NCBI GenBank assembly: GCA_963785725.1
Contig: CAWAWS010000007.1
Coordinates: forward strand, 211,186 to 275,185
Length of the DNA stretch: 64,000 bases
Reading direction: 5' to 3'
Origin: an uncultured delta proteobacterium
GTDB taxonomy: Bacteria > Myxococcota_A > Polyangia > Palsa-1104
The notes under the pieces were generated by a model. That model ran no database searches. It had not been told where the DNA came from and saw only the letters and a program-made list of their open reading frames with translations. Positions 1-64,000 of this stretch are shown here, in pieces (the first letter of the stretch is position 1; the number at the start of each line of letters is the position of its first letter). A program made the position numbers and the translations under genes.

Positions 1-192
1 GGCCCGCTGACCGGGCTGTCCGACCGCATCGTCGACTTGGTGTCGTCGGGCGAAACCCTACGGCAGCACCGCCTTCGCGAGATCGAGGTCATTCTCGAGG
101 TCACGTCGCGTCTGGTGGTCAACCGCGCCGCCTGGAAGCTGAAGCGCCGTCCGATCGACGCGCTCTTGGCTCGCCTGGCAGACGTCATTTGA
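1..192 (+). CDS. hisG: ATP phosphoribosyltransferase, C-terminal fragment (5' end lies outside the window)
   Basis: Frame 1 reads GPLTGLSDRIVDLVSSGETLRQHRLREIEVILEVTSRLVVNRAAWKLKRRPIDALLARLADVI*. This has the pattern of the short-form HisG C-terminus (IVDLV.TG.TL..N.L......I..S...L..N). TGA at 190-192. Confidence 0.75.
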   Translation, partial: GPLTGLSDRIVDLVSSGETLRQHRLREIEVILEVTSRLVVNRAAWKLKRRPIDALLARLADVI

Positions 193-206
193 TCTAGACT
201 GTTTCC

Positions 207-884
207 GTGGCGGAGCTGCAGATCCACCCGCGCATCGAGCAGCAGGGGATAGGGCGCGAGAAGGCACAAGCGGTGTTGGACACGGCGTTGCCGCGTCTGC
301 AGCCGTTCCGCGATCACGCCGTGCACAGCATGATCGGCGTGCTCGACTGGGACCATCGGCTGCCGTCGAAGCAGCTGACGCTGCGGCTGCACGTCTGTTA
401 CGACGACGCCGGGCGACAGCGCTTCGATCAGGCGTTGCAGCGACGGCGCGAAGAGATCCAGCAGCGCGATCTCTTCCCCGAGTTCGACGTGCCCGACTTC
501 GCCGGCTTGCCCGCGGATGAAGCCTATGACGTCGAGCTCACCGCGCAGCTCGACATCGAGACGATGCGGCTGACGTCGCCGTGGCGTCGCGACGTGCCGG
601 AAGAGGACGCGGCGGCGGCGATCGAGGCGGTGCGCGTTTCCAGCGTCTTCGCCGACGTCAAAAAGCAGGAGCTGGGCCGGCCGCCGGCGCTCGGCGACTT
701 GGAAGCCGTCGCTTGGACGCCGCCGTGCGAATCGGGCCAGAAGCGCTGGACGCTCGACGTCTGGTGGCTGACGGCGTTCGACGGGCGGATTGGCCGCGGC
801 TGGTCGTTCCTCGTCGATCATTCGGCGGCGACGGCGGCCGAGCGCGTCGTGGCGTCGCGGGAGTTTACGGTTCGCGCGGGCTGA
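207..884 (+). CDS. hypothetical protein
   Basis: 225-codon ORF with balanced, non Arg/Ala-skewed composition, unlike the overlapping frames. GTG start with no clear SD. No family recognised. Confidence 0.45.
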   Translation: MAELQIHPRIEQQGIGREKAQAVLDTALPRLQPFRDHAVHSMIGVLDWDHRLPSKQLTLRLHVCYDDAGRQRFDQALQRRREEIQQRDLFPEFDVPDFAGLPADEAYDVELTAQLDIETMRLTSPWRRDVPEEDAAAAIEAVRVSSVFADVKKQELGRPPALGDLEAVAWTPPCESGQKRWTLDVWWLTAFDGRIGRGWSFLVDHSAATAAERVVASREFTVRAG

Positions 885-1147
885 GCGGGCTTCGCCGCCG
901 CGCGTTGACGAAGCGGGTTGGCGCGCACGCAACTTTGTCGCGGAAAACGCGATAAAGGGAGGGCGGATGGGGGGAATTACGCCGAGCCCACCATCCTCCG
1001 GAATCGATCGTCGGCCGGAATGATCGACGACCGGAATCGCCAGCCAAAGTCGATCGTCAAGCCGGATCAGCTCGCCGCAACCGCCGCGCGACCGTGACGA
1101 CTGACGCCCCACTGGCGCGTGGCATTCACCTTGCCTAACTACCACCC

Positions 1148-3126
1148 GTGCGCATCCGCGACCGGCTCGAACGCGTGGTGGACATTCGGCCCGGCGAAGG
1201 CGTCCGCACGATATTGATGTTTTTTACCGTTTTGCTGCTCATCGCGTCCTACACGATGACCAAAGCCGTACGCGACGCGGTCTTCCTCGAGCACTTCGGC
1301 CTCACGCAGCTCAGCTACATGATGATCGGCATCGCGGTCGTCGCCGGCATCTTCGTCAGCGCCTACAAGCGCCTCACCGCCGGCCGCCCGCGCAGCTTGG
1401 TCGCGCTCTTCACCAACAGCATCATCGCGCTCACGCTCGTCGCCATGGCCATCGGCCTCGAGCACGACGTGCAGTGGATTTCGTGGGGCCTCTATTTTTG
1501 GTCCGCCGTCTTCGGCCTCGTCCTCGTCGCCGATTTCTGGCTGCTCGCCAACGACCTCTTCGACGCGCGCGAAGCCAAGCGCCTCTTTCCTATCATCGGC
1601 TCGGGCGCGATCTTGGGCGGCTTCTTTGGCGGTGCGCTCGCCGGCTGGCTCGCCAAGCCGCTGGGCGCGCCGCGCCTCTTGTACCTCGTCGCCGCCGCGC
1701 TCGTCGGCGCCGCGCTCTTGTCGAACGTCGCCTGGCGCTATCGCCGCGCCGACGTGCAGCGCGAGGTCAAGAACGCGCCGCGGGCCAAGCTCTCGGACGG
1801 CTTCGCCATCTTGCGCGAGAACCGCTACGTGCAGCTGATCGCGGGAATCCTTTTGTGCATGACGGTCTGCTACACGATCGTGCAGTGGCAATACAAAGGC
1901 ATCGCCAAGATCCACTTTGGCTCGCACCGCGACGACATGACGGCGTTCTTCGGCACCTTTGCCGCCGTCTTGAACTTGGGGACGTTCGTGCTGCAGGTGC
2001 TGGGCACGCCGCGGCTCTTGCGTCGCTGGGGCGTCGGCTTCGGCCTGCGCGTCTTGCCGAGCGGCATCGGCCTGGGCGCGCTCTTGCTCCTGACGACGGC
2101 CGTGTTGCCGCTGCCGATGCTGGCCGCGGCCGCGACGGCGATGCTGCTCTGCGACGGCTTCCGCTTCTCCGTCGACAAAGCGTCGACCGAGCTGCTCTAC
2201 CTGCCGATCTCGCGCGCCGTGAAAGATCGCGCCAAGCCGTTCATCGACACCTTCGTCGACCGCTTTGCCGGCGCGCTGGCGAGCTTTCTGTGGCTGTTCT
2301 TGACGTTCGTGTTCCACATCGATCGCCCCGATCGCATCGTGTTCGCGTCGCTGTTGACCTTGGCGGTAGCCGCGGTGTGGATGGTGCTCGTCGGCCACGC
2401 GCGTAAAGCCTACGTCGCGGCCTATCGCGAGATGCTGGCGATGTCGCAAAAGGACGCGCCGCTGCCGGCGATCGCGCCGGCGCACGTGGATCGGCGGCTG
2501 CAGGAGCGCGTCATCGCCGAAGTCGGCAAGCTGACGACGAACGACGCGGACGACGACAAGCGGCTGCAGGCGATCGCGCGCCTGGCGCGCAAGACGCCCG
2601 ATCTGGCGCTGCCCGTCGCGCCGCTCGTGCCGGCGCTGCTGCGCGAGGCCGAGCTGGTCCAGCGGCTGGCGCTGGCGCTGCAAGCGGCGACGGCAAATTC
2701 GGACGCGACGAAGCAGCCGAAGTCGCTGTTGGCGAGCCTGCTGCAGGTGCGGCTGCGCGTGGCCTTGCGTCGGCTGTTCGATCTGTTGGCGCTGTCGTAT
2801 CCGGCCGGCGACGTGCGCGCGGCCGAGGCGGCGATCGTGGCCGAGTCCAACGCGGCGCGCGCCGGCGCCCTCGAGCTGCTCGATAACGTCATTCGCGGCG
2901 CGCATCGGCGTCCGCTGCTCGACGCGCTGGAGTCGGTCGTGCTGCCGCGGCGCGGCCCGGCGCCCGATCGTGCGGCGACGCTGGCGGCGCTGTTCGATCT
3001 GCACGAACCGGCGCTGCGTCGCGAGCTGACGAGAGCCGCGCGCGCCGAAGGCGTCGCCATCGCCGACGTCAGCGAGCCCGAGGAAGAGGCCGCCGTCGCC
3101 GACGCCGAGGGCGCGCCGGCGGTGGT

Positions 3127-3130
<4 letters not shown>
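1148..3130 (+). CDS. TLC (ATP:ADP antiporter)-like MFS-type transporter with a C-terminal alpha-helical (HEAT-like) extension
   Basis: The N-terminus IRPGEGVRTILMFFTVLLLIASYTMTKAVRDAVFL resembles the TLC/Npt family start (E..K...M...FF..L..Y...R..KD). About 11-12 hydrophobic segments are followed by a ~220-aa Ala/Leu-rich helical tail. GTG start. Confidence 0.6.
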
Positions 3131-5179
<2,049 letters not shown>

Positions 5180-5287
5180 GGCGTGCTTGTAATATAGGAC
5201 GGGCGGGTTGTCACTGCCCTCGAAAATGGGGCCGATTCCCGCGTGCGAAACGGGTTGCGCGGCGCCGCGGCCGGTCTTAGCGCGGGG

Positions 5288-6403
5288 TCAGCTGGCGGTC
5301 TCGGCCGGCGCGTCAATCGCGTCCGGCTCTTTCTTGACCGCGCGCTTCTTCTTGGCCGGCGATTTCTCGGGCCGCTTCGGCTTGTCGAACGGCTCCAGCT
5401 TCACCGGCCGCCCCTCGTCGATGCTGCGATAGAGCGCGCGAATGATGCGCACGTCGGCGAGCCCTTCGGCGCCCGACGGCGCCGGCTCCTTGCCGTCGAT
5501 GATGCAGCCCGAGAAGTAGGCGATCTCGGTCGCGATCTGATCGCAGGCCTTGAACTTCTTGCGCTTGGTCTTGTTGCCGATGGTGACTTCCTGCCGCCGC
5601 TCGCCACGATACTCGTAGGCGGGATCGAGCGTGAGCGAGCCTTTGGTGCCGATGATCTGGTACCAGCCCGTCGACGCGGCGCCGAAGCTGACCGAGAAGC
5701 TCGCCAGTCGATCGCCGGGAAAACGCAGCGCGGCCACGAGCTGCTCTTCGACGCCGGTGAAGCGCGCGTCGCCGGGTTTCGTGCCGGCCATGCCGATGAC
5801 TTCGGTCGGCTCCTCGCCGAAGATGTAGCGGGCGGCGTTGATGCAGTAGATGCCGATGTCGTAGAGCGCGCCGCCGCCTTCCTGACGCGGATTGAGACGC
5901 ACGTTGTTCTCGGCGACTTGCATCGTGAACGCGCTGTGGAAGATGCGCGGCTCGCCCAACTTCTCGCGGCGCACGAGGTCGACGGCGCGCAAGTTGGACT
6001 CCTCGAAGTGCAAGCGATAGGCGACCATGAGCTTGGCGCCGCCGTTGTTGCAAGCGGCGGTCATGGCGTCGCAGTCTTCCTCGGTGACCGCCATCGGCTT
6101 CTCGACGAGCACGTGGATGCCGTGTTTGGCGGCGCGCTCGGCGAATTCGCGATGTTTGTGGTTGGGCACGACGAGGTAGACGGCGTCGATGTCGCCCGAG
6201 GCGCACAAGTCGTCGAAGCCGTCGTAGCCGAGCGTGCGCTGAACGCCGTAGGTCTTGGCCAGCTTCTTCAGCTTGCGTTCGTCGCCGGAGACGAGCGCCG
6301 TCAGCTCCGAGCTCTTCTTGGCGTGCGCGAACGCGGGCAGCACGGCCGCCTGCGCGAAGTGGCCCTGCCCGACGACCGCGTAGCGGATTTTGCGTTTGGC
6401 CAT
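5288..6403 (-). CDS. Gfo/Idh/MocA family oxidoreductase with a Lys-rich C-terminal tail
   Basis: MAKRKIRYAVVGQGHFAQ Rossmann start and EKPMA motif. ATG at 6403 chosen over the ORF-track start at 6523, whose N-terminal extension looks non-coding. The tail is KPKRPEKSPAKKKRAVKKE. Confidence 0.8.
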   Translation of the reverse strand: MAKRKIRYAVVGQGHFAQAAVLPAFAHAKKSSELTALVSGDERKLKKLAKTYGVQRTLGYDGFDDLCASGDIDAVYLVVPNHKHREFAERAAKHGIHVLVEKPMAVTEEDCDAMTAACNNGGAKLMVAYRLHFEESNLRAVDLVRREKLGEPRIFHSAFTMQVAENNVRLNPRQEGGGALYDIGIYCINAARYIFGEEPTEVIGMAGTKPGDARFTGVEEQLVAALRFPGDRLASFSVSFGAASTGWYQIIGTKGSLTLDPAYEYRGERRQEVTIGNKTKRKKFKACDQIATEIAYFSGCIIDGKEPAPSGAEGLADVRIIRALYRSIDEGRPVKLEPFDKPKRPEKSPAKKKRAVKKEPDAIDAPAETAS

Positions 6404-6599
6404 GCGCGCATCGTACGCCGGGGCGCGTGGGGCGCAAGGCGAGAACTGGCGGGCGCGCCTCCGTGACGATACGGTGTTGATGCACGTGCGCGGCGGGAAC
6501 ACAAGGCTGTCTTCAATCGTCACACCTGCCCGCTACCGAAAATAGTTTACGGGAAGGTCACTTCGTGACTAAGATATGCAACCGTTCGGGGAGGTGACC

Positions 6600-7028
6600 A
6601 TGAAGTCTGTGCTTGGATTAGTAGTGGCAATGATGCTGGTAGCGCCGGGTTGCGGCGACGACACGACGTCGACGACGTCGAACTTCGACTTGTCGGCTAC
6701 GCCGGACTTGACGGCGCCGGTGGCCGGCAAGGACATGACGCCGGTCAAGGCGACGACCTGTGCCGGAGCACTGGGCTGCGTGAGTCAGGGCTGCCTCACG
6801 CTCGGCAGCGAGGCGGCTGACGCGGCGTGCGGCCAGGAGTGCGCGTCGGCCCTCACGGGCGCTGAAGCGGCCGAGTTCAACGCGTTGTTTGAGTGCGTCG
6901 TGACGAATGCTGTCTCGCCCGGAGACGGCGGCAGCACGGTGTTTGACCCGAGCAAGGTCACAATGGTGCTGGCGGGCGCATGCAAGTTGCAATACCTGAA
7001 CTGCATGGGTGTCGGCCTCGACCAGTAA
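6600..7028 (+). CDS. secreted Cys-rich lipoprotein, unknown function
   Basis: MKSVLGLVVAMMLVAPGC signal peptide with a lipobox-like Cys. SD GGGGAGGTG lies upstream of ATG 6600. Several Cys residues in the mature part. Confidence 0.6.
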   Translation: MKSVLGLVVAMMLVAPGCGDDTTSTTSNFDLSATPDLTAPVAGKDMTPVKATTCAGALGCVSQGCLTLGSEAADAACGQECASALTGAEAAEFNALFECVVTNAVSPGDGGSTVFDPSKVTMVLAGACKLQYLNCMGVGLDQ

Positions 7029-7102
7029 GTTCTCGCCACTCGGCGGGGTATGGGCGGCGTCTCAGCGAGGCGCCGCCTTTTCTTTTTGTGGTAAGAGGAT
7101 CC

Positions 7103-7717
7103 ATGCGTACGGCGTTGGTGGCAGTTGTCTTGTTGTGGGTGCGGCTGGCGGTGGCGAGCCCTGACGATCCCAAGGTCAAAGCGAAGGCGCTCTTCGAGTC
7201 GGGAACGGCGCACTATAACCTGACGGAATACAAAGAGGCGCTGGCAGACTTCAAGGGCGCCTATCGCCTGTTTCGCGAGCCGACGTTCCTCTTCAACATC
7301 GCGCAGTGCGAGCGCCAGATGGGCGACTTCGCGACGGCGGCGAGCCAGTATCGCGCGTATCGTCGCGAGTCAGCGAACGCGCCCAACCGCACCAACGTCG
7401 ATGAGCTCATCACCGAGATGGACAAGCAGGCGGCGCTCCACGTCCACGCCGAATCGCAACCGGCCAAGCCAGTCGTCGTCGAACCGAATCTGGCTCCGAC
7501 CATACCGCCGCCGGTGACCACGGCTGCGCCGAGCGAAAGCGCACCGATCTTGATCGCGACCTCGCCGCCGCCACGCAAGCCGATCACGAAGAAGGCTTGG
7601 TTCTGGGCGACCGTCGCCGGTGCCGCCGTTGTCGTTGGTGCCGGCGTCGCTCTGGCCGTCGTGTTCTCCGAGTCTCATGCGCCCACCGCGTCGGTGGGCA
7701 GGATCAACGGAAACTAA
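7103..7717 (+). CDS. signal peptide + short TPR-like domain + Pro-rich linker + C-terminal TM anchor protein
   Basis: SD AAGAGGA before ATG 7103. The sequence AKALFESGTAHYNLTEYKEALADFKGAYRLF...FNIAQCERQMGDF is TPR-like. The C-terminus is PPPRKPITKKAWFWATVAGAAVVVGAGVALAVVF. This is a paralog of 29662-30306. Confidence 0.65.
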   Translation: MRTALVAVVLLWVRLAVASPDDPKVKAKALFESGTAHYNLTEYKEALADFKGAYRLFREPTFLFNIAQCERQMGDFATAASQYRAYRRESANAPNRTNVDELITEMDKQAALHVHAESQPAKPVVVEPNLAPTIPPPVTTAAPSESAPILIATSPPPRKPITKKAWFWATVAGAAVVVGAGVALAVVFSESHAPTASVGRINGN

Positions 7718-9528
7718 TGCGTATCGCTGGATTGCTGCTGTTGTCGTCGCTGGCGGTTGGATGCGGCGGGCCCGCTTGTCGCGATCACACGCTGCTCCTG
7801 AGCTTCTCTTTGGCGAGCGGCGTGAGTGCCGACGCACTGTCGATCACGGTCGACGTAGCGGGTAGCGCCAAGGTTTCGCCGCTCGCCCTCAAGAGCGGCA
7901 CGACCAACGGCACCATCGAGATCGACTTTCCTGGCGGCTATCCGAGCGGCAGCGCTGTCGACGTGAGCATCAGTGCGACGTCTGGCGGCGTCCAGACGGG
8001 CACTGGCAGCAAGTCGGTCACAGCCACCGGAAGCTGCCAGAAGCTGTCGATTACGATCTCAGCAGGTCAACCGAGTAACGCGCAGGATATGACCCTCGCG
8101 GCGGCGGACATGTCGCCGGTCGCCAACAAGCATCAAGGCGACGCTTGCGGTCCGACCGACGTCTGCGACACCGGCAAGTGCATCGATGGCTACTGCTGCA
8201 ACGATACGTGCGGCGGGCAATGCCAAGCTTGCGACGTCGTCGGCAAGCTCGGCATGTGCACGACGACCACGGACGGAATTCCGCACGGCAGTCGTACCGC
8301 GTGCACGGGCAGCGGCACTTGCGGCGGCGCCTGCACGGGCGCGTCGGCGACGGTCTGCACGTACCCGACGACTACCGTCATCTGTGGCGCGGCGTGCGAT
8401 GGCCACTGCGACGGCGCCGGCGGCTGCAGCTCGACCGCCGGCGGCATGTGCCCCAACGGTTTCGCTTGCGGCGCGAGTGGCTGCGACACAACGTGCGCGA
8501 CCGACGGCGATTGCCAGCCCAACTTCCATTGCGCCGCACCGAGCTGCGTGCGTGATGTCGAGAGCGACTGCCTCGATGGCAAGGACAACAACGGCGACGG
8601 CTTGGCCGACTGCCAGGATCCGACTTGCACTTCAATGGTGCAATGTGTCCCAGGCGCTCCCGCCGGTGACGAGCTCGGAATTGAGCAGGCGGCAGGGTCG
8701 ACATGCCCGACCACATTTGGCCTATCGGAAGCGCAAAACCAAGGTCTCAATGCCCCGGCCTGTGATACGAGCGGCTGCGGTTGCAACGCCTATGTCACTT
8801 GCGACGTGTCCTTGGCGATCACGAGCAGCACTTCCTGCTCGCCTCGAACCACGCTTGCTACTCAACGCATCGAGCAGCGAGTCGGAGCTTCCAACACCGA
8901 AGCACCTACGGTTGCACCATGTGCCACGATTCAAACGACCGCAACGAACGGCTTCTTCTTGAACTCGAATAACTATGTCAGCGCTCGGTGCACGGCGACG
9001 GGGACCAAATCACCGACGGCACCTTCCTGGACGGGCAGCGAGACCTTCTGTGCAACGAACCGAACGTCCGCTACTTGCGCTTCATCTGCGCAAGTTTGCG
9101 CGGCGATTCCGCCGGCCGCGTCTCCCATTTGTGTGCGTGTTCCTTCGGCTGCCGCGAGCTGCCCGGCCGGATATACGACGGGCAAAAGCGCGACGTGGTA
9201 CGCGAGCTATATGGATAGTCGCGCGTGCACGTGTGACTGCGATGCCCCGACGAACGGCGCGTGCGGACCGTATGTCGATAACGCCTTCTACAGCGGCAGC
9301 ACTTGCCCTATCCCGACAACTGGCCCCCAGGGATCCTGTGCACTCGAGGTCGGGATGTGTGACGTTACGGGTGGCGAGTACGCCTGGGGATTTTGTATTT
9401 TGTCGAGTAACGAATCTGTGAGCGCTGTTGCCGTCACTGCGGCAGACGTGTCGGGAACCTGCAACACGAAGGTCGATAACAGCGGTACGGCGACGCCGAC
9501 TGAAGGGTCGACGATCTGCTGCCAATAG
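7717..9528 (+). CDS. large Cys-rich secreted lipoprotein
   Basis: MRIAGLLLLSSLAVGC lipobox. The start ATG overlaps the upstream stop (TAATG at 7715-7719). The region GDACGPTDVCDTGKCIDGYCCNDTCGGQCQAC... is dense in Cys. It contains a DCLDGKDNNGDGLADCQDPTC acidic Cys motif. Confidence 0.65.
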   Translation: MRIAGLLLLSSLAVGCGGPACRDHTLLLSFSLASGVSADALSITVDVAGSAKVSPLALKSGTTNGTIEIDFPGGYPSGSAVDVSISATSGGVQTGTGSKSVTATGSCQKLSITISAGQPSNAQDMTLAAADMSPVANKHQGDACGPTDVCDTGKCIDGYCCNDTCGGQCQACDVVGKLGMCTTTTDGIPHGSRTACTGSGTCGGACTGASATVCTYPTTTVICGAACDGHCDGAGGCSSTAGGMCPNGFACGASGCDTTCATDGDCQPNFHCAAPSCVRDVESDCLDGKDNNGDGLADCQDPTCTSMVQCVPGAPAGDELGIEQAAGSTCPTTFGLSEAQNQGLNAPACDTSGCGCNAYVTCDVSLAITSSTSCSPRTTLATQRIEQRVGASNTEAPTVAPCATIQTTATNGFFLNSNNYVSARCTATGTKSPTAPSWTGSETFCATNRTSATCASSAQVCAAIPPAASPICVRVPSAAASCPAGYTTGKSATWYASYMDSRACTCDCDAPTNGACGPYVDNAFYSGSTCPIPTTGPQGSCALEVGMCDVTGGEYAWGFCILSSNESVSAVAVTAADVSGTCNTKVDNSGTATPTEGSTICCQ

Positions 9529-9574
9529 GGGTCTCGGGGTGATTCGCGGCGGCGGCGCATGGCCGTCGCTGCTG

Positions 9575-10726
9575 CTACTGATGCACGCCGCCCAGCTTCT
9601 GCCGCGGCAGCGCGGCCAATTCCCGCAGCTGCTCCTCCAGATGCGCCGGCACCTCCGCGAACACATCCTCGACGAGCGTCCGCAGCTCGGGCGCGCCCAC
9701 GCGCTCCTCCTGCGCCACCGCGTCGCGCACTTCGCCGTCGAGCTCCGCGCGTAACGCCGCGTCGGCCGCTTCGTCGAGCAGCCCCTCGGCCATGAGCCAC
9801 GTTCGGAAGCGCACGATCGGATCGCGCGCCCGCCACTGCTCGGTCACGCGCTCATCGCGATAACGCGACGGATCGTCCGACGACGAATGCGCCGACACGC
9901 GATACGTCAGCGCCTCGACCAGCGTCGGCCCTTCGCCGCGCCGCGCCCGCGCCACCGCGTCACGCACCGTCGAATACACGGCCAACACGTCATTGCCGTC
10001 GCAGCGCACGCCGCGGAAGCCGTAGGCCAACGCCTTGACCGCCATCGTCGGCGCCGCCGTCTGCACCGCGACCGGCGTCGAGATCGCCCACTGGTTGTTC
10101 TGACAGAAGAACACCACCGGCGCCTGATACACGCCCGCGAAGTTGGCCGCGACGTGGAAGTCCTCCTCGCTCGTCGCGCCGTCGCCGAGGCAGCCGAGCA
10201 CGACCGCGTCGTCGCCGCGCAGCTTGGCCGCCATCGCCATGCCGACCGCGTGCGGCAGCTGCGACGCGATGCACGACGACATCGTCACGTACTTCGCGTC
10301 GCGCGTGCCCGGATGACACGGCAGCTGCCGCCCTTTGGCGACGTCGTCGGCGTTGCCGTAAATCTGCGCCACGTAGCTGCGCAGCGGCAGCCCGCGATAG
10401 ATCGCCGCGCCCGCCTCCCGCAACGCCGGCACGATCCAATCGTTCGGCCCGAGCGCCGCCGCTGCGCCGACGACCGCCGCTTCCTGCCCGCGCGCCTCGC
10501 CGTAAAAGCCGATGCGCCCTTGACGCTGCAGCGCCAACAGCCGCTCGTCCATGATGCGGATGAGCTGCATGCCGCGATAAATCCGCCGCCACTCCGCCGC
10601 CGACAGCTGCGGCACGCGACCCGCCTGCGCCACGCCGCGCTCGTCGAGCACTTGAAACAGCGTCAGCTCGCTCGCGTCCGCCGGCACGTCGGCGATCTGC
10701 CCGCGCATGCGCGTCGGGTCGGCCAT
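9575..10726 (-). CDS. 2-oxoacid (branched-chain/pyruvate type) dehydrogenase E1 alpha subunit, second paralog
   Basis: 383 aa starting MADPTRM (ATG 10726, 6 nt after the E2 stop). ThDP motif region GDGATSEEDFHVAANFAGVYQAPVVFFCQNNQWAIST and YRVSAHSSSDDPSRYR. The ORF-track extension to 11233 overlaps E2 and was rejected. Confidence 0.85.
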   Translation of the reverse strand: MADPTRMRGQIADVPADASELTLFQVLDERGVAQAGRVPQLSAAEWRRIYRGMQLIRIMDERLLALQRQGRIGFYGEARGQEAAVVGAAAALGPNDWIVPALREAGAAIYRGLPLRSYVAQIYGNADDVAKGRQLPCHPGTRDAKYVTMSSCIASQLPHAVGMAMAAKLRGDDAVVLGCLGDGATSEEDFHVAANFAGVYQAPVVFFCQNNQWAISTPVAVQTAAPTMAVKALAYGFRGVRCDGNDVLAVYSTVRDAVARARRGEGPTLVEALTYRVSAHSSSDDPSRYRDERVTEQWRARDPIVRFRTWLMAEGLLDEAADAALRAELDGEVRDAVAQEERVGAPELRTLVEDVFAEVPAHLEEQLRELAALPRQKLGGVHQ

Positions 10727-10731
10727 GACGG

Positions 10732-12006
10732 CTAGACCATCTCCATGAACATCAGCGTCGGATCTTCGAGCAGCGAGATGACGTGCACGAGGAACTGCGC
10801 GCCTTCGTAGCCGTCGACGATCCGATGATCGAGCGAGATCGACAGGTTCATGATGTCGCGAATCACGATCTGCCCATCGCGCACGACCGGCGTCGGCTTG
10901 ATCTTGTGCACGCCGAGGATCGCCACTTCCGGGAAGTTGATGATCGGCGTCGCCAACACGCCGCCGAGCGTTCCCAGCGACGAGATCGTGAACGTCGAGC
11001 CGGTCAGATCGTCGCGCGTCGCCTTGCCCGTCTTCGACTTCTCGTTCAGCTCGTCGAGCGTGCGCGCGATATCGAACAGCGAGCGCTGATCGGCATCCTT
11101 GACGACCGGCACGATGAGCCCTTCGGCCGTCGCCGCCGCCACGCCCACGTGGTAGCGCTTGCGCAGCACGATCTCCTGCTTGGCCTCGTCGAGCGTCGAG
11201 TTGACGATGGGGAACTTCTTGAGCCCCGCGCACACCGCCTTGATGATGAACGGCAGGAACGACAGCTTGATGCCGCGCTCTTCGGCCCGCGCTTTAGCCC
11301 GCTTGCGCAGCGCCGTCAGCTCGGTCACGTCGCACTCTTCGACGTAGGTGAAGTGCGCCGCCGTCTGCCGCGAGCGATGCATGTTCTCGGCGATCTTCTT
11401 GCGCACGCCGCGGAAGGGCACGCGCTCGTCGGCCGCATCCGCGTGCGTCGCGATCGGCTGATACGCGCGCGCCGTCGCCACGGCCGGAGCCGTCGCGTGC
11501 GTCGTCGTCGTCGCGCCGCCGTTGCCGGCGAGCCGCACGTCTTCGTGGGTCACGCGGCCGTTCGGCCCGGTGGCGTTCACCGTCGACAAATCGACGCCCA
11601 AGTCGCGCGCCAGCTTGCGCGTCGCCGGCGTCGCCAACACTTTGCCGCCGGCCGGTCGCGCCGGCATGCTGATGACGTTCGACGACTGCGCCGGCGCCGC
11701 ATGCGCGGTGGCAACGACCGGCGCGGCGTGCGGCGCCGCGGCCTTCGCCGGCGCCGCTGCCGTCGCCGACGCCGTCTCCTCGATGACGAGCATGACCGCG
11801 CCCACCGCGCAGATCTTGCCCTCTTCGGCGCGAATTTCCCGGACGATGCCCGCTTTCGGCGACGGAATTTCGACCGTCGCTTTGTCGGTCATGACCTCCA
11901 CCATCGGCTGATCTTCGCGCACGTGATCACCGGGCTTGACGTGCCACTTGACCACTTCGCCTTCGACGACGCCTTCGCCGATGTCGGGGAGCCGAAACTC
12001 GAACAT
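10732..12006 (-). CDS. dihydrolipoamide acyltransferase (E2)
   Basis: Lipoyl domain MFEFRLPDIGEGVVEGEVVKWHV...VMTDKATVEIPS, an Ala/Pro linker, subunit-binding domain VLATPATRKLARDLGVDL, and catalytic LSISLDHRIVDG. Confidence 0.92.
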   Translation of the reverse strand: MFEFRLPDIGEGVVEGEVVKWHVKPGDHVREDQPMVEVMTDKATVEIPSPKAGIVREIRAEEGKICAVGAVMLVIEETASATAAAPAKAAAPHAAPVVATAHAAPAQSSNVISMPARPAGGKVLATPATRKLARDLGVDLSTVNATGPNGRVTHEDVRLAGNGGATTTTHATAPAVATARAYQPIATHADAADERVPFRGVRKKIAENMHRSRQTAAHFTYVEECDVTELTALRKRAKARAEERGIKLSFLPFIIKAVCAGLKKFPIVNSTLDEAKQEIVLRKRYHVGVAAATAEGLIVPVVKDADQRSLFDIARTLDELNEKSKTGKATRDDLTGSTFTISSLGTLGGVLATPIINFPEVAILGVHKIKPTPVVRDGQIVIRDIMNLSISLDHRIVDGYEGAQFLVHVISLLEDPTLMFMEMV

Positions 12007-12018
12007 GGTTACCTCTGA

Positions 12019-12993
12019 CTAAAACTGCGCGGTTTGCTTGATCGCCAGCGCCACGCGATCCGGCGACGGCAAGTATTCGTTCTCGAGCGTATACGGAAAC
12101 GGCGTGTCGAAGCCGGCGACGCGCGCGATCGGCGCCTCCAGCGACATCAGCGCCTTCTCGGCGATCAGCGCCGCCAGCTCGGCACCGTAGCCGCACGTCT
12201 TCGGCGCTTCGTGCGCGATGACGACGCGTCCGGTCTTGCGCACCGACGTCAAGATCGTCTCGGTATCGAGCGGCAAGAGCGTCCGCAAATCGATGATCTC
12301 GGGATCGAAGCCGTCTTTTTCCGCGAGCTGCGCCGCTTCCAAGCAGGTGTGCACCATCGCGCCGTAGCACAAAAGCGTCACTTGCGCGCCCGGCCGCACG
12401 ACTTTCGCCTTGCCCAGCTCGACGACATATTCACCGTCGGGAACTTCACCTTTGGCCGCGCGATAGACCCGCTTCGGCTCCATGAAGATCACCGGATCTT
12501 CGCCGCGCATCGCCGCCGTCAATAAGCCCTTGGCGTCGTAAGGATTCGACGGCACGACGACCTTCAGCCCCGGCGTGTGCACGAAATAGGCTTCGGGCGA
12601 CTGCGAGTGATAATGGCCGCCGCGAATGCCGCCGCCGTACGGCGTGCGAATGACGACCGGGCACGGATACTGACCGCCCGAGCGATAACGAAATTTCGCC
12701 AGCTCGTTCACGATCTGGTCGTACGCGGGATAGATGAAGTCGGCGAACTGGATCTCGGGCACCGGCCGCAAACCGTAGAGCGCCATGCCGATGGCCGAGC
12801 CGATGATGCCCGCTTCGGCGAGCGGCGTGTCGAAGACGCGCTCGGCGCCGAACTCCTCGTACAGCCCGCTCGTGGCGCGGAAGACGCCGCCGAACTTGCC
12901 TACGTCCTCGCCGAGCACGACGACGCGCGGATCTTTGCGCATCTGCAAGCGGAGCGCGTCGTTGACGGCCTGAATGATGTTCCAAACGGGCAT
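12019..12993 (-). CDS. 2-oxoacid dehydrogenase E1 beta subunit
   Basis: 324 aa. MPVWNIIQAVNDALR...VVLGEDVGKFGGVFRAT..., transketolase-like pyrimidine-binding and C-terminal domains. Confidence 0.92.
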   Translation of the reverse strand: MPVWNIIQAVNDALRLQMRKDPRVVVLGEDVGKFGGVFRATSGLYEEFGAERVFDTPLAEAGIIGSAIGMALYGLRPVPEIQFADFIYPAYDQIVNELAKFRYRSGGQYPCPVVIRTPYGGGIRGGHYHSQSPEAYFVHTPGLKVVVPSNPYDAKGLLTAAMRGEDPVIFMEPKRVYRAAKGEVPDGEYVVELGKAKVVRPGAQVTLLCYGAMVHTCLEAAQLAEKDGFDPEIIDLRTLLPLDTETILTSVRKTGRVVIAHEAPKTCGYGAELAALIAEKALMSLEAPIARVAGFDTPFPYTLENEYLPSPDRVALAIKQTAQF

Positions 12994-12996
12994 TCG

Positions 12997-14184
12997 CTAA
13001 TGTCCTCCGTGACCCGGTTTGGCGCGCGGCAACGCCAGCAGCTCCGCCTTTTGCTCGACGAGATGCGGCGGCAGCTCGGCGAAGACGTCGTCGAACAGCG
13101 TGTCGACATCGGGATTCTCGAGCTCGCCCGCCTGCTTTACCGCGACGGCAATCTCGTCCGTCAATTCGCCGACGAGCCGCTCGTGCAGCGCCTCGTTCCA
13201 GATGCCGCGCTGCTCGAGGTGACGCCGCCAGCGCTCGAGCGGATCGTTCTGTTCCCACTTCTTCGGCTCGGCCGCGTCGCGATAGGCCGCCTGATCGTCC
13301 GCCGACGAATGCTCGCCGCGACGATAGGTGACCGCTTCGATCAACGTCGGTCCGTGTCCGGCGCGCGCGCGCGCGACCGCGTCCTGCATGACCGCGATGA
13401 CGGCGAGCAGATCGTTGCCGTCGACGCGAATGCCCGGCATGCCGTACGCGTGCGCCTTGACGGCGATCGTCTTGGCGGCCGTCTGCTGGCTGCCCGGCGT
13501 CGAGATGGCCCAGCCGTTGTTGCGGCAGAAGAAGATGCACGGCGCCTTGAAGACGTTGGCGAAGTTGAGCCCGACATGAAACTGCCCGGTCGAGGTCGCG
13601 CCTTCGCCGAAGTAGACGAGCGCGAGGTCGTCCTTCTTGGCGATCTTGGCGCCCATCGCCATGCCCGTCGCTTGCGGAATCTGTGTCCCGACCGGCGACG
13701 AGATCGACACGATATTCAGCCAATTAGCCGAGTGATGCACCGGCATCTGGCGACCTTTGATGGGATCGGCCGCGTTGCCGAACAGCTGATTGGTGTACTG
13801 CTCGATGCTGTAGCCGCGCCAAAAGAACACGCCCGGCTCGCGATACGACGGGAAGATCCAGTCGCGCGCCTCGAGCGCGTAGGCGCCGCCGAAGTGCGTG
13901 GCCTCTTCTCCCGTCGACGACATGTAAAAGCCGAGCCGGCCTTGGCGCTGCAGCTTCATCATGCGGTCGTCGACGAGCCGCACTTGCAGCATGCCGCGAT
14001 AGAGCGCGAGCGCGGCCACGTCCGGCACGCTGGGCGCATCGGCGCCGGGACGAATCGAGCCGTCGTCCATAAGCAGCGAGAACAGCGGGGAATCTTCGCG
14101 ATTCTCGGTGGCGCTCGGCGCTGGCTGTCCCTTCACCCGCATCGGCTCATTCCAGTCATGCCGTCGCGGTAGTAACTGCTCCAT
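12997..14184 (-). CDS. 2-oxoacid dehydrogenase E1 alpha subunit (branched-chain type)
   Basis: GEGATSTGQFHVGLNFANVFKAPCIFFCRNNGWAIST and YRRGEHSSADDQAAYR. The start is uncertain (ATG 14184, or ATG 14142 giving MRVKGQ). Confidence 0.88.
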   Translation of the reverse strand: MEQLLPRRHDWNEPMRVKGQPAPSATENREDSPLFSLLMDDGSIRPGADAPSVPDVAALALYRGMLQVRLVDDRMMKLQRQGRLGFYMSSTGEEATHFGGAYALEARDWIFPSYREPGVFFWRGYSIEQYTNQLFGNAADPIKGRQMPVHHSANWLNIVSISSPVGTQIPQATGMAMGAKIAKKDDLALVYFGEGATSTGQFHVGLNFANVFKAPCIFFCRNNGWAISTPGSQQTAAKTIAVKAHAYGMPGIRVDGNDLLAVIAVMQDAVARARAGHGPTLIEAVTYRRGEHSSADDQAAYRDAAEPKKWEQNDPLERWRRHLEQRGIWNEALHERLVGELTDEIAVAVKQAGELENPDVDTLFDDVFAELPPHLVEQKAELLALPRAKPGHGGH

Positions 14185-14234
14185 AGTCTTAAGTCAAGGC
14201 GACAAGCGCCGATAAAGATTGCGCATTGCGTTAG

Positions 14235-14978
14235 CTACGGCGACGGGTAGCAAGTCGCGTCGAGGAGCTCGGGACGATACTCGAAATGCATGGTGTCGAA
14301 GTGGCTCCAGCGACCGCCCCAAATGAATCCTTCGGCCTCGAACGCGTCGACGATCGCCTGCGGGATCTGGTTGCGCCAGCCGTTCTTCTCCCAGCGCCAG
14401 TAGTTGCTCAGCGCCGGGTTGATGTCGATGGCGATGCCCCACGAGTGCGCGCTCGGCCGATCGGTGCCGGCGATGTTGCGCTCGTTGAGCGTGCCGCCGA
14501 GCTTCGCCAGAAACGGGCGCAGCGTGGGGTCGGCTTCCTGCGCCTTTTGCAGCCGCGCCGCGACGCGCGCGAACGCCGGCGCCGCGCGCTCGTGCACTTG
14601 CGCTTTGTGGCCGAGAAAATCGACCCGAACAATTCCTGTCTTGGGGCCGCGCTTGGGATACGCCGCGCGCAAGAGCGGATCGAGCCGCACGCGACCGGGA
14701 TCCCAATCGGCGACGGTCACGGGCGCGATCGGTCCCGGCTGATAGCGCTGCAGGAACAGGTCGGCGACGTCGGGATGCTCGAGCCGCTCGTCGGCCGTCT
14801 TCGTCAGCCCGTCGTGCAGTGGGAGCTTGGTGCCGTCGGGCAGCTGCAGCGCGTCCGGCAGCGCGGTCACGCCGTAATAGCGCGCCAGACAGGCGAGCGG
14901 CGCCGGGATCGTCGCCTCATTCACGACGCCGGGAAGCAAAAGCCAGCCGCGCAGTATCAATGATATCGTGACCACCAT
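14235..14978 (-). CDS. M15 family zinc metallopeptidase (D-Ala-D-Ala carboxypeptidase/VanY-like fold)
   Basis: C-terminal SAHSWGIAIDINP...GFIWGGRWSHFDTMHFEY matches the H-x6-D ... H zinc ligand pattern of M15 peptidases. The only ATG start (14978) overlaps the divergent gene's start. Confidence 0.65.
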   Translation of the reverse strand: MVVTISLILRGWLLLPGVVNEATIPAPLACLARYYGVTALPDALQLPDGTKLPLHDGLTKTADERLEHPDVADLFLQRYQPGPIAPVTVADWDPGRVRLDPLLRAAYPKRGPKTGIVRVDFLGHKAQVHERAAPAFARVAARLQKAQEADPTLRPFLAKLGGTLNERNIAGTDRPSAHSWGIAIDINPALSNYWRWEKNGWRNQIPQAIVDAFEAEGFIWGGRWSHFDTMHFEYRPELLDATCYPSP

Positions 14979-15975
14979 GAGCCGTGCCCTCGTCGTTGCG
15001 TGTGCGCTGGGCTTTACGACTGCCGCGGCGCGCGCGGAGCAACCTTATACGCCGGCGCCGGTGGAATCCGTGCCCGGCTATTTCGCGCTGCCGATGCCGT
15101 GCAAGATCAGCGAAGGCAACGAGCGGCAAGTCGTCGAGTGCAAAGATCAGCTGCTCGAGAAGAAGTCGCTGCGCGAGCTGTCGATCGCGCGCAATACGAT
15201 CTACGCGCGTTACGGCTGGGACGGCTATCGCAAGCCGTGGCTGCGCGAGTATTTCCACGCGCAGCCGTGGTTCAAGCCGAACCCGAAGTTCAGCTACAAG
15301 CAGCTGAGCGACTTCGATCGCAAGAACGCGCACTTCATCGGCGTACGCGAGCAGTCGCTGGGCTCGACGGAGCTGTATCACATGCGCGACGACATCTACG
15401 CGCATTACGGCCGCATCTGGGACGACTTGCCGGAGTGGACGCTCAAGAACGGCAAGGTCGTGCGCGCGTGCGATCGGCCGGACGACATCGACCCGAGCGC
15501 CGGTTACAACGACGAGGATCAGCCGAGCCGGCAGTGCGAGTACCTGCAGACGAAGTGGTACAAGCCGAACAAGCACTATTCGCCCGATCAGATCTCGGCC
15601 ACCGACAAGATCGAGCTCGGCCTCATCGCGCGGGCGATGGGCGAGTTCGCGCTCGACGAGCAGGCGCGCGGCAAGAGCGAGGCGTCACTCGATCGGCTGC
15701 TGACGCTGACCGAGCTCCGGCAGCTGTCGTTGCGCGATCTGCGGCTCCTGCGCAACACGATCTACGCGCGCCGCGGTCGCCCGTTCAAGTCCGAGGTCAT
15801 TCGCGATCACTTCAAGGGCATGGATTGGTACAAGGCTCGCGCCGACTACAACGACAAGCTGTTGAGCGCCAATGACGTCCGCAACATCGGCCTCATCAAG
15901 ACCGTCGAGAACGAGCTGGGCGGGCCGCTCACCGACGAGGATTGGCTGACCGAGCCAGTCAGCGACGGCGCTTGA
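14977..15975 (+). CDS. secreted protein with three YARHG domains
   Basis: Signal peptide MSRALVVACALGFTTAAARA. Three copies of the YARHG signature: RNTIYARYGW, RDDIYAHYGRIW, RNTIYARRGRPF. Confidence 0.75.
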   Translation: MSRALVVACALGFTTAAARAEQPYTPAPVESVPGYFALPMPCKISEGNERQVVECKDQLLEKKSLRELSIARNTIYARYGWDGYRKPWLREYFHAQPWFKPNPKFSYKQLSDFDRKNAHFIGVREQSLGSTELYHMRDDIYAHYGRIWDDLPEWTLKNGKVVRACDRPDDIDPSAGYNDEDQPSRQCEYLQTKWYKPNKHYSPDQISATDKIELGLIARAMGEFALDEQARGKSEASLDRLLTLTELRQLSLRDLRLLRNTIYARRGRPFKSEVIRDHFKGMDWYKARADYNDKLLSANDVRNIGLIKTVENELGGPLTDEDWLTEPVSDGA

Positions 15976-16011
15976 TGAGCGCCAACCGCTCCGTGTGAGC
16001 GGCTCGTGAAG

Positions 16012-16926
16012 TCAGCGTAAGCGAAGGCGATCGCCGTCGCCTGCATGTTCGATCGTCACGTCGCTGCCGAGATCGTGCGACAGCTGCAGGAGGAGCGCGG
16101 TCAAGCCGGGGTCGTGCGCGCGGCGCGGCGGCTGGCCGAGGCCGGCCACGAGCGGCGTCAGCGTGACGTCACGCGCGGCGCCGTCGCCGTCGAGCGCGAA
16201 GTCGAGCATGACGGCGTCGCTGACGTCGGTGCACGCGCAGCCGAAGGCGAAGTTGCCGAGCGAGTAGGCGATGACGGCGCGGCCGCGGCGTTCGATCCCT
16301 TGCGCCGTGTGCGGGCCGTGGCCGATGACGGCGCTGGCGCCGGCGTCGACGAGCCGCGCGGCCAAGCGGCGCTGGGCGTCGTCGGGCACGTAGAGGCCGG
16401 TGTGACCCCAATGCAGCGACACGAGCGTCGGTCGCGCGGCGTGCGCGACGGCGGCGACGAGCGCGTCGGCCGCGGCGTCATCCAGCGGCGCCTCGGGCGC
16501 GAATTGGCGGGTGATGATGGTGACGCGCCGGCCGCGCCGAACGATGACGGCGTCGCGGCTTTCGTAAGCCGCGGCGACGCCGGCTCGGGCGAGCGCGCGC
16601 ACGGTGTCGTCGCGGCCGGCGGCGCCCTGGTCGAGCGCGTGATTGTTGGCGAGCGCCACGACATCGACGCGCTCACGCAGCCACTCGGCACGCTCGGGCG
16701 CAAACACAAAGCAATCGTCGGCGCCCGAGCCGACCGACCGGCGCGTCGTCAGCGGGCCTTCCAGGTTCACGAAACGAACGTCACCGACGAGTAGGCGTTC
16801 GGCGAACGGCGACGTCGTCAACGTCGGGCCCAGCTGCACGTCGCCCGCGGCCGCGACGTGCAGCGGCTTGGCCGCGCAACCGGCGACGGCGAGCGCCATC
16901 GTGCAGGCGATCGATGCTATGGTCAC
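16012..16926 (-). CDS. CapA/PGA_cap family metallophosphatase-like lipoprotein
   Basis: AAGDVQLGP...VRFVNLEGPL...VALANNHALDQG...LVSLHWGHTG...VIGHGPHTAQG...AYSLGNFAF motifs. GTG 16926 gives MTIASIACTMALAVAGC (lipobox); ATG 16899 is an alternative start. Confidence 0.8.
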   Translation of the reverse strand: MTIASIACTMALAVAGCAAKPLHVAAAGDVQLGPTLTTSPFAERLLVGDVRFVNLEGPLTTRRSVGSGADDCFVFAPERAEWLRERVDVVALANNHALDQGAAGRDDTVRALARAGVAAAYESRDAVIVRRGRRVTIITRQFAPEAPLDDAAADALVAAVAHAARPTLVSLHWGHTGLYVPDDAQRRLAARLVDAGASAVIGHGPHTAQGIERRGRAVIAYSLGNFAFGCACTDVSDAVMLDFALDGDGAARDVTLTPLVAGLGQPPRRAHDPGLTALLLQLSHDLGSDVTIEHAGDGDRLRLR

Positions 16927-16932
16927 GACGCG

Positions 16933-17508
16933 ATGGAGCTCATCGTTCTCGGCTTGGTCGCCGGCATCGGCTTCGCGTCCTACGCGCTCTGGCAAAAGGC
17001 GCGCAAGGACGAGGGCGAGGCGTTGACCGCCGAGAAGAAGCGGCTGCAAGCGCCCGCCGATCGCTCGCCGACGACGATGCAAGTGGGCGACGTCGTCCAG
17101 CACCTCGGCAGCGACTTCGTCGTCGAGGGCATCGTCACCTTCAGCGAAGACGGCCACGGCGCGCGGCTCTATCGCATGTTCGACGGCGGCGGCGAGCGCT
17201 TCTTGTTCGCCAAGCCCGGCGGCGGCGACCCGCTCTTGCTCGGCCCGGCGGTCATCGCCATCGACGGCGACCCGCCCGAAGCGCTCAGCCACGACGGCGG
17301 TGCCTACCGCTTGACCGCGCGCATGCAGGGCTCGGCCATCCGCGTCGGTCAGCTCGGCGCGCGCAAGCCGGGCGACAAAGCGCGCCTCTTCGAATACGCC
17401 GGTCCCGGCCCGGCGCGGCTCCTCCTCGTCGACTGGGGCGAGCGCGTCGAAGCCTTCGCCGGCGAGCGCATCTTGACCCACGCGCTCGACATCCTCCCCG
17501 GCCGCTGA
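16933..17508 (+). CDS. N-terminal TM protein with a DUF4178-like domain
   Basis: MELIVLGLVAGIGFASYALW TM segment, followed by MQVGDVVQHLGSDFVVEGIVTF...RLYRMFDGGGERFLF, which resembles the DUF4178 pattern. The assignment is by eye only. Confidence 0.5.
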   Translation: MELIVLGLVAGIGFASYALWQKARKDEGEALTAEKKRLQAPADRSPTTMQVGDVVQHLGSDFVVEGIVTFSEDGHGARLYRMFDGGGERFLFAKPGGGDPLLLGPAVIAIDGDPPEALSHDGGAYRLTARMQGSAIRVGQLGARKPGDKARLFEYAGPGPARLLLVDWGERVEAFAGERILTHALDILPGR

Positions 17509-17514
17509 CGTCCG

Positions 17515-18030
17515 TCAGCGCGGCCGGTTGGGTCCGCCGACGAGATGCAGCTCCAGCTCGTTGTAAGCCTGGGTCAGCGACATCGTCAGCTGCGTCGCCG
17601 TCTTGTGCTTCTGCGGATTGCCGATGTGCAGGTCGGGATGATATTTGCGCATCAGCCGGCGAAACGACGTCTTCACCTCGGCAAACGGCGCGCCGTACGG
17701 CGTCTCCAGCTGCGCATAGAGCTCGCGCAGCCGCTTGTCCGAGGGCCCGAAGCCGAACCCGAACGACGGCGGGATCTTCCGCTGTTGCTGCTGCTGCCGC
17801 GGTGGCGGCGCCGTGCCGTTGGCCGCGCCGCGCGCCCGGGCCGTGTCGGCCGCGCGCTGCGCCGCCGCGCGCTCTTCGTCCTCGCGCCGCCGGCGCTCGC
17901 GCCGCCGCTGCAGCTCGGCCTCGAGCTCGTCGTCGCTCAAGTCGCCGATCGACGTCTCGCCGCCCGCCTTGTCGAGCAGCGCGTTCAAATTCGAGCGCGC
18001 CAGATCGAAGATGCGCTTGCTCAAGCTCAT
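17515..18030 (-). CDS. J-domain protein with a PspA/IM30-like N-terminal helix
   Basis: C-terminal LRELYAQLETPYGAPFAEVKTSFRRLMRKYHPDL (J domain with HPD). The N-terminal MSLSKRIFDLARSNLNALLDKA closely resembles the first helix of PspA ([22 protein letters not shown]). A charged linker lies in the middle. Confidence 0.75.
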   Translation of the reverse strand: MSLSKRIFDLARSNLNALLDKAGGETSIGDLSDDELEAELQRRRERRRREDEERAAAQRAADTARARGAANGTAPPPRQQQQQRKIPPSFGFGFGPSDKRLRELYAQLETPYGAPFAEVKTSFRRLMRKYHPDLHIGNPQKHKTATQLTMSLTQAYNELELHLVGGPNRPR

Positions 18031-18391
18031 CGGCGCGAGCTCGCAGCCGACGACATCGTCACCGTCGTGCGCTCGATGCGCTCTTTGACCGCCCGGCCGA
18101 TCAGCTTGACCGACTCCGGCGACAGCCCGCGAAACGCGACGCCCATGCCGAGCGGCCGCTGACTGCAGCGCACCACCTCGCCCGCCGCCTCGACGACGTG
18201 CAGCTCGTCGAGGATCAGGCTGAACTTCAAATTCACCCGCGTCCCCACCGGCAGCGGATCCTTGGACTTGATGAACACGCCCGTCGACGAGATATCGGCC
18301 ACATACTCGTTGATGTACGCTTCCACCGGCGCGAACTCCTCGTTGATGGGTACGCGCCTCGCCCGCGGAATCTGCCTCGGCGGGGACTCTT

Positions 18392-18395
<4 letters not shown>
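18027..18395 (-). CDS. PilZ domain protein
   Basis: RARRVPINEEF...EYVADISSTGVFIKSKDPLPVGTRVNLKFSL...GMGVAF matches the PilZ pattern RxxxR ... D/NxSxxG. GTG start at 18395 overlaps the rng stop (GTGA). Its stop overlaps the J-domain gene's ATG (ATGA). Confidence 0.7.
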
Positions 18396-19961
<1,566 letters not shown>

Positions 19962-20125
19962 GTTTCATCCAATCTCTAGAAGCAGAGTCTATGCAAAAAG
20001 TTTCGCGCCCCATCGTGAATCAGGACTCGGATGTCAGAGCGATCGGAGGGCGCAACCGTGATCGCCCTATTCGGGTAACACGTTAAGCCGCGTCGAACAA
20101 GCGTTTTACCGTCTTCGCCGTAGGG

Positions 20126-20141
20126 TGGCACATGCGTTGCT
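20126..20141 (+). promoter_or_regulatory. sigma-54 (-24/-12) promoter
   Basis: TGGCACATGCGTTGCT is an exact match to TGGCAC-N5-TTGCW. It sits in a 398-bp lower-GC intergenic region. An inverted repeat GCGATC-N15-GATCGC (20039-20065) about 75 bp upstream could be an activator site. Confidence 0.6.
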
Positions 20142-20151
20142 CTACACCCTG

Positions 20152-20316
20152 GCAATTGCAGCTTCGTTCGGGCGTTATTCTCGACTAACTCCGCCCGGGC
20201 GTAAGCGAATTCTTAGCCGCAGTCGCGTAGCAGCAACCTGCGATCTATTTCCTAGTTTGCTTTCTAGTTTGGGAGCCCTGGCGGGTCGGACCACTCGCCG
20301 GGGCTCACTCATTTTT
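20152..20316 (+). ncRNA. candidate sigma-54-dependent small RNA or 5' leader (about 165 nt)
   Basis: Bounded by the sigma-54 promoter (TSS predicted near 20152) and the hairpin plus T-run ending at 20316. GC is lower than in the coding flanks. It contains no credible ORF. Confidence 0.4.
20273..20316 (+). terminator. putative intrinsic terminator
   Basis: GAGCCCTGGCG (20273-83) pairs with CGCCGGGGCTC (20296-306): 11 bp including one G-U. It is followed by ACTCATTTTT. The T-run is offset 5 nt from the stem. Confidence 0.45.
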
Positions 20317-20359
20317 GGGGCTCGCGTTTGTGCCGCGGCTTGATAAGGTCCGCGGCCAC

Positions 20360-21328
20360 ATGCGAATCCTTCTGACTGGCGCGACCGGCTTTGTGGGCTC
20401 GCACGTGGCGCGGGCATTGGTGGCGGCGGGGCATCAGGTTCGCGCGCTGGCGCGGCCGACGTCTTCGCGGGCGCTGCTCGACGACGTGCCCGAGCTCGAG
20501 TGGGTGACCGGCGACGTCATGGACTCGCCGTCGCTGACGGCGGCCGTGCGCGATCGCGAGGCGGTGGTGCACGCGGCGGCGGTCGTCGGCTTCTCGCCGC
20601 GCGCGGCCGAGCGGCAGCGCGCCATCAACGTCGAAGGCACGCGCCGCCTCATCGACGCGGCCAAAGCGGCGGGCGTGCAGCGCTTCGTGCACACGTCGTC
20701 GGTGTCGGCGGTCGGCAAGACGCCCGAAGGCTCGATCTCCGACGAGACGGCGCGCTACGACTGGCCGCCGGGCATGCCCTACAACGAGACCAAGCGCGAC
20801 TCCGAGCGGCTGGTGCAGAAGACCGAAGGGCTGACGACGATCTGCTTGAGCCCGGCCTTGGTGTTCGGCCCCGGCGACGTCTTCAAGCGCACGCTGGGCC
20901 TGTTTCGGCTGGTGAAGTGGGGCCTATTGCCGGTCGTGCCGCCGGGCGGAACGACGATCTGCGACGTGCGCGACGTGGCCGAAGCGCACGTGAGCGCGCT
21001 GACGCAGGGAGAATCGGGCCAGCGCTACATTCTCGGCGGTCCGCACCTGACGTTCCGCCAGCTGGCGACGACGGTGGCGGAAGTGACCGGCGGGGCGCGG
21101 CCGTTGGCGGCGTTGCCGGCGAGCGTCGTGCACGCCGTCGAGGTGCCGCTGGCGGCGATCGGGCGCTTCTTGCCGCTGCCCGTCGGCGTCGGCACGCTCG
21201 AATATCTGACGAACTTCGGCTATTACGCGTCGGCGAAGGCGGAAGCGGCGCTCGGCTATCGCACGCGCGCCGCCGCCGAGACGCTCGCCGATTCCGCGCG
21301 CTGGTACGGCGCGCAAGGCGTGCTGTAA
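20360..21328 (+). CDS. NAD-dependent epimerase/dehydratase family (extended SDR) protein
   Basis: MRILLTGATGFVGSHVARAL (GxxGxxG). YNETK matches the catalytic YxxxK. Confidence 0.8.
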   Translation: MRILLTGATGFVGSHVARALVAAGHQVRALARPTSSRALLDDVPELEWVTGDVMDSPSLTAAVRDREAVVHAAAVVGFSPRAAERQRAINVEGTRRLIDAAKAAGVQRFVHTSSVSAVGKTPEGSISDETARYDWPPGMPYNETKRDSERLVQKTEGLTTICLSPALVFGPGDVFKRTLGLFRLVKWGLLPVVPPGGTTICDVRDVAEAHVSALTQGESGQRYILGGPHLTFRQLATTVAEVTGGARPLAALPASVVHAVEVPLAAIGRFLPLPVGVGTLEYLTNFGYYASAKAEAALGYRTRAAAETLADSARWYGAQGVL

Positions 21329-21329
21329 A

Positions 21330-21776
21330 TCAGTGGCTTTGGCCGAGGCGCGTCAGTAGGACGAGCGCGCCCGACACGAGCGCGACGGCGATGCCGCTGA
21401 ACAGCACGTCGTGCGGATCGGCGTGCGTCTCGAGACGCTCGAGGAACGACACCGCCATCGCCAAGATCACGATGCCGGCCACCTTCGCCTTCAGCGCGTC
21501 GAGGTCGCGAATGACGAGCCAGCTCGGCAGCGCGATGTCGCCGATGAACAGCTCGTAGAGCCCGAGCGCGAAGATGAGCAGGCCCGACGCGATCAAGAAC
21601 GCGTCCATGACGGCGACGAGCGCGACCGCCATGCTGTCGACTTCGCCGTGGAGGAGCAGGAAGAGCACGGCGACCGTCTTGTAGCTGCCCCAGCCGAAAG
21701 CGGCCAGCGCGGCCACGAGGCCGAAGACGACGCCGATGAGGGCGATGTAGCGAACAGAGGCGATGACGCGTCCCAT
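21330..21776 (-). CDS. YqhA/UPF0114-like small membrane protein
   Basis: 148 aa with 4 hydrophobic segments. The N-terminal SVRYIALIGVVFGLVAAL resembles the YqhA family. Confidence 0.5.
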   Translation of the reverse strand: MGRVIASVRYIALIGVVFGLVAALAAFGWGSYKTVAVLFLLLHGEVDSMAVALVAVMDAFLIASGLLIFALGLYELFIGDIALPSWLVIRDLDALKAKVAGIVILAMAVSFLERLETHADPHDVLFSGIAVALVSGALVLLTRLGQSH

Positions 21777-21846
21777 GCGCGTTCAGCCTAAGCTTGGATT
21801 GTGGCGGGGGCTACTTTCGCGGGCGGATGTTTCGGGAATCGCGGGA

Positions 21847-23658
21847 TTACTTGCGCAGCGAGACGTAGCCGGCGCCGATGGACGCCAGCGCGTTCATCGC
21901 CAGCCAGATCGCCGGAATGGCGACGGTGCCGGCGATGAGCGCGAACGCCAAGTGCGCGCCGACGCCGAGCGCGAAGCCGGCCGCGATGCGCCGTCCGCGC
22001 GTCGAGCCGTAGAGCAGCAGCATCGCCGACAGCGGCGCCAGCGCCGAATGGAACAGCCACGCACCGGGCGTGCCGAGGACCGCCGGCTCCCACGCCGGGA
22101 AGCCGTGCGCCAAGATCGCGGCCGCCGGCAGGTGAATCAGCTGCGGCAAGAAGAAGAGACCGCTGGCGCCGACGACGAGCGCGCCGAAGCCGCCCGCGCC
22201 AAGACCCAGCGCCAGCATGCCCAACCGACGCAGCCGCAGCATGAGGAGCGCCGCCAGACCGAGCGCGCCCGCCAACTCCAGCCCGCCGTAACCGAGCTGC
22301 GCCTTCTTGACCGCCGCCGCCGCGTCGACGATGCCGGCGCCGTAGCGGTTCTGCTTGTCCTTGGGCGCGATCTTCGGCTGCCGCGCCGTGTCCTTCAGGA
22401 TCTTCTCGACCGCGTCCGGATCGGTCACGCCCTGTCCGACGACGAGCGCGGCCACGCCGGCGATGTGCGGCGACGCCATCGACGTGCCCATGAACCACAA
22501 GTAGTCGTTCCGCGAGATGTCGCCGGGGACGATCGTGTTCTGCAGGACGCCGTCGGGCTGACCGTCGCCGTTCTGGTCGACGCGGGTGTTGCCGCCCGGC
22601 GCCGCGATGTCGATCTCTTTGCCCCAGTTCGAGTAGAAGGTCGTCGTCTCGTCGAACTGCGTGGAGGCGACGGCGATGGCGTGCGGATAGGCCGCCGGGT
22701 AGCTGACCTTGCCGCGGCCGTCGTTGCCGGCGGCGCAGACGACGACGACGCCTTTGTCGTGCGCGTATTTGACGGCTTTGGCGAGCACCGACGAGGCCAT
22801 CGGACCGCCGAGCGACATGTTGATGACCTTGGCGCCGTGATCGGCGGCCCAGCGGATGCCGTTGGCGATGCCGCTCACCGAGCCCGAGCCGCGCGCCGAG
22901 AGCACCTTGATCGGCATGATCTTGGCGTGGAACGCGACGCCGGCGACGCCGATGCCGTTGTGCGTCGACTGCGCGATGGTGCCCGCGACGTGCGTGCCGT
23001 GGCCGTGATCGTCGGCGGCGTTGGCGGTGTCGTTGACGAAGTTCCAGCCGCCGATGATCTGTCCGTCGGCGAGATCGGGCACCTTGGCGACGCCGGTGTC
23101 GATGACGGCGACGATGACGCCGTCGCCCTGCGCCGCTTTCCAGGTGTCGACCATGTGGATCTGGTGCAAGTGCCACTGCTGGTTGAAGCGCGGATCGTTG
23201 GGGAAGTCCTTGTGCTGCACGACGTTGTCGCCGTCGGCGATGGCTTCGTCGGCGGCGTCGAGCGCGTCCTCGGGCAGGCCGTAGACGAACTCGAAGTCGG
23301 CGGCCTCGACGTCGCTGTTGGCGCGCAGCGTGGCCAAGACGCGCGCGGCGTCGCCGGTCGCGACGGTGTAGATCTCGTTGACGTCGACTTCGCTCTTGGC
23401 GGCCGGCGTGAAGGTCACGCCCAGCTGCTTACCGAGCGCCGCGATGCGGTCGTGCGGCTCGTCGTCGCGGAAGTCGACGACCAGCTCGCCCGGAATGGCG
23501 TTGGCAGCGCCTTCGTCGTCGAGCTGCGCGACGGGGACGACGTCAGTGTGGTTGGACGTTAGGGCCTGGTCTCGTCCGCGGCGCGATCGCCACACGAGCG
23601 CCAAGCCGACGAGGATCAACAGCACGATCAGACGCGTGGTGCGGGTCTTCTTGAGCAC
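21847..23658 (-). CDS. S8 (subtilisin) family serine peptidase with N-terminal anchor and C-terminal polytopic membrane region
   Basis: Catalytic triad contexts VAVIDTGV, HGHGTHVAGTIA, GTSMASPHIAGVAAL. An inhibitor-I9-like propeptide is present. The last ~180 aa contain about 6 hydrophobic helices. Confidence 0.85.
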   Translation of the reverse strand: MLKKTRTTRLIVLLILVGLALVWRSRRGRDQALTSNHTDVVPVAQLDDEGAANAIPGELVVDFRDDEPHDRIAALGKQLGVTFTPAAKSEVDVNEIYTVATGDAARVLATLRANSDVEAADFEFVYGLPEDALDAADEAIADGDNVVQHKDFPNDPRFNQQWHLHQIHMVDTWKAAQGDGVIVAVIDTGVAKVPDLADGQIIGGWNFVNDTANAADDHGHGTHVAGTIAQSTHNGIGVAGVAFHAKIMPIKVLSARGSGSVSGIANGIRWAADHGAKVINMSLGGPMASSVLAKAVKYAHDKGVVVVCAAGNDGRGKVSYPAAYPHAIAVASTQFDETTTFYSNWGKEIDIAAPGGNTRVDQNGDGQPDGVLQNTIVPGDISRNDYLWFMGTSMASPHIAGVAALVVGQGVTDPDAVEKILKDTARQPKIAPKDKQNRYGAGIVDAAAAVKKAQLGYGGLELAGALGLAALLMLRLRRLGMLALGLGAGGFGALVVGASGLFFLPQLIHLPAAAILAHGFPAWEPAVLGTPGAWLFHSALAPLSAMLLLYGSTRGRRIAAGFALGVGAHLAFALIAGTVAIPAIWLAMNALASIGAGYVSLRK

Positions 23659-23748
23659 GACAGGCCTCCGCTATCTCGATTATATACGCCGTTTCCCAGC
23701 CGCGCCTCCCCCATTTGGCTGGTTTGGAGAGGCATGGCGCACGTTTGC

Positions 23749-25132
23749 CTACAAAAGGACGCGTTCGTCGTCTTCTACGAGCAGATCTTCATTGATGACC
23801 TCGGCGTCGCGCAGGCGCTCCTCGGTCAAGGTCTCGAAGAAGGCGCGCAGCTCGGGCAGCGCCGCCATCAGTCGCTCGAAGTATTCGCGCGCCAAGAAGA
23901 GCACGGTCGACTGGCGAGCGGCGCGCACGGTGGCCATCGCCGGCGTGCCGCGCACGAGGGCGATCTCGCCGAAGACGTCGCCGGTGCGCAAGGTCGCCAG
24001 CGTCGTCTCGAAGGGCTCGTCGCCTTGGACGACCTCGACTTCGCCCGACAGCACGACGTAGAGGCCGCGACCGGGATCGCCCTCGCGGATGAGCTCGGTG
24101 CCGGGCGCCACATCGTGGCCGGTGAAGCGGCGCGCCAAGTCCACGCGCTGCGGCGGCGAAAACGGGCGGAACAGCGGCGACGTCGCCAGCAGGTTCTTGA
24201 GCAGCCGCTCGCGCGTGAAGCGGTCGAGCGCCTCGGCCAGCTGCGGCAGCTCCTCGGCTGCGGCCCGTAGCGCGTCGGCGCCGAGCTCGAGCAGATCGGC
24301 CTCGCCCACCACCTCCACCGACGCGGCGCGCGGCTGCGCGGCGACCAACGCCAGCTCGCCGAAGATGGCGCCTTCGCCGAGCCGCGCCAGCTCCGTCTGC
24401 TTGCCGAGCGCGTCGCTGTTGTAGACGCGAACGTGGCCGGCCGCGACGAGGAAGAAGCTCGTGCCCGGCTCGCCTTCGCGGACGACGGCCTCGCCGTGAT
24501 GCAGAGCGGGTCACGCGCACCGTCGACAACACGCGGGCGAAGGCGGCCGGCTGCAGCTCCGACAAGAGCGGCACGGGCGGAAACAGCGCCGGGAATTCGT
24601 TCAGGCTCGTCGTCGACGACGCGACTTCGGCGGCCGATTGCGCGGCGGCCGCAGGATCGGCTTCGTCGGTCATGACCGGCGCCGGCACGTCGGTCGCGGG
24701 ATCGGGCGGCGCCAAGCGTCCGCCGCGACCGCCCGGCTCTTCACCCGCGGCACGGCGTTTCCCGTCTACGGCCGGATCCTCGCTGGCGGGCCGGCGACGA
24801 TTGTCGACGATCTTGGGCGAGCCGAGGCCGTACAGCTGCGCCAGCGACTCCTGCAGCGCGACGACGTCGGCGCCGAGCGAGTGCAACGCTTGCGCAGCCA
24901 CGAGCGCGTGTAACGGTCGGCCGCCTTGTAGATCGTAGAAGGCCACGGCCGCGTAGACGCGCCGCGCCAGATCGTGCTGCCGTGCGGTCACGCACAGGTC
25001 GGCCACTTTCATGCGCGCATCGAGGTCGGACGGCACCGCGCGCAAGATCGCCTCGTACAGCCGGAAGGCGCGGCCGAGGTCGCCCAGCACCAGGTAACGC
25101 AACGCTTGAGTCTTGAGCTCGACGAGCTGCAT
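23749..25132 (-). pseudogene. TPR-like N-domain + two cyclic-nucleotide-binding domains, frame interrupted by an apparent 1-nt insertion near 24511
   Basis: Upstream frame: MQLVELKTQALRYLVLGDLGRAFRLYE...FARVLSTVRV. Downstream frame: PALHHGEAVVREGEPGTSFFLVAAGHVRVY...FGELAL... then a second cNMP domain ...GEVEVVQGD...GDVFGEIALV. The span of 1384 nt is 3n+1. Confidence 0.8.
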
Positions 25133-25193
25133 GCGCTGCAGGATATTCGAATTCGCGTCCGTCTGGAAAAGTCGGATATACTGCGGACGCCGA

Positions 25194-26447
25194 ATGTCCG
25201 CGAAGAAGACGTGCGTCTCCTGCGGCAAGCAGATCCCGAGCGTCGCGCTCGTGTGCGTCTTCTGCTCGGCCGCGCAGCCGGAAGCCTCCGCCAGCGACAC
25301 GGCGACGGCACCGCAAGCGGCCGCAGCAACCGACGCCGCGCCGACGGTCGAGATCGCCTCGTCGTCTAATTCCGGGCGTCATCACACCGACCCGACGCTG
25401 CTCGGGATCCGCGCCGAAGACGTGCGCGCGATGGCCGCGGCGCAAGCGGCCGAGGCGGCTGCGGCGCCGTCGAGCAACGGCACGCCGGCTGCGGTACGAC
25501 CGACGGCGGCGATGGCGGCGGTCGTCCTGCCCGAGCCCGAGGTCGCGGCCGAAGCGCCGGCGCGGGTCGATGCCGGCGCCGGCCAAACGATCACGATCGA
25601 CGAAGAGACGCCGGCGACGGCCGTCGACTCCGAGCCCAGCCAGCCGACGATCGATCCGGTGCCGCTGCCGATCACGCGCCGCTCGCCGGTCTACGTCGGT
25701 GAGCCGTGGGCCGGGCTCGGTCGCGTCATCATGGGCATCGGCGGCGCCGTCCTGGTCGCGCTCTTTTTCTGTCCCTGGCATGGCGTGTCCTCGTGGCAGC
25801 TCTTGGAGACGCTGGCGGGCGCCGATTTCGTGCGTCAGCTGTTCTATTTGACCGGCGGCATCGTGCTCTTGGCGACCGCGATCTTGCCGCTGCCGTTCCT
25901 GTTCCGCGCCGGCGTCGGCACCTTCGTGGCCGCGCTGCCGGTGCTGCTCGGCGCCAACGGTGTCCTCGACGGCTGGCGCGGCGTCGTCGCGGCGCTCGCC
26001 GTGCTCGGCCTGCCGGCGACGCATCTGTTGCGTTCGCGGGCGCGCGCTTCGTCGCTGGCGCGCCTGTTGGTCATGGCCGCCGTCGCTGCCGTCGTGCTGC
26101 TTTATCTGGCGCCGATGTCGTCGGTGGTGCCGATCGTGTTCGTCATCAAGATGATCTGCTCGGGCTCGCTCGGCTACGCGGTGCTGGGCCTGTTCGTGCT
26201 CATTCCGCTCTTGTTCGCGGGCCTGTCGCTGCTCGGCGTCATGGGTCGCGATCTGACGGAGATCGGCGTGCTCTTGTCGGTGCTGATCTTGCTCTGGGCG
26301 CCGGTGACGGTGGCCTTGCGCGGGCTCATGATCGACGACGGCACGCAGCTGTATGTCGCGCTGGCGCTGTTGTGGGCGTCGGCGACGGCGGCTTTGTCGC
26401 TGGCGCAGCTCCTGTCGGTCGCGGCGGCGCGCGCGCAGAGCTCGTGA
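25194..26447 (+). CDS. N-terminal zinc-ribbon, polytopic membrane protein
   Basis: MSAKKTCVSCGKQIPSVALVCVFCSAAQ (CxxC...CxxC), an Ala/Pro-rich linker, then about 8 hydrophobic helices. Confidence 0.6.
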   Translation: MSAKKTCVSCGKQIPSVALVCVFCSAAQPEASASDTATAPQAAAATDAAPTVEIASSSNSGRHHTDPTLLGIRAEDVRAMAAAQAAEAAAAPSSNGTPAAVRPTAAMAAVVLPEPEVAAEAPARVDAGAGQTITIDEETPATAVDSEPSQPTIDPVPLPITRRSPVYVGEPWAGLGRVIMGIGGAVLVALFFCPWHGVSSWQLLETLAGADFVRQLFYLTGGIVLLATAILPLPFLFRAGVGTFVAALPVLLGANGVLDGWRGVVAALAVLGLPATHLLRSRARASSLARLLVMAAVAAVVLLYLAPMSSVVPIVFVIKMICSGSLGYAVLGLFVLIPLLFAGLSLLGVMGRDLTEIGVLLSVLILLWAPVTVALRGLMIDDGTQLYVALALLWASATAALSLAQLLSVAAARAQSS

Positions 26448-27075
26448 TCGTCGGCCGCTCCGTCGAGGGGCGCGCCATCGAGGCGGTCGACCTCGGCTCC
26501 GGCGACGTGGGCGCGCTCGTCTTCGGCGCCATCCACGGCGACGAGCCGGGCGCGGCCGAGCTGTGCCACCGCTTCGTCAATCGGTTGCGGCGCGGGTCGC
26601 CGCCGGCGCGGACGATCGTCGTGCCCGTCGCCAACCCCGACGGGCTCGTGCGCGCGACCAAGAACAACGCCCACGACGTCGATCTCAACCGCAATTTCCC
26701 GGCGCAGAACTGGGTGCGCGAGCATAAGCCGGGCTACGATCCGGGCGCGCAGCCGCTGTCGGAGCCGGAGTCGCAGGCGCTGGCCGCGCTCATCGAACGC
26801 CTACAGCCGCGCGTGCTCGTGGCCGTGCATCAGCCGCTGCACTGCGTGAACTGGGACGGTCCGGGGCAGGCGCTGGCCGAGGAGATGGCGCGCTTGTCGG
26901 GCTATCCCGCCGTCGCCAGCGTCGGCTATCCGACGCCGGGCTCGTTCGGGTCGCGCTACGGCGTCGACGAGCAGCGCGTCGTCATCACGCTCGAGCTGCC
27001 GCGCCCGGTGCTCGACGCCGATTGGGAGACGTGCCAGGCCGCGCTCCTCTACGCGGCCGCTTATCGCGCCGGACC

Positions 27076-27079
<4 letters not shown>
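26444..27079 (+). CDS. M14 family zinc carboxypeptidase-like protein (MpaA/gamma-D-Glu-DAP amidase-like)
   Basis: GRSVEGRAIEAV...FGAIHGDEPG (HxxE zinc motif)...NPDG...DLNRNFP...SEPE. GTG start overlaps the upstream stop (GTGA). No signal peptide. Confidence 0.7.
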
Positions 27080-28461
<1,382 letters not shown>

Positions 28462-28557
28462 TGACGCGCTGCAGAACGACAAGTTACAAAGATCTTACGC
28501 TCCGCACACGCACTCGACTCCGCGCCTGCCGTAATTAGATGGTGCCGGAGGTGGATT

Positions 28558-28686
28558 ATGCGATTTTGGGCGGACTACACATTGGGGCTGGCGATCGTCT
28601 TGTTTCATCTCGTCGCGATCTCGCTGCGCGGCGAAGAGCTGCAGCTGTCCGAGCACAGCGACGTGCTCGACCCCTCCGAAGCTTAA
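28558..28686 (+). CDS. small (42 aa) single-TM protein, below the ORF-track cutoff
   Basis: ATG 28558 is preceded by a strong SD GGAGGTGGA (28547-28555). MRFWADYTLGLAIVLFHLVAISLRGEELQLSEHSDVLDPSEA*. TAA at 28684-86. Confidence 0.4.
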   Translation: MRFWADYTLGLAIVLFHLVAISLRGEELQLSEHSDVLDPSEA

Positions 28687-29546
28687 AACCCTAGGAATGG
28701 ACGGCCGCGGCCGACGGCGCGGGCTTCGGCGATGCGCACGCGGACGCGGCTACAGGCGCCGCTGACGGCTTCGCGCATGGGGGTGCCGAACGCCAAGCGG
28801 CAGGCGATCTCCGACGCCAGCGCACAGCCGGTGCCGTGCGGCGTGACGCCTTCGACGCGCTCGCCGCGGATGATCTCCTGACCTTCTTCGTCGACGAGCA
28901 CATCGAACATCTCGTGCGTCGTGTGCGGCAAGTGGCCGCCTTTGGCGAGCACGGCGCGCGGTCCGAACGTGCGCAAACGACGCGCGGACTCGGCCATCGC
29001 GTCCGGATCTTCGGCGACGTGACGCGCGGTCAAGACGGCCAGCTCGTCGAGGTTGGGCGTCACGACCGTCGCCATCGCCAACAGCGGCGCCAGCGCTTGC
29101 ATGGCGTTGCCTTCGAGCAGCGGGATGCCGCGCGTCGCCTTCAACACCGGGTCGACGACGATGGGCACGTGGCTCTCGGCCAGGCGGCGCAGGGCCTTGG
29201 CGACGGCCGTGGCCATCTCGGCGTTGCCGAGCATGCCGATCTTGACGCCGCGAATCTCGAAGTCGTCGACGAGGCGCGCGATCTGGTTCGACACCATCGA
29301 GACGTCGGCCGGATGCATCCACGAGCACATGACCGAGTCCTGCTCGGTGAGCGCGGTCACGATGCCGGCGACGTGAAAGCCATGCTGCATCACGACGTGC
29401 GCGTCGGCGAGGATGCCGGCGCCGCCCGATGGATCGAGCCCGGCGATGACCAAGACCGACGCCTGCTGCACCGGTCCGCGGACGATGCGCCGCGTATCGG
29501 ACGGCGCCATCTCTTCCCAGGCGCCGGGCGCGTTCGGCTCTCGCAT
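28683..29546 (-). CDS. thiD: hydroxymethylpyrimidine/phosphomethylpyrimidine kinase
   Basis: VLVIAGLDPSGGAGILAD, GVKIGMLG, VVDPVL, VVTPNLDE, LAKGGHL, HGTGCALAS motifs. The start is uncertain (ATG 29546 or 29510). Confidence 0.88.
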   Translation of the reverse strand: MREPNAPGAWEEMAPSDTRRIVRGPVQQASVLVIAGLDPSGGAGILADAHVVMQHGFHVAGIVTALTEQDSVMCSWMHPADVSMVSNQIARLVDDFEIRGVKIGMLGNAEMATAVAKALRRLAESHVPIVVDPVLKATRGIPLLEGNAMQALAPLLAMATVVTPNLDELAVLTARHVAEDPDAMAESARRLRTFGPRAVLAKGGHLPHTTHEMFDVLVDEEGQEIIRGERVEGVTPHGTGCALASEIACRLAFGTPMREAVSGACSRVRVRIAEARAVGRGRPFLGF

Positions 29547-29661
29547 CACCTGTCTTCGCCTGGGCGCATTGGGTCCCGAGTCTAACATCGAGTAACCGCG
29601 AGCGGAACGCGTGATGGGGGTCATTTCCGCGCCGGGCCGGAAGGCCGCATTCTGTGTTAAA

Positions 29662-30302
29662 ATGCTGGCTTCGATGGGTTCCTCGCGCCGTACGGCGGTC
29701 CTATTCGCTCTTCTCCTCGTCAGCGGCGCGGCGCGTGCGCAGTCCCAGGACGACCTGGCGCGGGCCAAGACCCATTACGAGGCCGGCCACGCGCTCTACA
29801 ACTTGGGTAATTACACGGAAGCGCAGCGCGAGTTCGCGGCCGGCTACCAGCTGGTGCCGCGGCCGGGCTTCTTGCTGAACCTGGGACAGTGCGCGCGCAA
29901 GCTGGGGAATTTGCAGCACGCCAAAGAGATGTATCAGCGCTTCTTGGGCGCGGTGCCGGCCAATGATCCGCAGCGCGTCGAGGCGACTCAGGTGTTGGCC
30001 GAGCTCGACAAGCAGCTGGCCGAGCAGCCGGTCGTGACGCCGACGCCGCCCGAGGTCAAGCCGGCCGTGGCGCATCCGGTCGCGCCCGAAGCGACGACGC
30101 CGGCGATCGTCACGCCGGCGGCGCTGTCGTTGACGGCGTCGCCGCCGCCGCGCAAGTCGTGGATCAAGCGCAACTGGTGGGTCATTCCCGTCGGTGCGGT
30201 CGTCGTCGGCGTGGGCGTCGGGCTCGGCGTTTACTACGGCACCAAGCCGGCCGGCGCGTGCAAGAGCGGTGACTTAGCCTGTTGGAACTTGTCGAATCCG
30301 CA

Positions 30303-30306
<4 letters not shown>
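29662..30306 (+). CDS. signal peptide + short TPR-like domain + Pro-rich linker + C-terminal TM anchor protein (paralog of 7103-7717)
   Basis: AKTHYEAGHALYNLGNYTEAQREFAAGYQLVPRPGFLLNLGQCARKLGNL...SPPPRKSWIKRNWWVIPVGAVVVGVGVGLGVYY. The start is ATG 29662 or 29674. Confidence 0.65.
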
Positions 30307-31850
<1,544 letters not shown>

Positions 31851-31861
31851 GCGCGCTCGCT

Positions 31862-32644
31862 TCAGCCGCGCGTCAGGTGAATCGAGCCGCCGCCGGTGCG
31901 CATGTCGAGCGAGCCGGCGCTGCCGTCGCCGATGCGGCCGCGAAAGCTCTGGCGATCTTGGTCGGGCTGCAACCCGAAGTCGTTGTTGGCGCTGCCGCCG
32001 CCGGTCTCGGCGTCGACGTTCAAGCGGCTGTCGCCGGGAATGCAGACGTGGATGCTGCCGCCGCCGGTCTCGACTTTGTTGCGGCCGGAGAGCGTGCCGT
32101 CCACCTTGATGCCGCCGCCGCCGGTCTCGATGTCGATGCTGCCGGCGATGTGACGCGCCTCCACGCTGCCGCCGCCGGTGCGCAACCGCAAGTCGCCGCG
32201 CGAATCGGCGATGAGGATGGAGCCGCCGCCGGTCTCGACGTGGATGCCGCCGGAAAAGCCGGTGGCGTCGACCTGGCCGCCGCCGGTGCGCACGTCAATC
32301 TTGGCGTCGGCGGGCGCAGTGATGCGGAAGTCGACGCTGCGGCCGTTGTTGCCCCAGTCGTGCGCCTGTTTGTAGTGGATGACGACTTTGTTGCCGTCGA
32401 GGCGGGCGCCGGCGTCGAGCTTGCGCGCCTCGTCGTCGCTGTTGGCTTTGCGCTCGGCCTCGACGCGCACGACGCCGGCCGGGCCGGTCACGAGGGTGAC
32501 GCCGCCGCCGTCGCTGGCGACGTTGATGACGCTGTGCGCGCCGACCTTGAACTCGTCCTTGGTGACGACCGTCGAGTGCGCGGCGGCGACGGCGCTGAGG
32601 CCGAGGCTCATGGTGACGATCGAGAAAAGCGGAATCTGGCGCAT
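31862..32644 (-). CDS. DUF4097-like (putative adhesin, beta-helical) secreted protein
   Basis: SD AAGGAG before ATG 32644 and a signal peptide. Eight-fold repeated (T/R)GGG(S/Q)(I/V) strand motif (VRTGGGQVDA, VETGGGSILI, LRTGGGSVEA, IETGGGGIKV ...). Confidence 0.6.
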   Translation of the reverse strand: MRQIPLFSIVTMSLGLSAVAAAHSTVVTKDEFKVGAHSVINVASDGGGVTLVTGPAGVVRVEAERKANSDDEARKLDAGARLDGNKVVIHYKQAHDWGNNGRSVDFRITAPADAKIDVRTGGGQVDATGFSGGIHVETGGGSILIADSRGDLRLRTGGGSVEARHIAGSIDIETGGGGIKVDGTLSGRNKVETGGGSIHVCIPGDSRLNVDAETGGGSANNDFGLQPDQDRQSFRGRIGDGSAGSLDMRTGGGSIHLTRG

Positions 32645-32660
32645 GCGCGGCTCCTTTAGA

Positions 32661-33689
32661 ATGGCTGCCTCCGGTCGTGACCGGGCGCGGGCGCTGGTTT
32701 CAGCGTTTTTGCTGCTGGCGGTGCCGACCGTCGCCGCCGCGGACCCGGTGACGCTGCGCATGTCGACGATCGCGCCCGTCGGCAGCGGCTGGGCGCGCGA
32801 GCTGGCCGCCTTCGCGCGCGACGTCGAGGCCTCCACCGACGGCAGCGTCCGCGTCAAAGTCTACTACGGCGGGATCGCCGGCGACGAGTTCGAGGTCCTC
32901 GAACGCATCAAGCGCGATCAGCTCGACGGCGCCATCGGCTCGGAGATGTGCGTGCGCGTCGCGCCGTCGATGCGGGTGACGCGTATCGTCGGCATGTTCG
33001 CCAGCCGCGAGGAGTCGGCCTACGTCGTGACGCGGTTGAAGCCGCTGCTCGACCAGGAGTTCCTGCGCGCCGGCTTCATCAACCTGGGCGAAGCGACGCT
33101 CGGCCCCGAAGTGCTGTTCACACGCACGCCGGTGCACGACATGGCGGAGCTGCGGCGGCTCAAGCTGTGGATCTGGGACCTCGACGGCGCGCTGGCGACG
33201 CAATCGGAGGCGCTCGGGCTGCACGTGCAAGCCGCGCCCATCGAAAAGGCGGCGCGCCTCTACGACGAGCGCGCCGTCGACGGGTTCATCGCGATTCCGA
33301 CGGGCGCGCTGGCGTTTCAGTGGTCGGCGCAAGTTCGCTATCTGGAGACGCTGCGCCTGAGCTATCGCAACGGCTGCCTCATCTATTCGAGCCGCGCCTT
33401 CGACGCGCTCGGCATCGAGCAGCAGCGCATCGTGCGCTCGGCGGCGGCCAAGCTGCGGGCGCGCATCGACGACTTGAGCGCGCGCCAAGACGACGCGCTG
33501 CTCGGCGGCCTGTTGGCGCGCCAAGGCCTGTCGGCAGTGCCGGTGAGCGAGCAGTTTCGCTTCGAGTTCTTCGACGCCGCGCGCGACACGCGACAGCGGC
33601 TGGGCGCGAAGGTCGTGTCCGCGCAGCTGCTCGATCAAGTGCTCAGCTGGCTGGCCGACTATCGCGCCGAGCATCAACGGCCGCAATGA
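32661..33689 (+). CDS. orphan TRAP-type (DctP family) periplasmic solute-binding protein
   Basis: Signal peptide MAASGRDRARALVSAFLLLAVPTVAAA. VKVYYGGIAGDEFEVLERIKRDQLDGA and AVDGFIAIPTGALAFQW resemble DctP. No dctQ/dctM genes are nearby. Confidence 0.55.
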   Translation: MAASGRDRARALVSAFLLLAVPTVAAADPVTLRMSTIAPVGSGWARELAAFARDVEASTDGSVRVKVYYGGIAGDEFEVLERIKRDQLDGAIGSEMCVRVAPSMRVTRIVGMFASREESAYVVTRLKPLLDQEFLRAGFINLGEATLGPEVLFTRTPVHDMAELRRLKLWIWDLDGALATQSEALGLHVQAAPIEKAARLYDERAVDGFIAIPTGALAFQWSAQVRYLETLRLSYRNGCLIYSSRAFDALGIEQQRIVRSAAAKLRARIDDLSARQDDALLGGLLARQGLSAVPVSEQFRFEFFDAARDTRQRLGAKVVSAQLLDQVLSWLADYRAEHQRPQ

Positions 33690-33707
33690 CGCGGCTATAA
33701 TGGTCGC

Positions 33708-34034
33708 ATGCGTAACCTAATCTTCGGTCTCTTCGTGCTCGCCGGCTGTGGTCAGAGCGTGGCCGACAAATGCAGCTCGGTGAACGACCAGGTCGCCCAG
33801 ATCATCGCGTTGGCGCAGACCTGCACGACCGCCTCCGATTGCGTGACGGTCACCGGCACCTGCGCCGAGGCGGATCAGTGCGGCGTCACCGTCAACATGG
33901 CCAACGCCGCCAAGCTCAGGCCGCTCGACGCCGATTGGACCGTCGACGGCTGCAGTCAGGGCACCGGCTGCACGCAGTGTCCCGAGCCGGTCACGCCGGT
34001 GGCCTGCACCAACGGCGTCTGCACCGGCGGCTAA
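33708..34034 (+). CDS. small Cys-rich lipoprotein
   Basis: MRNLIFGLFVLAGC is a perfect lipobox. The mature 94-aa part has 10 further Cys residues. Confidence 0.6.
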   Translation: MRNLIFGLFVLAGCGQSVADKCSSVNDQVAQIIALAQTCTTASDCVTVTGTCAEADQCGVTVNMANAAKLRPLDADWTVDGCSQGTGCTQCPEPVTPVACTNGVCTGG

Positions 34035-34043
34035 ACGACGCGC

Positions 34044-34955
34044 ATGCGCGTGCATTACCAGCTGCTGGAGACGCTGCTCGAGCTCGAACGCGCGCCGTCG
34101 TTCGCCGCCGCGGCCGCGACGCTGCGCGTGAGCACGTCGGCGGTGAGCCAGCGGCTGCAGCAGCTCGAGCATCAGCTCGGGTTCGCGCTCTTCGAGCGCT
34201 TCGGGCGGCGCAATCGCATGACGCAAGCGGGCCGCGAGCTGTGCGCGACGGTGCGCGAGAGCTTCCAGCAGATCGACGAGAGCGTCGCCAAGATGCGCGG
34301 CGACGACGTCGAAGCGCGCGGCAAAGTGCGCATCGGCGGCCCCATCATCTTCTCGCGCATGTGGCTGCGACCGCGCTTGGCCATCCTGAAGAAGCGCTAT
34401 CCGCTCATCATCCCCGACGTCACGTATCACTTGGCGTGGCGGCTGACCGAGCAGCTGGTCAGCGGCGAGGTCGACCTCTGCATCATCGCCGGGCCGGTCG
34501 AGAACGAGGCGCTCGAGTCGCGGCTCATCTACACCGAGGAGTTCGTGTGCGTCGCCTCGCCCGGCTACCTCGCCGCGCACGGCACGCCGCGCACGCTCGA
34601 GGACTTCGCCAGCCGCCCCTTCATCATCTACGACGTCGACTCGTGGATGCTGCGGCCTTGGTGGCGCGCAAAATTTGGCCAACGCGCACAGCTACCCACC
34701 AAGCACGCCGGCCGCATCAGCAACCTCGATGAGATGTTGGCGCTCACCGAAGCCGGCGTCGCGCTGTGTGTGCTGCCCAGCTTCTTCGTCGACGACGCGC
34801 TGGCGCGGCGGTCGGTCGTGCTCGTCGAGCCGGCGCGTCCGGGCGATAAGCCGGTGCGCCGCGCGCTCTTTCCCATTCACCTCGCGTGGCGCCGCTCCAT
34901 GACGGAGACGGCTCGTTTGCGCAGCGTTCGCGAGTTTCTCCTCGCCGAGCTGTAG
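34044..34955 (+). CDS. LysR family transcriptional regulator
   Basis: N-terminal wHTH LETLLELERAPSFAAAAATLRVSTSAVSQRLQQLEHQLGFALFER, followed by a LysR substrate-binding domain. Confidence 0.9.
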   Translation: MRVHYQLLETLLELERAPSFAAAAATLRVSTSAVSQRLQQLEHQLGFALFERFGRRNRMTQAGRELCATVRESFQQIDESVAKMRGDDVEARGKVRIGGPIIFSRMWLRPRLAILKKRYPLIIPDVTYHLAWRLTEQLVSGEVDLCIIAGPVENEALESRLIYTEEFVCVASPGYLAAHGTPRTLEDFASRPFIIYDVDSWMLRPWWRAKFGQRAQLPTKHAGRISNLDEMLALTEAGVALCVLPSFFVDDALARRSVVLVEPARPGDKPVRRALFPIHLAWRRSMTETARLRSVREFLLAEL

Positions 34956-35010
34956 CTTGGTATCGATGGTCGCTCGCTCCGGCTCGGTCGCAGGTTTGGC
35001 TACCGCTTTC

Positions 35011-35025
35011 TTAAGCCACGCTTAA
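35011..35025. promoter_or_regulatory. candidate LysR-type operator (T-N11-A dyad)
   Basis: TTAAGCCACGCTTAA is a perfect 5-bp inverted repeat containing a T-N11-A core. It lies between the LysR gene and the RND operon. Confidence 0.3.
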
Positions 35026-35083
35026 CAGTATCGTCAGATCTTCGCGGCTGACTGCTGAATCGCAGTTCTCTATGTTGGGGTGC

Positions 35084-35290
35084 ATGAAGCCCGCGGCCAT
35101 GGCCCGTTCGTCACACGAGCTCTTGGAAGAGCTGGCGCAGCTCGCACAGGCGGCCGAGGACGAATTCGGTGAATTGAAGCTGTGCACCGAAGAGCTGGGC
35201 CAGCGCATCCGACACTTGCGGGCCATGGTGGCAGTCGTGCAAAAGCGCGTCGATCGCGTCGACGGTGTCGACATCATCAAAGGGGAGTAA
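35084..35290 (+). CDS. small coiled-coil hypothetical protein directly upstream of the RND permease
   Basis: 68 codons, heptad-like ELLEELAQLAQAAEDEFGELKLCTEELGQRIRHL. Its stop lies 3 nt before the RND GTG, and its 3' end contains the RND SD. Weak own SD. Confidence 0.35.
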   Translation: MKPAAMARSSHELLEELAQLAQAAEDEFGELKLCTEELGQRIRHLRAMVAVVQKRVDRVDGVDIIKGE

Positions 35291-35293
35291 GCC

Positions 35294-38200
35294 GTGTGGA
35301 TCGTCAAGCTGGCGCTACGCCGGCCCTACACCTTCGTCGTCGCCTCGATGCTCATCGTGCTGCTCGGAGTCCTCACGATCCTGCGCATGCCCACGGACAT
35401 CTTCCCCACGATCGACATTCCGGTCATCGCGGTGTGCTGGGTCTACACCGGCATTTCGCCGGAGGAGATGGAAGAGCGCATCGTCAGTAACTACGAGCGC
35501 GCGCTGACGACGACGGTCAACGACATCGAGCATATCGAGAGCAACTCGCTCTCGGGCATCTCGGTCGTGAAGATCTATTTCCAGCCGGGCGCGAATATCG
35601 ACGGAGCGACGGCGCAAGTCACGGCCATCTCGCAGGCGGTGTTGAAGCAGATGCCGCCCGGGATGACGCCGCCGCTCATCATGCAATACAGCGCGTCGAA
35701 CGTGCCGGTCTTGCAAGCGTCGGTGTCGAGCGAGACGCTCGGCGAGCAGGCGCTGCTCGACCTGTCGATGAACTTCTTGCGCGGTGGTCTCGCCGTCGTG
35801 CAAGGCGCGCAGATTCCGTATCCGTTCGGCGGAAAACAGCGCATCGTCATGGTCGACATCGATCCTGACAAGCTCTACGCCTGGGGAATTTCGCCGCAGG
35901 ATGTCTCCGACGCGATCAGCGCGCAGAACCTCATCATCCCCGCGGGCACGGCCAAGATGGGCGACCGCGAATACGCCGTGCGCCTCAACAGCAGCCCCGA
36001 TCTCGTCGAAGCCTTCAACGCGCTGCCGATCAAGACGGTGCGCGGCACGACCGTCTACATGCGCGACGTCGCGCACGTGCGCGACGGCTTCTCACCGCAG
36101 ACGTCGATGGTCCACGTCGACGGTAAGAAAGGCGTGCTCGTACCGATTCGGAAGTCCGGCGGCGCCTCGACGCTCGACATCGTGGCGCGCGTGCGCGCGG
36201 CGCTGCCGGGAATCTTGGCGACGTTGCCCAAAGAGTTCCAGCTGACGCTGCTCTTCGATCAGTCGGTGTTCGTGCGCGGCGCGGTCACCGGCGTCGTGCG
36301 TGAAGCGGCCATCGCCGCCGGCTTGACGGGACTTTTGATCCTCTTGTTCTTGGGCAGCTGGCGCTCGACGATCATCGTCCTCGTCTCGATCCCGCTGTCG
36401 ATCTTGGTGTCGATCATCATCCTCGGTTGGCTCGGGCAGACGATGAACACGATGACGCTGGGAGGGCTGGCGCTGGCCGTCGGCATCCTGGTCGACGACG
36501 CCACGGTCGAGATCGAGAACGTCCACCGCAACATCGGCATGCGCAAGACGTTGGTGCGCTCGATCCTCGACGGCGCGCAGCAGATCGCCGTGCCCGCGTT
36601 CGTGTCGACCACGTGTATCTGCATCGTCTTCGTGCCGGTCGTGTTCATCTCGGGCGCGGCCAAGTCGCTGTTCACGCCGCTGGCGATGAGCGTCGTCTTC
36701 GCCATGATGACGTCGTATCTGCTGTCGCGCACGATCGTGCCGACGATGATGAACTTCCTGCTCGTCAAAGAGGCGGCGTCGCATGACCAGCCGCCCAAGA
36801 CGCGCTTCGAGCATTTTCACGTCGCCTTCAACCGCAAGTTCGCGCAGCTGCAGCGCGCGTACGGCACGCTCTTGGCCGGCGTGCTCGCCAATCGCCGCCT
36901 CTTCTTCGGCGGCTTCGGCGTGTTCGTCATCTTGTCGCTCGGGCTGCTCGGGCTCGTCGGGCGCGACTTCTTCCCGGCGACCGACGCCGGCCAGATCAAG
37001 CTGCACGTGCGCGCGCCGGCCGGGACGCGCATCGAAGAGACCGAGCGCATCTTCGCGTCGGTGGAGAATACGATTCGCCAGGACATTCCGGCGCACGACC
37101 TGGCCAACGTCATCGACAACATCGGCTTGCCGATCTCGAGCATCAACACGGCGCTCGGCGATCCGTCGATGATCTCGTCGGCCGACGGCGAAATCCTCAT
37201 CTCGCTCAAGGAAGACCACCGGCCGACGGCCGAATACATTCGCAAGCTGCGCGCCGACTTGAAGAAGAGCTTTCCCTCGATCGGCTTCTTCTTCCTCGCC
37301 GCCGACATCTCGACGCAGGTGTTGAACTTCGGGCTCTCGGCGCCGATCGACATTCAGCTGGCGGGACCGCTGCCGAATCAGCCGGCGAACCAGGAGATCG
37401 GCAAGAAGCTGCGCGATCAAGTGGCGCTCATTCCCGGCGCCGTCGACGTGCACTTGCATCAGGTGGTCGCGGCGCCGGAGCTGCACGTCAACGTCGACCG
37501 CGCGATGGCCGATCAGCTCGGCTTCTCGCAGCGCGACGTCGCCAACGACCTGTTGGTGACGTTGGCGTCGAGCACGCAGGTGCAGCCCAGCTTTTGGCTC
37601 GATACGAAGAAAGGCGTGCAATACAACGTCGCGGTGCAGACGCCGCAGTACCGGATCGACTCCATCCCGTCGTTTCAGCGCACGCCGATCACCAAGGGCA
37701 CGACGAGCCAGCTGCTCGGCAACATGGCGACGATCGATCGCGGCGTCAGCCCCGCGAACATCACGCACTACAACGTCATGCGCACGGTCGACGTGCTCGC
37801 CAGCGTCGACGGCACCGATCTCGGCACCGTCGCCGACAAGGTGCAGAAGCTCGTCGACGACATCAAGCCCAAGCTGCCGCGCGGCACGAGCATCCTCATT
37901 CGCGGCCAAGTGCAGAGCATGAACGCGTCGTTCCGCGGCCTCAGCCTCGGCATCGTCTTCGCCATCATCCTCGTCTATTTGCTGATGGTCGTGAACTTCC
38001 AGTCGTGGCTCGACCCGTTCATCATCCTGATGGCGCTTCCGGGCGCGCTCTCGGGCATCGCCTGGATGCTGTATTTGACCGGCACGACGCTCAGCGTGCC
38101 GTCGCTGATGGGCGCCATCATGTGCATCGGCGTCGCCACCGCCAACAGCATCTTGCTCATCACGTTCGCCAACGAGCAGCGCGAGCTCGGCTACGACGCG

Positions 38201-38527
38201 CACGACGCCGCGCTCTTGGCTGGCATGACGCGCCTGCGGCCGGTCATGATGACGGCGCTGGCGATGATCATCGGCATGCTGCCGATGTCGCTCGGTCTCG
38301 GCGAAGGCGGCGAGCAGAACGCGCCGCTCGGTCGCGCCGTCATCGGCGGTCTCGGCGTCGCCACCATCGCCACCTTGTTCTTCGTCCCGGCGGTCTACGC
38401 TTCGTTGCGCAAGAAGGCCGTCGTGCGCTCGGAGACGCAGCGCGAGCTCGACGAGGATGACGCCATCGAAGCCGCCGGCGGGCATCGCAAGCCGCCTTCC
38501 ATCACCACTCCCGAGGTCGCCAAGTGA
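35294..38527 (+). CDS. RND family efflux transporter permease (AcrB/CzcA superfamily)
   Basis: 1077 aa. N-terminal MWIVKLALRRPYTFVVASMLIVLLGVLTILRMPTDIFP, 12-TM topology with two large periplasmic loops. GTG start with SD AGGGGAG. Confidence 0.92.
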   Translation: MWIVKLALRRPYTFVVASMLIVLLGVLTILRMPTDIFPTIDIPVIAVCWVYTGISPEEMEERIVSNYERALTTTVNDIEHIESNSLSGISVVKIYFQPGANIDGATAQVTAISQAVLKQMPPGMTPPLIMQYSASNVPVLQASVSSETLGEQALLDLSMNFLRGGLAVVQGAQIPYPFGGKQRIVMVDIDPDKLYAWGISPQDVSDAISAQNLIIPAGTAKMGDREYAVRLNSSPDLVEAFNALPIKTVRGTTVYMRDVAHVRDGFSPQTSMVHVDGKKGVLVPIRKSGGASTLDIVARVRAALPGILATLPKEFQLTLLFDQSVFVRGAVTGVVREAAIAAGLTGLLILLFLGSWRSTIIVLVSIPLSILVSIIILGWLGQTMNTMTLGGLALAVGILVDDATVEIENVHRNIGMRKTLVRSILDGAQQIAVPAFVSTTCICIVFVPVVFISGAAKSLFTPLAMSVVFAMMTSYLLSRTIVPTMMNFLLVKEAASHDQPPKTRFEHFHVAFNRKFAQLQRAYGTLLAGVLANRRLFFGGFGVFVILSLGLLGLVGRDFFPATDAGQIKLHVRAPAGTRIEETERIFASVENTIRQDIPAHDLANVIDNIGLPISSINTALGDPSMISSADGEILISLKEDHRPTAEYIRKLRADLKKSFPSIGFFFLAADISTQVLNFGLSAPIDIQLAGPLPNQPANQEIGKKLRDQVALIPGAVDVHLHQVVAAPELHVNVDRAMADQLGFSQRDVANDLLVTLASSTQVQPSFWLDTKKGVQYNVAVQTPQYRIDSIPSFQRTPITKGTTSQLLGNMATIDRGVSPANITHYNVMRTVDVLASVDGTDLGTVADKVQKLVDDIKPKLPRGTSILIRGQVQSMNASFRGLSLGIVFAIILVYLLMVVNFQSWLDPFIILMALPGALSGIAWMLYLTGTTLSVPSLMGAIMCIGVATANSILLITFANEQRELGYDAHDAALLAGMTRLRPVMMTALAMIIGMLPMSLGLGEGGEQNAPLGRAVIGGLGVATIATLFFVPAVYASLRKKAVVRSETQRELDEDDAIEAAGGHRKPPSITTPEVAK

Positions 38528-39831
38528 AGAGTTTGCCGAAGCAGGAAGCCGAGAGCGCCGAGCAGCCGTATCGCGCGCCCAAGAAGCCGGAAGCGCACGC
38601 GCACGCCGAAGAGACGTTGGAGCTGCCGGCGGCGCCGAATCCGAAGCCGGGGACGTTGGCCAAGATCATCTTCGGCGTCATCGTGCTGGTGGCGATCGGC
38701 TTCGTCGCCGGTCTCTTGCCGAAGCTGCATCAGCGCGCGAGCTTGAACGAAGAGGCGGTCACGCTGGCGACGGAGAAGCTGCGCGTGCAAGTGGCGCATC
38801 CGAGGCAGTCGGACAAGCTGACCAAGACGACGCTGCCGGGCACGGTGAGCGCGCTGCGCGAAGCGGTCATTTATGCGCGCACGAGCGGCTATTTGAAGCA
38901 GCGCAACGTCGACATCGGCGACAAGGTGAAGACGGGGCAGCTGTTGGCGCTGCTGGAGACGCCCGAAGTCGACGAGCAGCTCGGGCAGGCCAAGGCGACG
39001 CTGGAGCAGTCGAAGGCGGCGCGCGAGCAGGTCAAGACGAACCTCGAGTTCGCGCGCATCAGCTTGGAGCGCATTCGTCCGCTGACGCCGGCCGGCGTGG
39101 CGTCGCGGCAGGACTTGGATCAGCGCGAGGCCGCGCATCAGGCGGAGGAGGCGAACTTGCGCGCCGCCGACGCCGCCATCGCCGCCAATCAGGCCAACGT
39201 GCGCCGCTTGGTCGAGCTGCAGAACTTCTCGCACGTCGTGGCGCCGTTCGACGGCACGATCACGGCCCGCAACGTCGACGTGGGCGCGCTCATCACCGCC
39301 GGCAACGGCACGGGCCAGGCGCTGTTCACGCTGGCGGCGTCCGATCCGGTGCGCGTGTTCGTCTCGGTGCCGCAGAGCTTGTCGTCGACGATTCACGCCG
39401 GCGATCTGGCGACGCTGGAAGTGCGCGAGTTCCCCAACCGTAAATTCGCCGGCAAGATCACGCGCGACGCCGCCGCCATCGACGTTCGTTCGCGCACGCT
39501 GCTCACCGAAGTGCAGATTCCGAACAAAGACGGCGCGCTCTTGCCGGGCATGTACGCCAACGTGACGTTCGAGGCGACGCAGCCGCATCCGTCGCTGATG
39601 CTCGACGTCAGCACGCTCATTCAGACGGGCGACGGCACGCAGGTCGCGGTCGTCGGCAAGGACGGCACGCTGCACCTTGCGCCCATCGTCATCGAGCAGG
39701 ATTTGGGCGCCAAGATCGCCATCTCGAGCGGCGTCACCGCCGAGGATCGCGTGGTCCTCAACGCCAACGGCGACCTCCGCGAAGGCCTGGCCGTCGACGC
39801 CATTGACGCTCCGGTCGCTCCAGGTAAGTAA
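38524..39831 (+). CDS. RND efflux periplasmic adaptor (membrane fusion protein)
   Basis: TM anchor, lipoyl/barrel-sandwich segments (ARTSGYLKQRNVDIGDKVKTGQLLALLETPE), coiled-coil hairpin and beta-barrel domains. GTGA overlap with the permease. Confidence 0.88.
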   Translation: MKSLPKQEAESAEQPYRAPKKPEAHAHAEETLELPAAPNPKPGTLAKIIFGVIVLVAIGFVAGLLPKLHQRASLNEEAVTLATEKLRVQVAHPRQSDKLTKTTLPGTVSALREAVIYARTSGYLKQRNVDIGDKVKTGQLLALLETPEVDEQLGQAKATLEQSKAAREQVKTNLEFARISLERIRPLTPAGVASRQDLDQREAAHQAEEANLRAADAAIAANQANVRRLVELQNFSHVVAPFDGTITARNVDVGALITAGNGTGQALFTLAASDPVRVFVSVPQSLSSTIHAGDLATLEVREFPNRKFAGKITRDAAAIDVRSRTLLTEVQIPNKDGALLPGMYANVTFEATQPHPSLMLDVSTLIQTGDGTQVAVVGKDGTLHLAPIVIEQDLGAKIAISSGVTAEDRVVLNANGDLREGLAVDAIDAPVAPGK

Positions 39832-39834
39832 CCC

Positions 39835-41163
39835 ATGCGCACAGCTTCGTTCTCTTTAGTCCTGGTGCTCGTCGGCGCTACGACGAGCCATGCCGCCGAC
39901 AACACCACCATTCCCGCCGTGACCTCCACCGACACGACGGTTCCGCCGGTGCCCACCGACGCGCCCGAGCGCGTCTCGTTCGACGTCGCCGTGCAGCGGG
40001 CGCTGGCGCGCAACCCGCAGGTGCTCATCGCGCAGGCGGAGGTCAAGCGCGCCTGGTCGCTGCTGGAAGAGGCGCGCGCGCCGTCGCTGCCGAGCCTGTC
40101 GGCGCTCGGCTATTACCAGCGCATCGAGGGCAACCGCGGCGCGTCGGGCGTCACCGTCTTGCACGACAACGAGCTCTACGGCGCGCTCAACGTGTCGATG
40201 GCGCTGCTGGCGCCGGCGCAGTGGGCCGCGTGGGCGCACTCGCGCGACAACGTCGAGGTCGCGCGCTTGTCGGCGGCCGACGTGCGCCGCAAGCTGGCCG
40301 TCGCCGTCGCGCATACCTACCTGACGATCGTGGCGCAGCATCGCGTCATCGACGTGCAGGAGCGAGCGCGCGAGAACGCGCAGGCGCACCTCGATTACAC
40401 GCACGCGCGGTTCGTCGGTGGCGTCGGCCCGCAGCTCGACGAGACGCGCGCCGCGCAGGAGCTCGACGCCGACGTCTCGCAGCTCGAGGTCACCTACGGC
40501 CAGATCGTGCTGCAGCAAGAGGCGCTCGGCGTCTTGCTCGGCGTCAATCGCCCGGTCGACTCCGAGCTCGACGTGACGCTGGAGGCGCCGCCGCAGCTCG
40601 ACGAGGCGCTCGGCGATTCGCGCAAGTTGCGCACCGATCTGCGGCTGTCCGAGGAGCGGCTCGTGGCCAGCCAGCACCGCGTGCGCGACGACTACACCGA
40701 CTATTTGCCGTCGATCGTCGGCAGCTTCACGCCGTTCCTGTATACGCCGTCGACGACGTCGGAGCCGGGCAAAGGGTTCGTCGGTTTGTTGTCGTTGAAC
40801 CTGCCGCTCTATGACGGCGGGCTGCGTTACGGCCAGGCGCACGAGCGAGCGGCGTTGCGCGACGAGGCGCAGATCGATCACGAAGGCGTCGCGCGGCAGG
40901 TGGCGAGCGATGTGCGCGCGTCGTATGTCGAGCTGAACCGCGCGCTGCGATCGTTCGAGGCGGCGCGGTCGTCGGCGCGGCGGGCGCAGGCGGCGTTGGC
41001 GATGACGAATCAGGCGTACAAGGCGGGCGCGACGACGAATATCGAGGTCATCGACGCGGAGACGCGGGCGCGTGATGCGGATACGGCGGCGGCGCAGGCG
41101 GAGGATGCGGCGAGGCAGGCGACGATTGACCTGTTGGCGGCTAGCGGGAGGTTTCCGCGGTAG
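39835..41163 (+). CDS. TolC family outer membrane efflux protein
   Basis: Signal peptide. Two OEP repeats with typical sequences (VAVQRALARNPQVLIAQAEVKRA..., LPLYDGGLRYGQ..., YKAGATTNIEVIDAE). Confidence 0.85.
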   Translation: MRTASFSLVLVLVGATTSHAADNTTIPAVTSTDTTVPPVPTDAPERVSFDVAVQRALARNPQVLIAQAEVKRAWSLLEEARAPSLPSLSALGYYQRIEGNRGASGVTVLHDNELYGALNVSMALLAPAQWAAWAHSRDNVEVARLSAADVRRKLAVAVAHTYLTIVAQHRVIDVQERARENAQAHLDYTHARFVGGVGPQLDETRAAQELDADVSQLEVTYGQIVLQQEALGVLLGVNRPVDSELDVTLEAPPQLDEALGDSRKLRTDLRLSEERLVASQHRVRDDYTDYLPSIVGSFTPFLYTPSTTSEPGKGFVGLLSLNLPLYDGGLRYGQAHERAALRDEAQIDHEGVARQVASDVRASYVELNRALRSFEAARSSARRAQAALAMTNQAYKAGATTNIEVIDAETRARDADTAAAQAEDAARQATIDLLAASGRFPR

Positions 41164-41169
41164 GTGGTG

Positions 41170-41453
41170 TTGCGCTGCTCGCGCGGAGGCCAAGTCACGC
41201 GGGGCGGTGCGGTGGGCGCGGGTCCTGTCATCGCGAGCATCTTGTCCGTGCTCGTCTGCGCGCGCTGTTCTAGGCGGGCGGCGCTTTCGCTTCCGAGGTT
41301 GTGGTGTGAGGAGGGTGGTGCGTGATCGTGGGGCGCTCCGCCTGCGCGCGGACAAGAAGCTCGCGACGCCACCCGCGTGACGGGTCCGAGTCCCGCGTGG
41401 CTTGGCGGGGGTCTGTGGGGCAGACGATGACTGGCGGAACACGCCCCTGGACG
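41170..41453 (+). repeat. 284-bp structured repeat, copy L (inverted partner of 42184-42467)
   Basis: A hand alignment to the reverse complement of 42184-42467 gives 8 mismatches and no indels. There is nested internal complementarity: 41189-41203 with 41392-41406, and 41232-41248 with 41349-41365. Confidence 0.9.
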
Positions 41454-41569
41454 AGCCCCTTTCGACGACTGGCGGGGCAGCCTTGGATGGCGGAACAGCC
41501 TTGGGCGAGCGGCGGAGCACGCTTGGGCGCGCGGTGGAGTTGGCTGGGTTGCGACGAGCGGCGGTCGCG

Positions 41570-42070
41570 TTAGGACAGTTGCTTGAGCATCGTGGCGGCG
41601 TCGGAGACTTCGAACTTGTTGCCTTCTTCGATGTTCAGCTGCTTGACGATGCCGTCGTCGACGAGCAGGGAGAACCGCTTCATGCGCACGCCCATGCCGT
41701 GGCCGCTCAGGTCGATGTCGAGGCCGAGCTTCTTGGCGAAGTCGGCGCTGCCGTCGCCGAGGAAGCGGACCTTGCCGATGCCCTTTTCGTCGCGACCCCA
41801 GGCGGCCATGACGAAGCCGTCATTGACCGAGACGCACCAGACTTCGTCGATGCCTTTGGCCTTGAGCGCGTCGCGTTCGGCGATGTAACCGGGGACATGC
41901 TTGGCCGAGCAGGTCGGCGTGTAGGCGCCGGGAAGCCCGAAGATGACGACGCGCTTGCCCTTGGTCGCCTCGGTGACCGACACCGGCTTCGGGCTCAACG
42001 GACAAGCCTCGCCAAACTCGGTGGACTCGAACAACGTAGCCTCGGCAATCCGATCTCCCACTTTGATCAT
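41570..42070 (-). CDS. peroxiredoxin (Prx5/PrxD-like, AhpC/TSA superfamily)
   Basis: MIKVGDRI...VVIFGLPGAYTPTCS (peroxidatic Cys context)...VWCVSVND.FVM.AW. SD AAGGAG before ATG 42070. Confidence 0.88.
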   Translation of the reverse strand: MIKVGDRIAEATLFESTEFGEACPLSPKPVSVTEATKGKRVVIFGLPGAYTPTCSAKHVPGYIAERDALKAKGIDEVWCVSVNDGFVMAAWGRDEKGIGKVRFLGDGSADFAKKLGLDIDLSGHGMGVRMKRFSLLVDDGIVKQLNIEEGNKFEVSDAATMLKQLS

Positions 42071-42183
42071 TGGCTTCTCCTTGTGCCTTTCCATAAGTCA
42101 TCCCCACGCCCCATATCCACCTGATTCTTCCAAATCCGTGCGCAGCGCGCCGTTCCTCGCCAACGCGTGCGTTTCCTGTCACG

Positions 42184-42467
42184 CGTCCAGGGGCGCGTTC
42201 TGCCAGTCATCGTCTGCCCCACAGACCCCCGCCAAGCCACGCGGGACTCGGACCCATCCCGCGGGTGGCGTCGTGAGCTTCTTGTCCGCGCGCAGGCGGA
42301 GCGCCCCACGATCACGCACCACCCTCCTCACACCACAACCTCAGAAGCGAAAGCGCCACCCGCCTAGAACAGCGCGCGCAGACGAGCACGGACAAGATGC
42401 TCGCGATGACAGGACCCGCGCCCACCGCACCACCCCGCGTGACTTGGCCTCCGCGCGAGCAGCGCAA
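42184..42467 (-). repeat. 284-bp structured repeat, copy R (inverted partner of 41170-41453)
   Basis: See copy L. The outer end lies 23 bp from the gcdH stop. It is adjacent to a 17-bp tandem duplication CGCGAGCAGCGCAA(ACT/CC) at 42453-42486. Confidence 0.9.
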
Positions 42468-42490
42468 ACTCGCGAGCAGCGCAACCCCGC

Positions 42491-43654
42491 CTACTCGAAC
42501 GCCGCCAACCCCGTAATGTCCTGCCCCACGATCAACGTGTGAATATGATCGGTGCCTTCGTACGTGAACACCGACTCCAAATTACACATATGGCGTCCCG
42601 ACTGATACTCGTCGGTGACGCCGTTGGCGCCCAACAGATCGCGCGCATCCCGCGCCACGTTGCGCGCCATCTTCACGTTGTTGCGCTTGGCCAACGAGAC
42701 CTGCTGCGGCCGCGCCTTGTGCGACTCCTTCAGCTTCCCCAACCGCCACGACAGCAGCTGCGCCTTGGTGATCTCCTGCACCATATTGACGAGCTTGTCC
42801 TGCACCAGCTGGTAACCGGCGATGGGCCGTTTGAACTGCACGCGGTCCTTCGTGTATCGGAGCGCCTCGTCGTAACACGCCATCGCCGCGCCAATTGCGC
42901 CCCAGGAAATGCCGTAGCGCGCCTGGCTCAAGCATGACAACGGGCCCTTCAACCCGGTGACGCCGGGCAGGAAGCTGTCGAGCGGCACCGCGCAGTCTTC
43001 CATGATGAGCTCGCTCGTCACCGAGGCGCGCAGGCTGAACTTGCCCTCGATGTCGCGCGTCGAGAAGCCGGGCGTGCCGCGCTCGACGAGAAAGCCGCGC
43101 ACGCCGTCGTCCGTGCGCGCCCACACGAGCGCCACGTCGGCCAAGCCGCCCGAGGTAATCCAACGCTTTTCGCCGTTGAGCACCCACTTGTCGCCGACGC
43201 GCTTGGCGTTGGTGCGCAAGTCGCTCGGGTTCGACCCGAAGTCGGGCTCGGTCAGGCCGAAGCAGCCGATGGCTTCACCGCGCGCCATCTTGGGCAGCCA
43301 GCGGTCCTTCTGCGCGTCCGAGCCGTAGGCGTGGATCGGATACATGACCAGCGAGCTCTGCACCGACGCGAAGCTGCGAAAGCCCGAGTCACAGCGCTCG
43401 AGCTCCTGGTTGATGAGGCCATACGCGATCGGCCCCAAGCCCGCGCAGCCGTAGCCTTCCAAGGACGCGCCGAGCGCGCCCATCTCGCCGAGGCGACGCG
43501 GCAGCTCCTTCGGAAACGTGCCGGCGCGGAAGTGTTTGGCGACGATGGGCATGAGCTCGTCGTCGACGAAGCGGCGGAAGGTGTCGCGCACCAGGCGCTC
43601 GTCGTCGGTGAGCAGCTCGTCGAGCGCGAAATAATCGAGTCCGGAAAACGGCAT
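42491..43654 (-). CDS. gcdH: glutaryl-CoA dehydrogenase-type acyl-CoA dehydrogenase
   Basis: 387 aa. GCFGLTEPDFGSNPS, KRWITSGGLAD and YEGTDHIHTLIVGQDITG are typical of the GCDH subgroup. Confidence 0.85.
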   Translation of the reverse strand: MPFSGLDYFALDELLTDDERLVRDTFRRFVDDELMPIVAKHFRAGTFPKELPRRLGEMGALGASLEGYGCAGLGPIAYGLINQELERCDSGFRSFASVQSSLVMYPIHAYGSDAQKDRWLPKMARGEAIGCFGLTEPDFGSNPSDLRTNAKRVGDKWVLNGEKRWITSGGLADVALVWARTDDGVRGFLVERGTPGFSTRDIEGKFSLRASVTSELIMEDCAVPLDSFLPGVTGLKGPLSCLSQARYGISWGAIGAAMACYDEALRYTKDRVQFKRPIAGYQLVQDKLVNMVQEITKAQLLSWRLGKLKESHKARPQQVSLAKRNNVKMARNVARDARDLLGANGVTDEYQSGRHMCNLESVFTYEGTDHIHTLIVGQDITGLAAFE

Positions 43655-43684
43655 GCGATCTGCTTATCACATATACTTTCGAGC

Positions 43685-45865
43685 GTGCTTCGTCTCGTAG
43701 GTGTGATGGTGCTGGGCCTATGGATGGTGACGGCGGCGCTGTCGGCGTCGGCGGCGGCCAAGCCCAAGCCCAAGCCGGCGGCGGGCAAGCCGCGCTCGTC
43801 GGCGCCGACCGGCCGGCCAGCCGCGCCGGCGAGCGCGGTCGAGCGGCTCGGCCGCGGCTACAAGCTGTTCCTCGAGGGTGAATACGAAGCCGCGGTGCGC
43901 GAGCTCAAGCCCATCGATCCCAAGTCGATGCACGCGCCCGACTACGTCTTGTATCTGCTGGCGACGTCCGAGCTGCTCACGGGCGAGCCCAAAGCGGCGC
44001 GCGCGCACTTTGCGCAGCTGGCGCTGTTGCCGTCGCGCTTCACCGTGCTGGCGCGGTGGCGCATGGCCGATTGCGACTGGGACGCGGGCGACTTCGAGAC
44101 GGCGCGCAAAGAGTACGAAGCGGCGCTGCCGTCGGCGAACGACCTGGTCGATCCGGCGTTGGCGCGCTTCCGCATCGCCGAGGCGTTGGCCAAGAAAGGT
44201 CAGACGGCGGCGGCGCTGGCGATGTATCGCAAGGTCTACGTCGGTGAGCCGCTGCATCCGCTGGCGGACGTGGCGATGACGCGCCTCACCGACGGCAAAG
44301 CGGCGCCGATCACGCCCGAAGAGCGCATCGCGCGCGCCAAGAGCATGACCGCCGATCGCGCCTGGCCGCGCGCGCTCGAGGAGCTGGCGCTCGTGCCCGC
44401 CGACGTGCCGCAAGCGACGCGCGACGAAGCCGACTACTGGTTCGGCATGACCAAGTTCAAGATGCGCCGCGACTACGACCAAGCGGCGCAGAAGCTGCTC
44501 GGCCTGTGGCAGCGCCTGCCCGGCGACGAGCGCAAAGCCGACGCGCTCTTTCACGGCGCGCGCGCCTGGTCCCGCGCCGACCGCGACGACGAAGGCCAAA
44601 AGGGCTACCGCGAGCTGGTCGCGCGCTTCCCGCGCTCGAAGTCGGCGGCCGAGGCGTCGTTCTTGATCGGCTGGCTCGACTTCAACCGCGGCAAATACAA
44701 AGAGGCGATCCCCGAGCTCGAAGAGACGCTGAAGCGCTACGGCTCGTCGCAGTTCAACGATGATTCGCGCTGGTATCTCGGCTTTTCGCGCTGGCTGTCG
44801 GGCGACGTCAAAGGCGCGCTCGCCGACTTCGAGACCTTGAGCCGCATGTCGGGCCCGCTCGCCGGCGGCAAAGGCGCCTATTGGCGCGGCCGCGCGCTCG
44901 ATTCGTTGTCGCGCACCGACGAGGCCAAGAGCGTGTGGCGCGCGCTCGTGACCGAGTATCCGTTCTCGTATTACGCGCTGCAGGCGCGCTTGCGGCTGAA
45001 GGAAAAAGGCGTCGACGTCGGTCAATTCGGCGACGGCCCGCGCGGCACGGCGCCGCCGCTCGCCGCCGTCGACGCGAAGCTGTCGTCCGATCCGCTGCTC
45101 CAGCGCGTCGACGAGCTGCTCGCTGCCGGCCTCACCGTCGAAGCCGGCCTCGAGCTGCGTCGCGGCGAAGGCGAGCTCATGAAGCGCTACGGCGCGGCGC
45201 GAGCGCTCCCGCTCCTGTTCGATCGTTATCTGCGCGGCGACAACTTCAATCGCCCGCATTCGCTCGCGGAGTCCTACTCGGGCGCGGCGCTGCGCCTCGA
45301 CCCGCAGCGTGACGACGAGGCGCGCAAGTGGTGGGAGATCGTCTATCCGCGCGCCTACCGGCAGCACGTCGAGAAGTACGCGGCGACCGGTGACAACCCG
45401 CCCTATTATCTTTATACGATCATGCAGAAGGAGTCGGCTTACAACCCGCATGACGTGTCCTACGCCGACGCCATCGGCCTCTTGCAGATGATTCCGCCGA
45501 CGAGCCGACGCGTGGCTCTGCGCATCGAAGCCGCTTATACCGACGACGTCTTATATGATCCCGAAGGTAATATTCGTTTCGGCGCCTGGTATATCGGCCA
45601 TTTGTTACAGAAGTTCAAAGGCCAGATCGCGCTCGGCGCCGGCAGCTACAACGCCGGTCCGCGCGCGATGATGAAGTGGGTCAAGCTCTACGGCGCTCGC
45701 CCGCTCGACGAATTCATCGAGCTGACGCCCTATACGCAGACGCGCGAATACATGAAGAAGGTGCTCGACATCTATTCGCGTTATGTCTGGCTCTACGACA
45801 AGAAGGATTATTTGCCCGATAATAAAATCGATACTGCATTTCTCGAAAACGATATCGATTACTGA
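43685..45865 (+). CDS. soluble lytic murein transglycosylase (Slt70-like: TPR/superhelical N-domain + SLT domain)
   Basis: Signal peptide (GTG 43685 or ATG 43706). C-terminal IMQKESAYNPHDVSYADAIGLLQMIP...YNAGPRAM is the SLT catalytic domain with the Glu of ES. Confidence 0.88.
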   Translation: MLRLVGVMVLGLWMVTAALSASAAAKPKPKPAAGKPRSSAPTGRPAAPASAVERLGRGYKLFLEGEYEAAVRELKPIDPKSMHAPDYVLYLLATSELLTGEPKAARAHFAQLALLPSRFTVLARWRMADCDWDAGDFETARKEYEAALPSANDLVDPALARFRIAEALAKKGQTAAALAMYRKVYVGEPLHPLADVAMTRLTDGKAAPITPEERIARAKSMTADRAWPRALEELALVPADVPQATRDEADYWFGMTKFKMRRDYDQAAQKLLGLWQRLPGDERKADALFHGARAWSRADRDDEGQKGYRELVARFPRSKSAAEASFLIGWLDFNRGKYKEAIPELEETLKRYGSSQFNDDSRWYLGFSRWLSGDVKGALADFETLSRMSGPLAGGKGAYWRGRALDSLSRTDEAKSVWRALVTEYPFSYYALQARLRLKEKGVDVGQFGDGPRGTAPPLAAVDAKLSSDPLLQRVDELLAAGLTVEAGLELRRGEGELMKRYGAARALPLLFDRYLRGDNFNRPHSLAESYSGAALRLDPQRDDEARKWWEIVYPRAYRQHVEKYAATGDNPPYYLYTIMQKESAYNPHDVSYADAIGLLQMIPPTSRRVALRIEAAYTDDVLYDPEGNIRFGAWYIGHLLQKFKGQIALGAGSYNAGPRAMMKWVKLYGARPLDEFIELTPYTQTREYMKKVLDIYSRYVWLYDKKDYLPDNKIDTAFLENDIDY

Positions 45866-46611
45866 TGGAATGGAATCCGGCACAATACGGTAAGTTCGGC
45901 GACGCGCGCCGCCAGCCGTTCGTCGACCTCCTGGCGCTCATCGGCGCGCCGTCGGGCATACGCGCCGTCGATCTCGGCTGCGGCCCCGGCAACCTCACGC
46001 GTGAGCTGGCCGACGCGCTGCCGCACTCGGACGTCGTCGGCATCGACTCGTCGGCCGAGATGCTGACGGTCGCCGCCGCGCTGGCGCGACCCGGGCTGCG
46101 CTTCGAGCTCGGTCGCATCGAAGACTTCGCGGCCGCGGGCCCGGACGGTGACGCCTACGACCTCGTGTTCTCCAACGCCGCGCTGCACTGGCTGCCCGAT
46201 CACGCGCACCTCTTGCCCGGTTTGTGGTCGCGCGTCAAAGCCGGCGGGCAAATCGCCGTGCAGCTGCCCGCCGACGACTTCAACCCGATGCGTCAGATCT
46301 TCGCCGACGCCGCCGGCTGGCGCCATGCCATGGGCTCGCTCGACATCAGCGCCTACGCCGAGATCCTCTTCGCGCTCGGCGCCCGCGATATCACGGTGTT
46401 CGAGAAGATCTACCCGCATGTGCTGCCCGACGCCGACGCCGTCCTGGAATGGGCGCGCGGCACCGCGCTGTTACCCTATCTCGAAAGGCTGCCGCCCGCG
46501 CAACGCCAACCCTATCTCGACGAGGTGCGGCGCCGGCTGCAGCTCGAATATTCGCGCCGACCGGTCTTCTTTCCCTTTCGGCGCATCATCTTTCACGCGC
46601 GACGTGCGTAG
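45865..46611 (+). CDS. tam: trans-aconitate 2-methyltransferase-like SAM-dependent methyltransferase
   Basis: MEWNPAQY...VDLGCGPGN...SNAALHWLPDH parallels E. coli Tam along its length. The ATG overlaps the upstream stop. Confidence 0.8.
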   Translation: MEWNPAQYGKFGDARRQPFVDLLALIGAPSGIRAVDLGCGPGNLTRELADALPHSDVVGIDSSAEMLTVAAALARPGLRFELGRIEDFAAAGPDGDAYDLVFSNAALHWLPDHAHLLPGLWSRVKAGGQIAVQLPADDFNPMRQIFADAAGWRHAMGSLDISAYAEILFALGARDITVFEKIYPHVLPDADAVLEWARGTALLPYLERLPPAQRQPYLDEVRRRLQLEYSRRPVFFPFRRIIFHARRA

Positions 46612-46629
46612 AATGTAGGAGGAGGAGCC

Positions 46630-46845
46630 ATGGCCAAGTTCAAAGGCAAAGTGGTGCGCTCGGATCTCGAAGGCGGCTTCTGGACGCTCGTCGCCGACGA
46701 CGGCGAGACCTACAAGCTCGAAGGTGGCGACGCCACGCTGCTCAAAGTTGGCGTCAAAGCCGAGGTCGAAGGCAACGTCGAGCAGGCGATGGGCATCGGC
46801 TTCGGCGCGCCCGTGCTGAGCGTCAAGAAGTTCAAAATCATATGA
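46630..46845 (+). CDS. small conserved-looking beta-rich protein, unknown function
   Basis: Strong SD TAGGAGGAGGAG before the ATG. MAKFKGKVVRSDLEGGFWTLVADDGETYKLEGG... Confidence 0.6.
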   Translation: MAKFKGKVVRSDLEGGFWTLVADDGETYKLEGGDATLLKVGVKAEVEGNVEQAMGIGFGAPVLSVKKFKII

Positions 46846-46879
46846 TAGGCTGCGCGCGTCAACAGCGACGGAGAACGCG

Positions 46880-47407
46880 ATGAAGTTCGAGCTCAAGCAT
46901 TCGTTCGATGCCTCGGTCGACGCGGTATTGGACGCGATGATCGATCCGGCCTATCCCGAGTTCATGAAGTCGCACATGAAGCTGATGAGCGACATCAAGC
47001 CCATCGATCGCAAGCAGGACGGCGATCGCTTGTCGTGGCGCATCCGCTGTGTGCCGGTGCCGATGATCAAGAAGGTCGGGCCGAAAGAGGTGCCGCCCGA
47101 GGCGCTGGCGTTCGTTCAGGAGTCGACGATCGACCGCGCGGCCAAGCGCATCGCGTTCAAGAACGTGGCCGAGCATCGCCAGGTCTTGAAGCACCTGGAG
47201 AACTCGGGCAGCTTCACGTTCCGCGACGTCGGCGGTCGCACCGAGCGCACGATCGGCGGCGAGCTCAAGGTCGTCAACCTGCCGTTCCTGCTCAAGCCGC
47301 TGGCGGTCATCGCCGAGCGGCTGATCTACTCGAACGCCGAAGATCTCTTGAACGAAGAGGCCAAGGTGTTCGGCGAATTCTTGAAGTCGCGCAAGCCCGC
47401 CGCGTAA
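46880..47407 (+). CDS. SRPBCC/DUF2505-like hypothetical protein
   Basis: 175 aa. MKFELKHSFDASVDAVLDAMIDPAY has the pattern of polyketide-cyclase-like SRPBCC folds. Assignment by eye only. Confidence 0.45.
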   Translation: MKFELKHSFDASVDAVLDAMIDPAYPEFMKSHMKLMSDIKPIDRKQDGDRLSWRIRCVPVPMIKKVGPKEVPPEALAFVQESTIDRAAKRIAFKNVAEHRQVLKHLENSGSFTFRDVGGRTERTIGGELKVVNLPFLLKPLAVIAERLIYSNAEDLLNEEAKVFGEFLKSRKPAA

Positions 47408-47427
47408 TTTCCGCTCCAAACGACCCG

Positions 47428-47460
47428 CGCGTCCCGCACGAAGCTGCTTCGTCGGACGCG
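47428..47460. terminator. hairpin between convergent genes (possible bidirectional terminator)
   Basis: CGCGTCC...GGACGCG outer 7 bp plus ACGAA/TTCGT inner 5 bp. There is no clean U-run on either strand. Confidence 0.35.
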
Positions 47461-47526
47461 TCGGCGCGCGCGCAAGATTCACGACAGAAATCGATGAGGA
47501 AGAGAAGGGCGGAAGCGCGCTGCGAC

Positions 47527-49122
47527 TTACTGCGTGGCCTTCTGGCCGTCGTGCAAGTTGTCGGCGCCGGCCGAGACGACGATGTCGCCGCCGCTCAAGC
47601 CGCTGCCGATGAGCGCCTCCGAGCCGTCGCGGTCGACGACGCTGACGTTGCGCTGGTGCACGGCGCCGTCGGCCAAGACGTAGACGACGTCGCCGGTCTC
47701 GCGATGCGTCAGCGCCGTCGCCGGCACCGGCACGACGTTCGGCACGCGCTGCTTCACCAGCCGCACGGCGTCGCCCGCCTTGACCGTCGTCTCTTCCGGC
47801 AGCTCGACAGTCACGGTGCCGTCGACGATCTTGGCCACGCGACCGCTGATCGGTGCGCCGCCGAGCGCCGGCTGCAACTGCGCCACTTCGCCCGGCTTCA
47901 GCGCCGCCGCGTCCGCACCCAGCTTGAGCTCGGCGATGGCGTGCTTGTCGGCCAGCTTCAACACCGGATCGCCCGGCTTGGCGTCGCTGCCCGCCTGCGC
48001 CAAGACCTGCGCGACGGTACCCGCGCCCGGCGCGATCAGCCGCACCTTGGCCGCGCGCGCCTCGAGCTCCGCCATCAGCTTCTTCTTCTCGGCGACTTTG
48101 CCTTCCGCCGCCGCGGTCGCGCCGGCATCGCCCTTGGCCTTCGCCGTCGCCAGCTGCTTCTCGTAAAAGGACGCGCGATCTTTGACGTCCGCGAGCTCCT
48201 TCTCGATCTTGGCGTACGACTCCAGCGTCGCCAGCGGCATGCCCGCTTTGGCTTCCGTGCCCGCGGCCACGACGTCGCTGACTTTGCCCGCTTCGCCGAA
48301 CGACAGCGTCTGCCCTTCGGACTTGCGCACCGTCGCCGTCGCGTCATACAGCCGCACGACTTCGCGCGGCGTCGCGACGACCGTCGCCACCTTCGCCGTC
48401 GTGCCGCTCATGAACTTGATGTAGGCGACGATCGCCGCCACCACCAGCAGCACCAAGAACAGAATCAGCAGCGAGCCCGCGCTCGACTTCGACGCCTTCG
48501 GCTCGGCGCGCGCGACCGCGCCCGTCGTCATCTCGTCGTGCACGCGCGGCGTGTTCGCTTGCGGCGGCGTCGGCGCCGGCGGCAACGCCTTCGGCTCCGG
48601 CTCCTTGGCGACGACCGCCGGCGTCAGCGGCCGCACCGGCGGCGACGGCTCCGGCTCGTCGTGCTCGTCCGGCGCGTCGGGCTCGGAGTCGGCGTCGTTC
48701 GTCGGCAGCTCGGTGACCATCGACGGCGTCGCCGCGAACTCGTCATCGTCCGCGTGGTCGACCGGCGTCGCCGCTTTCGCGCCCGCGCCGTTCGCCGGCG
48801 ACGGGGCTTCGCCCATCATCGTCCGCGCGTCCGGCGCCGCCCGCTGCGGCTCGCCGTCGAGCTCGAAGAACCCGAGGTCGCGCAGCTTGGCGGCGAAGTT
48901 CTCGAGGTCGGACGGGCTCGGGTGAATGCCCAGCCGTTCGCGTGCCCACGAGGCCACTTCGTCGAAGGGACGCCGGCCATCCATGCGCTCGGCGATCAAC
49001 CACTCGAAGTCGTACAGCCGCATGCGCGCGCCCGACTTCGGGTCGCTCACGTCGAAATATTTGACGCCCTGTTCTTCGGTCGGCGTCGCACTCAAATCGG
49101 GTCGGATCCGCGGCGTGCTCAT
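47527..49122 (-). CDS. HlyD/MFP-like membrane protein, translationally coupled to mglA
   Basis: The ATG at 49122 shares one base with the mglA stop (TGATG). Cytoplasmic N-domain, Pro/Ala-rich linker, TM segment LLILFLVLLVVAAIVAYI. This is followed by a barrel-sandwich/coiled-coil pattern (GMPLATLES...VRLIAPGAGTVAQV...GDPVLKL). Confidence 0.7.
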   Translation of the reverse strand: MSTPRIRPDLSATPTEEQGVKYFDVSDPKSGARMRLYDFEWLIAERMDGRRPFDEVASWARERLGIHPSPSDLENFAAKLRDLGFFELDGEPQRAAPDARTMMGEAPSPANGAGAKAATPVDHADDDEFAATPSMVTELPTNDADSEPDAPDEHDEPEPSPPVRPLTPAVVAKEPEPKALPPAPTPPQANTPRVHDEMTTGAVARAEPKASKSSAGSLLILFLVLLVVAAIVAYIKFMSGTTAKVATVVATPREVVRLYDATATVRKSEGQTLSFGEAGKVSDVVAAGTEAKAGMPLATLESYAKIEKELADVKDRASFYEKQLATAKAKGDAGATAAAEGKVAEKKKLMAELEARAAKVRLIAPGAGTVAQVLAQAGSDAKPGDPVLKLADKHAIAELKLGADAAALKPGEVAQLQPALGGAPISGRVAKIVDGTVTVELPEETTVKAGDAVRLVKQRVPNVVPVPATALTHRETGDVVYVLADGAVHQRNVSVVDRDGSEALIGSGLSGGDIVVSAGADNLHDGQKATQ

Positions 49123-49709
49123 CACCCGCCTCGCTTGAGCTCCGTCAACACCAGCTTGGCGACCGACTTCAGCGTATCGAAGACGCCCACGCCCGTGGTG
49201 GCGACGGCCTCGAACTCGGGCACGTTCGTCGGATTGAGCACTTTCTTCAGCTCGTCCATCGGCGCGGAGTTCGGCAAATCTCGCTTGTTGTACTGCACGC
49301 AATACGGAATCTTATCGAGGTCGTAACCCTGGTCTTGCAGGTTTACGCGCAAGTTATCGAGCGATTCGATATTCGCTTCCATACGCTCGATCTGCGAATC
49401 AGCAACGAATACGACACCATCCACGCCTTTCAAGATCAGCTTGCGGCTGGCGTCGTAAAAGACCTGACCGGGCACCGTGTACAGGTGGAAGCGCGTCTTG
49501 AATCCGCGAATTTCGCCCAGTGAAAGCGGCAAAAAGTCGAAGAACAAGGTGCGCTCGGTCTCCGTGGCCAGGGAGATCATCTTCCCTTTCGCCTCGGGAT
49601 TGGTCTTGTTGTAGATGTACTGCAAGTTGGTCGTCTTCCCGCACAGGCCAGGCCCGTAGTAGACGATCTTGCAGTTGATTTCGCGGGAGCTGTAATTGAT
49701 GAAGCTCAT
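49122..49709 (-). CDS. mglA: Ras-like motility/polarity GTPase MglA
   Basis: [33 protein letters not shown]... has the typical MglA P-loop [14 protein letters not shown]...TVPGQVFY... and QYNKRDL (NKxD). 195 aa. Confidence 0.95.
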
Positions 49710-49727
49710 CGAAGCGGTCGGCCCCCG

Positions 49728-50210
49728 TCAGTCGTTGAACAGGTTGTCGATGTCGTCGTCGGAGATCTCTCCGAGCACCGGCGGGACGTTCCCGCTCGAC
49801 ATCTTCTTCACCAGCGCGTCGAAGACCTTGGTCAGCTCTTCCGAGGCCTTCTTGACTCGCAATCGCACCAAACCCAGCGACGAGCGCGTGTCGAAAAGAA
49901 CGACCAAGATCGCGCGCTGCGCCACCAAAGACAGGTGGATGTTGGTCTTTTCACCTTCGTGAAATTGGCCGCTGAATTCCTTCTCCGCCAATAGCTTGGC
50001 GATGCCTCCGGTCGCGGCGACGTTACCCGCGAACAGCGACGACAGCGACGTCACGTCGAGGTGCTCGGTATTGCCGGCCCGGGCAATTTCCTGCCCGTCC
50101 TTGTTGATCACGAGAATGGCGATCGAGTTCGAGTCTCGCTGGAGCCGATCGCAGATCACTTGGATCTGCTGCTGCTCCTCCTCGAACATAACGACCTGGG
50201 GCGTACCCAT
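49728..50210 (-). CDS. mglB: Roadblock/LC7 domain protein MglB (MglA GAP)
   Basis: 160 aa immediately upstream of mglA. The Roadblock-like core IAILVINKDGQEIARAG...ATGGIAKLL and the acidic C-terminal tail resemble MglB. Confidence 0.88.
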   Translation of the reverse strand: MGTPQVVMFEEEQQQIQVICDRLQRDSNSIAILVINKDGQEIARAGNTEHLDVTSLSSLFAGNVAATGGIAKLLAEKEFSGQFHEGEKTNIHLSLVAQRAILVVLFDTRSSLGLVRLRVKKASEELTKVFDALVKKMSSGNVPPVLGEISDDDIDNLFND

Positions 50211-50347
50211 CGCGGGGGCTCTCCTGTGAGCGGTCGTCCTTTGTTATCAGATTGGCCACGAATAATCAATCGGTGGCTACAACTGGCGTCGATTGCGGTG
50301 GCCTGGCTACACGCCTTCGTTGCCTACATTTCCCGACGAGAACGAGG

Positions 50348-50941
50348 TTACATCTCGCGGCGGGCTTCGAGCGCGCGCGCGATCGTGACGCCGTCGGCGT
50401 ACTCGAGCTCGCCGCCGACCGCCAAGCCGGACGCGATGCGCGTGACTTTGACGCCGAGCGGCCGCAGCACCTTGGCCAGATAGAGCGCCGTCGCTTCGCC
50501 TTCGACGTTCGGTGACGTCGCTACGATCAGCTCGCGCAGCTCATTGGACGCCACCCGCGCGAGCAGCTCCTTGATGCGCAAATCGTCGGGCCCGATGCCT
50601 TCGAGCGGCGACAACACGCCGTGCAGCACGTGATAACGCCCGCGAAATCCGCCGGTGCGCTCGATCGCGTACAGGTCCGGCGGCGTCGCCACGACCGCGA
50701 CCAGCCCGGCGTCTCGCCGCACGTCGCTGCACAGGCCGCAGGGATCGTGCTCGGTCAAGTTCATGCACACCGAGCAGAGCCGGATCTTCTCTTTGACCTC
50801 GACCAGCGCATGCGCCAGATCGCGCGCATATTCGGCCGGCGCGCGCAGCACGTGGAACGCCAGCCGCGACGCCGTCTTCTCGCCGATCCCGGGCAGCTTC
50901 GCCAGCTCGCGAATCAGCCGTCCGATGGGATCCGTCGCCAA
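50348..50941 (-). CDS. recR: recombination protein RecR
   Basis: LIRELAKLPGIGEKTASRLAFHVL (HhH), zinc finger CSVCMNLTEHDPCGLC, Toprim region. Confidence 0.95.
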   Translation of the reverse strand: MATDPIGRLIRELAKLPGIGEKTASRLAFHVLRAPAEYARDLAHALVEVKEKIRLCSVCMNLTEHDPCGLCSDVRRDAGLVAVVATPPDLYAIERTGGFRGRYHVLHGVLSPLEGIGPDDLRIKELLARVASNELRELIVATSPNVEGEATALYLAKVLRPLGVKVTRIASGLAVGGELEYADGVTIARALEARREM

Positions 50942-50950
50942 AGTCGCGCC

Positions 50951-51298
50951 TTAAAACAGGCCCGGAATGTTCATGCCGCCGGTCACCGACTGCATGGCGC
51001 CCGCTTGCAGCTCCTGCGCTTTGCCGATCGCCTGATTGATGGCCGCGATGATCAGATCCTGCAGCATCGACGGATCTTTCGGATCGATGCAGGCCGGATC
51101 GATCTTGAGCGCGCGCACTTCGAGGCCGCCCGTGATCGTGACCGTCACCATGCCGCCGCCCGCCGAAGCCTCGACCGTCTTCGACTTGGCCTCGTCTTGC
51201 GCCTTCAGCATCTGCTCTTGCAGCTGCTGCGCTTGCTGCATCATGGCGCCGAGATCGAAGCCGCCACCGCCGGGAAATCCGCCGTCATTCTCACTCAT
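50951..51298 (-). CDS. ybaB: YbaB/EbfC family nucleoid-associated protein
   Basis: 115 aa. MMQQAQQLQEQMLKAQDE...GGGMVTVTITG pattern. Located between dnaX and recR. Confidence 0.9.
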   Translation of the reverse strand: MSENDGGFPGGGGFDLGAMMQQAQQLQEQMLKAQDEAKSKTVEASAGGGMVTVTITGGLEVRALKIDPACIDPKDPSMLQDLIIAAINQAIGKAQELQAGAMQSVTGGMNIPGLF

Positions 51299-51386
51299 TG
51301 GCCCACCTTCCGGCGAGCCGACGAGGAAGACGAGCGGTCCGCTGGCCCGACGGGCCGGACGCTCACCTTCGCTCGCTCACGCTCGC

Positions 51387-53166
51387 TCATTGGTTCTTCT
51401 CCACGTCGTCGACCACCGGTTCGCGCCAGTTGCCACCGAAGCGCGCGTCGAGCCCTTTGCGCGCCGGGTGCTCGAGCGCCTCACGCCGTCGCTGCTCGCG
51501 ATCTTCGTCGATCTTGCGCTCTTCGACTTCGATCATCGTCTCGGTCGCCGCCGCCGGCATGCCTTCGGCCGCGCCGACGATGATCTCGATCGCCAGATCT
51601 TCGCCTGTCGTCTTCTTGATGGCGGCGCGCAGCTGCGGCAAGCGCTCGCGCAGTCGATTGGCCGCAAAATCGCTATCGAAGCCGAGCGACAGATGCACCG
51701 CGTCGCGCGCCAACAGCCTCGACTGCGCGATATCACACAAGAAGGGGTCGATATTGATGACCGCTTCCAGCAGCTCGGTGAAGTTCGCCGGCGCCTTTTG
51801 TTTCGTCGGCGCCGGCTTGGCGGCAACCGGTGGCGGCGCTGGCGGCGCGAAGTCCGCGACGTCGGGCGCGCCGTAATCCGGCATGTCATTCGGTGGCGGC
51901 GGCGCGGCATTGACTGCCGGCGCCGGTCGCGACGGCGGCGCCGCCTGCGCGACCGCCGCGCGCGATCCGCCGCCCGCGCCACCACTTCCCGACGGCGGCG
52001 ACGCCGCCGGCACGCCCTTTTCCACGCGCGATTCGAGGGCCTCCAGCTTCGCCAGCAGCGCGCCGATCGGCTCCAGCGGCTCGACGCGCGTCAACGCGAT
52101 CAAGCCCACTTCGAGCACGTAGCGCGGCACCGGCGACTTGGCGACCTCCTCGGCGATCTTCGCGCAGCGCTCGAACAGCAGCTCCGGCAGGCCGTTCGGC
52201 GCCGCCTTGACCGTCGCCGCCAGCGCCTCGAGCTCCGACGGCGAGCCCTCGACGAGCGCGCTCGCGTCCGGCAGCGCCGCGACGACGACGAGATCGCGCA
52301 AGTGGCCGAGCAGCGCCTGCGCCAGCTGCGACAGATCCTGGCCGCGCGCGAACGCCGCATCGACGAGCGTCAAGCGCCGCCGCCGCGTTCTTGCCGAGGA
52401 TCGCCTGCCCCAGCTTGTCGAGCAGCGTGCGATCGGCGACGCCGAGCGTCTCGGCCGCGCCCGCCTCGGTCAACCCCGTCGGCGACGACGCGATCACTTG
52501 ATCGAGCAGCGACAGCGCGTCACGCACCGAGCCGCCCGACTCGCGCGTGATCAGCGACAGCGCGTTCTTCTCGAACGGCAGCTGTTCCGTCGTCAAAATC
52601 TGCGTCAGATGCTCGGCGATGCGCCGCTGCGGCACGAGCTTGAAGTCGTAGCGCTGCACGCGCGAGAGAATCGTCGCCGGCAGCTTGTGCGGATCGGTGG
52701 TCGCGAAGACGAAGATCGCGTGCGGCGGCGGCTCTTCCAGCGTCTTCAGGAGCGCATTCCACGCGCCCGACGAGAGCATGTGCACTTCGTCGAGGATGTA
52801 GACTTTCTTCTTGCCGCGCACCGGCGCGTAGCGAATCGCGTCGCGCAGCTCGCGGATGTTGTCGACGCCGTTGTTGGACGCGGCGTCGATCTCTTGCACG
52901 TCGACGCTGGAGCCGTTGGTGATTTCGCGGCAGGCGTCACAGACGTTGCACGGCGTGGCCGTCGGCGCGTTCACGCACGACAAGCACTTGGCGAGGATGC
53001 GCGCCGCCGTCGTCTTGCCGACACCGCGAGCGCCCGTGAACAAAAACGCGTGATGCAGCCGCCCGGCCGCGATCGCGTTCTGCAGGGTCTGAGTGACGTG
53101 CTCTTGTCCGACGATTTCGTCGAACGTCTGCGGGCGATACTTGCGTGCGAGGACCAAATAGGACAT
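51387..53166 (-). pseudogene. dnaX: DNA polymerase III subunit gamma/tau, frame interrupted by an apparent 1-nt insertion near 52374
   Basis: The N-terminal ORF (MSYLVLARKYRPQTFDEIVGQEHV, GARGVGKTT, zinc module CNVCDAC, DEVHML, SRVQRY) is good up to ...GQAILGKNAAAA. The next frame continues LTLVDAAFARGQDLSQLAQALLGHLRDLVV... The span of 1780 nt is 3n+1. Confidence 0.88.
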
Positions 53167-53230
53167 GTCGCGCGTCGCTCCGCCGTCGCGGCCAGCAAAC
53201 CGCTCAGGTAGCAGATGGAACGAAAAAAGG

Positions 53231-53314
53231 TGGCTCCGGGCACCCGCGCCGCTAACTACCGTTGCTCCCTTCCGGGCCTGGCGGGGTTCGTCGGCATTGC
53301 GTCGCCCAGAGCCA
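53231..53314 (-). ncRNA. ffs: signal recognition particle RNA (small/4.5S type)
   Basis: The minus strand contains CCAGGCCCGGAAGGGAGCAACGG, matching the universal domain IV motif (E. coli CAGGUCCGGAAGGAAGCAGCC). The flanks GGCUCUGGGCGACGC and GCGCGGGUGCCCGGAGCC pair with each other. It is followed by CCUUUUUU. It sits directly upstream of dnaX, as in many bacteria. Ends are approximate. Confidence 0.75.
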
Positions 53315-53393
53315 AAACTGGTCTACCACAAATCCAAAGCCGCAAACGATGTAGCACACTTCTCGTTACGGCCAAGCGATCCGTTGAAACTTA

Positions 53394-53482
<89 letters not shown>

Positions 53483-53561
53483 AACAAACTTGTGCGGCGC
53501 CACCAACCGCGACTTCCTCTGCTCTGCTCTGATTCCGTCGGAGGGAGAGGTTGGAGCGGAG

Positions 53562-53662
53562 GGTTTGGGCCCCGCGCGCAGTTCCGCAGGAGTTGTTTTT
53601 CGTGTTCGCGCAGCGAACGCGAAAAACGGCTCCGAGGACTGTTTGAGCACGGGGCCCAAACC
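53562..53662. repeat. 101-bp nested palindromic element between two tRNA-Ser genes
   Basis: Outer stem GGTTTGGGCCCCG (53562-74) pairs with CGGGGCCCAAACC (53650-62), 13 bp perfect. Inner hairpin 53595-53609 with 53613-53627, 15 bp (one T-G position), 3-nt loop. Confidence 0.8.
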
Positions 53663-53673
53663 CGGAGCGACAG

Positions 53674-53762
53674 CGGAGAGGGAGGGATTCGAACCCCCGG
53701 TACCCTTGCGGGTACACCTGATTTCGAATCAGGCGCAATCGACCGGACTCTGCCACCTCTCC
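53674..53762 (-). tRNA. tRNA-Ser (anticodon CGA)
   Basis: GGAGAGGTGGCAGAGTCCGGTCGATTGCGCCTGATTCGAAATCAGG...GGGTTCGAATCCCTCCCTCTCCG. Anticodon loop TTCGAAA. Confidence 0.92.
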
Positions 53763-53805
53763 AGGTGGTGCGAACGCAAAATACGGCGTCGAAACCGTAC
53801 GAAAA

Positions 53806-54276
53806 TCAACTCGATCGCTTGCGTAACTGGGCGAAGAAGTCGGTCAGCAGGGCGCCACATTCGGCTGCCAACGCGCTCTGCTCGACGACAACTTGGTGGT
53901 TCAAGCGGGGATCTTCCAAGAGGCGGTAGAGCGTTCGTACCGCGCCGGCCTTCGGGTTGTCACAGCCGAAGACGACCCTGTCGATGCGGGCGTTGACGAT
54001 CGCGCCCGCGCACATCGGACAGGGCTCTTGCGTCACATACAGCGTGGCGCCGACCAAGCGCCAACCGGCGACGGCTTTGGCCGCCTCGCGGATGGCGATG
54101 AGCTCCGCGTGTGCCGTCGGATCGGCGGCACTTTCACGGCGATTTCCGCCGCGACCCAAGACGACTCCGTCGACCACGATCACGGCGCCGACGGGCACTT
54201 CGCCCATCTCCGCCGCCGTCTTGGCCTCGGCGATCGCCAACTGCATGAGCTGCTCTTCTACAGGTACAAGCGTCAT
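53806..54276 (-). CDS. tadA: tRNA-specific adenosine deaminase
   Basis: CMP/dCMP deaminase zinc motifs HAELIAIREA and PCPMCAGAI. 156 aa. Confidence 0.92.
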   Translation of the reverse strand: MTLVPVEEQLMQLAIAEAKTAAEMGEVPVGAVIVVDGVVLGRGGNRRESAADPTAHAELIAIREAAKAVAGWRLVGATLYVTQEPCPMCAGAIVNARIDRVVFGCDNPKAGAVRTLYRLLEDPRLNHQVVVEQSALAAECGALLTDFFAQLRKRSS

Positions 54277-54289
54277 TTTCGAACTGCGG

Positions 54290-54363
54290 CGCAGCCAGAA
54301 GGATTCGAACCTCCGACCCTCGGTTCCGTAGACCGATGCTCTATCCAGCTGAGCTATGGCTGC
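54290..54363 (-). tRNA. tRNA-Arg (anticodon ACG)
   Basis: GCAGCCATAGCTCAGCTGGATAGAGCATCGGTCTACGGAACCGAGGGTCGGAGGTTCGAATCCTTCTGGCTGCG. Anticodon loop CTACGGA. Confidence 0.92.
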
Positions 54364-54390
54364 ATAATCTAATGCTTATTTTATTACCAG

Positions 54391-54477
54391 CGGAGAGGGA
54401 GGGATTCGAACCCTCGATACAGTTTCCCGTATGCCGCCTTAGCAAGGCGGTGCCTTCGGCCACTCGGCCACCTCTCC
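54391..54477 (-). tRNA. tRNA-Ser (anticodon GCU)
   Basis: GGAGAGGTGGCCGAGTGGCCGAAGGCACCGCCTTGCTAAGGCGG...GGGTTCGAATCCCTCCCTCTCCG. Anticodon loop TTGCTAA. Confidence 0.92.
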
Positions 54478-54517
54478 GATGAATGCTCGCGCATGTCGCT
54501 ATTCGATTGTCAGACCG

Positions 54518-54600
54518 CGGAGGGAGAGGGATTCGAACCCCCGGGACTTTCATCCAGCGGTTTTCAAGACCGCCGCCTTAAACCGCTCGGCCATCCCTCC
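54518..54600 (-). tRNA. tRNA-Ser (anticodon UGA)
   Basis: GGAGGGATGGCCGAGCGGTTTAAGGCGGCGGTCTTGAAAACCGC...GGGGGTTCGAATCCCTCTCCCTCCG. Anticodon loop CTTGAAA. Confidence 0.9.
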
Positions 54601-54722
54601 AGTAGCAAAACGGATGGACTCCATAACAAGAGCTTGGGCGGTTGTAAAGCGGATTCTGGCACCGCGCCAGCTAGGCATAACGTGGTATTCTGACGCGCGC
54701 CTTCCGGGTGCCCGAGACCTCC

Positions 54723-57700
54723 ATGAAGATCACCTGCGAGCGCTGCAGCGCTCAGTACGACCTCGACGAAAGCCGGATTCCCCCGTCGGGGATGATGATG
54801 AAGTGTCCGGCCTGCTTGCACTCTTTCGCCGTGCGACGGCAGAGCAGCTCGGGCATGCCCGCCGTGCCGCCGGCGCCGGTCGTGCAAAATCCGCCGCCGC
54901 GCCGCCGCGAGATCGAGGTCTCGACGTTCGGCGAGGATGAAGGGCCGACGGTCCTGCCGCCGCCGACGCCGGGCATGATCGCGCTCGACGATCCGGATGC
55001 GATCGATCTACCCGCACCCAAAGAAGATTTCATCGATCTGCCGGCGCCCAAAGAGCGCTCGCGCAAGCCGTCGATCCCGCCGCCGCGGCAACGGACGTCG
55101 TCGATCCCGCCGCCGTCGCGCCCGAAAGTGCCGACGCCGGCGCCGTTCGAGAACGATCACACCTACGACGAGACGGCGTTTCCGTCGGGGCCGCTGCCGG
55201 GTTTGGGGCCGGACGAGATCGATCTGCCGGCGCCCGTCGATCCAGGTCGGCGGCAGGACATCGTCGATCTGCCGGCGCCGAAGTCGGGCACGTCGCGGCC
55301 GCTGTCGTTGGCGGACGAGAACATCGATCTGGCCGAGCTGCCGGCGCCGAAAGAGCGCGGCCATCAGGTGGGCATCTCGCTCGACGCGCCCGATCCCGAA
55401 GATTTGGAGCTGCACGACTCGTTGAGCTTGGGCGCGCCGGAGCTGGAGCTGGACGCGATCGACGTCGTGGCGCCGCGCGACGATCGCCCCGAGCTGCCGG
55501 CGCCGAAGCACGAAGTGCTCGATGTGGCGCCGCGCCAAGAGACGCTCGATGTCGCGCCGCGCTTGGAGACGCAGGACGTGGCGCCGCGCAAGGACGCCTT
55601 CGAGGTGGCGCCGCGGCCGGCGAAGGCGCCCGAGCCGGCCGCCGAACGACCGCGACAGTCGCAGCCGCGCCTGACCAAAGCGCAGGCGGCCAAGGTCAAA
55701 GCCGCCGAATCCACCGACGATGAGCCGCGTCGTCGCTGGCCGCGGGTCGTGGCGGCGCTCGGCGGCGTCGTGCTCTTGCTCGGCGGCGTCGGCGTCGCGC
55801 TCGGCGTGTTCACCGGGTTCGGGCAGAAGCTCTTGCGCGGCGGCTCGTCGGCACGGCAGGAGCAGCAGCTCAACGTCGCGCGCAATCAGATGACCGACGA
55901 CACCTTGGGCGCCTATCGCAAGGCGGCGGCGGCGATGAAGTCGCTGCTCGAGGTCGACCCGACGGCGTTCGAAGCGGGCGCGCTGGCGGCGCAAGCGGAG
56001 TTGGGCGCGGCCCATCTCGGCGTCGCGGCCGAGCTGCGTAACGCCGACGCGCAGCTGGCCAAGCTCACCGACGAAAAAGCGGCGCAGCTGCCGGATGTGT
56101 TGAAGGCGCGCGCGCTGCGCTCGTCGGTGGCGGGCGCGTATCCCGACGCGCGCAACAAGCTCGGCGCGGTGTTGGCCAAGGCGCCGGCGGACTCGGCGGC
56201 GCTGGTCTATTTGGGCTGGACCGAGCTGGCCGCGGGCGATCCGGCGGCGGCCGACAAGGCGTTCGCGAAGGCGCTCGCCGCCGAGGCGTCGCGGGCGCAG
56301 GCGTTGTACGGCGACGCCGTGGCCAAAGAGCGGCTGGGCGACGTCAAAGGCGCGGGCGAGCTGTATCAGCGCGCGCAGGCACGGTCGCCGCTGCACCTGG
56401 GCGCGGCGGTCGGCTTGGCGCGCACGACGAAGCCGCCGGCGGAAGCGCAAGCGGCCGTCGAGGAGCTGATCAAGGCGCGCACGGCGACGGCGGCGCCGCG
56501 CGAATTGGCGGACGCGTGGGCGACGGTCGGCGTGCTGGCCGAGAAGGCCGGGCGTCATGACGAAGCCGAAGATCGGCTGAAGCGCGCGCTGGCGCTCGAC
56601 GCCGATCATGCGATCGCGCGCGTGGCCTTGGCCAACGTGCAGTGCGAGCTCAAGCGTTGCGCCGATGCCGTGGCGCCGATGGAGAAATTGGTGGCCGCGC
56701 AGCCGAAGAACGTCGAAGCGAAGCTGGCGTTGGCGCAGGCGCAGCTCGGCACCGGCGCCATCGCCGACGCGGCGGCGACGTTGGGCGCGGCGGCGACGCT
56801 GGCGCCGAAGTCGGCCGACGTGCTCTTCGGGCAGGCGCGCTTGGCGTTGGCGCAGCCGAAGATCGATCGTGAAGGTGCGCTGGCGAAGCTGAAGGACGCG
56901 ATCGCCGCCGATCCCAAGCTGATTCCGGCGTACATCACGGAGTCGACGACGCTGGGCGCGCTCGGTCGCGACGACGACGCCGTCGCCGCGCTGCAAGCGG
57001 CCGAGAAGCAGGCCGCCGACAGCGCCGAGCTGATGACGCAGCTCGGGGACGCCTATTTGACGCTGGGCAAGCCGGTGGAGGCGGAGATGCGTTATCGCGC
57101 GGCGCTGTCGAAGCAGCCGGACGCGCGACCGGCGCGCATGGCGTTGGGCGCGGCGCTCGAGGCCGAGAACAAGCTCGACGACGCGCGCGCCGAATACGAG
57201 CATGTGGCCCAGGATGACGCGCAATATCCGGGCGTGACCGAGCGGCTGGCGCGTTTGGCCGCCAAACAGGGGCACAAGACGGAAGCGGCGCAGCTTTACG
57301 ACAACGCGCTCAAAGAGGGCGTGCCGACGGCGGCGCTGCGTTTGGCGGCGGCGCAGCTGTTCTTGGATCCGGCGATCAATCGTCGCGACGACGCGCTGAA
57401 GCTGGCCGAGTCGGTGACGGCCGAGGACGATCGCTCGGCGCCGGCGCACCTCGTCGTGGCGCGGGCGCAGCTCGAGGCCGGTCGGCCCGATGACGCCTTG
57501 CCCGAGGCGCGGCGCGCGGCGACGCTGGCCGACCTGCCCGAGGCGCACTTCATTTTGGGCAAGGTGTTGGAGTCGATGTCCAAGCTCGATCAGGCGATCA
57601 ACGAGTACGGCTTGGCGCGGCGACCGCCCGTGGAAGCCGAGGCGTCGCTCGGTCGCGCGCGCATCTTGGTGCGCATGGGCGCGACGAAGGATGCCTTGAC

Positions 57701-58109
57701 CGAGCTCACGGCGTTGGCCAAGGATCCCAAGCTGCGCGCGCCGGCGCTGCTCTTGAGCGGCGATTGTTATGCCGATTTGCAGCAAGCCGATCGCGCGCGT
57801 CACGCGTACGAAGACGCCGTGCGCGCGGCGCCGAACTCGGGTGACGCGGCGTTCAAGCTGGGCCGCGCGTTCCACGACGCCGGCCGCCGCCACGACGCCA
57901 TCATGCAGCTCGAGCGCGCCGTGAAGCTCGACGGCGACAAGGCGAGCTGGGCCGCCGAAGCCGACCTCTTGCTCGGCGACGCCCATCGCGAAGGTCACGA
58001 GAACGACGCGGCCGTGCGCGCCTACAAGCGCTACCTCGAGATCGCGCCGGCGAGCGCGCCCGAGCGGGTCGAAGTGCAGAAGCACATCGCAGTGCTCGGA
58101 GGTAATTAG
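54723..58109 (+). CDS. MJ0042-type zinc-ribbon + Pro-rich repeat region + TM + long TPR-repeat protein
   Basis: MKITCERCSAQYDLDESRIPPSGMMMKCPACLHSF (zinc ribbon). Six (I/V)DLPAPK-type and four LDVAPR-type short repeats. TM segment VVAALGGVVLLLGGVGVALGVF. About 700 aa of Ala-rich TPR-like helices. Confidence 0.8.
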   Translation: MKITCERCSAQYDLDESRIPPSGMMMKCPACLHSFAVRRQSSSGMPAVPPAPVVQNPPPRRREIEVSTFGEDEGPTVLPPPTPGMIALDDPDAIDLPAPKEDFIDLPAPKERSRKPSIPPPRQRTSSIPPPSRPKVPTPAPFENDHTYDETAFPSGPLPGLGPDEIDLPAPVDPGRRQDIVDLPAPKSGTSRPLSLADENIDLAELPAPKERGHQVGISLDAPDPEDLELHDSLSLGAPELELDAIDVVAPRDDRPELPAPKHEVLDVAPRQETLDVAPRLETQDVAPRKDAFEVAPRPAKAPEPAAERPRQSQPRLTKAQAAKVKAAESTDDEPRRRWPRVVAALGGVVLLLGGVGVALGVFTGFGQKLLRGGSSARQEQQLNVARNQMTDDTLGAYRKAAAAMKSLLEVDPTAFEAGALAAQAELGAAHLGVAAELRNADAQLAKLTDEKAAQLPDVLKARALRSSVAGAYPDARNKLGAVLAKAPADSAALVYLGWTELAAGDPAAADKAFAKALAAEASRAQALYGDAVAKERLGDVKGAGELYQRAQARSPLHLGAAVGLARTTKPPAEAQAAVEELIKARTATAAPRELADAWATVGVLAEKAGRHDEAEDRLKRALALDADHAIARVALANVQCELKRCADAVAPMEKLVAAQPKNVEAKLALAQAQLGTGAIADAAATLGAAATLAPKSADVLFGQARLALAQPKIDREGALAKLKDAIAADPKLIPAYITESTTLGALGRDDDAVAALQAAEKQAADSAELMTQLGDAYLTLGKPVEAEMRYRAALSKQPDARPARMALGAALEAENKLDDARAEYEHVAQDDAQYPGVTERLARLAAKQGHKTEAAQLYDNALKEGVPTAALRLAAAQLFLDPAINRRDDALKLAESVTAEDDRSAPAHLVVARAQLEAGRPDDALPEARRAATLADLPEAHFILGKVLESMSKLDQAINEYGLARRPPVEAEASLGRARILVRMGATKDALTELTALAKDPKLRAPALLLSGDCYADLQQADRARHAYEDAVRAAPNSGDAAFKLGRAFHDAGRRHDAIMQLERAVKLDGDKASWAAEADLLLGDAHREGHENDAAVRAYKRYLEIAPASAPERVEVQKHIAVLGGN

Positions 58110-58112
58110 TCG

Positions 58113-59840
58113 ATGGATCTGCCAATCGATCTGGCGGCGACGCTGCGCAAGGTGAAGCGGGCGGCGCGCATGGCGCGTTCGGGCGCGCGCATCTTCCGCA
58201 ACGCCGGGCTCGACGAGACGCTGACGCTCAATACGCTCTGGGCCGTCGGCAAAGTGGCGCGCGAAGCCAGCGACGGCGTGCGCGGCATGACGATGGTGGC
58301 GCGGCTGCACGCGTTCGCCGATCCGCTGCGACCGGCGCTGGTGTGCGGCGACGAGCGGCTGAATTTCGGCGAGCTCAACGAGCGCATCAACCAGCTGACC
58401 CACGGGCTGCACGCGCTCGGCATCGGGCCCGGCGAGCGCATCGCGGCGTTCATGCACAACGGCAACGAATACGTCGAGCTGAACGCGGCCTTGCAAGCGG
58501 TCGGCGGGCAGAACGTGCAGATCAGCTATCGGCTGAAAGCGGGCGAAGTCGCCTATATCCTCGAGAATTCGCGGGCGCGCGCCATGCTGTTTCACGGCGA
58601 TCTGGTCGCTATCGTCGAGGAGGCGCTGGCGATCTGCGCGGCCAAAGGGCTGCCGATCGTGCGCGAGCGCTGTATCGCCGTCGACGGTGCGCCCGGCTTT
58701 CGCAGCTTCGACGAGCTGCTCGCGGCCGGCGATCCGACGACGCCGGCGCGCGTCGACGGCGGCGGCTACGGCGGCATCATGATCTACACGTCGGGCACGA
58801 CCGGCCGCGCCAAAGGCGCCTCGCGCGACTTCAAGACGATGGGCCTCGAGCCGGTGCTCGACTTCATCTCGCGCTTTCCGCTGCGGCGCGACGAGCGCCA
58901 TCTGGTCGTCTGTCCGCTCTATCATTCGATGGCGCCGGCGTTCGTCATCATGACGGTCATCGTCGGTGGCTGTTGCGTCATCTTGCGTGGGTTCGAGCCG
59001 CATGAAGTCCTGCGCACGATCGAAAAAGAGCGCATCACGTCGATGTTGGTGGTGCCGACGATGTTGTCGCGCTTGATGGCGCTGTCGCCGGCCGAGCTGC
59101 GCGCGCACGATACGTCGTCGCTGCGCTGGATCATGTCGGGCGCGGCGCCGCTGCCGACCGAGCTGGCGCGGCGCGTGGAGGACACGTTCGGCCCCGTGCT
59201 CTACAACTTCTACGGCTCGACGGAGACGGCGCTGGTGTCGCTGGCGCTGCCGGGCGAGCACACGGCGCGGCCGGGCACCGTCGGCCGGCTCATCGGCGGC
59301 AACGAGCTGCGCATCCTCGACGGCGAAGGCCGTGAAGTCGGCGACGGCGAAGTGGGCGAGATCTACGTGCGCAACGACATGCTGATGGACGGCTATTACG
59401 GCAACAAAGAGGCCACCGATCAGGCGATGCGCGAGGGCTTCTTGAGCGTCGGCGACCTCGGTTATCGCGACAAAGATGGCTACATTTACTTGGCCGACCG
59501 TAAAACGGACATGGTCATTTCCGGTGGCGTGAACATCTATCCGTGGGAGATCGAGCAGCGGCTGCACGAGCATCCGGCGGTGCACGAGGCGGCGGTCGTG
59601 GGCGTGCCCGACGTCGAATGGGGCGAGTCGCTGGCGGCGTTCGTCGTCTTGCGCGCCGGACAGTCGGCGACGGGCGACGAGCTGTCGCAGTGGGTGCGCG
59701 AGGCGCTGGCCGACTACAAGCGGCCGCGGCGTTATGCGTTCGTCGACAGCTTGCCGCGCAATCCGACGGGGAAGATCTTGAAGCGCGAGCTCAAGGCCAG
59801 CCTGGCGCAGCAGAACGAAGACAGCGCGGTATCGGCGTGA
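58113..59840 (+). CDS. AMP-dependent acyl-CoA synthetase/ligase (FadD-like)
   Basis: AMP-binding motifs IMIYTSGTTGRAKGA, YGSTE, GDLGYRDKDGYIYLADRKTDMVISGG, PRNPTGKILKREL. Confidence 0.88.
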   Translation: MDLPIDLAATLRKVKRAARMARSGARIFRNAGLDETLTLNTLWAVGKVAREASDGVRGMTMVARLHAFADPLRPALVCGDERLNFGELNERINQLTHGLHALGIGPGERIAAFMHNGNEYVELNAALQAVGGQNVQISYRLKAGEVAYILENSRARAMLFHGDLVAIVEEALAICAAKGLPIVRERCIAVDGAPGFRSFDELLAAGDPTTPARVDGGGYGGIMIYTSGTTGRAKGASRDFKTMGLEPVLDFISRFPLRRDERHLVVCPLYHSMAPAFVIMTVIVGGCCVILRGFEPHEVLRTIEKERITSMLVVPTMLSRLMALSPAELRAHDTSSLRWIMSGAAPLPTELARRVEDTFGPVLYNFYGSTETALVSLALPGEHTARPGTVGRLIGGNELRILDGEGREVGDGEVGEIYVRNDMLMDGYYGNKEATDQAMREGFLSVGDLGYRDKDGYIYLADRKTDMVISGGVNIYPWEIEQRLHEHPAVHEAAVVGVPDVEWGESLAAFVVLRAGQSATGDELSQWVREALADYKRPRRYAFVDSLPRNPTGKILKRELKASLAQQNEDSAVSA

Positions 59841-61501
59841 AGCGCGCGCTATTGGCGCTGTTGGCGCTGGCGACGACGGCGGCGAGCGCGCACGCCGAGC
59901 CGTTCGACAAGCTGCCCGAAGGCGCGCTGGCCTATGCCGCGGCGCGGCCGATCGTCGTCATCAACACGCTGCAGCGGCTGGGGATCGATCAGCTGCCGGC
60001 GGTGCAGCGGCTGAAGAAGCAGCTGGGCGGCATCGATCCGTTCAACCCGATCATCCTGGCGGCGCCGGGCATCGACATCAACGCGCCGCTGGTGGCGTCG
60101 CTGTTCGAGAACGTGCCCGGCTTCGGGATGCACTCGCGGATCGTGGCGCAGCTGCGTGACAAGGCGACGTTCAACACGTTCATCATGGGCGTCATCGCCA
60201 GCGGGCAGCTGCCGTTGACGGCGGCGCCGGGCATCAAGGACGCGGTCGGCATGGCGACTTTGTCGCCGAACTCGGTGTGCGTCTTGCGCATCATCGGCAA
60301 CGAGGCGCTGCTCGACGAAGTCGAAGTCGAGAACAAGAAGGCGCCGGCGGCGGCCGAGATCGCGCGTCGTTTCCCGGCGACGCCGGCGCGCAAGGTCGTC
60401 GTGACGCGCGGCGCGCGCAAGCTGTTGTCGGCCGACGCGGCGGCGGCGATCTATGTCGACGCGCGCAAGCTCGATCCGATGTTCACGCACATCGCCGCCG
60501 ACGACCTGCGCGTCGCCTTGGCGGCGGCGACGACGACCGCCGAGCGCGCGGAGGTCGCGACCCGGCATCGCGCGCGCGACAAAGCGTGCGCGGCCTGGCG
60601 CCACGCGCCGACGATGTTCGACGACGTGGCGCTGGCGCTCGACGCCAAGCCCGACGCGCTGACGCTGACCTGGGCGTGGGGCACGCAAGGCGGCGCGCCG
60701 CTCGGCGGGCTCAAGCTCACCGCGGTCGACGACGGGATCCTCGACGGTCAAGCCTTGGCGCAGTCGGGCGCGGGCATGTTGGCGCTCTACGCGGCCAGCC
60801 TGGCGCCGTTCAACGCGCTCAAGCACACCGGTGTCTTCGCGACGTCCGATTCGCTGACGCAAGCCGCCGACGGCTGCGAGACCGATTCCGGCGTGCTGTT
60901 GATGCTGCGCTCGTGGCCGTTGGCGCTGGGGACGTTGGCGAGCACCACGCCGCCACCCGGCTCACCGCTGACGATGCTCAAGCAGAGCCTGGCGACGCTG
61001 CGCAATGTCGTCATCGGCCTGCGCGACTTCAGCGCCAGCGGTCCGCGGCTGGCGGCCGCGGCCAGCTTCGATGCCAGCGCGCGCGGCTCGTTCGAGCTGA
61101 TGTTGGCGGCCTTCGGCGGCGGCTCGGGCGTCGCCGGTCCCGTCGGCAAGCGCGCGCCCACGATCTACTCGCTGAAGATGCCGGATTCTTCGCGTCCGGC
61201 GTTCGCCGTCGGGCTCGAGAATGTCGCCGGCGGACGGTTCGGGCTCGCCGTCGCCGATTCCGATGAGTCGCTCAAATGGGCCTATAAAGCCGGTGACAGC
61301 GCGGCCAAGACGGAGCATCCGCCGCTGGCTCGGCTGAGCGCCGACGCGTCGCTGTTGAGCCGGCTCGGCCCCATCTTCAATGCGTCTTCGGGGGAGCAGG
61401 CGATGCTCGACCTGCTGGCGCGCTTGCGTCGCGTCGACGGCGCGCTGACGGCGGAAGGCGATCTCCTCAGCCTGACGCTGCACGCGCCCTTGAAACCCTA
61501 G
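59837..61501 (+). CDS. secreted hypothetical protein
   Basis: The GTG start overlaps the upstream stop (GTGA). Signal peptide VKRALLALLALATTAASAHA. No family recognised. Confidence 0.55.
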   Translation: MKRALLALLALATTAASAHAEPFDKLPEGALAYAAARPIVVINTLQRLGIDQLPAVQRLKKQLGGIDPFNPIILAAPGIDINAPLVASLFENVPGFGMHSRIVAQLRDKATFNTFIMGVIASGQLPLTAAPGIKDAVGMATLSPNSVCVLRIIGNEALLDEVEVENKKAPAAAEIARRFPATPARKVVVTRGARKLLSADAAAAIYVDARKLDPMFTHIAADDLRVALAAATTTAERAEVATRHRARDKACAAWRHAPTMFDDVALALDAKPDALTLTWAWGTQGGAPLGGLKLTAVDDGILDGQALAQSGAGMLALYAASLAPFNALKHTGVFATSDSLTQAADGCETDSGVLLMLRSWPLALGTLASTTPPPGSPLTMLKQSLATLRNVVIGLRDFSASGPRLAAAASFDASARGSFELMLAAFGGGSGVAGPVGKRAPTIYSLKMPDSSRPAFAVGLENVAGGRFGLAVADSDESLKWAYKAGDSAAKTEHPPLARLSADASLLSRLGPIFNASSGEQAMLDLLARLRRVDGALTAEGDLLSLTLHAPLKP

Positions 61502-61507
61502 TCGCGC

Positions 61508-63450
<1,943 letters not shown>

Positions 63451-63463
<13 letters not shown>

Positions 63464-64000
63464 TGGATGGCGCCGCCGGCGAACATCGCGTCGCGGAAGC
63501 CGATCTCGGCCGTCACGGCGAGATGCGCGACGGGATAGAAGCGGAAGCCGACGAGCAAGTTGACGACGCCCATCACCGGCGGCTTGCTGCCCGACGCGTG
63601 GAACGACGGCGTCTGGGTCGTGTCGTCGCCGCCGCGCGTGGCGTTGAGGCGGCCTTGCAGCGTCGGGTCGCTCTTGTTGATGGGGCCGACGTTGAGCGGA
63701 TAGCACTGCGACGGATCTCTGGCGTGCGCCGCGCAGCCGGGCGAGTTGTCGTTGATGACGCTGACCGTGCCGGGAACCCAGCCGATGCCGAGACCGCCGC
63801 CGTAACGCAGCTCGAACCAGTCGGTGAACTTGTGGTAGCCGATGAATGCGACGTCGGCGGACAAGAGGCCGAGGCCGCGGAACTGGACGTAGTGCGTATC
63901 GAGCGTCGGATCGTGACCGGCGCCGAGGTAGTTGCCCGAGCCGACGTTGAAGACGCTGTAGTCGATCGAGGTGACGACGTCGTAGCCATTGTGGCGGTAG
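63451..64000 (-). CDS. outer-membrane beta-barrel-like protein, C-terminal part (5' end outside the window)
   Basis: The frame is open to the window edge (YRHNGYDVVTSIDYSVFNVGSGNYLGAGHDPTLDTHYVQFRGLGLLSADVAF...). It shows an alternating hydrophobic pattern and a C-terminal ...GGAIHYLF ending in Phe. It overlaps the selB 3' end by 13 bp (convergent). Confidence 0.6.

Follow-up and report, generated by a model that had tools for sequence, protein, structure and literature searches.

A predicted sigma-54-dependent small RNA gene divergent from the RNase G gene rng in Polyangia-like bacteria

We take Qrr1-5 (LuxO), GlmY/GlmZ (GlrR), CrcZ/CrcY (CbrB) and NrsZ (NtrC) to be the proteobacterial sigma-54-dependent small RNAs with which a new candidate of this type should be compared. 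All are RNA genes standing on their own, in which a -24/-12 promoter is combined with an activator site further upstream and with an intrinsic terminator. Motifs or stem-loops recur within CrcZ and NrsZ, which are modular RNAs, and several genes of this type adjoin the gene of their activator. In Myxococcota, to our knowledge, very few regulatory RNAs have been found, Pxr being the only well-studied one, and we know of no regulatory RNA described from the Polyangia-like, largely uncultured lineages. Polyangia-like bacteria encode dozens of sigma-54 activators, the targets of which are mostly unknown.

Pxr of Myxococcus xanthus and other Cystobacterineae is a small non-coding RNA of 108 nt with several stem-loops, an apparent sigma-54 promoter and an upstream enhancer region; it always lies between the activator gene nla19/pxrR and a NADH dehydrogenase gene, and it has been reported from the suborder Cystobacterineae only (PMC5568312, PMC5684412). 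A literature search for sigma-54 small RNAs in myxobacteria, Sorangium and Deltaproteobacteria returned only the Pxr work and unrelated papers.

The RNA predicted here resembles Pxr in being a Myxococcota small RNA with a sigma-54 promoter and several stem-loops, but rng is its divergent neighbour, no activator gene adjoins it, and the genomes that carry it are Polyangia-like. The nla19/pxrR and NADH dehydrogenase context was not found, the neighbours being rng and an SDR gene. Judged by genomic context and published description, Pxr appears to be the closest analogue rather than a relative. With Qrr, GlmY, CrcZ and NrsZ the RNA shares the promoter-terminator architecture, and the variable module number and the CUUA(A/G) words of its family resemble the modularity of CrcZ and NrsZ. 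Unlike these RNAs it is not beside an activator gene, and no sequence or Rfam relationship to them was found; where CrcZ carries A-rich Hfq/Crc motifs, the family described here has the CUUA(A/G) word.

The window, by which we mean the whole 64-kb stretch of DNA that was analysed, contains a gap of 398 bp between the start of rng (19961, minus strand) and the ATG of the SDR gene (20360). Pfam identifies the two bordering genes as RNase_E_G (rng) and Epimerase/3Beta_HSD (SDR). The GC content of the gap is 57-59%, as compared with 69-76% in the SDR gene and 67% over the window, so that the gap is indeed less GC-rich than its coding flanks, as had been noted initially. An independent short-read assembly (L001, Logan ERR11630394) is identical to the window over the compared part (19902-20420), and the gap sequence is therefore no assembly artefact. 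The rng gene itself is broken in the window by a 1-nt insertion at ~19205-19215, judging from alignment to the intact 523-aa gene of locus L170. In four related ENA assemblies (L162, L163, L166 and L169) rng is also split, at other positions, for which reason the splits look like assembly indel errors rather than a pseudogene. The features discussed below are as follows.

18392-19961, minus strand: rng (RNase G), the constant neighbour of the RNA, with the Pfam RNase_E_G match spread over two ORFs.
20022-20037, no strand assigned: palindrome of the TGACA-N4-TGTCA type, in the window AGGACTCGGATGTCAG; candidate activator site or rng operator.
20039-20065, no strand assigned: dyad GCGATC-N15-GATCGC.
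20072-20100, minus strand: promoter-like box for rng (TTGTTC, 17 nt, TACCCG), of inferred promoter role.
20126-20141, plus strand: sigma-54 (-24/-12) promoter TGGCAC-ATGCG-TTGCT, TGGCACATGCGTTGCT, an exact match to the consensus TGGCAC-N5-TTGCW.
20152-20316, plus strand: predicted non-coding RNA of ~165 nt, bounded by the inferred start and the last base of the T-run.
20168-20198, plus strand: conserved stem-loop with a 7-bp GC stem (UCGGGCG/CGCCCGG) and a 17-nt C/U/A-rich loop, UUAUUCUCGACUAACUC.
20222-20232, plus strand: block GUCGCGUAGCA, predicted to be mostly unpaired; candidate seed.
20262-20272, plus strand: block UUCUAGUUUGG, immediately upstream of the terminator; candidate seed, or candidate stretch for binding a protein.
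20273-20316, plus strand: terminator, made up of the hairpin 20273-20306, the spacer ACUCA and the U-run 20312-20316.
20360-21328, plus strand: NAD-dependent epimerase/SDR gene (Pfam), a variable neighbour outside the RNA unit.
27022/27076-28461: sigma-54 activator gene (Sigma54_activat, 4e-70), 7 kb from the RNA.

Related loci were collected from GTDB genomes and JGI metagenomes with the N-terminal 268 residues of RNase G as the query, and further loci were obtained by tracing single protein relatives to their contigs. Many of the closest RNase G relatives (80-91% identity) had no traceable contig, which makes the covariation sample smaller. In all, 17 loci carry the element: the window, L002, L003, L007, L082, L083, L084, L099 and L162-L170. 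They belong to uncultured, Polyangia-like metagenome genomes, and the closest named genomes are metagenome-assembled records labelled 'Polyangia bacterium' and 'Myxococcales bacterium', so that the window too probably stems from an uncultured myxobacterium of this kind. For L007, L084, L099, L165 and L166, membership rests on position, promoter, terminator and short motifs.

The initial annotation had pointed to an exact sigma-54 consensus at 20126-20141 on the plus strand. It is present there, with the promoter GG at 20127-20128, the GC at 20139-20140 and a predicted start at ~20152. Over both strands of the 64 kb, TGGCACATGCGTTGCT is the sole match to TGGCACNNNNNTTGCW, against 0.05 expected from shuffles, and it remains the sole match when one mismatch is allowed, against 1.29 expected. 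Among the first 81 loci fetched, the strict pattern was matched four times, in L001 (the duplicate of the window), L002, L003 and L007, in every case upstream of rng and directed away from it; elsewhere in these 81 loci it had no matches.

A -24/-12 motif occurs in the same place and orientation, pointing away from rng, in 16 of 16 further loci, and its distance from the rng start is 145-251 nt across loci. The GG-N10-GC core is invariant in the 17 loci, and the full TGGCAC-N5-TTGCT is found in the window and in 11 of the 16 others; the variants include TGGCAT (L099), TGGCCC (L084) and CGGCAC..CTTGCT (L165 and L166). The N5 spacers vary by locus (ATGCG, AAGCC, GCGGT, GTTCA, ATGGG, ATCGG, ATCAC and others), which indicates that the promoter is conserved by selection and not just through recent common descent. 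The motif is absent from other Myxococcota rng loci (Nannocystaceae, Plesiocystis and L085) and from the other 'delta-proteobacterial' rng loci examined.

The second half of the predicted unit, a GC-rich hairpin at 20273-20306 followed by a T-run, was also found by the terminator scan where the initial annotation had placed it; the hairpin has 14 pairs, 10 of them G-C, and a 6-nt loop, and is followed by ACTCATTTTT. A GC hairpin with a T-run lies 135-404 nt downstream of the motif in all 14 further loci that are not cut by a contig end, giving a predicted unit length of 135-404 nt among the relatives. Between subgroups the hairpin sequences are unrelated (GACGGCCTGCC...GGCGGGCCGTTTCTGTTTT in L002, AAACCCCCC...GGGGGGTTTCTTTTTT in L007 and GACCCCCGC...GCGGGGGTCGTTTTT in L165), and the GC hairpin and T-run are kept at the equivalent place. 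Within the closest subgroup (six sequences), 97% of the terminator-helix cells are paired, with wobble changes and one compensatory change, from C-G to A-U, in L170. The five bases that separate stem and T-run in the window are not ideal for an intrinsic terminator, and because of this distance termination in the window may be leaky, with read-through into the SDR gene that starts 44 nt further on.

Could motif and hairpin be chance matches in an ordinary spacer, or could the region encode a small protein? A single consensus match appeared in 5 of 100 shuffles, the terminator scan gave two sites in the 1-kb region where 0.8 were expected, and a 72-aa ORF, which is not conserved, overlaps the region in the window. 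We nevertheless regard this explanation as very improbable, since every further locus has the motif in the same position and orientation in spite of diverged flanks, followed by a terminator wherever the contig is long enough. The coding variant was rejected: no ORF in the RNA region is conserved across loci, as the initial annotation had supposed in finding no credible ORF there, the longest ORFs are short and different at each locus, and between close relatives the frames are disrupted by indels that are not a multiple of 3 nt in length.

The gene beyond the terminator is visible in 13 loci and lies out of view, at a contig edge, in four (L007, L082, L163 and L167). It is convergent with the RNA in 8 of these 13 loci, and its identity changes from locus to locus: adh_short in L002 and L083, PTPS in L084, an ORF in L099 that has no Pfam match, a short unassigned ORF in L164, cdsA in L165 and L166, and an S8 peptidase gene in L169. 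In the remaining five loci it is co-directional, being the SDR gene in the window, L162, L168 and L170 and an aldehyde dehydrogenase gene in L003. The SDR gene is thus adjacent in only 4 of the 13 informative loci, and the constant neighbour of the unit is rng, not the SDR gene. The initial annotation had set a small RNA against a simple 5' UTR promoter of the SDR gene, and this variation in the downstream gene, together with its convergent orientation in most loci, speaks for the former.

The competing explanation, that the sigma-54 promoter is the SDR gene's own and 20152-20359 a long structured leader with the hairpin as an attenuator, deserves some attention in the window, where the RNA lies upstream of a co-directional metabolic gene and ends in a terminator-like hairpin, as attenuator and riboswitch leaders do. 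It is consistent with the co-directional SDR gene 27-44 nt past the T-run in the window, L162, L168 and L170, with the failure to find a convincing sigma-70 promoter between T-run and SDR gene, and with the gap between stem and U-run, which suggests imperfect termination. A leader, however, would be expected to travel with its own gene, and this RNA stays with the divergent rng; linkage to the SDR gene is not constant, and L003 has an unrelated aldehyde dehydrogenase gene in the co-directional position. Moreover, a transcript that meets the 3' end of a convergent gene cannot be the leader of that gene. Because the gene beyond the terminator varies and is mostly convergent, we consider a leader function unlikely; transcription may still run on into the SDR gene as a by-product.

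Two minor observations concern the start of the SDR gene in these loci. There is no clear ribosome-binding site between the T-run and the SDR ATG of the window (20317-20359, that is, in the 44 nt after the T-run), and the hexamer 10 nt before this ATG is TAAGGT, with TAGGCT or TAGTGT in L162 and L168. It may be that the SDR mRNA has hardly any leader, or that it relies in part on read-through.

We therefore return to the reading in which 20126-20316 is an independent non-coding RNA gene driven by sigma-54, which, going by sequence comparison, is probably the correct one. Promoter and terminator are kept together while the spacer, the RNA body and the downstream gene change, which argues for a free-standing unit, and the comparison of promoters in 17 loci, and of terminators in those not cut by a contig end, supports the original proposal of a free-standing ~165-nt sigma-54 small RNA ending before the SDR gene.

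The window RNA (20152-20316) has a predicted folding energy of -64.5 kcal/mol (z = -3.3), and none of 200 shuffles was as stable. It contains the conserved stem-loop at 20168-20198, common to 10 loci with the loop form CUAYUYUCGACUAAGCC. The stem CGGGCG/CGCCCG becomes CAAGCG/CGCTTG in L002 and L083 and CGGCG/CGCCG in L003. In the alignment of the 10 sequences, 98% of the cells are paired and two of the six core-stem pairs change on both sides (G-C to A-U or C-G); the score was reached by none of 500 shuffles, and slid registers all scored far lower. The compensatory changes that the initial annotation had proposed looking for in an alignment are thus present in two pairs of the core stem-loop, in addition to the one in the terminator. 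Covariation from samples as small as these (10 and 6 sequences) is supportive of the predicted structure, not conclusive.

R1, a covariance model built on the core stem-loop, reaches 51.8 bits at 20163-20202 of the window. Over the window and 168 loci (1.1 Mb) it recovered only its own 10 training sequences; it found no second copy in the window and did not detect L007, L084, L099, L165 or L166. Conservation of the RNA body is poor outside the closest subgroup. Within this subgroup (six sequences), two further blocks stand out as candidate seeds: GUCGCGUAGCA is invariant except for one base in L164, with variable flanks, and within UUCUAGUUUGG the stretch CUAGUUUG is invariant, the flanking bases varying in L163 and L170.

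On the side of rng, the best-conserved element apart from the promoter is the palindrome, which is present with its 4-nt spacing between rng and the sigma-54 promoter in 17 of 17 loci. In the window its left half is degenerate and the core GAC-N6-GTC is intact. Compensatory changes in the palindrome are absent across the loci, which points to a DNA site for protein binding. In 13 of the 17 loci the palindrome precedes the -24 element by 83-105 nt, a normal spacing for an activator site, and in most loci 47-68 nt separate it from the rng start. Since its spacing to the rng start is about as regular as that to the promoter, the palindrome may serve rng, the RNA, or both.

The dyad GCGATC-N15-GATCGC, which the initial annotation had offered as a plausible activator site, is present at 20039-20065. 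It is kept in L162, L163, L164 and L167, where the sequence and length (N13-15) of its spacer vary; it has drifted to GCGACC in L168 and to GCGGCC in L170, and it is absent from L169 and from the more distant loci. The dyad as such thus stands, and the proposed role is weakened by its being kept only in the closest relatives; judging by conservation, the palindrome is the better candidate activator site. Between the dyad and the sigma-54 motif there is a conserved promoter-like box. Should this box be the promoter of rng, the dyad would fall at the very start of the rng leader and could equally be an operator or a hairpin in the 5' part of the mRNA.

The box, of the form TTGNNN-N17/18-TAC, is kept in the window, L002, L003, L082, L083, L084 and L162-L170. 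Its distance from the rng start is roughly constant at 85-120 nt (window, L002, L003, L082 and L084), and that to the sigma-54 motif ranges between 22 and 100 nt. The last base of the -10-like part is C or G, not T, which makes any sigma-factor assignment tentative. In the rng leader we also noted a conserved block, TATGCAAAAAGTT (19990-20002, minus strand), which in relatives makes up a palindrome of its own, GCAAAAAGTTGC. Two features are restricted to one or two loci: L082 (~240-275) has three tandem copies of GGTTGACCCC, not seen in other loci, ~20-55 nt upstream of its sigma-54 motif, and only L167 (~175-195) and L168 (~750-770) have a perfect hairpin GACCGCC-loop-GGCGGTC inserted in the rng leader.

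The presence of a sigma-54 activator gene in the window, also mentioned at the outset, was confirmed by Pfam. A relative of this activator with 79% identity occurs in the L170 locus, where the whole gene order is as in the window. The candidate connection between this gene, at 27 kb, and the RNA was rejected, as the linkage recurs only in the fully syntenic L170 and is uninformative.

From these elements the following course of events can be proposed. RNA polymerase containing sigma-54 would bind the -24/-12 element TGGCAC-N5-TTGCT, and an ATP-dependent enhancer-binding activator bound ~100 bp upstream, for which the palindrome at 20022-20037 is the best candidate site, would remodel the polymerase at 20126-20141. 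Transcription would then run from ~20152 and end at the hairpin and U-run (20273-20316), the exact ends being approximate predictions. Most likely the RNA would act in trans, pairing with mRNAs through the exposed loop and the unpaired blocks in the manner of other sigma-54-dependent small RNAs. If so, this conserved RNA would be a concrete output for the signalling pathway of one sigma-54 activator.

The RNA remains linked to rng down to ~57% RNase G identity, the other flank being rearranged, and this fixed position raises the possibility of a link to RNA turnover. One version is that the RNA and rng form a single module, in which one regulator at the shared palindrome switches between rng and the RNA, or an activator bound there turns on the sigma-54 RNA from within the rng leader DNA, and/or the RNA serves as a decoy, substrate or regulator of RNase G or of its mRNA leader. 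Besides the linkage, such a tie is favoured by the palindrome kept between the divergent units in all 17 loci and by a comparison of the RNA with the rng translation-start region, in which same-sense shared words (longest shared words, summed) reached 82 as compared with 71 +/- 3.4 in mononucleotide shuffles (p ~0.015). The same-sense signal, however, comes from two loci under a lenient null model, and the linkage is explicable by inheritance alone if breakpoints fall after the terminator. Nor was there an excess of antisense complementarity between RNA and rng leader (p = 0.5), and unrestricted duplex energies were no better than those of shuffles. We consider a functional tie to RNase G doubtful for these reasons; if it were true, the module would represent signal-dependent control of a core ribonuclease in a myxobacterial lineage.

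The words that drive the same-sense signal are GACTAAGCC in L164 and CTTAGCCTCA in L165; CTAGGAA is shared in L169. The RNA body was compared with the 45 nt that precede the rng start, and the sharing is weaker in the window, L168 and L169. Pairing of the RNA with the rng leader was rejected as a mode of action, the duplex energies being like those of shuffles and the longest complementary words showing no excess.

The small RNA reading also receives a family dimension from the variable part of the transcripts. L169 has both the core stem-loop and a module consisting of CCUCCUCC, a hairpin and CCUAG, which is common to L169, L165 and L166, the latter two having no core stem-loop. Because L169 combines the core stem-loop with the module of L165 and L166, RNA modules appear to have been gained and lost within the family. 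A family in which promoter and terminator stay fixed and the RNA body, with lengths of 135 to 404 nt, turns over fast is useful for the study of small RNA evolution. As an additional observation, the CCUCCUCC(C) run followed by the hairpin and CCUAG lies at ~2740-2790 in L165, ~2750-2800 in L166 and ~2700-2780 (minus strand) in L169; the run looks like the 16S rRNA end with which ribosome-binding sites pair, and the window RNA is without this module.

CUUA is the most over-represented 4-mer of the family RNAs (29 observed against 10.3 expected, z = 5.3), and CUUAG and CUUAA are likewise enriched across the family, with many copies in L007 (404 nt; 119-547) and L099 (306 nt; 1913-2243). The window RNA holds a single CUUAG, and the enrichment is not counted as evidence for the window. 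The CUUA(A/G) repeats recall the repeated-motif architecture of protein-sponge RNAs.

The search against Rfam that had been suggested for this region gave no match to any Rfam 15 family: there was no relevant hit in the scan of the window, none in the region even at E up to 10, and none for 14 related loci at gathering thresholds. The sequences collected here thus point to a putative sigma-54-type small RNA family beside rng that is previously undescribed and has no Rfam relation. In the same window, Rfam models (56-66 bits) identified five tRNA genes and a small SRP RNA clustered at 53225-54600 on the minus strand.

Follow-up and report, generated by a model that had tools for sequence, protein, structure and literature searches.

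Why does a single peroxiredoxin gene lie between two long and nearly identical inverted copies of a repeat, and what have these copies done at the locus? Bacterial chromosomes usually hold few long inverted repeats and soon lose them, since these cause rearrangements. We analyzed the locus within a 64-kb stretch of DNA (the window) and in relatives recovered via homologues of the peroxiredoxin, given here by their locus numbers (L017, L049 and so on). We favor a flip-flop cassette: two inverted copies of a hairpin-forming element that probably recombine homologously, are homogenized and flip the peroxiredoxin gene between them.

The arms and the genes around them

The features of the locus in the window are as follows.

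39835-41163, + strand: TolC-family outer-membrane efflux gene (Pfam OEP, E = 3.4e-40), with its TAG stop at 41161-41163
41170-41453, element sense strand +: left (tolC-side) arm, in the 3' flank of tolC
41189-41406, + strand: long imperfect hairpin of the left arm, whose minimum-free-energy fold is one long hairpin
41262-41284, + strand: terminator-like stem-loop followed by TTTCGCTTCC, from a motif scan, with a mirror copy at 42353-42375 (- strand)
41454-41569, - strand: spacer downstream of prx, with three degenerate direct repeats of ~18 nt at 41470-41527
41570-42070, - strand: peroxiredoxin gene prx, of the Prx5/Redoxin type, 166 aa (Pfam Redoxin, Redoxin/AhpC-TSA, E = 5.4e-33)
42071-42183, - strand: spacer upstream of prx, in which the ~70 nt nearest prx are a native promoter/leader block and the distal part holds a dyad
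42184-42467, element sense strand -: right (gcdH-side) arm, lying 3' of gcdH and 5' of the prx promoter
42454-42487, - strand: 17-nt tandem duplication at the outer terminus of the arm, with copies at 42454-42470 and 42471-42487 (CGCGAGCAGCGCAAACT / CGCGAGCAGCGCAACCC)
42491-43654, - strand: acyl-CoA dehydrogenase gene (gcdH-like; Pfam Acyl-CoA_dh_N, _M and _1), co-directional with prx

The tolC-like gene is the last of an operon of RND (35294-38527), membrane-fusion (38524-39831) and OMF genes, with Pfam ACR_tran and HlyD_D23 upstream. The longest open reading frame of prx extends to 42094. Homologues of prx number in the thousands and are mostly of 166 aa, and some are assigned by their sources to Polyangia, Polyangiaceae or Myxococcales. 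One prx of the protein collection, on an NCBI/ENA contig of 935,918 bp, is identical to that of the window.

The original prediction was that the segment 41170-41453 is the reverse complement of 42184-42467. This is confirmed, with 276 of the 284 positions matching and no indels. BLASTN of one arm against the other gives 97.18% identity (E = 3.5e-137) over arms that are 730 nt apart. The mismatches number exactly the eight that had been counted, at 41205, 41279, 41294, 41363, 41378, 41381, 41436 and 41441, and the longest identical run shared by both arms is 73 nt. The spacers of 116 nt (41454-41569) and 113 nt (42071-42183) between prx and the arms are as claimed. So is the closeness of the arms to the neighboring stop codons, with 6 nt between the tolC stop and the left arm and 23 nt between the right arm and the gcdH stop. 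Both tolC and gcdH do have the identical sense of the element facing their 3' ends. The 17-nt duplication sits within the 23 nt that separate the right arm from the gcdH stop, and when it is counted as one indel the similarity of the arms reaches both stop codons. The arms are non-coding, their six-frame translations being arginine/proline-rich junk. Two open reading frames preceded by AGGAGG (41322-41573 and 42067-42315) were rejected as coding, since they are not kept in L050, from which the only Shine-Dalgarno-preceded frame of the left arm (GTG at 41322) is absent.

The spacers hold further repeats, and these too had been pointed out from the sequence. Downstream of prx, 41470-41486 matches 41488-41504 at 88% and a third copy is weaker; as read from the sequence, the unit is similar to the arm's own inner end. 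The ~25 nt that adjoin the prx stop match the entire 24-nt prx-tolC spacer of L017, a relative without arms. This downstream spacer is unalignable with that of L050, which has repeats of its own at a 72-nt spacing. Upstream of prx, the dyad ACGCGTG-N10-CACGCGT is present at 42163-42186 and is kept in L049. The promoter block of prx, AAAAATCAAGTGG...CTTATGAGCA...AGGAGA, is common to the window, L017, L051, L048, L050 and L052. ARAGORN found no tRNA or tmRNA. An Rfam 15 scan of 40800-42800 at E <= 1 gave as its sole match HOTTIP_1, a chance match outside the arms (23.3 bits vs a gathering score of 50).

Three states of the locus and probable exchange between the arms

The relatives have the locus in three states: with no arms, with arms in the orientation of the window, and with arms around an inverted prx cassette. 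The first state is that of L017, L051 and L052-L057. In armless loci gcdH, prx and tolC lie tightly together, with spacers of 24-89 bp (72 and 24 bp in L017, 89 and 38 bp in L051, and 71 bp in L052), and prx is at the same place behind the same promoter block. Since the close relatives L017, L051 and L052 have no arms, the arms are not essential to prx. L052 was considered as a one-armed intermediate and rejected, because an unrelated ORF of 90 aa takes up its prx-tolC spacer of 309 bp. The second state is that of L049, which is 95.4% identical to the window over 2.7 kb and has arms at the same places and in the same orientation. Its arms are 96% identical to those of the window, and its contig starts within the right arm.

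The third state is found in L050, which is one metagenome assembly contig (from JGI sample 3300064043). L050 is collinear with 31137-52054 of the window, except that its positions 9642-10885 correspond to window 42469-41170 reversed. The gene order is tolC(+), prx(+), gcdH(-), with prx co-directional with tolC, unlike in the window and L049. The L050 arms are 265 nt long and 96% complementary, and a 63-nt duplication lies at the same end of its tolC-side arm. Thus the prx-flanking arrangement, whose conservation the original prediction had asked for, recurs in relatives L049 and L050. Recombination between the arms had also been expected to invert prx, and in L050, on a single metagenome contig, the cassette is flipped between collinear flanks and the same arms.

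The arms are patchy in their distribution. They occur in both clades of gcdH (the window groups with L017 and L052, and L050 with L051), and this needs repeated loss of two arms, repeated gain, or exchange of alleles between lineages. We infer that the gcdH-prx-tolC layout was ancestrally compact, that the arms came in later, and that they are now polymorphic among related Polyangia lineages.

Within one genome the arms are 96-97% identical, and between genomes (window vs L050) about 80%. When the window is compared with L050, there are 37 sites with a genome-specific state common to both arms and 0 sites that group by side; for the closer L049 the same count is 2:2. The 37:0 pattern indicates either gene conversion from arm to arm or a separate duplication in each lineage.

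In our reading, the arms are inverted copies of an undescribed hairpin-forming intergenic element of ~285 nt. One copy would lie directly behind the stop of the tolC-like gene and the other behind the stop of gcdH, with prx and its own promoter between them. The two are long and similar enough to pair and recombine by the general (RecA-type) machinery. Non-crossover outcomes, i.e., gene conversion, would keep the arms of one genome near-identical as the arms of separate lineages drift. Crossover outcomes would turn the 730-nt prx cassette around, as in the one relative L050, and after such flips prx would lie downstream of either gcdH or the efflux operon. By symmetry, prx should have a sense arm ahead of its promoter and an antisense arm behind the gene in either orientation. 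Its surroundings would not change with a flip, which is therefore probably almost neutral for prx expression. No recombinase or transposase domains were found among the genes within 10 kb on either side in the Pfam listing of the syntenic L050.

It could be argued that there was no inversion. The L050 orientation would then be an arbitrary or wrong choice of a short-read assembler, and the arms would only convert or would have been duplicated in each lineage. The identical runs of 126 and 102 nt shared by the L050 arms are above the usual assembly k-mers, and other assemblies break inside the arms, as at the start of the L049 contig. However, three arm differences and the strongly diverged inner ends of L050 lie within 128 nt of each other, so 150-nt reads and read pairs can phase its arms. 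The longest identical runs (73 nt for the window, 126 nt for L050) are likewise short enough for 150-nt reads to phase the arms. Moreover, L050 is a 125-kb contig that is otherwise collinear with the window. Homologous recombination works well on arms of this length (265-284 nt) and likeness (96-97% identity), and the 37:0 pattern already implies recombination of this kind. We consider this explanation improbable.

A programmed inverton, in which a dedicated site-specific recombinase brings about phase variation, would also have a gene and its promoter between inverted repeats, with both orientations found. Against this, the arms are ~10x longer than typical inverton repeats, and the L050 gene table holds no serine or tyrosine recombinase domain within 10 kb on either side. 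The arms diverge between lineages yet match within a genome, a pattern characteristic of general recombination. In addition, the promoter travels with prx, so a flip does not switch the gene off. An inverton is therefore extremely unlikely, and we return to homologous recombination between the arms as the preferred explanation.

The hairpin of each arm and its possible role

The self-complementarity of the arms that had been noticed earlier is real. In the left arm, 41226-41251 pairs with 41346-41371 (26 nt, 85%) as the inner stem and 41189-41203 with 41392-41406 as the outer stem, and the apical region holds the invariant block GTGAGGAGGGTGGTGC. Each arm is thus a long imperfect hairpin, as predicted, with a stem that is kept through compensatory changes. 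The consensus structure of the arms has 74 pairs, with 97.8% of cells paired and 6 pairs changed on both sides vs 0-2 such pairs in slid controls. The main stem holds on the opposite strand too: the sense strand, which is the G-rich strand of the arm, forms 74 pairs at -112.7 kcal/mol and the antisense strand 62 pairs at -91.9 kcal/mol. Fold z-scores are modest (-1.6 and -3.2), the single-sequence z-score of the sense strand being the weaker of the two. Between the window and L050, identity is 80-82% for the arms and 69-77% for the four-fold degenerate sites of the flanking genes. From the sequences, the hairpin appears to be under constraint. The compensatory changes are essentially one lineage contrast, and they could stem from DNA-level correction within the palindrome rather than from selection.

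For the role of the hairpin, our guess is that it most likely punctuates or insulates transcripts: as RNA it would work in cis, giving the tightly packed neighbors a 3'-end, terminator or insulator structure. The idea of a terminator is weakened by the motif scan itself, which is positive in the window and detected no terminator-like motif in the L050 arms. Alternatively, the hairpin may be needed for the propagation of the element itself.

This alternative can be taken further. The arms could be a selfish MITE-like or palindrome-associated non-autonomous element, with a hairpin kept for transposition and no host function. They would have arisen by two insertions flanking prx, or by one intramolecular replicative transposition. 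In replicative transposition, a duplicative inversion leaves two inverted copies around an inverted segment, and this would explain both the bracketing of exactly one gene and the existence of the inverted state. The element is non-coding and of suitable size (284 nt, within the 50-500 bp of MITEs), and it has subterminal inverted repeats, GCCAAGTCACGCGGG / CCCGCGTGGCTTGGC, and terminal tandem duplications. Orthologous sites in close relatives are polymorphic for its presence, being filled in L049 and L050 and empty in L017, L051 and L052-L057, and in L052 a different insert, the 90-aa ORF, is at the same junction. The original prediction had likened the repeat to a MITE, and on this point it fails: there is no target-site duplication at either arm, and the ends of the repeated unit (TTGCGCTGC... 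/ ...CCCCTGGACG) are not mutually inverted repeats. The homology of the arms runs 19 nt and 47 nt past the 15-nt inverted blocks. The left arm is flanked by GTGGTG / AGCCCC and the right arm by GCGGGG (plus the 17-nt duplication) / CGTGAC, with no direct repeat. An ancient insertion could have lost its target-site duplication. The two lineages have their arms at precisely the same pair of sites, and this favors a single ancient event over active mobility; no transposase is encoded within 10 kb in L050.

Copy number bears on the same question, since the repeat might have been a generic high-copy element scattered in the genome. This was not seen in the sequence covered. There is no third copy in the 64-kb window (BLASTN, with which a window-wide repeat scan agrees) or in 20.5 kb of L050. 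An nhmmer profile of five arms found no diverged copies beyond the prx-flanking arms in 355 kb of sequence in all. Pattern scans of genomes and metagenomes also speak against a selfish family, though they have little power. GTDB genomes scanned with RTCGYGAGCWTCTTGTCCGYGC gave 15 loci, all chance matches of pattern length. JGI metagenomes gave no match to the two subterminal repeats with a gap, and a 21-mer gave 30 loci with matches of pattern length only. As the scan motif is not kept in the orthologue of L050, although L050 comes from the JGI contigs too, these scans could find near-identical copies only. Distant BLASTN of a plasmid collection with the arm gave no match. Among billions of predicted proteins there were no ORF-called copies: the first of the two open antisense frames of the arm gave none, and the second gave a single biased match without a passing stretch. 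Taken with the absence of target-site duplications, we regard a purely selfish element, by either route, as unlikely, if still a serious contender.

A regulatory RNA has also to be weighed. Here, read-through from gcdH to prx would yield a ~280-bp duplex of the arms enclosing prx, open to RNase III-type processing, and prx expression would be coupled to read-through or stress. The geometry is as the original prediction described. The inter-arm duplex is predicted at -689 vs -271 kcal/mol for two separate hairpins, and in the minimum-free-energy fold of the 1327-nt read-through transcript 280 of the 284 bases of the upstream arm pair with the downstream arm. The arrangement is also kept in two diverged lineages. 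However, prx has its own conserved promoter block, internal to the cassette and downstream of the sense arm, so the normal prx mRNA would carry the antisense arm only. Each arm folds on itself during transcription, close relatives are without arms entirely, and there is no match to an Rfam family. We find both the duplex and the proposed coupling highly doubtful.

A bolder version of our own reading is that the arms are a selected RNA/DNA hairpin module insulating genes, and that the inverted pair is a recombinase-free switch, driven by general recombination, moving prx between transcriptional neighborhoods. If true, prx would alternate between positions downstream of the RND efflux operon and downstream of gcdH, and there would be standing heterogeneity in the response of prx when either operon is read through. 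Among Polyangia lineages, alleles with and without arms would persist as a long-lived polymorphism. We offer this as a long shot.

The flip-flop cassette is of interest without such a switch. A pair of 284-nt arms encloses one housekeeping antioxidant gene, and the pair occurs in lineages that differ by 12-18% in the flanking genes. The arms are homogeneous within a genome, their hairpin is kept by compensatory changes, and their cargo has been flipped at least once, as seen in one contig. Thus the locus is a natural case for studying the rates of intrachromosomal gene conversion and inversion in Myxococcota, and whether flips exist as population heterogeneity hidden by short-read assemblies. 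It is also a natural case for the role of long hairpins behind stop codons in GC-rich, tightly spaced genomes. If the arms are one family among many in these large genomes, the story becomes an ordinary MITE story.

Comparison with known systems

Site-specific invertons have short repeats and a nearby invertase, and their flip changes expression. The prx segment resembles them in that it is found in two orientations between inverted repeats. Unlike invertons, the prx arms are long, there is no recombinase nearby, and gene and promoter move together.

ERIC/IRU, Correia/NEMIS and REP/BIME elements are 35-155 nt long and are dispersed in tens to hundreds of copies. REP/REPIN units are palindromes of 20-40 nt whose 5' GTAG is conserved, and they come in high copy number with a RAYT transposase. 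The prx arms differ in being known as a locus-specific pair with a unit of 284 nt. GTAG is not kept; at the window arms it was rejected as a REP recognition site, because GTAGG is a stop codon plus G and the corresponding sequence is TAAGC in L049 and TAGCC and TAGTC in L050. Neither Rfam nor the sequence collections searched held a match to the arm family. The likeness lies elsewhere: as with ERIC/IRU, Correia/NEMIS and REP/BIME (reviewed in PMC3184786), the arms are non-coding imperfect palindromes just past stop codons in tight intergenic spaces, they are present or absent at orthologous sites, and their RNA hairpins could act on mRNA ends.

Tn3-type ends are 38 bp long and of the form GGGG...TAAG. 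In the window, GGGGGTCTG at 41407 was rejected as such an end, since it points inward and no TAAG follows 38 nt later. TIME-COMPs and integron mobilization units are composite structures bounded by two MITE copies (PMC13367494). Like TIME-COMPs, the prx locus has two non-coding copies of ~250-290 bp, possibly inverted, that bracket a gene. Unlike them, the arms have no Tn3-type GGGG...TAAG ends, their outer flanks are not direct repeats, and there is no target-site duplication around either the arms or the unit as a whole. Furthermore, prx is not a passenger, as in armless relatives it is at the same place between gcdH and tolC with the same promoter block.

The closest parallels are regions that flip by homologous recombination, and the inverted repeats of plastids are one example of arms that recombine in this way and evolve in concert. 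Inversion by recombination between terminal inverted repeats is reported for insertion sequences (PMC3004938). The flip/flop region of yeast chromosome XIV has long inverted repeats with homologous recombination and concerted evolution (PMC9731477), and the palindromes of the human Y chromosome are inverted repeats that recombine homologously and evolve in concert (PMC3723533). Like those of flip-flop regions, the prx arms are long, highly similar and inverted, and they are homogenized within a genome and diverged between lineages, by concerted evolution or independent duplication. Both orientations of the cassette are found, the second in one assembly, and no dedicated recombinase is needed. 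The prx arms are distinct in that they are just 284 nt long and enclose a single resident housekeeping gene. They are not part of an insertion sequence, rRNA operon or gene family, and each arm is itself a hairpin with compensatory evolution.

The inverted pair and its compact setting

The original prediction was that two copies of a 284-nt segment (41170-41453 and 42184-42467) stand in inverted orientation, 97% complementary, around 730 nt that hold a peroxiredoxin gene. We confirm this pair, including its 8 mismatches and 0 indels. The features of the locus are as follows.

39835-41163, + strand: tolC, flanking gene of the TolC/OEP family, which closes an RND efflux operon
41170-41453: left arm, sense on the + strand
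41570-42070, - strand: prx, enclosed gene for a Redoxin-type peroxiredoxin
42184-42467: right arm, sense on the - strand
42454-42487: tandem duplication of the outer end of the right arm, 17-nt unit
42491-43654, - strand: gcdH, flanking gene for an acyl-CoA dehydrogenase

In BLASTN the arms match each other at 97.18% identity (E = 3.5e-137), and the next-best matches of an arm across the whole window are its own internal stems (E = 0.001). A window-wide repeat scan found no other long repeats. The similarity reaches both stop codons once the 17-nt duplication is allowed. The arms are non-coding by a coding-potential check and contain no tRNA or tmRNA. They match no Rfam family, and a known RNA family was thus rejected.

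Contigs carrying related loci were found through the prx protein's cluster at 90% identity, and belong to related uncultured Polyangia-type bacteria. They show three states. In the armless state, the gaps between gcdH, prx and a convergent tolC are 72 and 24 bp in L017 and 89 and 38 bp in L051; in L052-L057 the gcdH-prx spacer is 71 bp, and between prx and tolC stands a 90-aa ORF unrelated to the arms. L049 is armed in the window orientation and is 95.4% identical to the window over 2.7 kb. L050, a 125-kb JGI contig, is armed with the cassette inverted. Over the 20.5 kb compared it is collinear with window 31137-52054 except for 9642-10885, which is a reverse match to window 42469-41170. Its genes are ordered tolC(+), prx(+), gcdH(-), the gaps between them measuring 425 and 398 bp, and its own arms are 265 nt long and 96% complementary. 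A promoter and leader block (AAAAATCAAGTGG...CTTATGAGCA...AGGAGA) directly 5' of prx is common to all three states, so that the 113-nt spacer 5' of prx in the window is mostly native promoter region. By this comparison, the arms are evidently additions to a locus that was ancestrally very compact. Such a locus offers no other insertion place that spares the genes and the promoter, which is why both arms abut stop codons.

Several other features were seen. The 90-aa ORF, seen at 1280-1552 in L052 and also in L053-L056, carries no Pfam domain. In this other prx lineage it occupies the prx-tolC junction where the window has its left arm, and the junction therefore seems to be an insertion hot spot. 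On L016, a 1-kb forest-soil contig, a predicted 266-aa protein (P0001, 176-976) matches the window prx twice at ~78% nucleotide identity each, and looks like two peroxiredoxins in tandem or fused. For an SLT/TPR lytic transglycosylase gene, the longest ORF (43331-45865, + strand) shares 324 nt (43331-43654) with the 5' part of gcdH, which lies on the - strand. Since the L050 homologue of this gene is called 52 nt past the gcdH start, the gene in the window probably begins further downstream than the ORF. Elsewhere in the window there is a cluster of five tRNA genes (53396-54600, - strand), four for tRNA-Ser (anticodons gga, cga, gct, tga) and one for tRNA-Arg (acg). A 27-nt unit (GATGTGGCGCCGCGC...) occurs as four tandem copies at 55494-55615, probably as a 9-residue repeat within a coding region. 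Two direct-repeat blocks (9978-10289 and 13400-13711; ~71% identity, 3422 nt apart) look like paralogous gene segments.

Probable exchange between arms and possible origins of the pair

Identity is 80-82% between arms of the window and arms of L050, whereas it is 96-97% between the two arms within each genome. A six-sequence alignment has 37 sites where the arms of one genome agree with each other and differ from those of the other, and no site groups the tolC-side arms and the gcdH-side arms between window and L050. This 37:0 pattern reads as the signature of repeated gene conversion between arms; a separate duplication of the arm in each lineage would be less parsimonious. Against the much closer L049, the ratio of genome-specific to orthologous sites is 2:2. 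The orthologous ones are 41378 and 41381, which means that some arm-specific differences are older than the window/L049 split. Together with the flipped cassette of L050, the 37:0 pattern speaks for homologous recombination of the general type between the two arms. The longest run identical between arms measures 73 nt in the window, against 126 nt in L050, so the arms can be phased and the orientation calls are credible; an assembler error in L050 is improbable. In the syntenic L050 gene table, the genes within 10 kb on either side carry no recombinase or transposase domain, and an inverton was rejected partly on this basis.

When the loci are grouped by identity in gcdH, the window is placed with L017 and L052, and L050 with L051, all three of these relatives being armless; the armed state is thus patchy. 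Both arms could have been lost several times, or armed and armless alleles could have been exchanged through recombination in the flanking genes, while repeated gain at identical sites is unlikely. Allele exchange is hinted at by the comparison of the window with L049: four-fold sites are identical at 85 of 85 positions in prx (99.2% nucleotide identity overall) yet at 93.1% in the tolC gene beside it. The prx cassette thus seems to have passed between lineages by a recent exchange or sweep. A MITE-like element is a possible mobile origin; however, the arms have no target-site duplication, the ends of the repeated unit lack inverted repeats, the sequence examined holds no extra copies, and no transposase is encoded nearby. 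A single duplicative inversion is also possible, and it would directly yield two inverted copies around an inverted gene.

Hairpin constraint and possible role

Each arm folds as one long imperfect hairpin (~41189-41406), with energies of -162 kcal/mol (z = -1.6) on the + strand and -132 kcal/mol (z = -3.2) on the - strand. The five available arms share a consensus structure of 74 pairs, in which standard pairs fill 97.8% of cells; its main stem is kept on the opposite strand too. Between the window and L050 types, six pairs changed on both sides, in what is essentially one evolutionary contrast. Only 3-4 pairs are broken. Four of the six double changes lie in the inner stem (CGCGAGC/GCTCGCG to CGTATGC/GCATACG), and slid-partner controls give 0-2 double changes and 38-54% pairing. 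An apical block, GTGAGGAGGGTGGTGC, is invariant among arms. The 80-82% arm identity also exceeds that of four-fold degenerate sites in gcdH, tolC, prx and two efflux genes (69-77%), and the adjoining spacer 3' of prx is not alignable at all. From these patterns the hairpin appears to be under constraint, although DNA-level correction within the palindrome could mimic selection. The outer arm terminus is tandemly duplicated in two independent cases, by 17 nt on the gcdH side in the window and by 63 nt on the tolC side in L050 (9581-9704), which suggests slippage at the base of the hairpin. Repeats of ~18 nt at window 41470-41527 resemble the inner end of the arm.

It is established that the pair is common to diverged lineages, is homogenised within each genome, carries its cargo in both orientations and keeps its stem. 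With this symmetric layout, prx would after a flip retain a sense arm 5' of its promoter and an antisense arm 3'. Only its upstream neighbour, gcdH or the efflux operon, would change, and flipping is therefore probably nearly neutral. Most plausibly, the hairpin would mark or insulate transcript ends where originally 24-38 bp lay between the convergent prx and tolC, though the support for this is slight. Both window arms carry on their sense strand a terminator-like stem with TTTCGCTTCC after it, and a motif scan did not detect it in the L050 arms. It had also been proposed that read-through RNA from gcdH to prx forms a duplex enclosing prx. Such an RNA with both arms is predicted to favour strongly the 280-bp inter-arm duplex (-689 versus -271 kcal/mol), which makes the idea physically possible. 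Close relatives manage without arms, so the duplex is unnecessary for prx.

Comparison with known systems

We file the locus as a recombining pair of inverted copies of an undescribed intergenic element that forms hairpins; a REP/REPIN element was rejected. In architecture it resembles MITE-bounded composites (PMC13367494), but here prx is a resident and not a passenger, and the end features are missing at the arms. In mechanism, the pair is comparable, on a small bacterial scale, to flip-flop regions that lie between inverted repeats, such as those arising by recombination between terminal repeats of insertion sequences (PMC3004938), the flip/flop region of yeast chromosome XIV (PMC9731477) and the palindromes of the human Y (PMC3723533).
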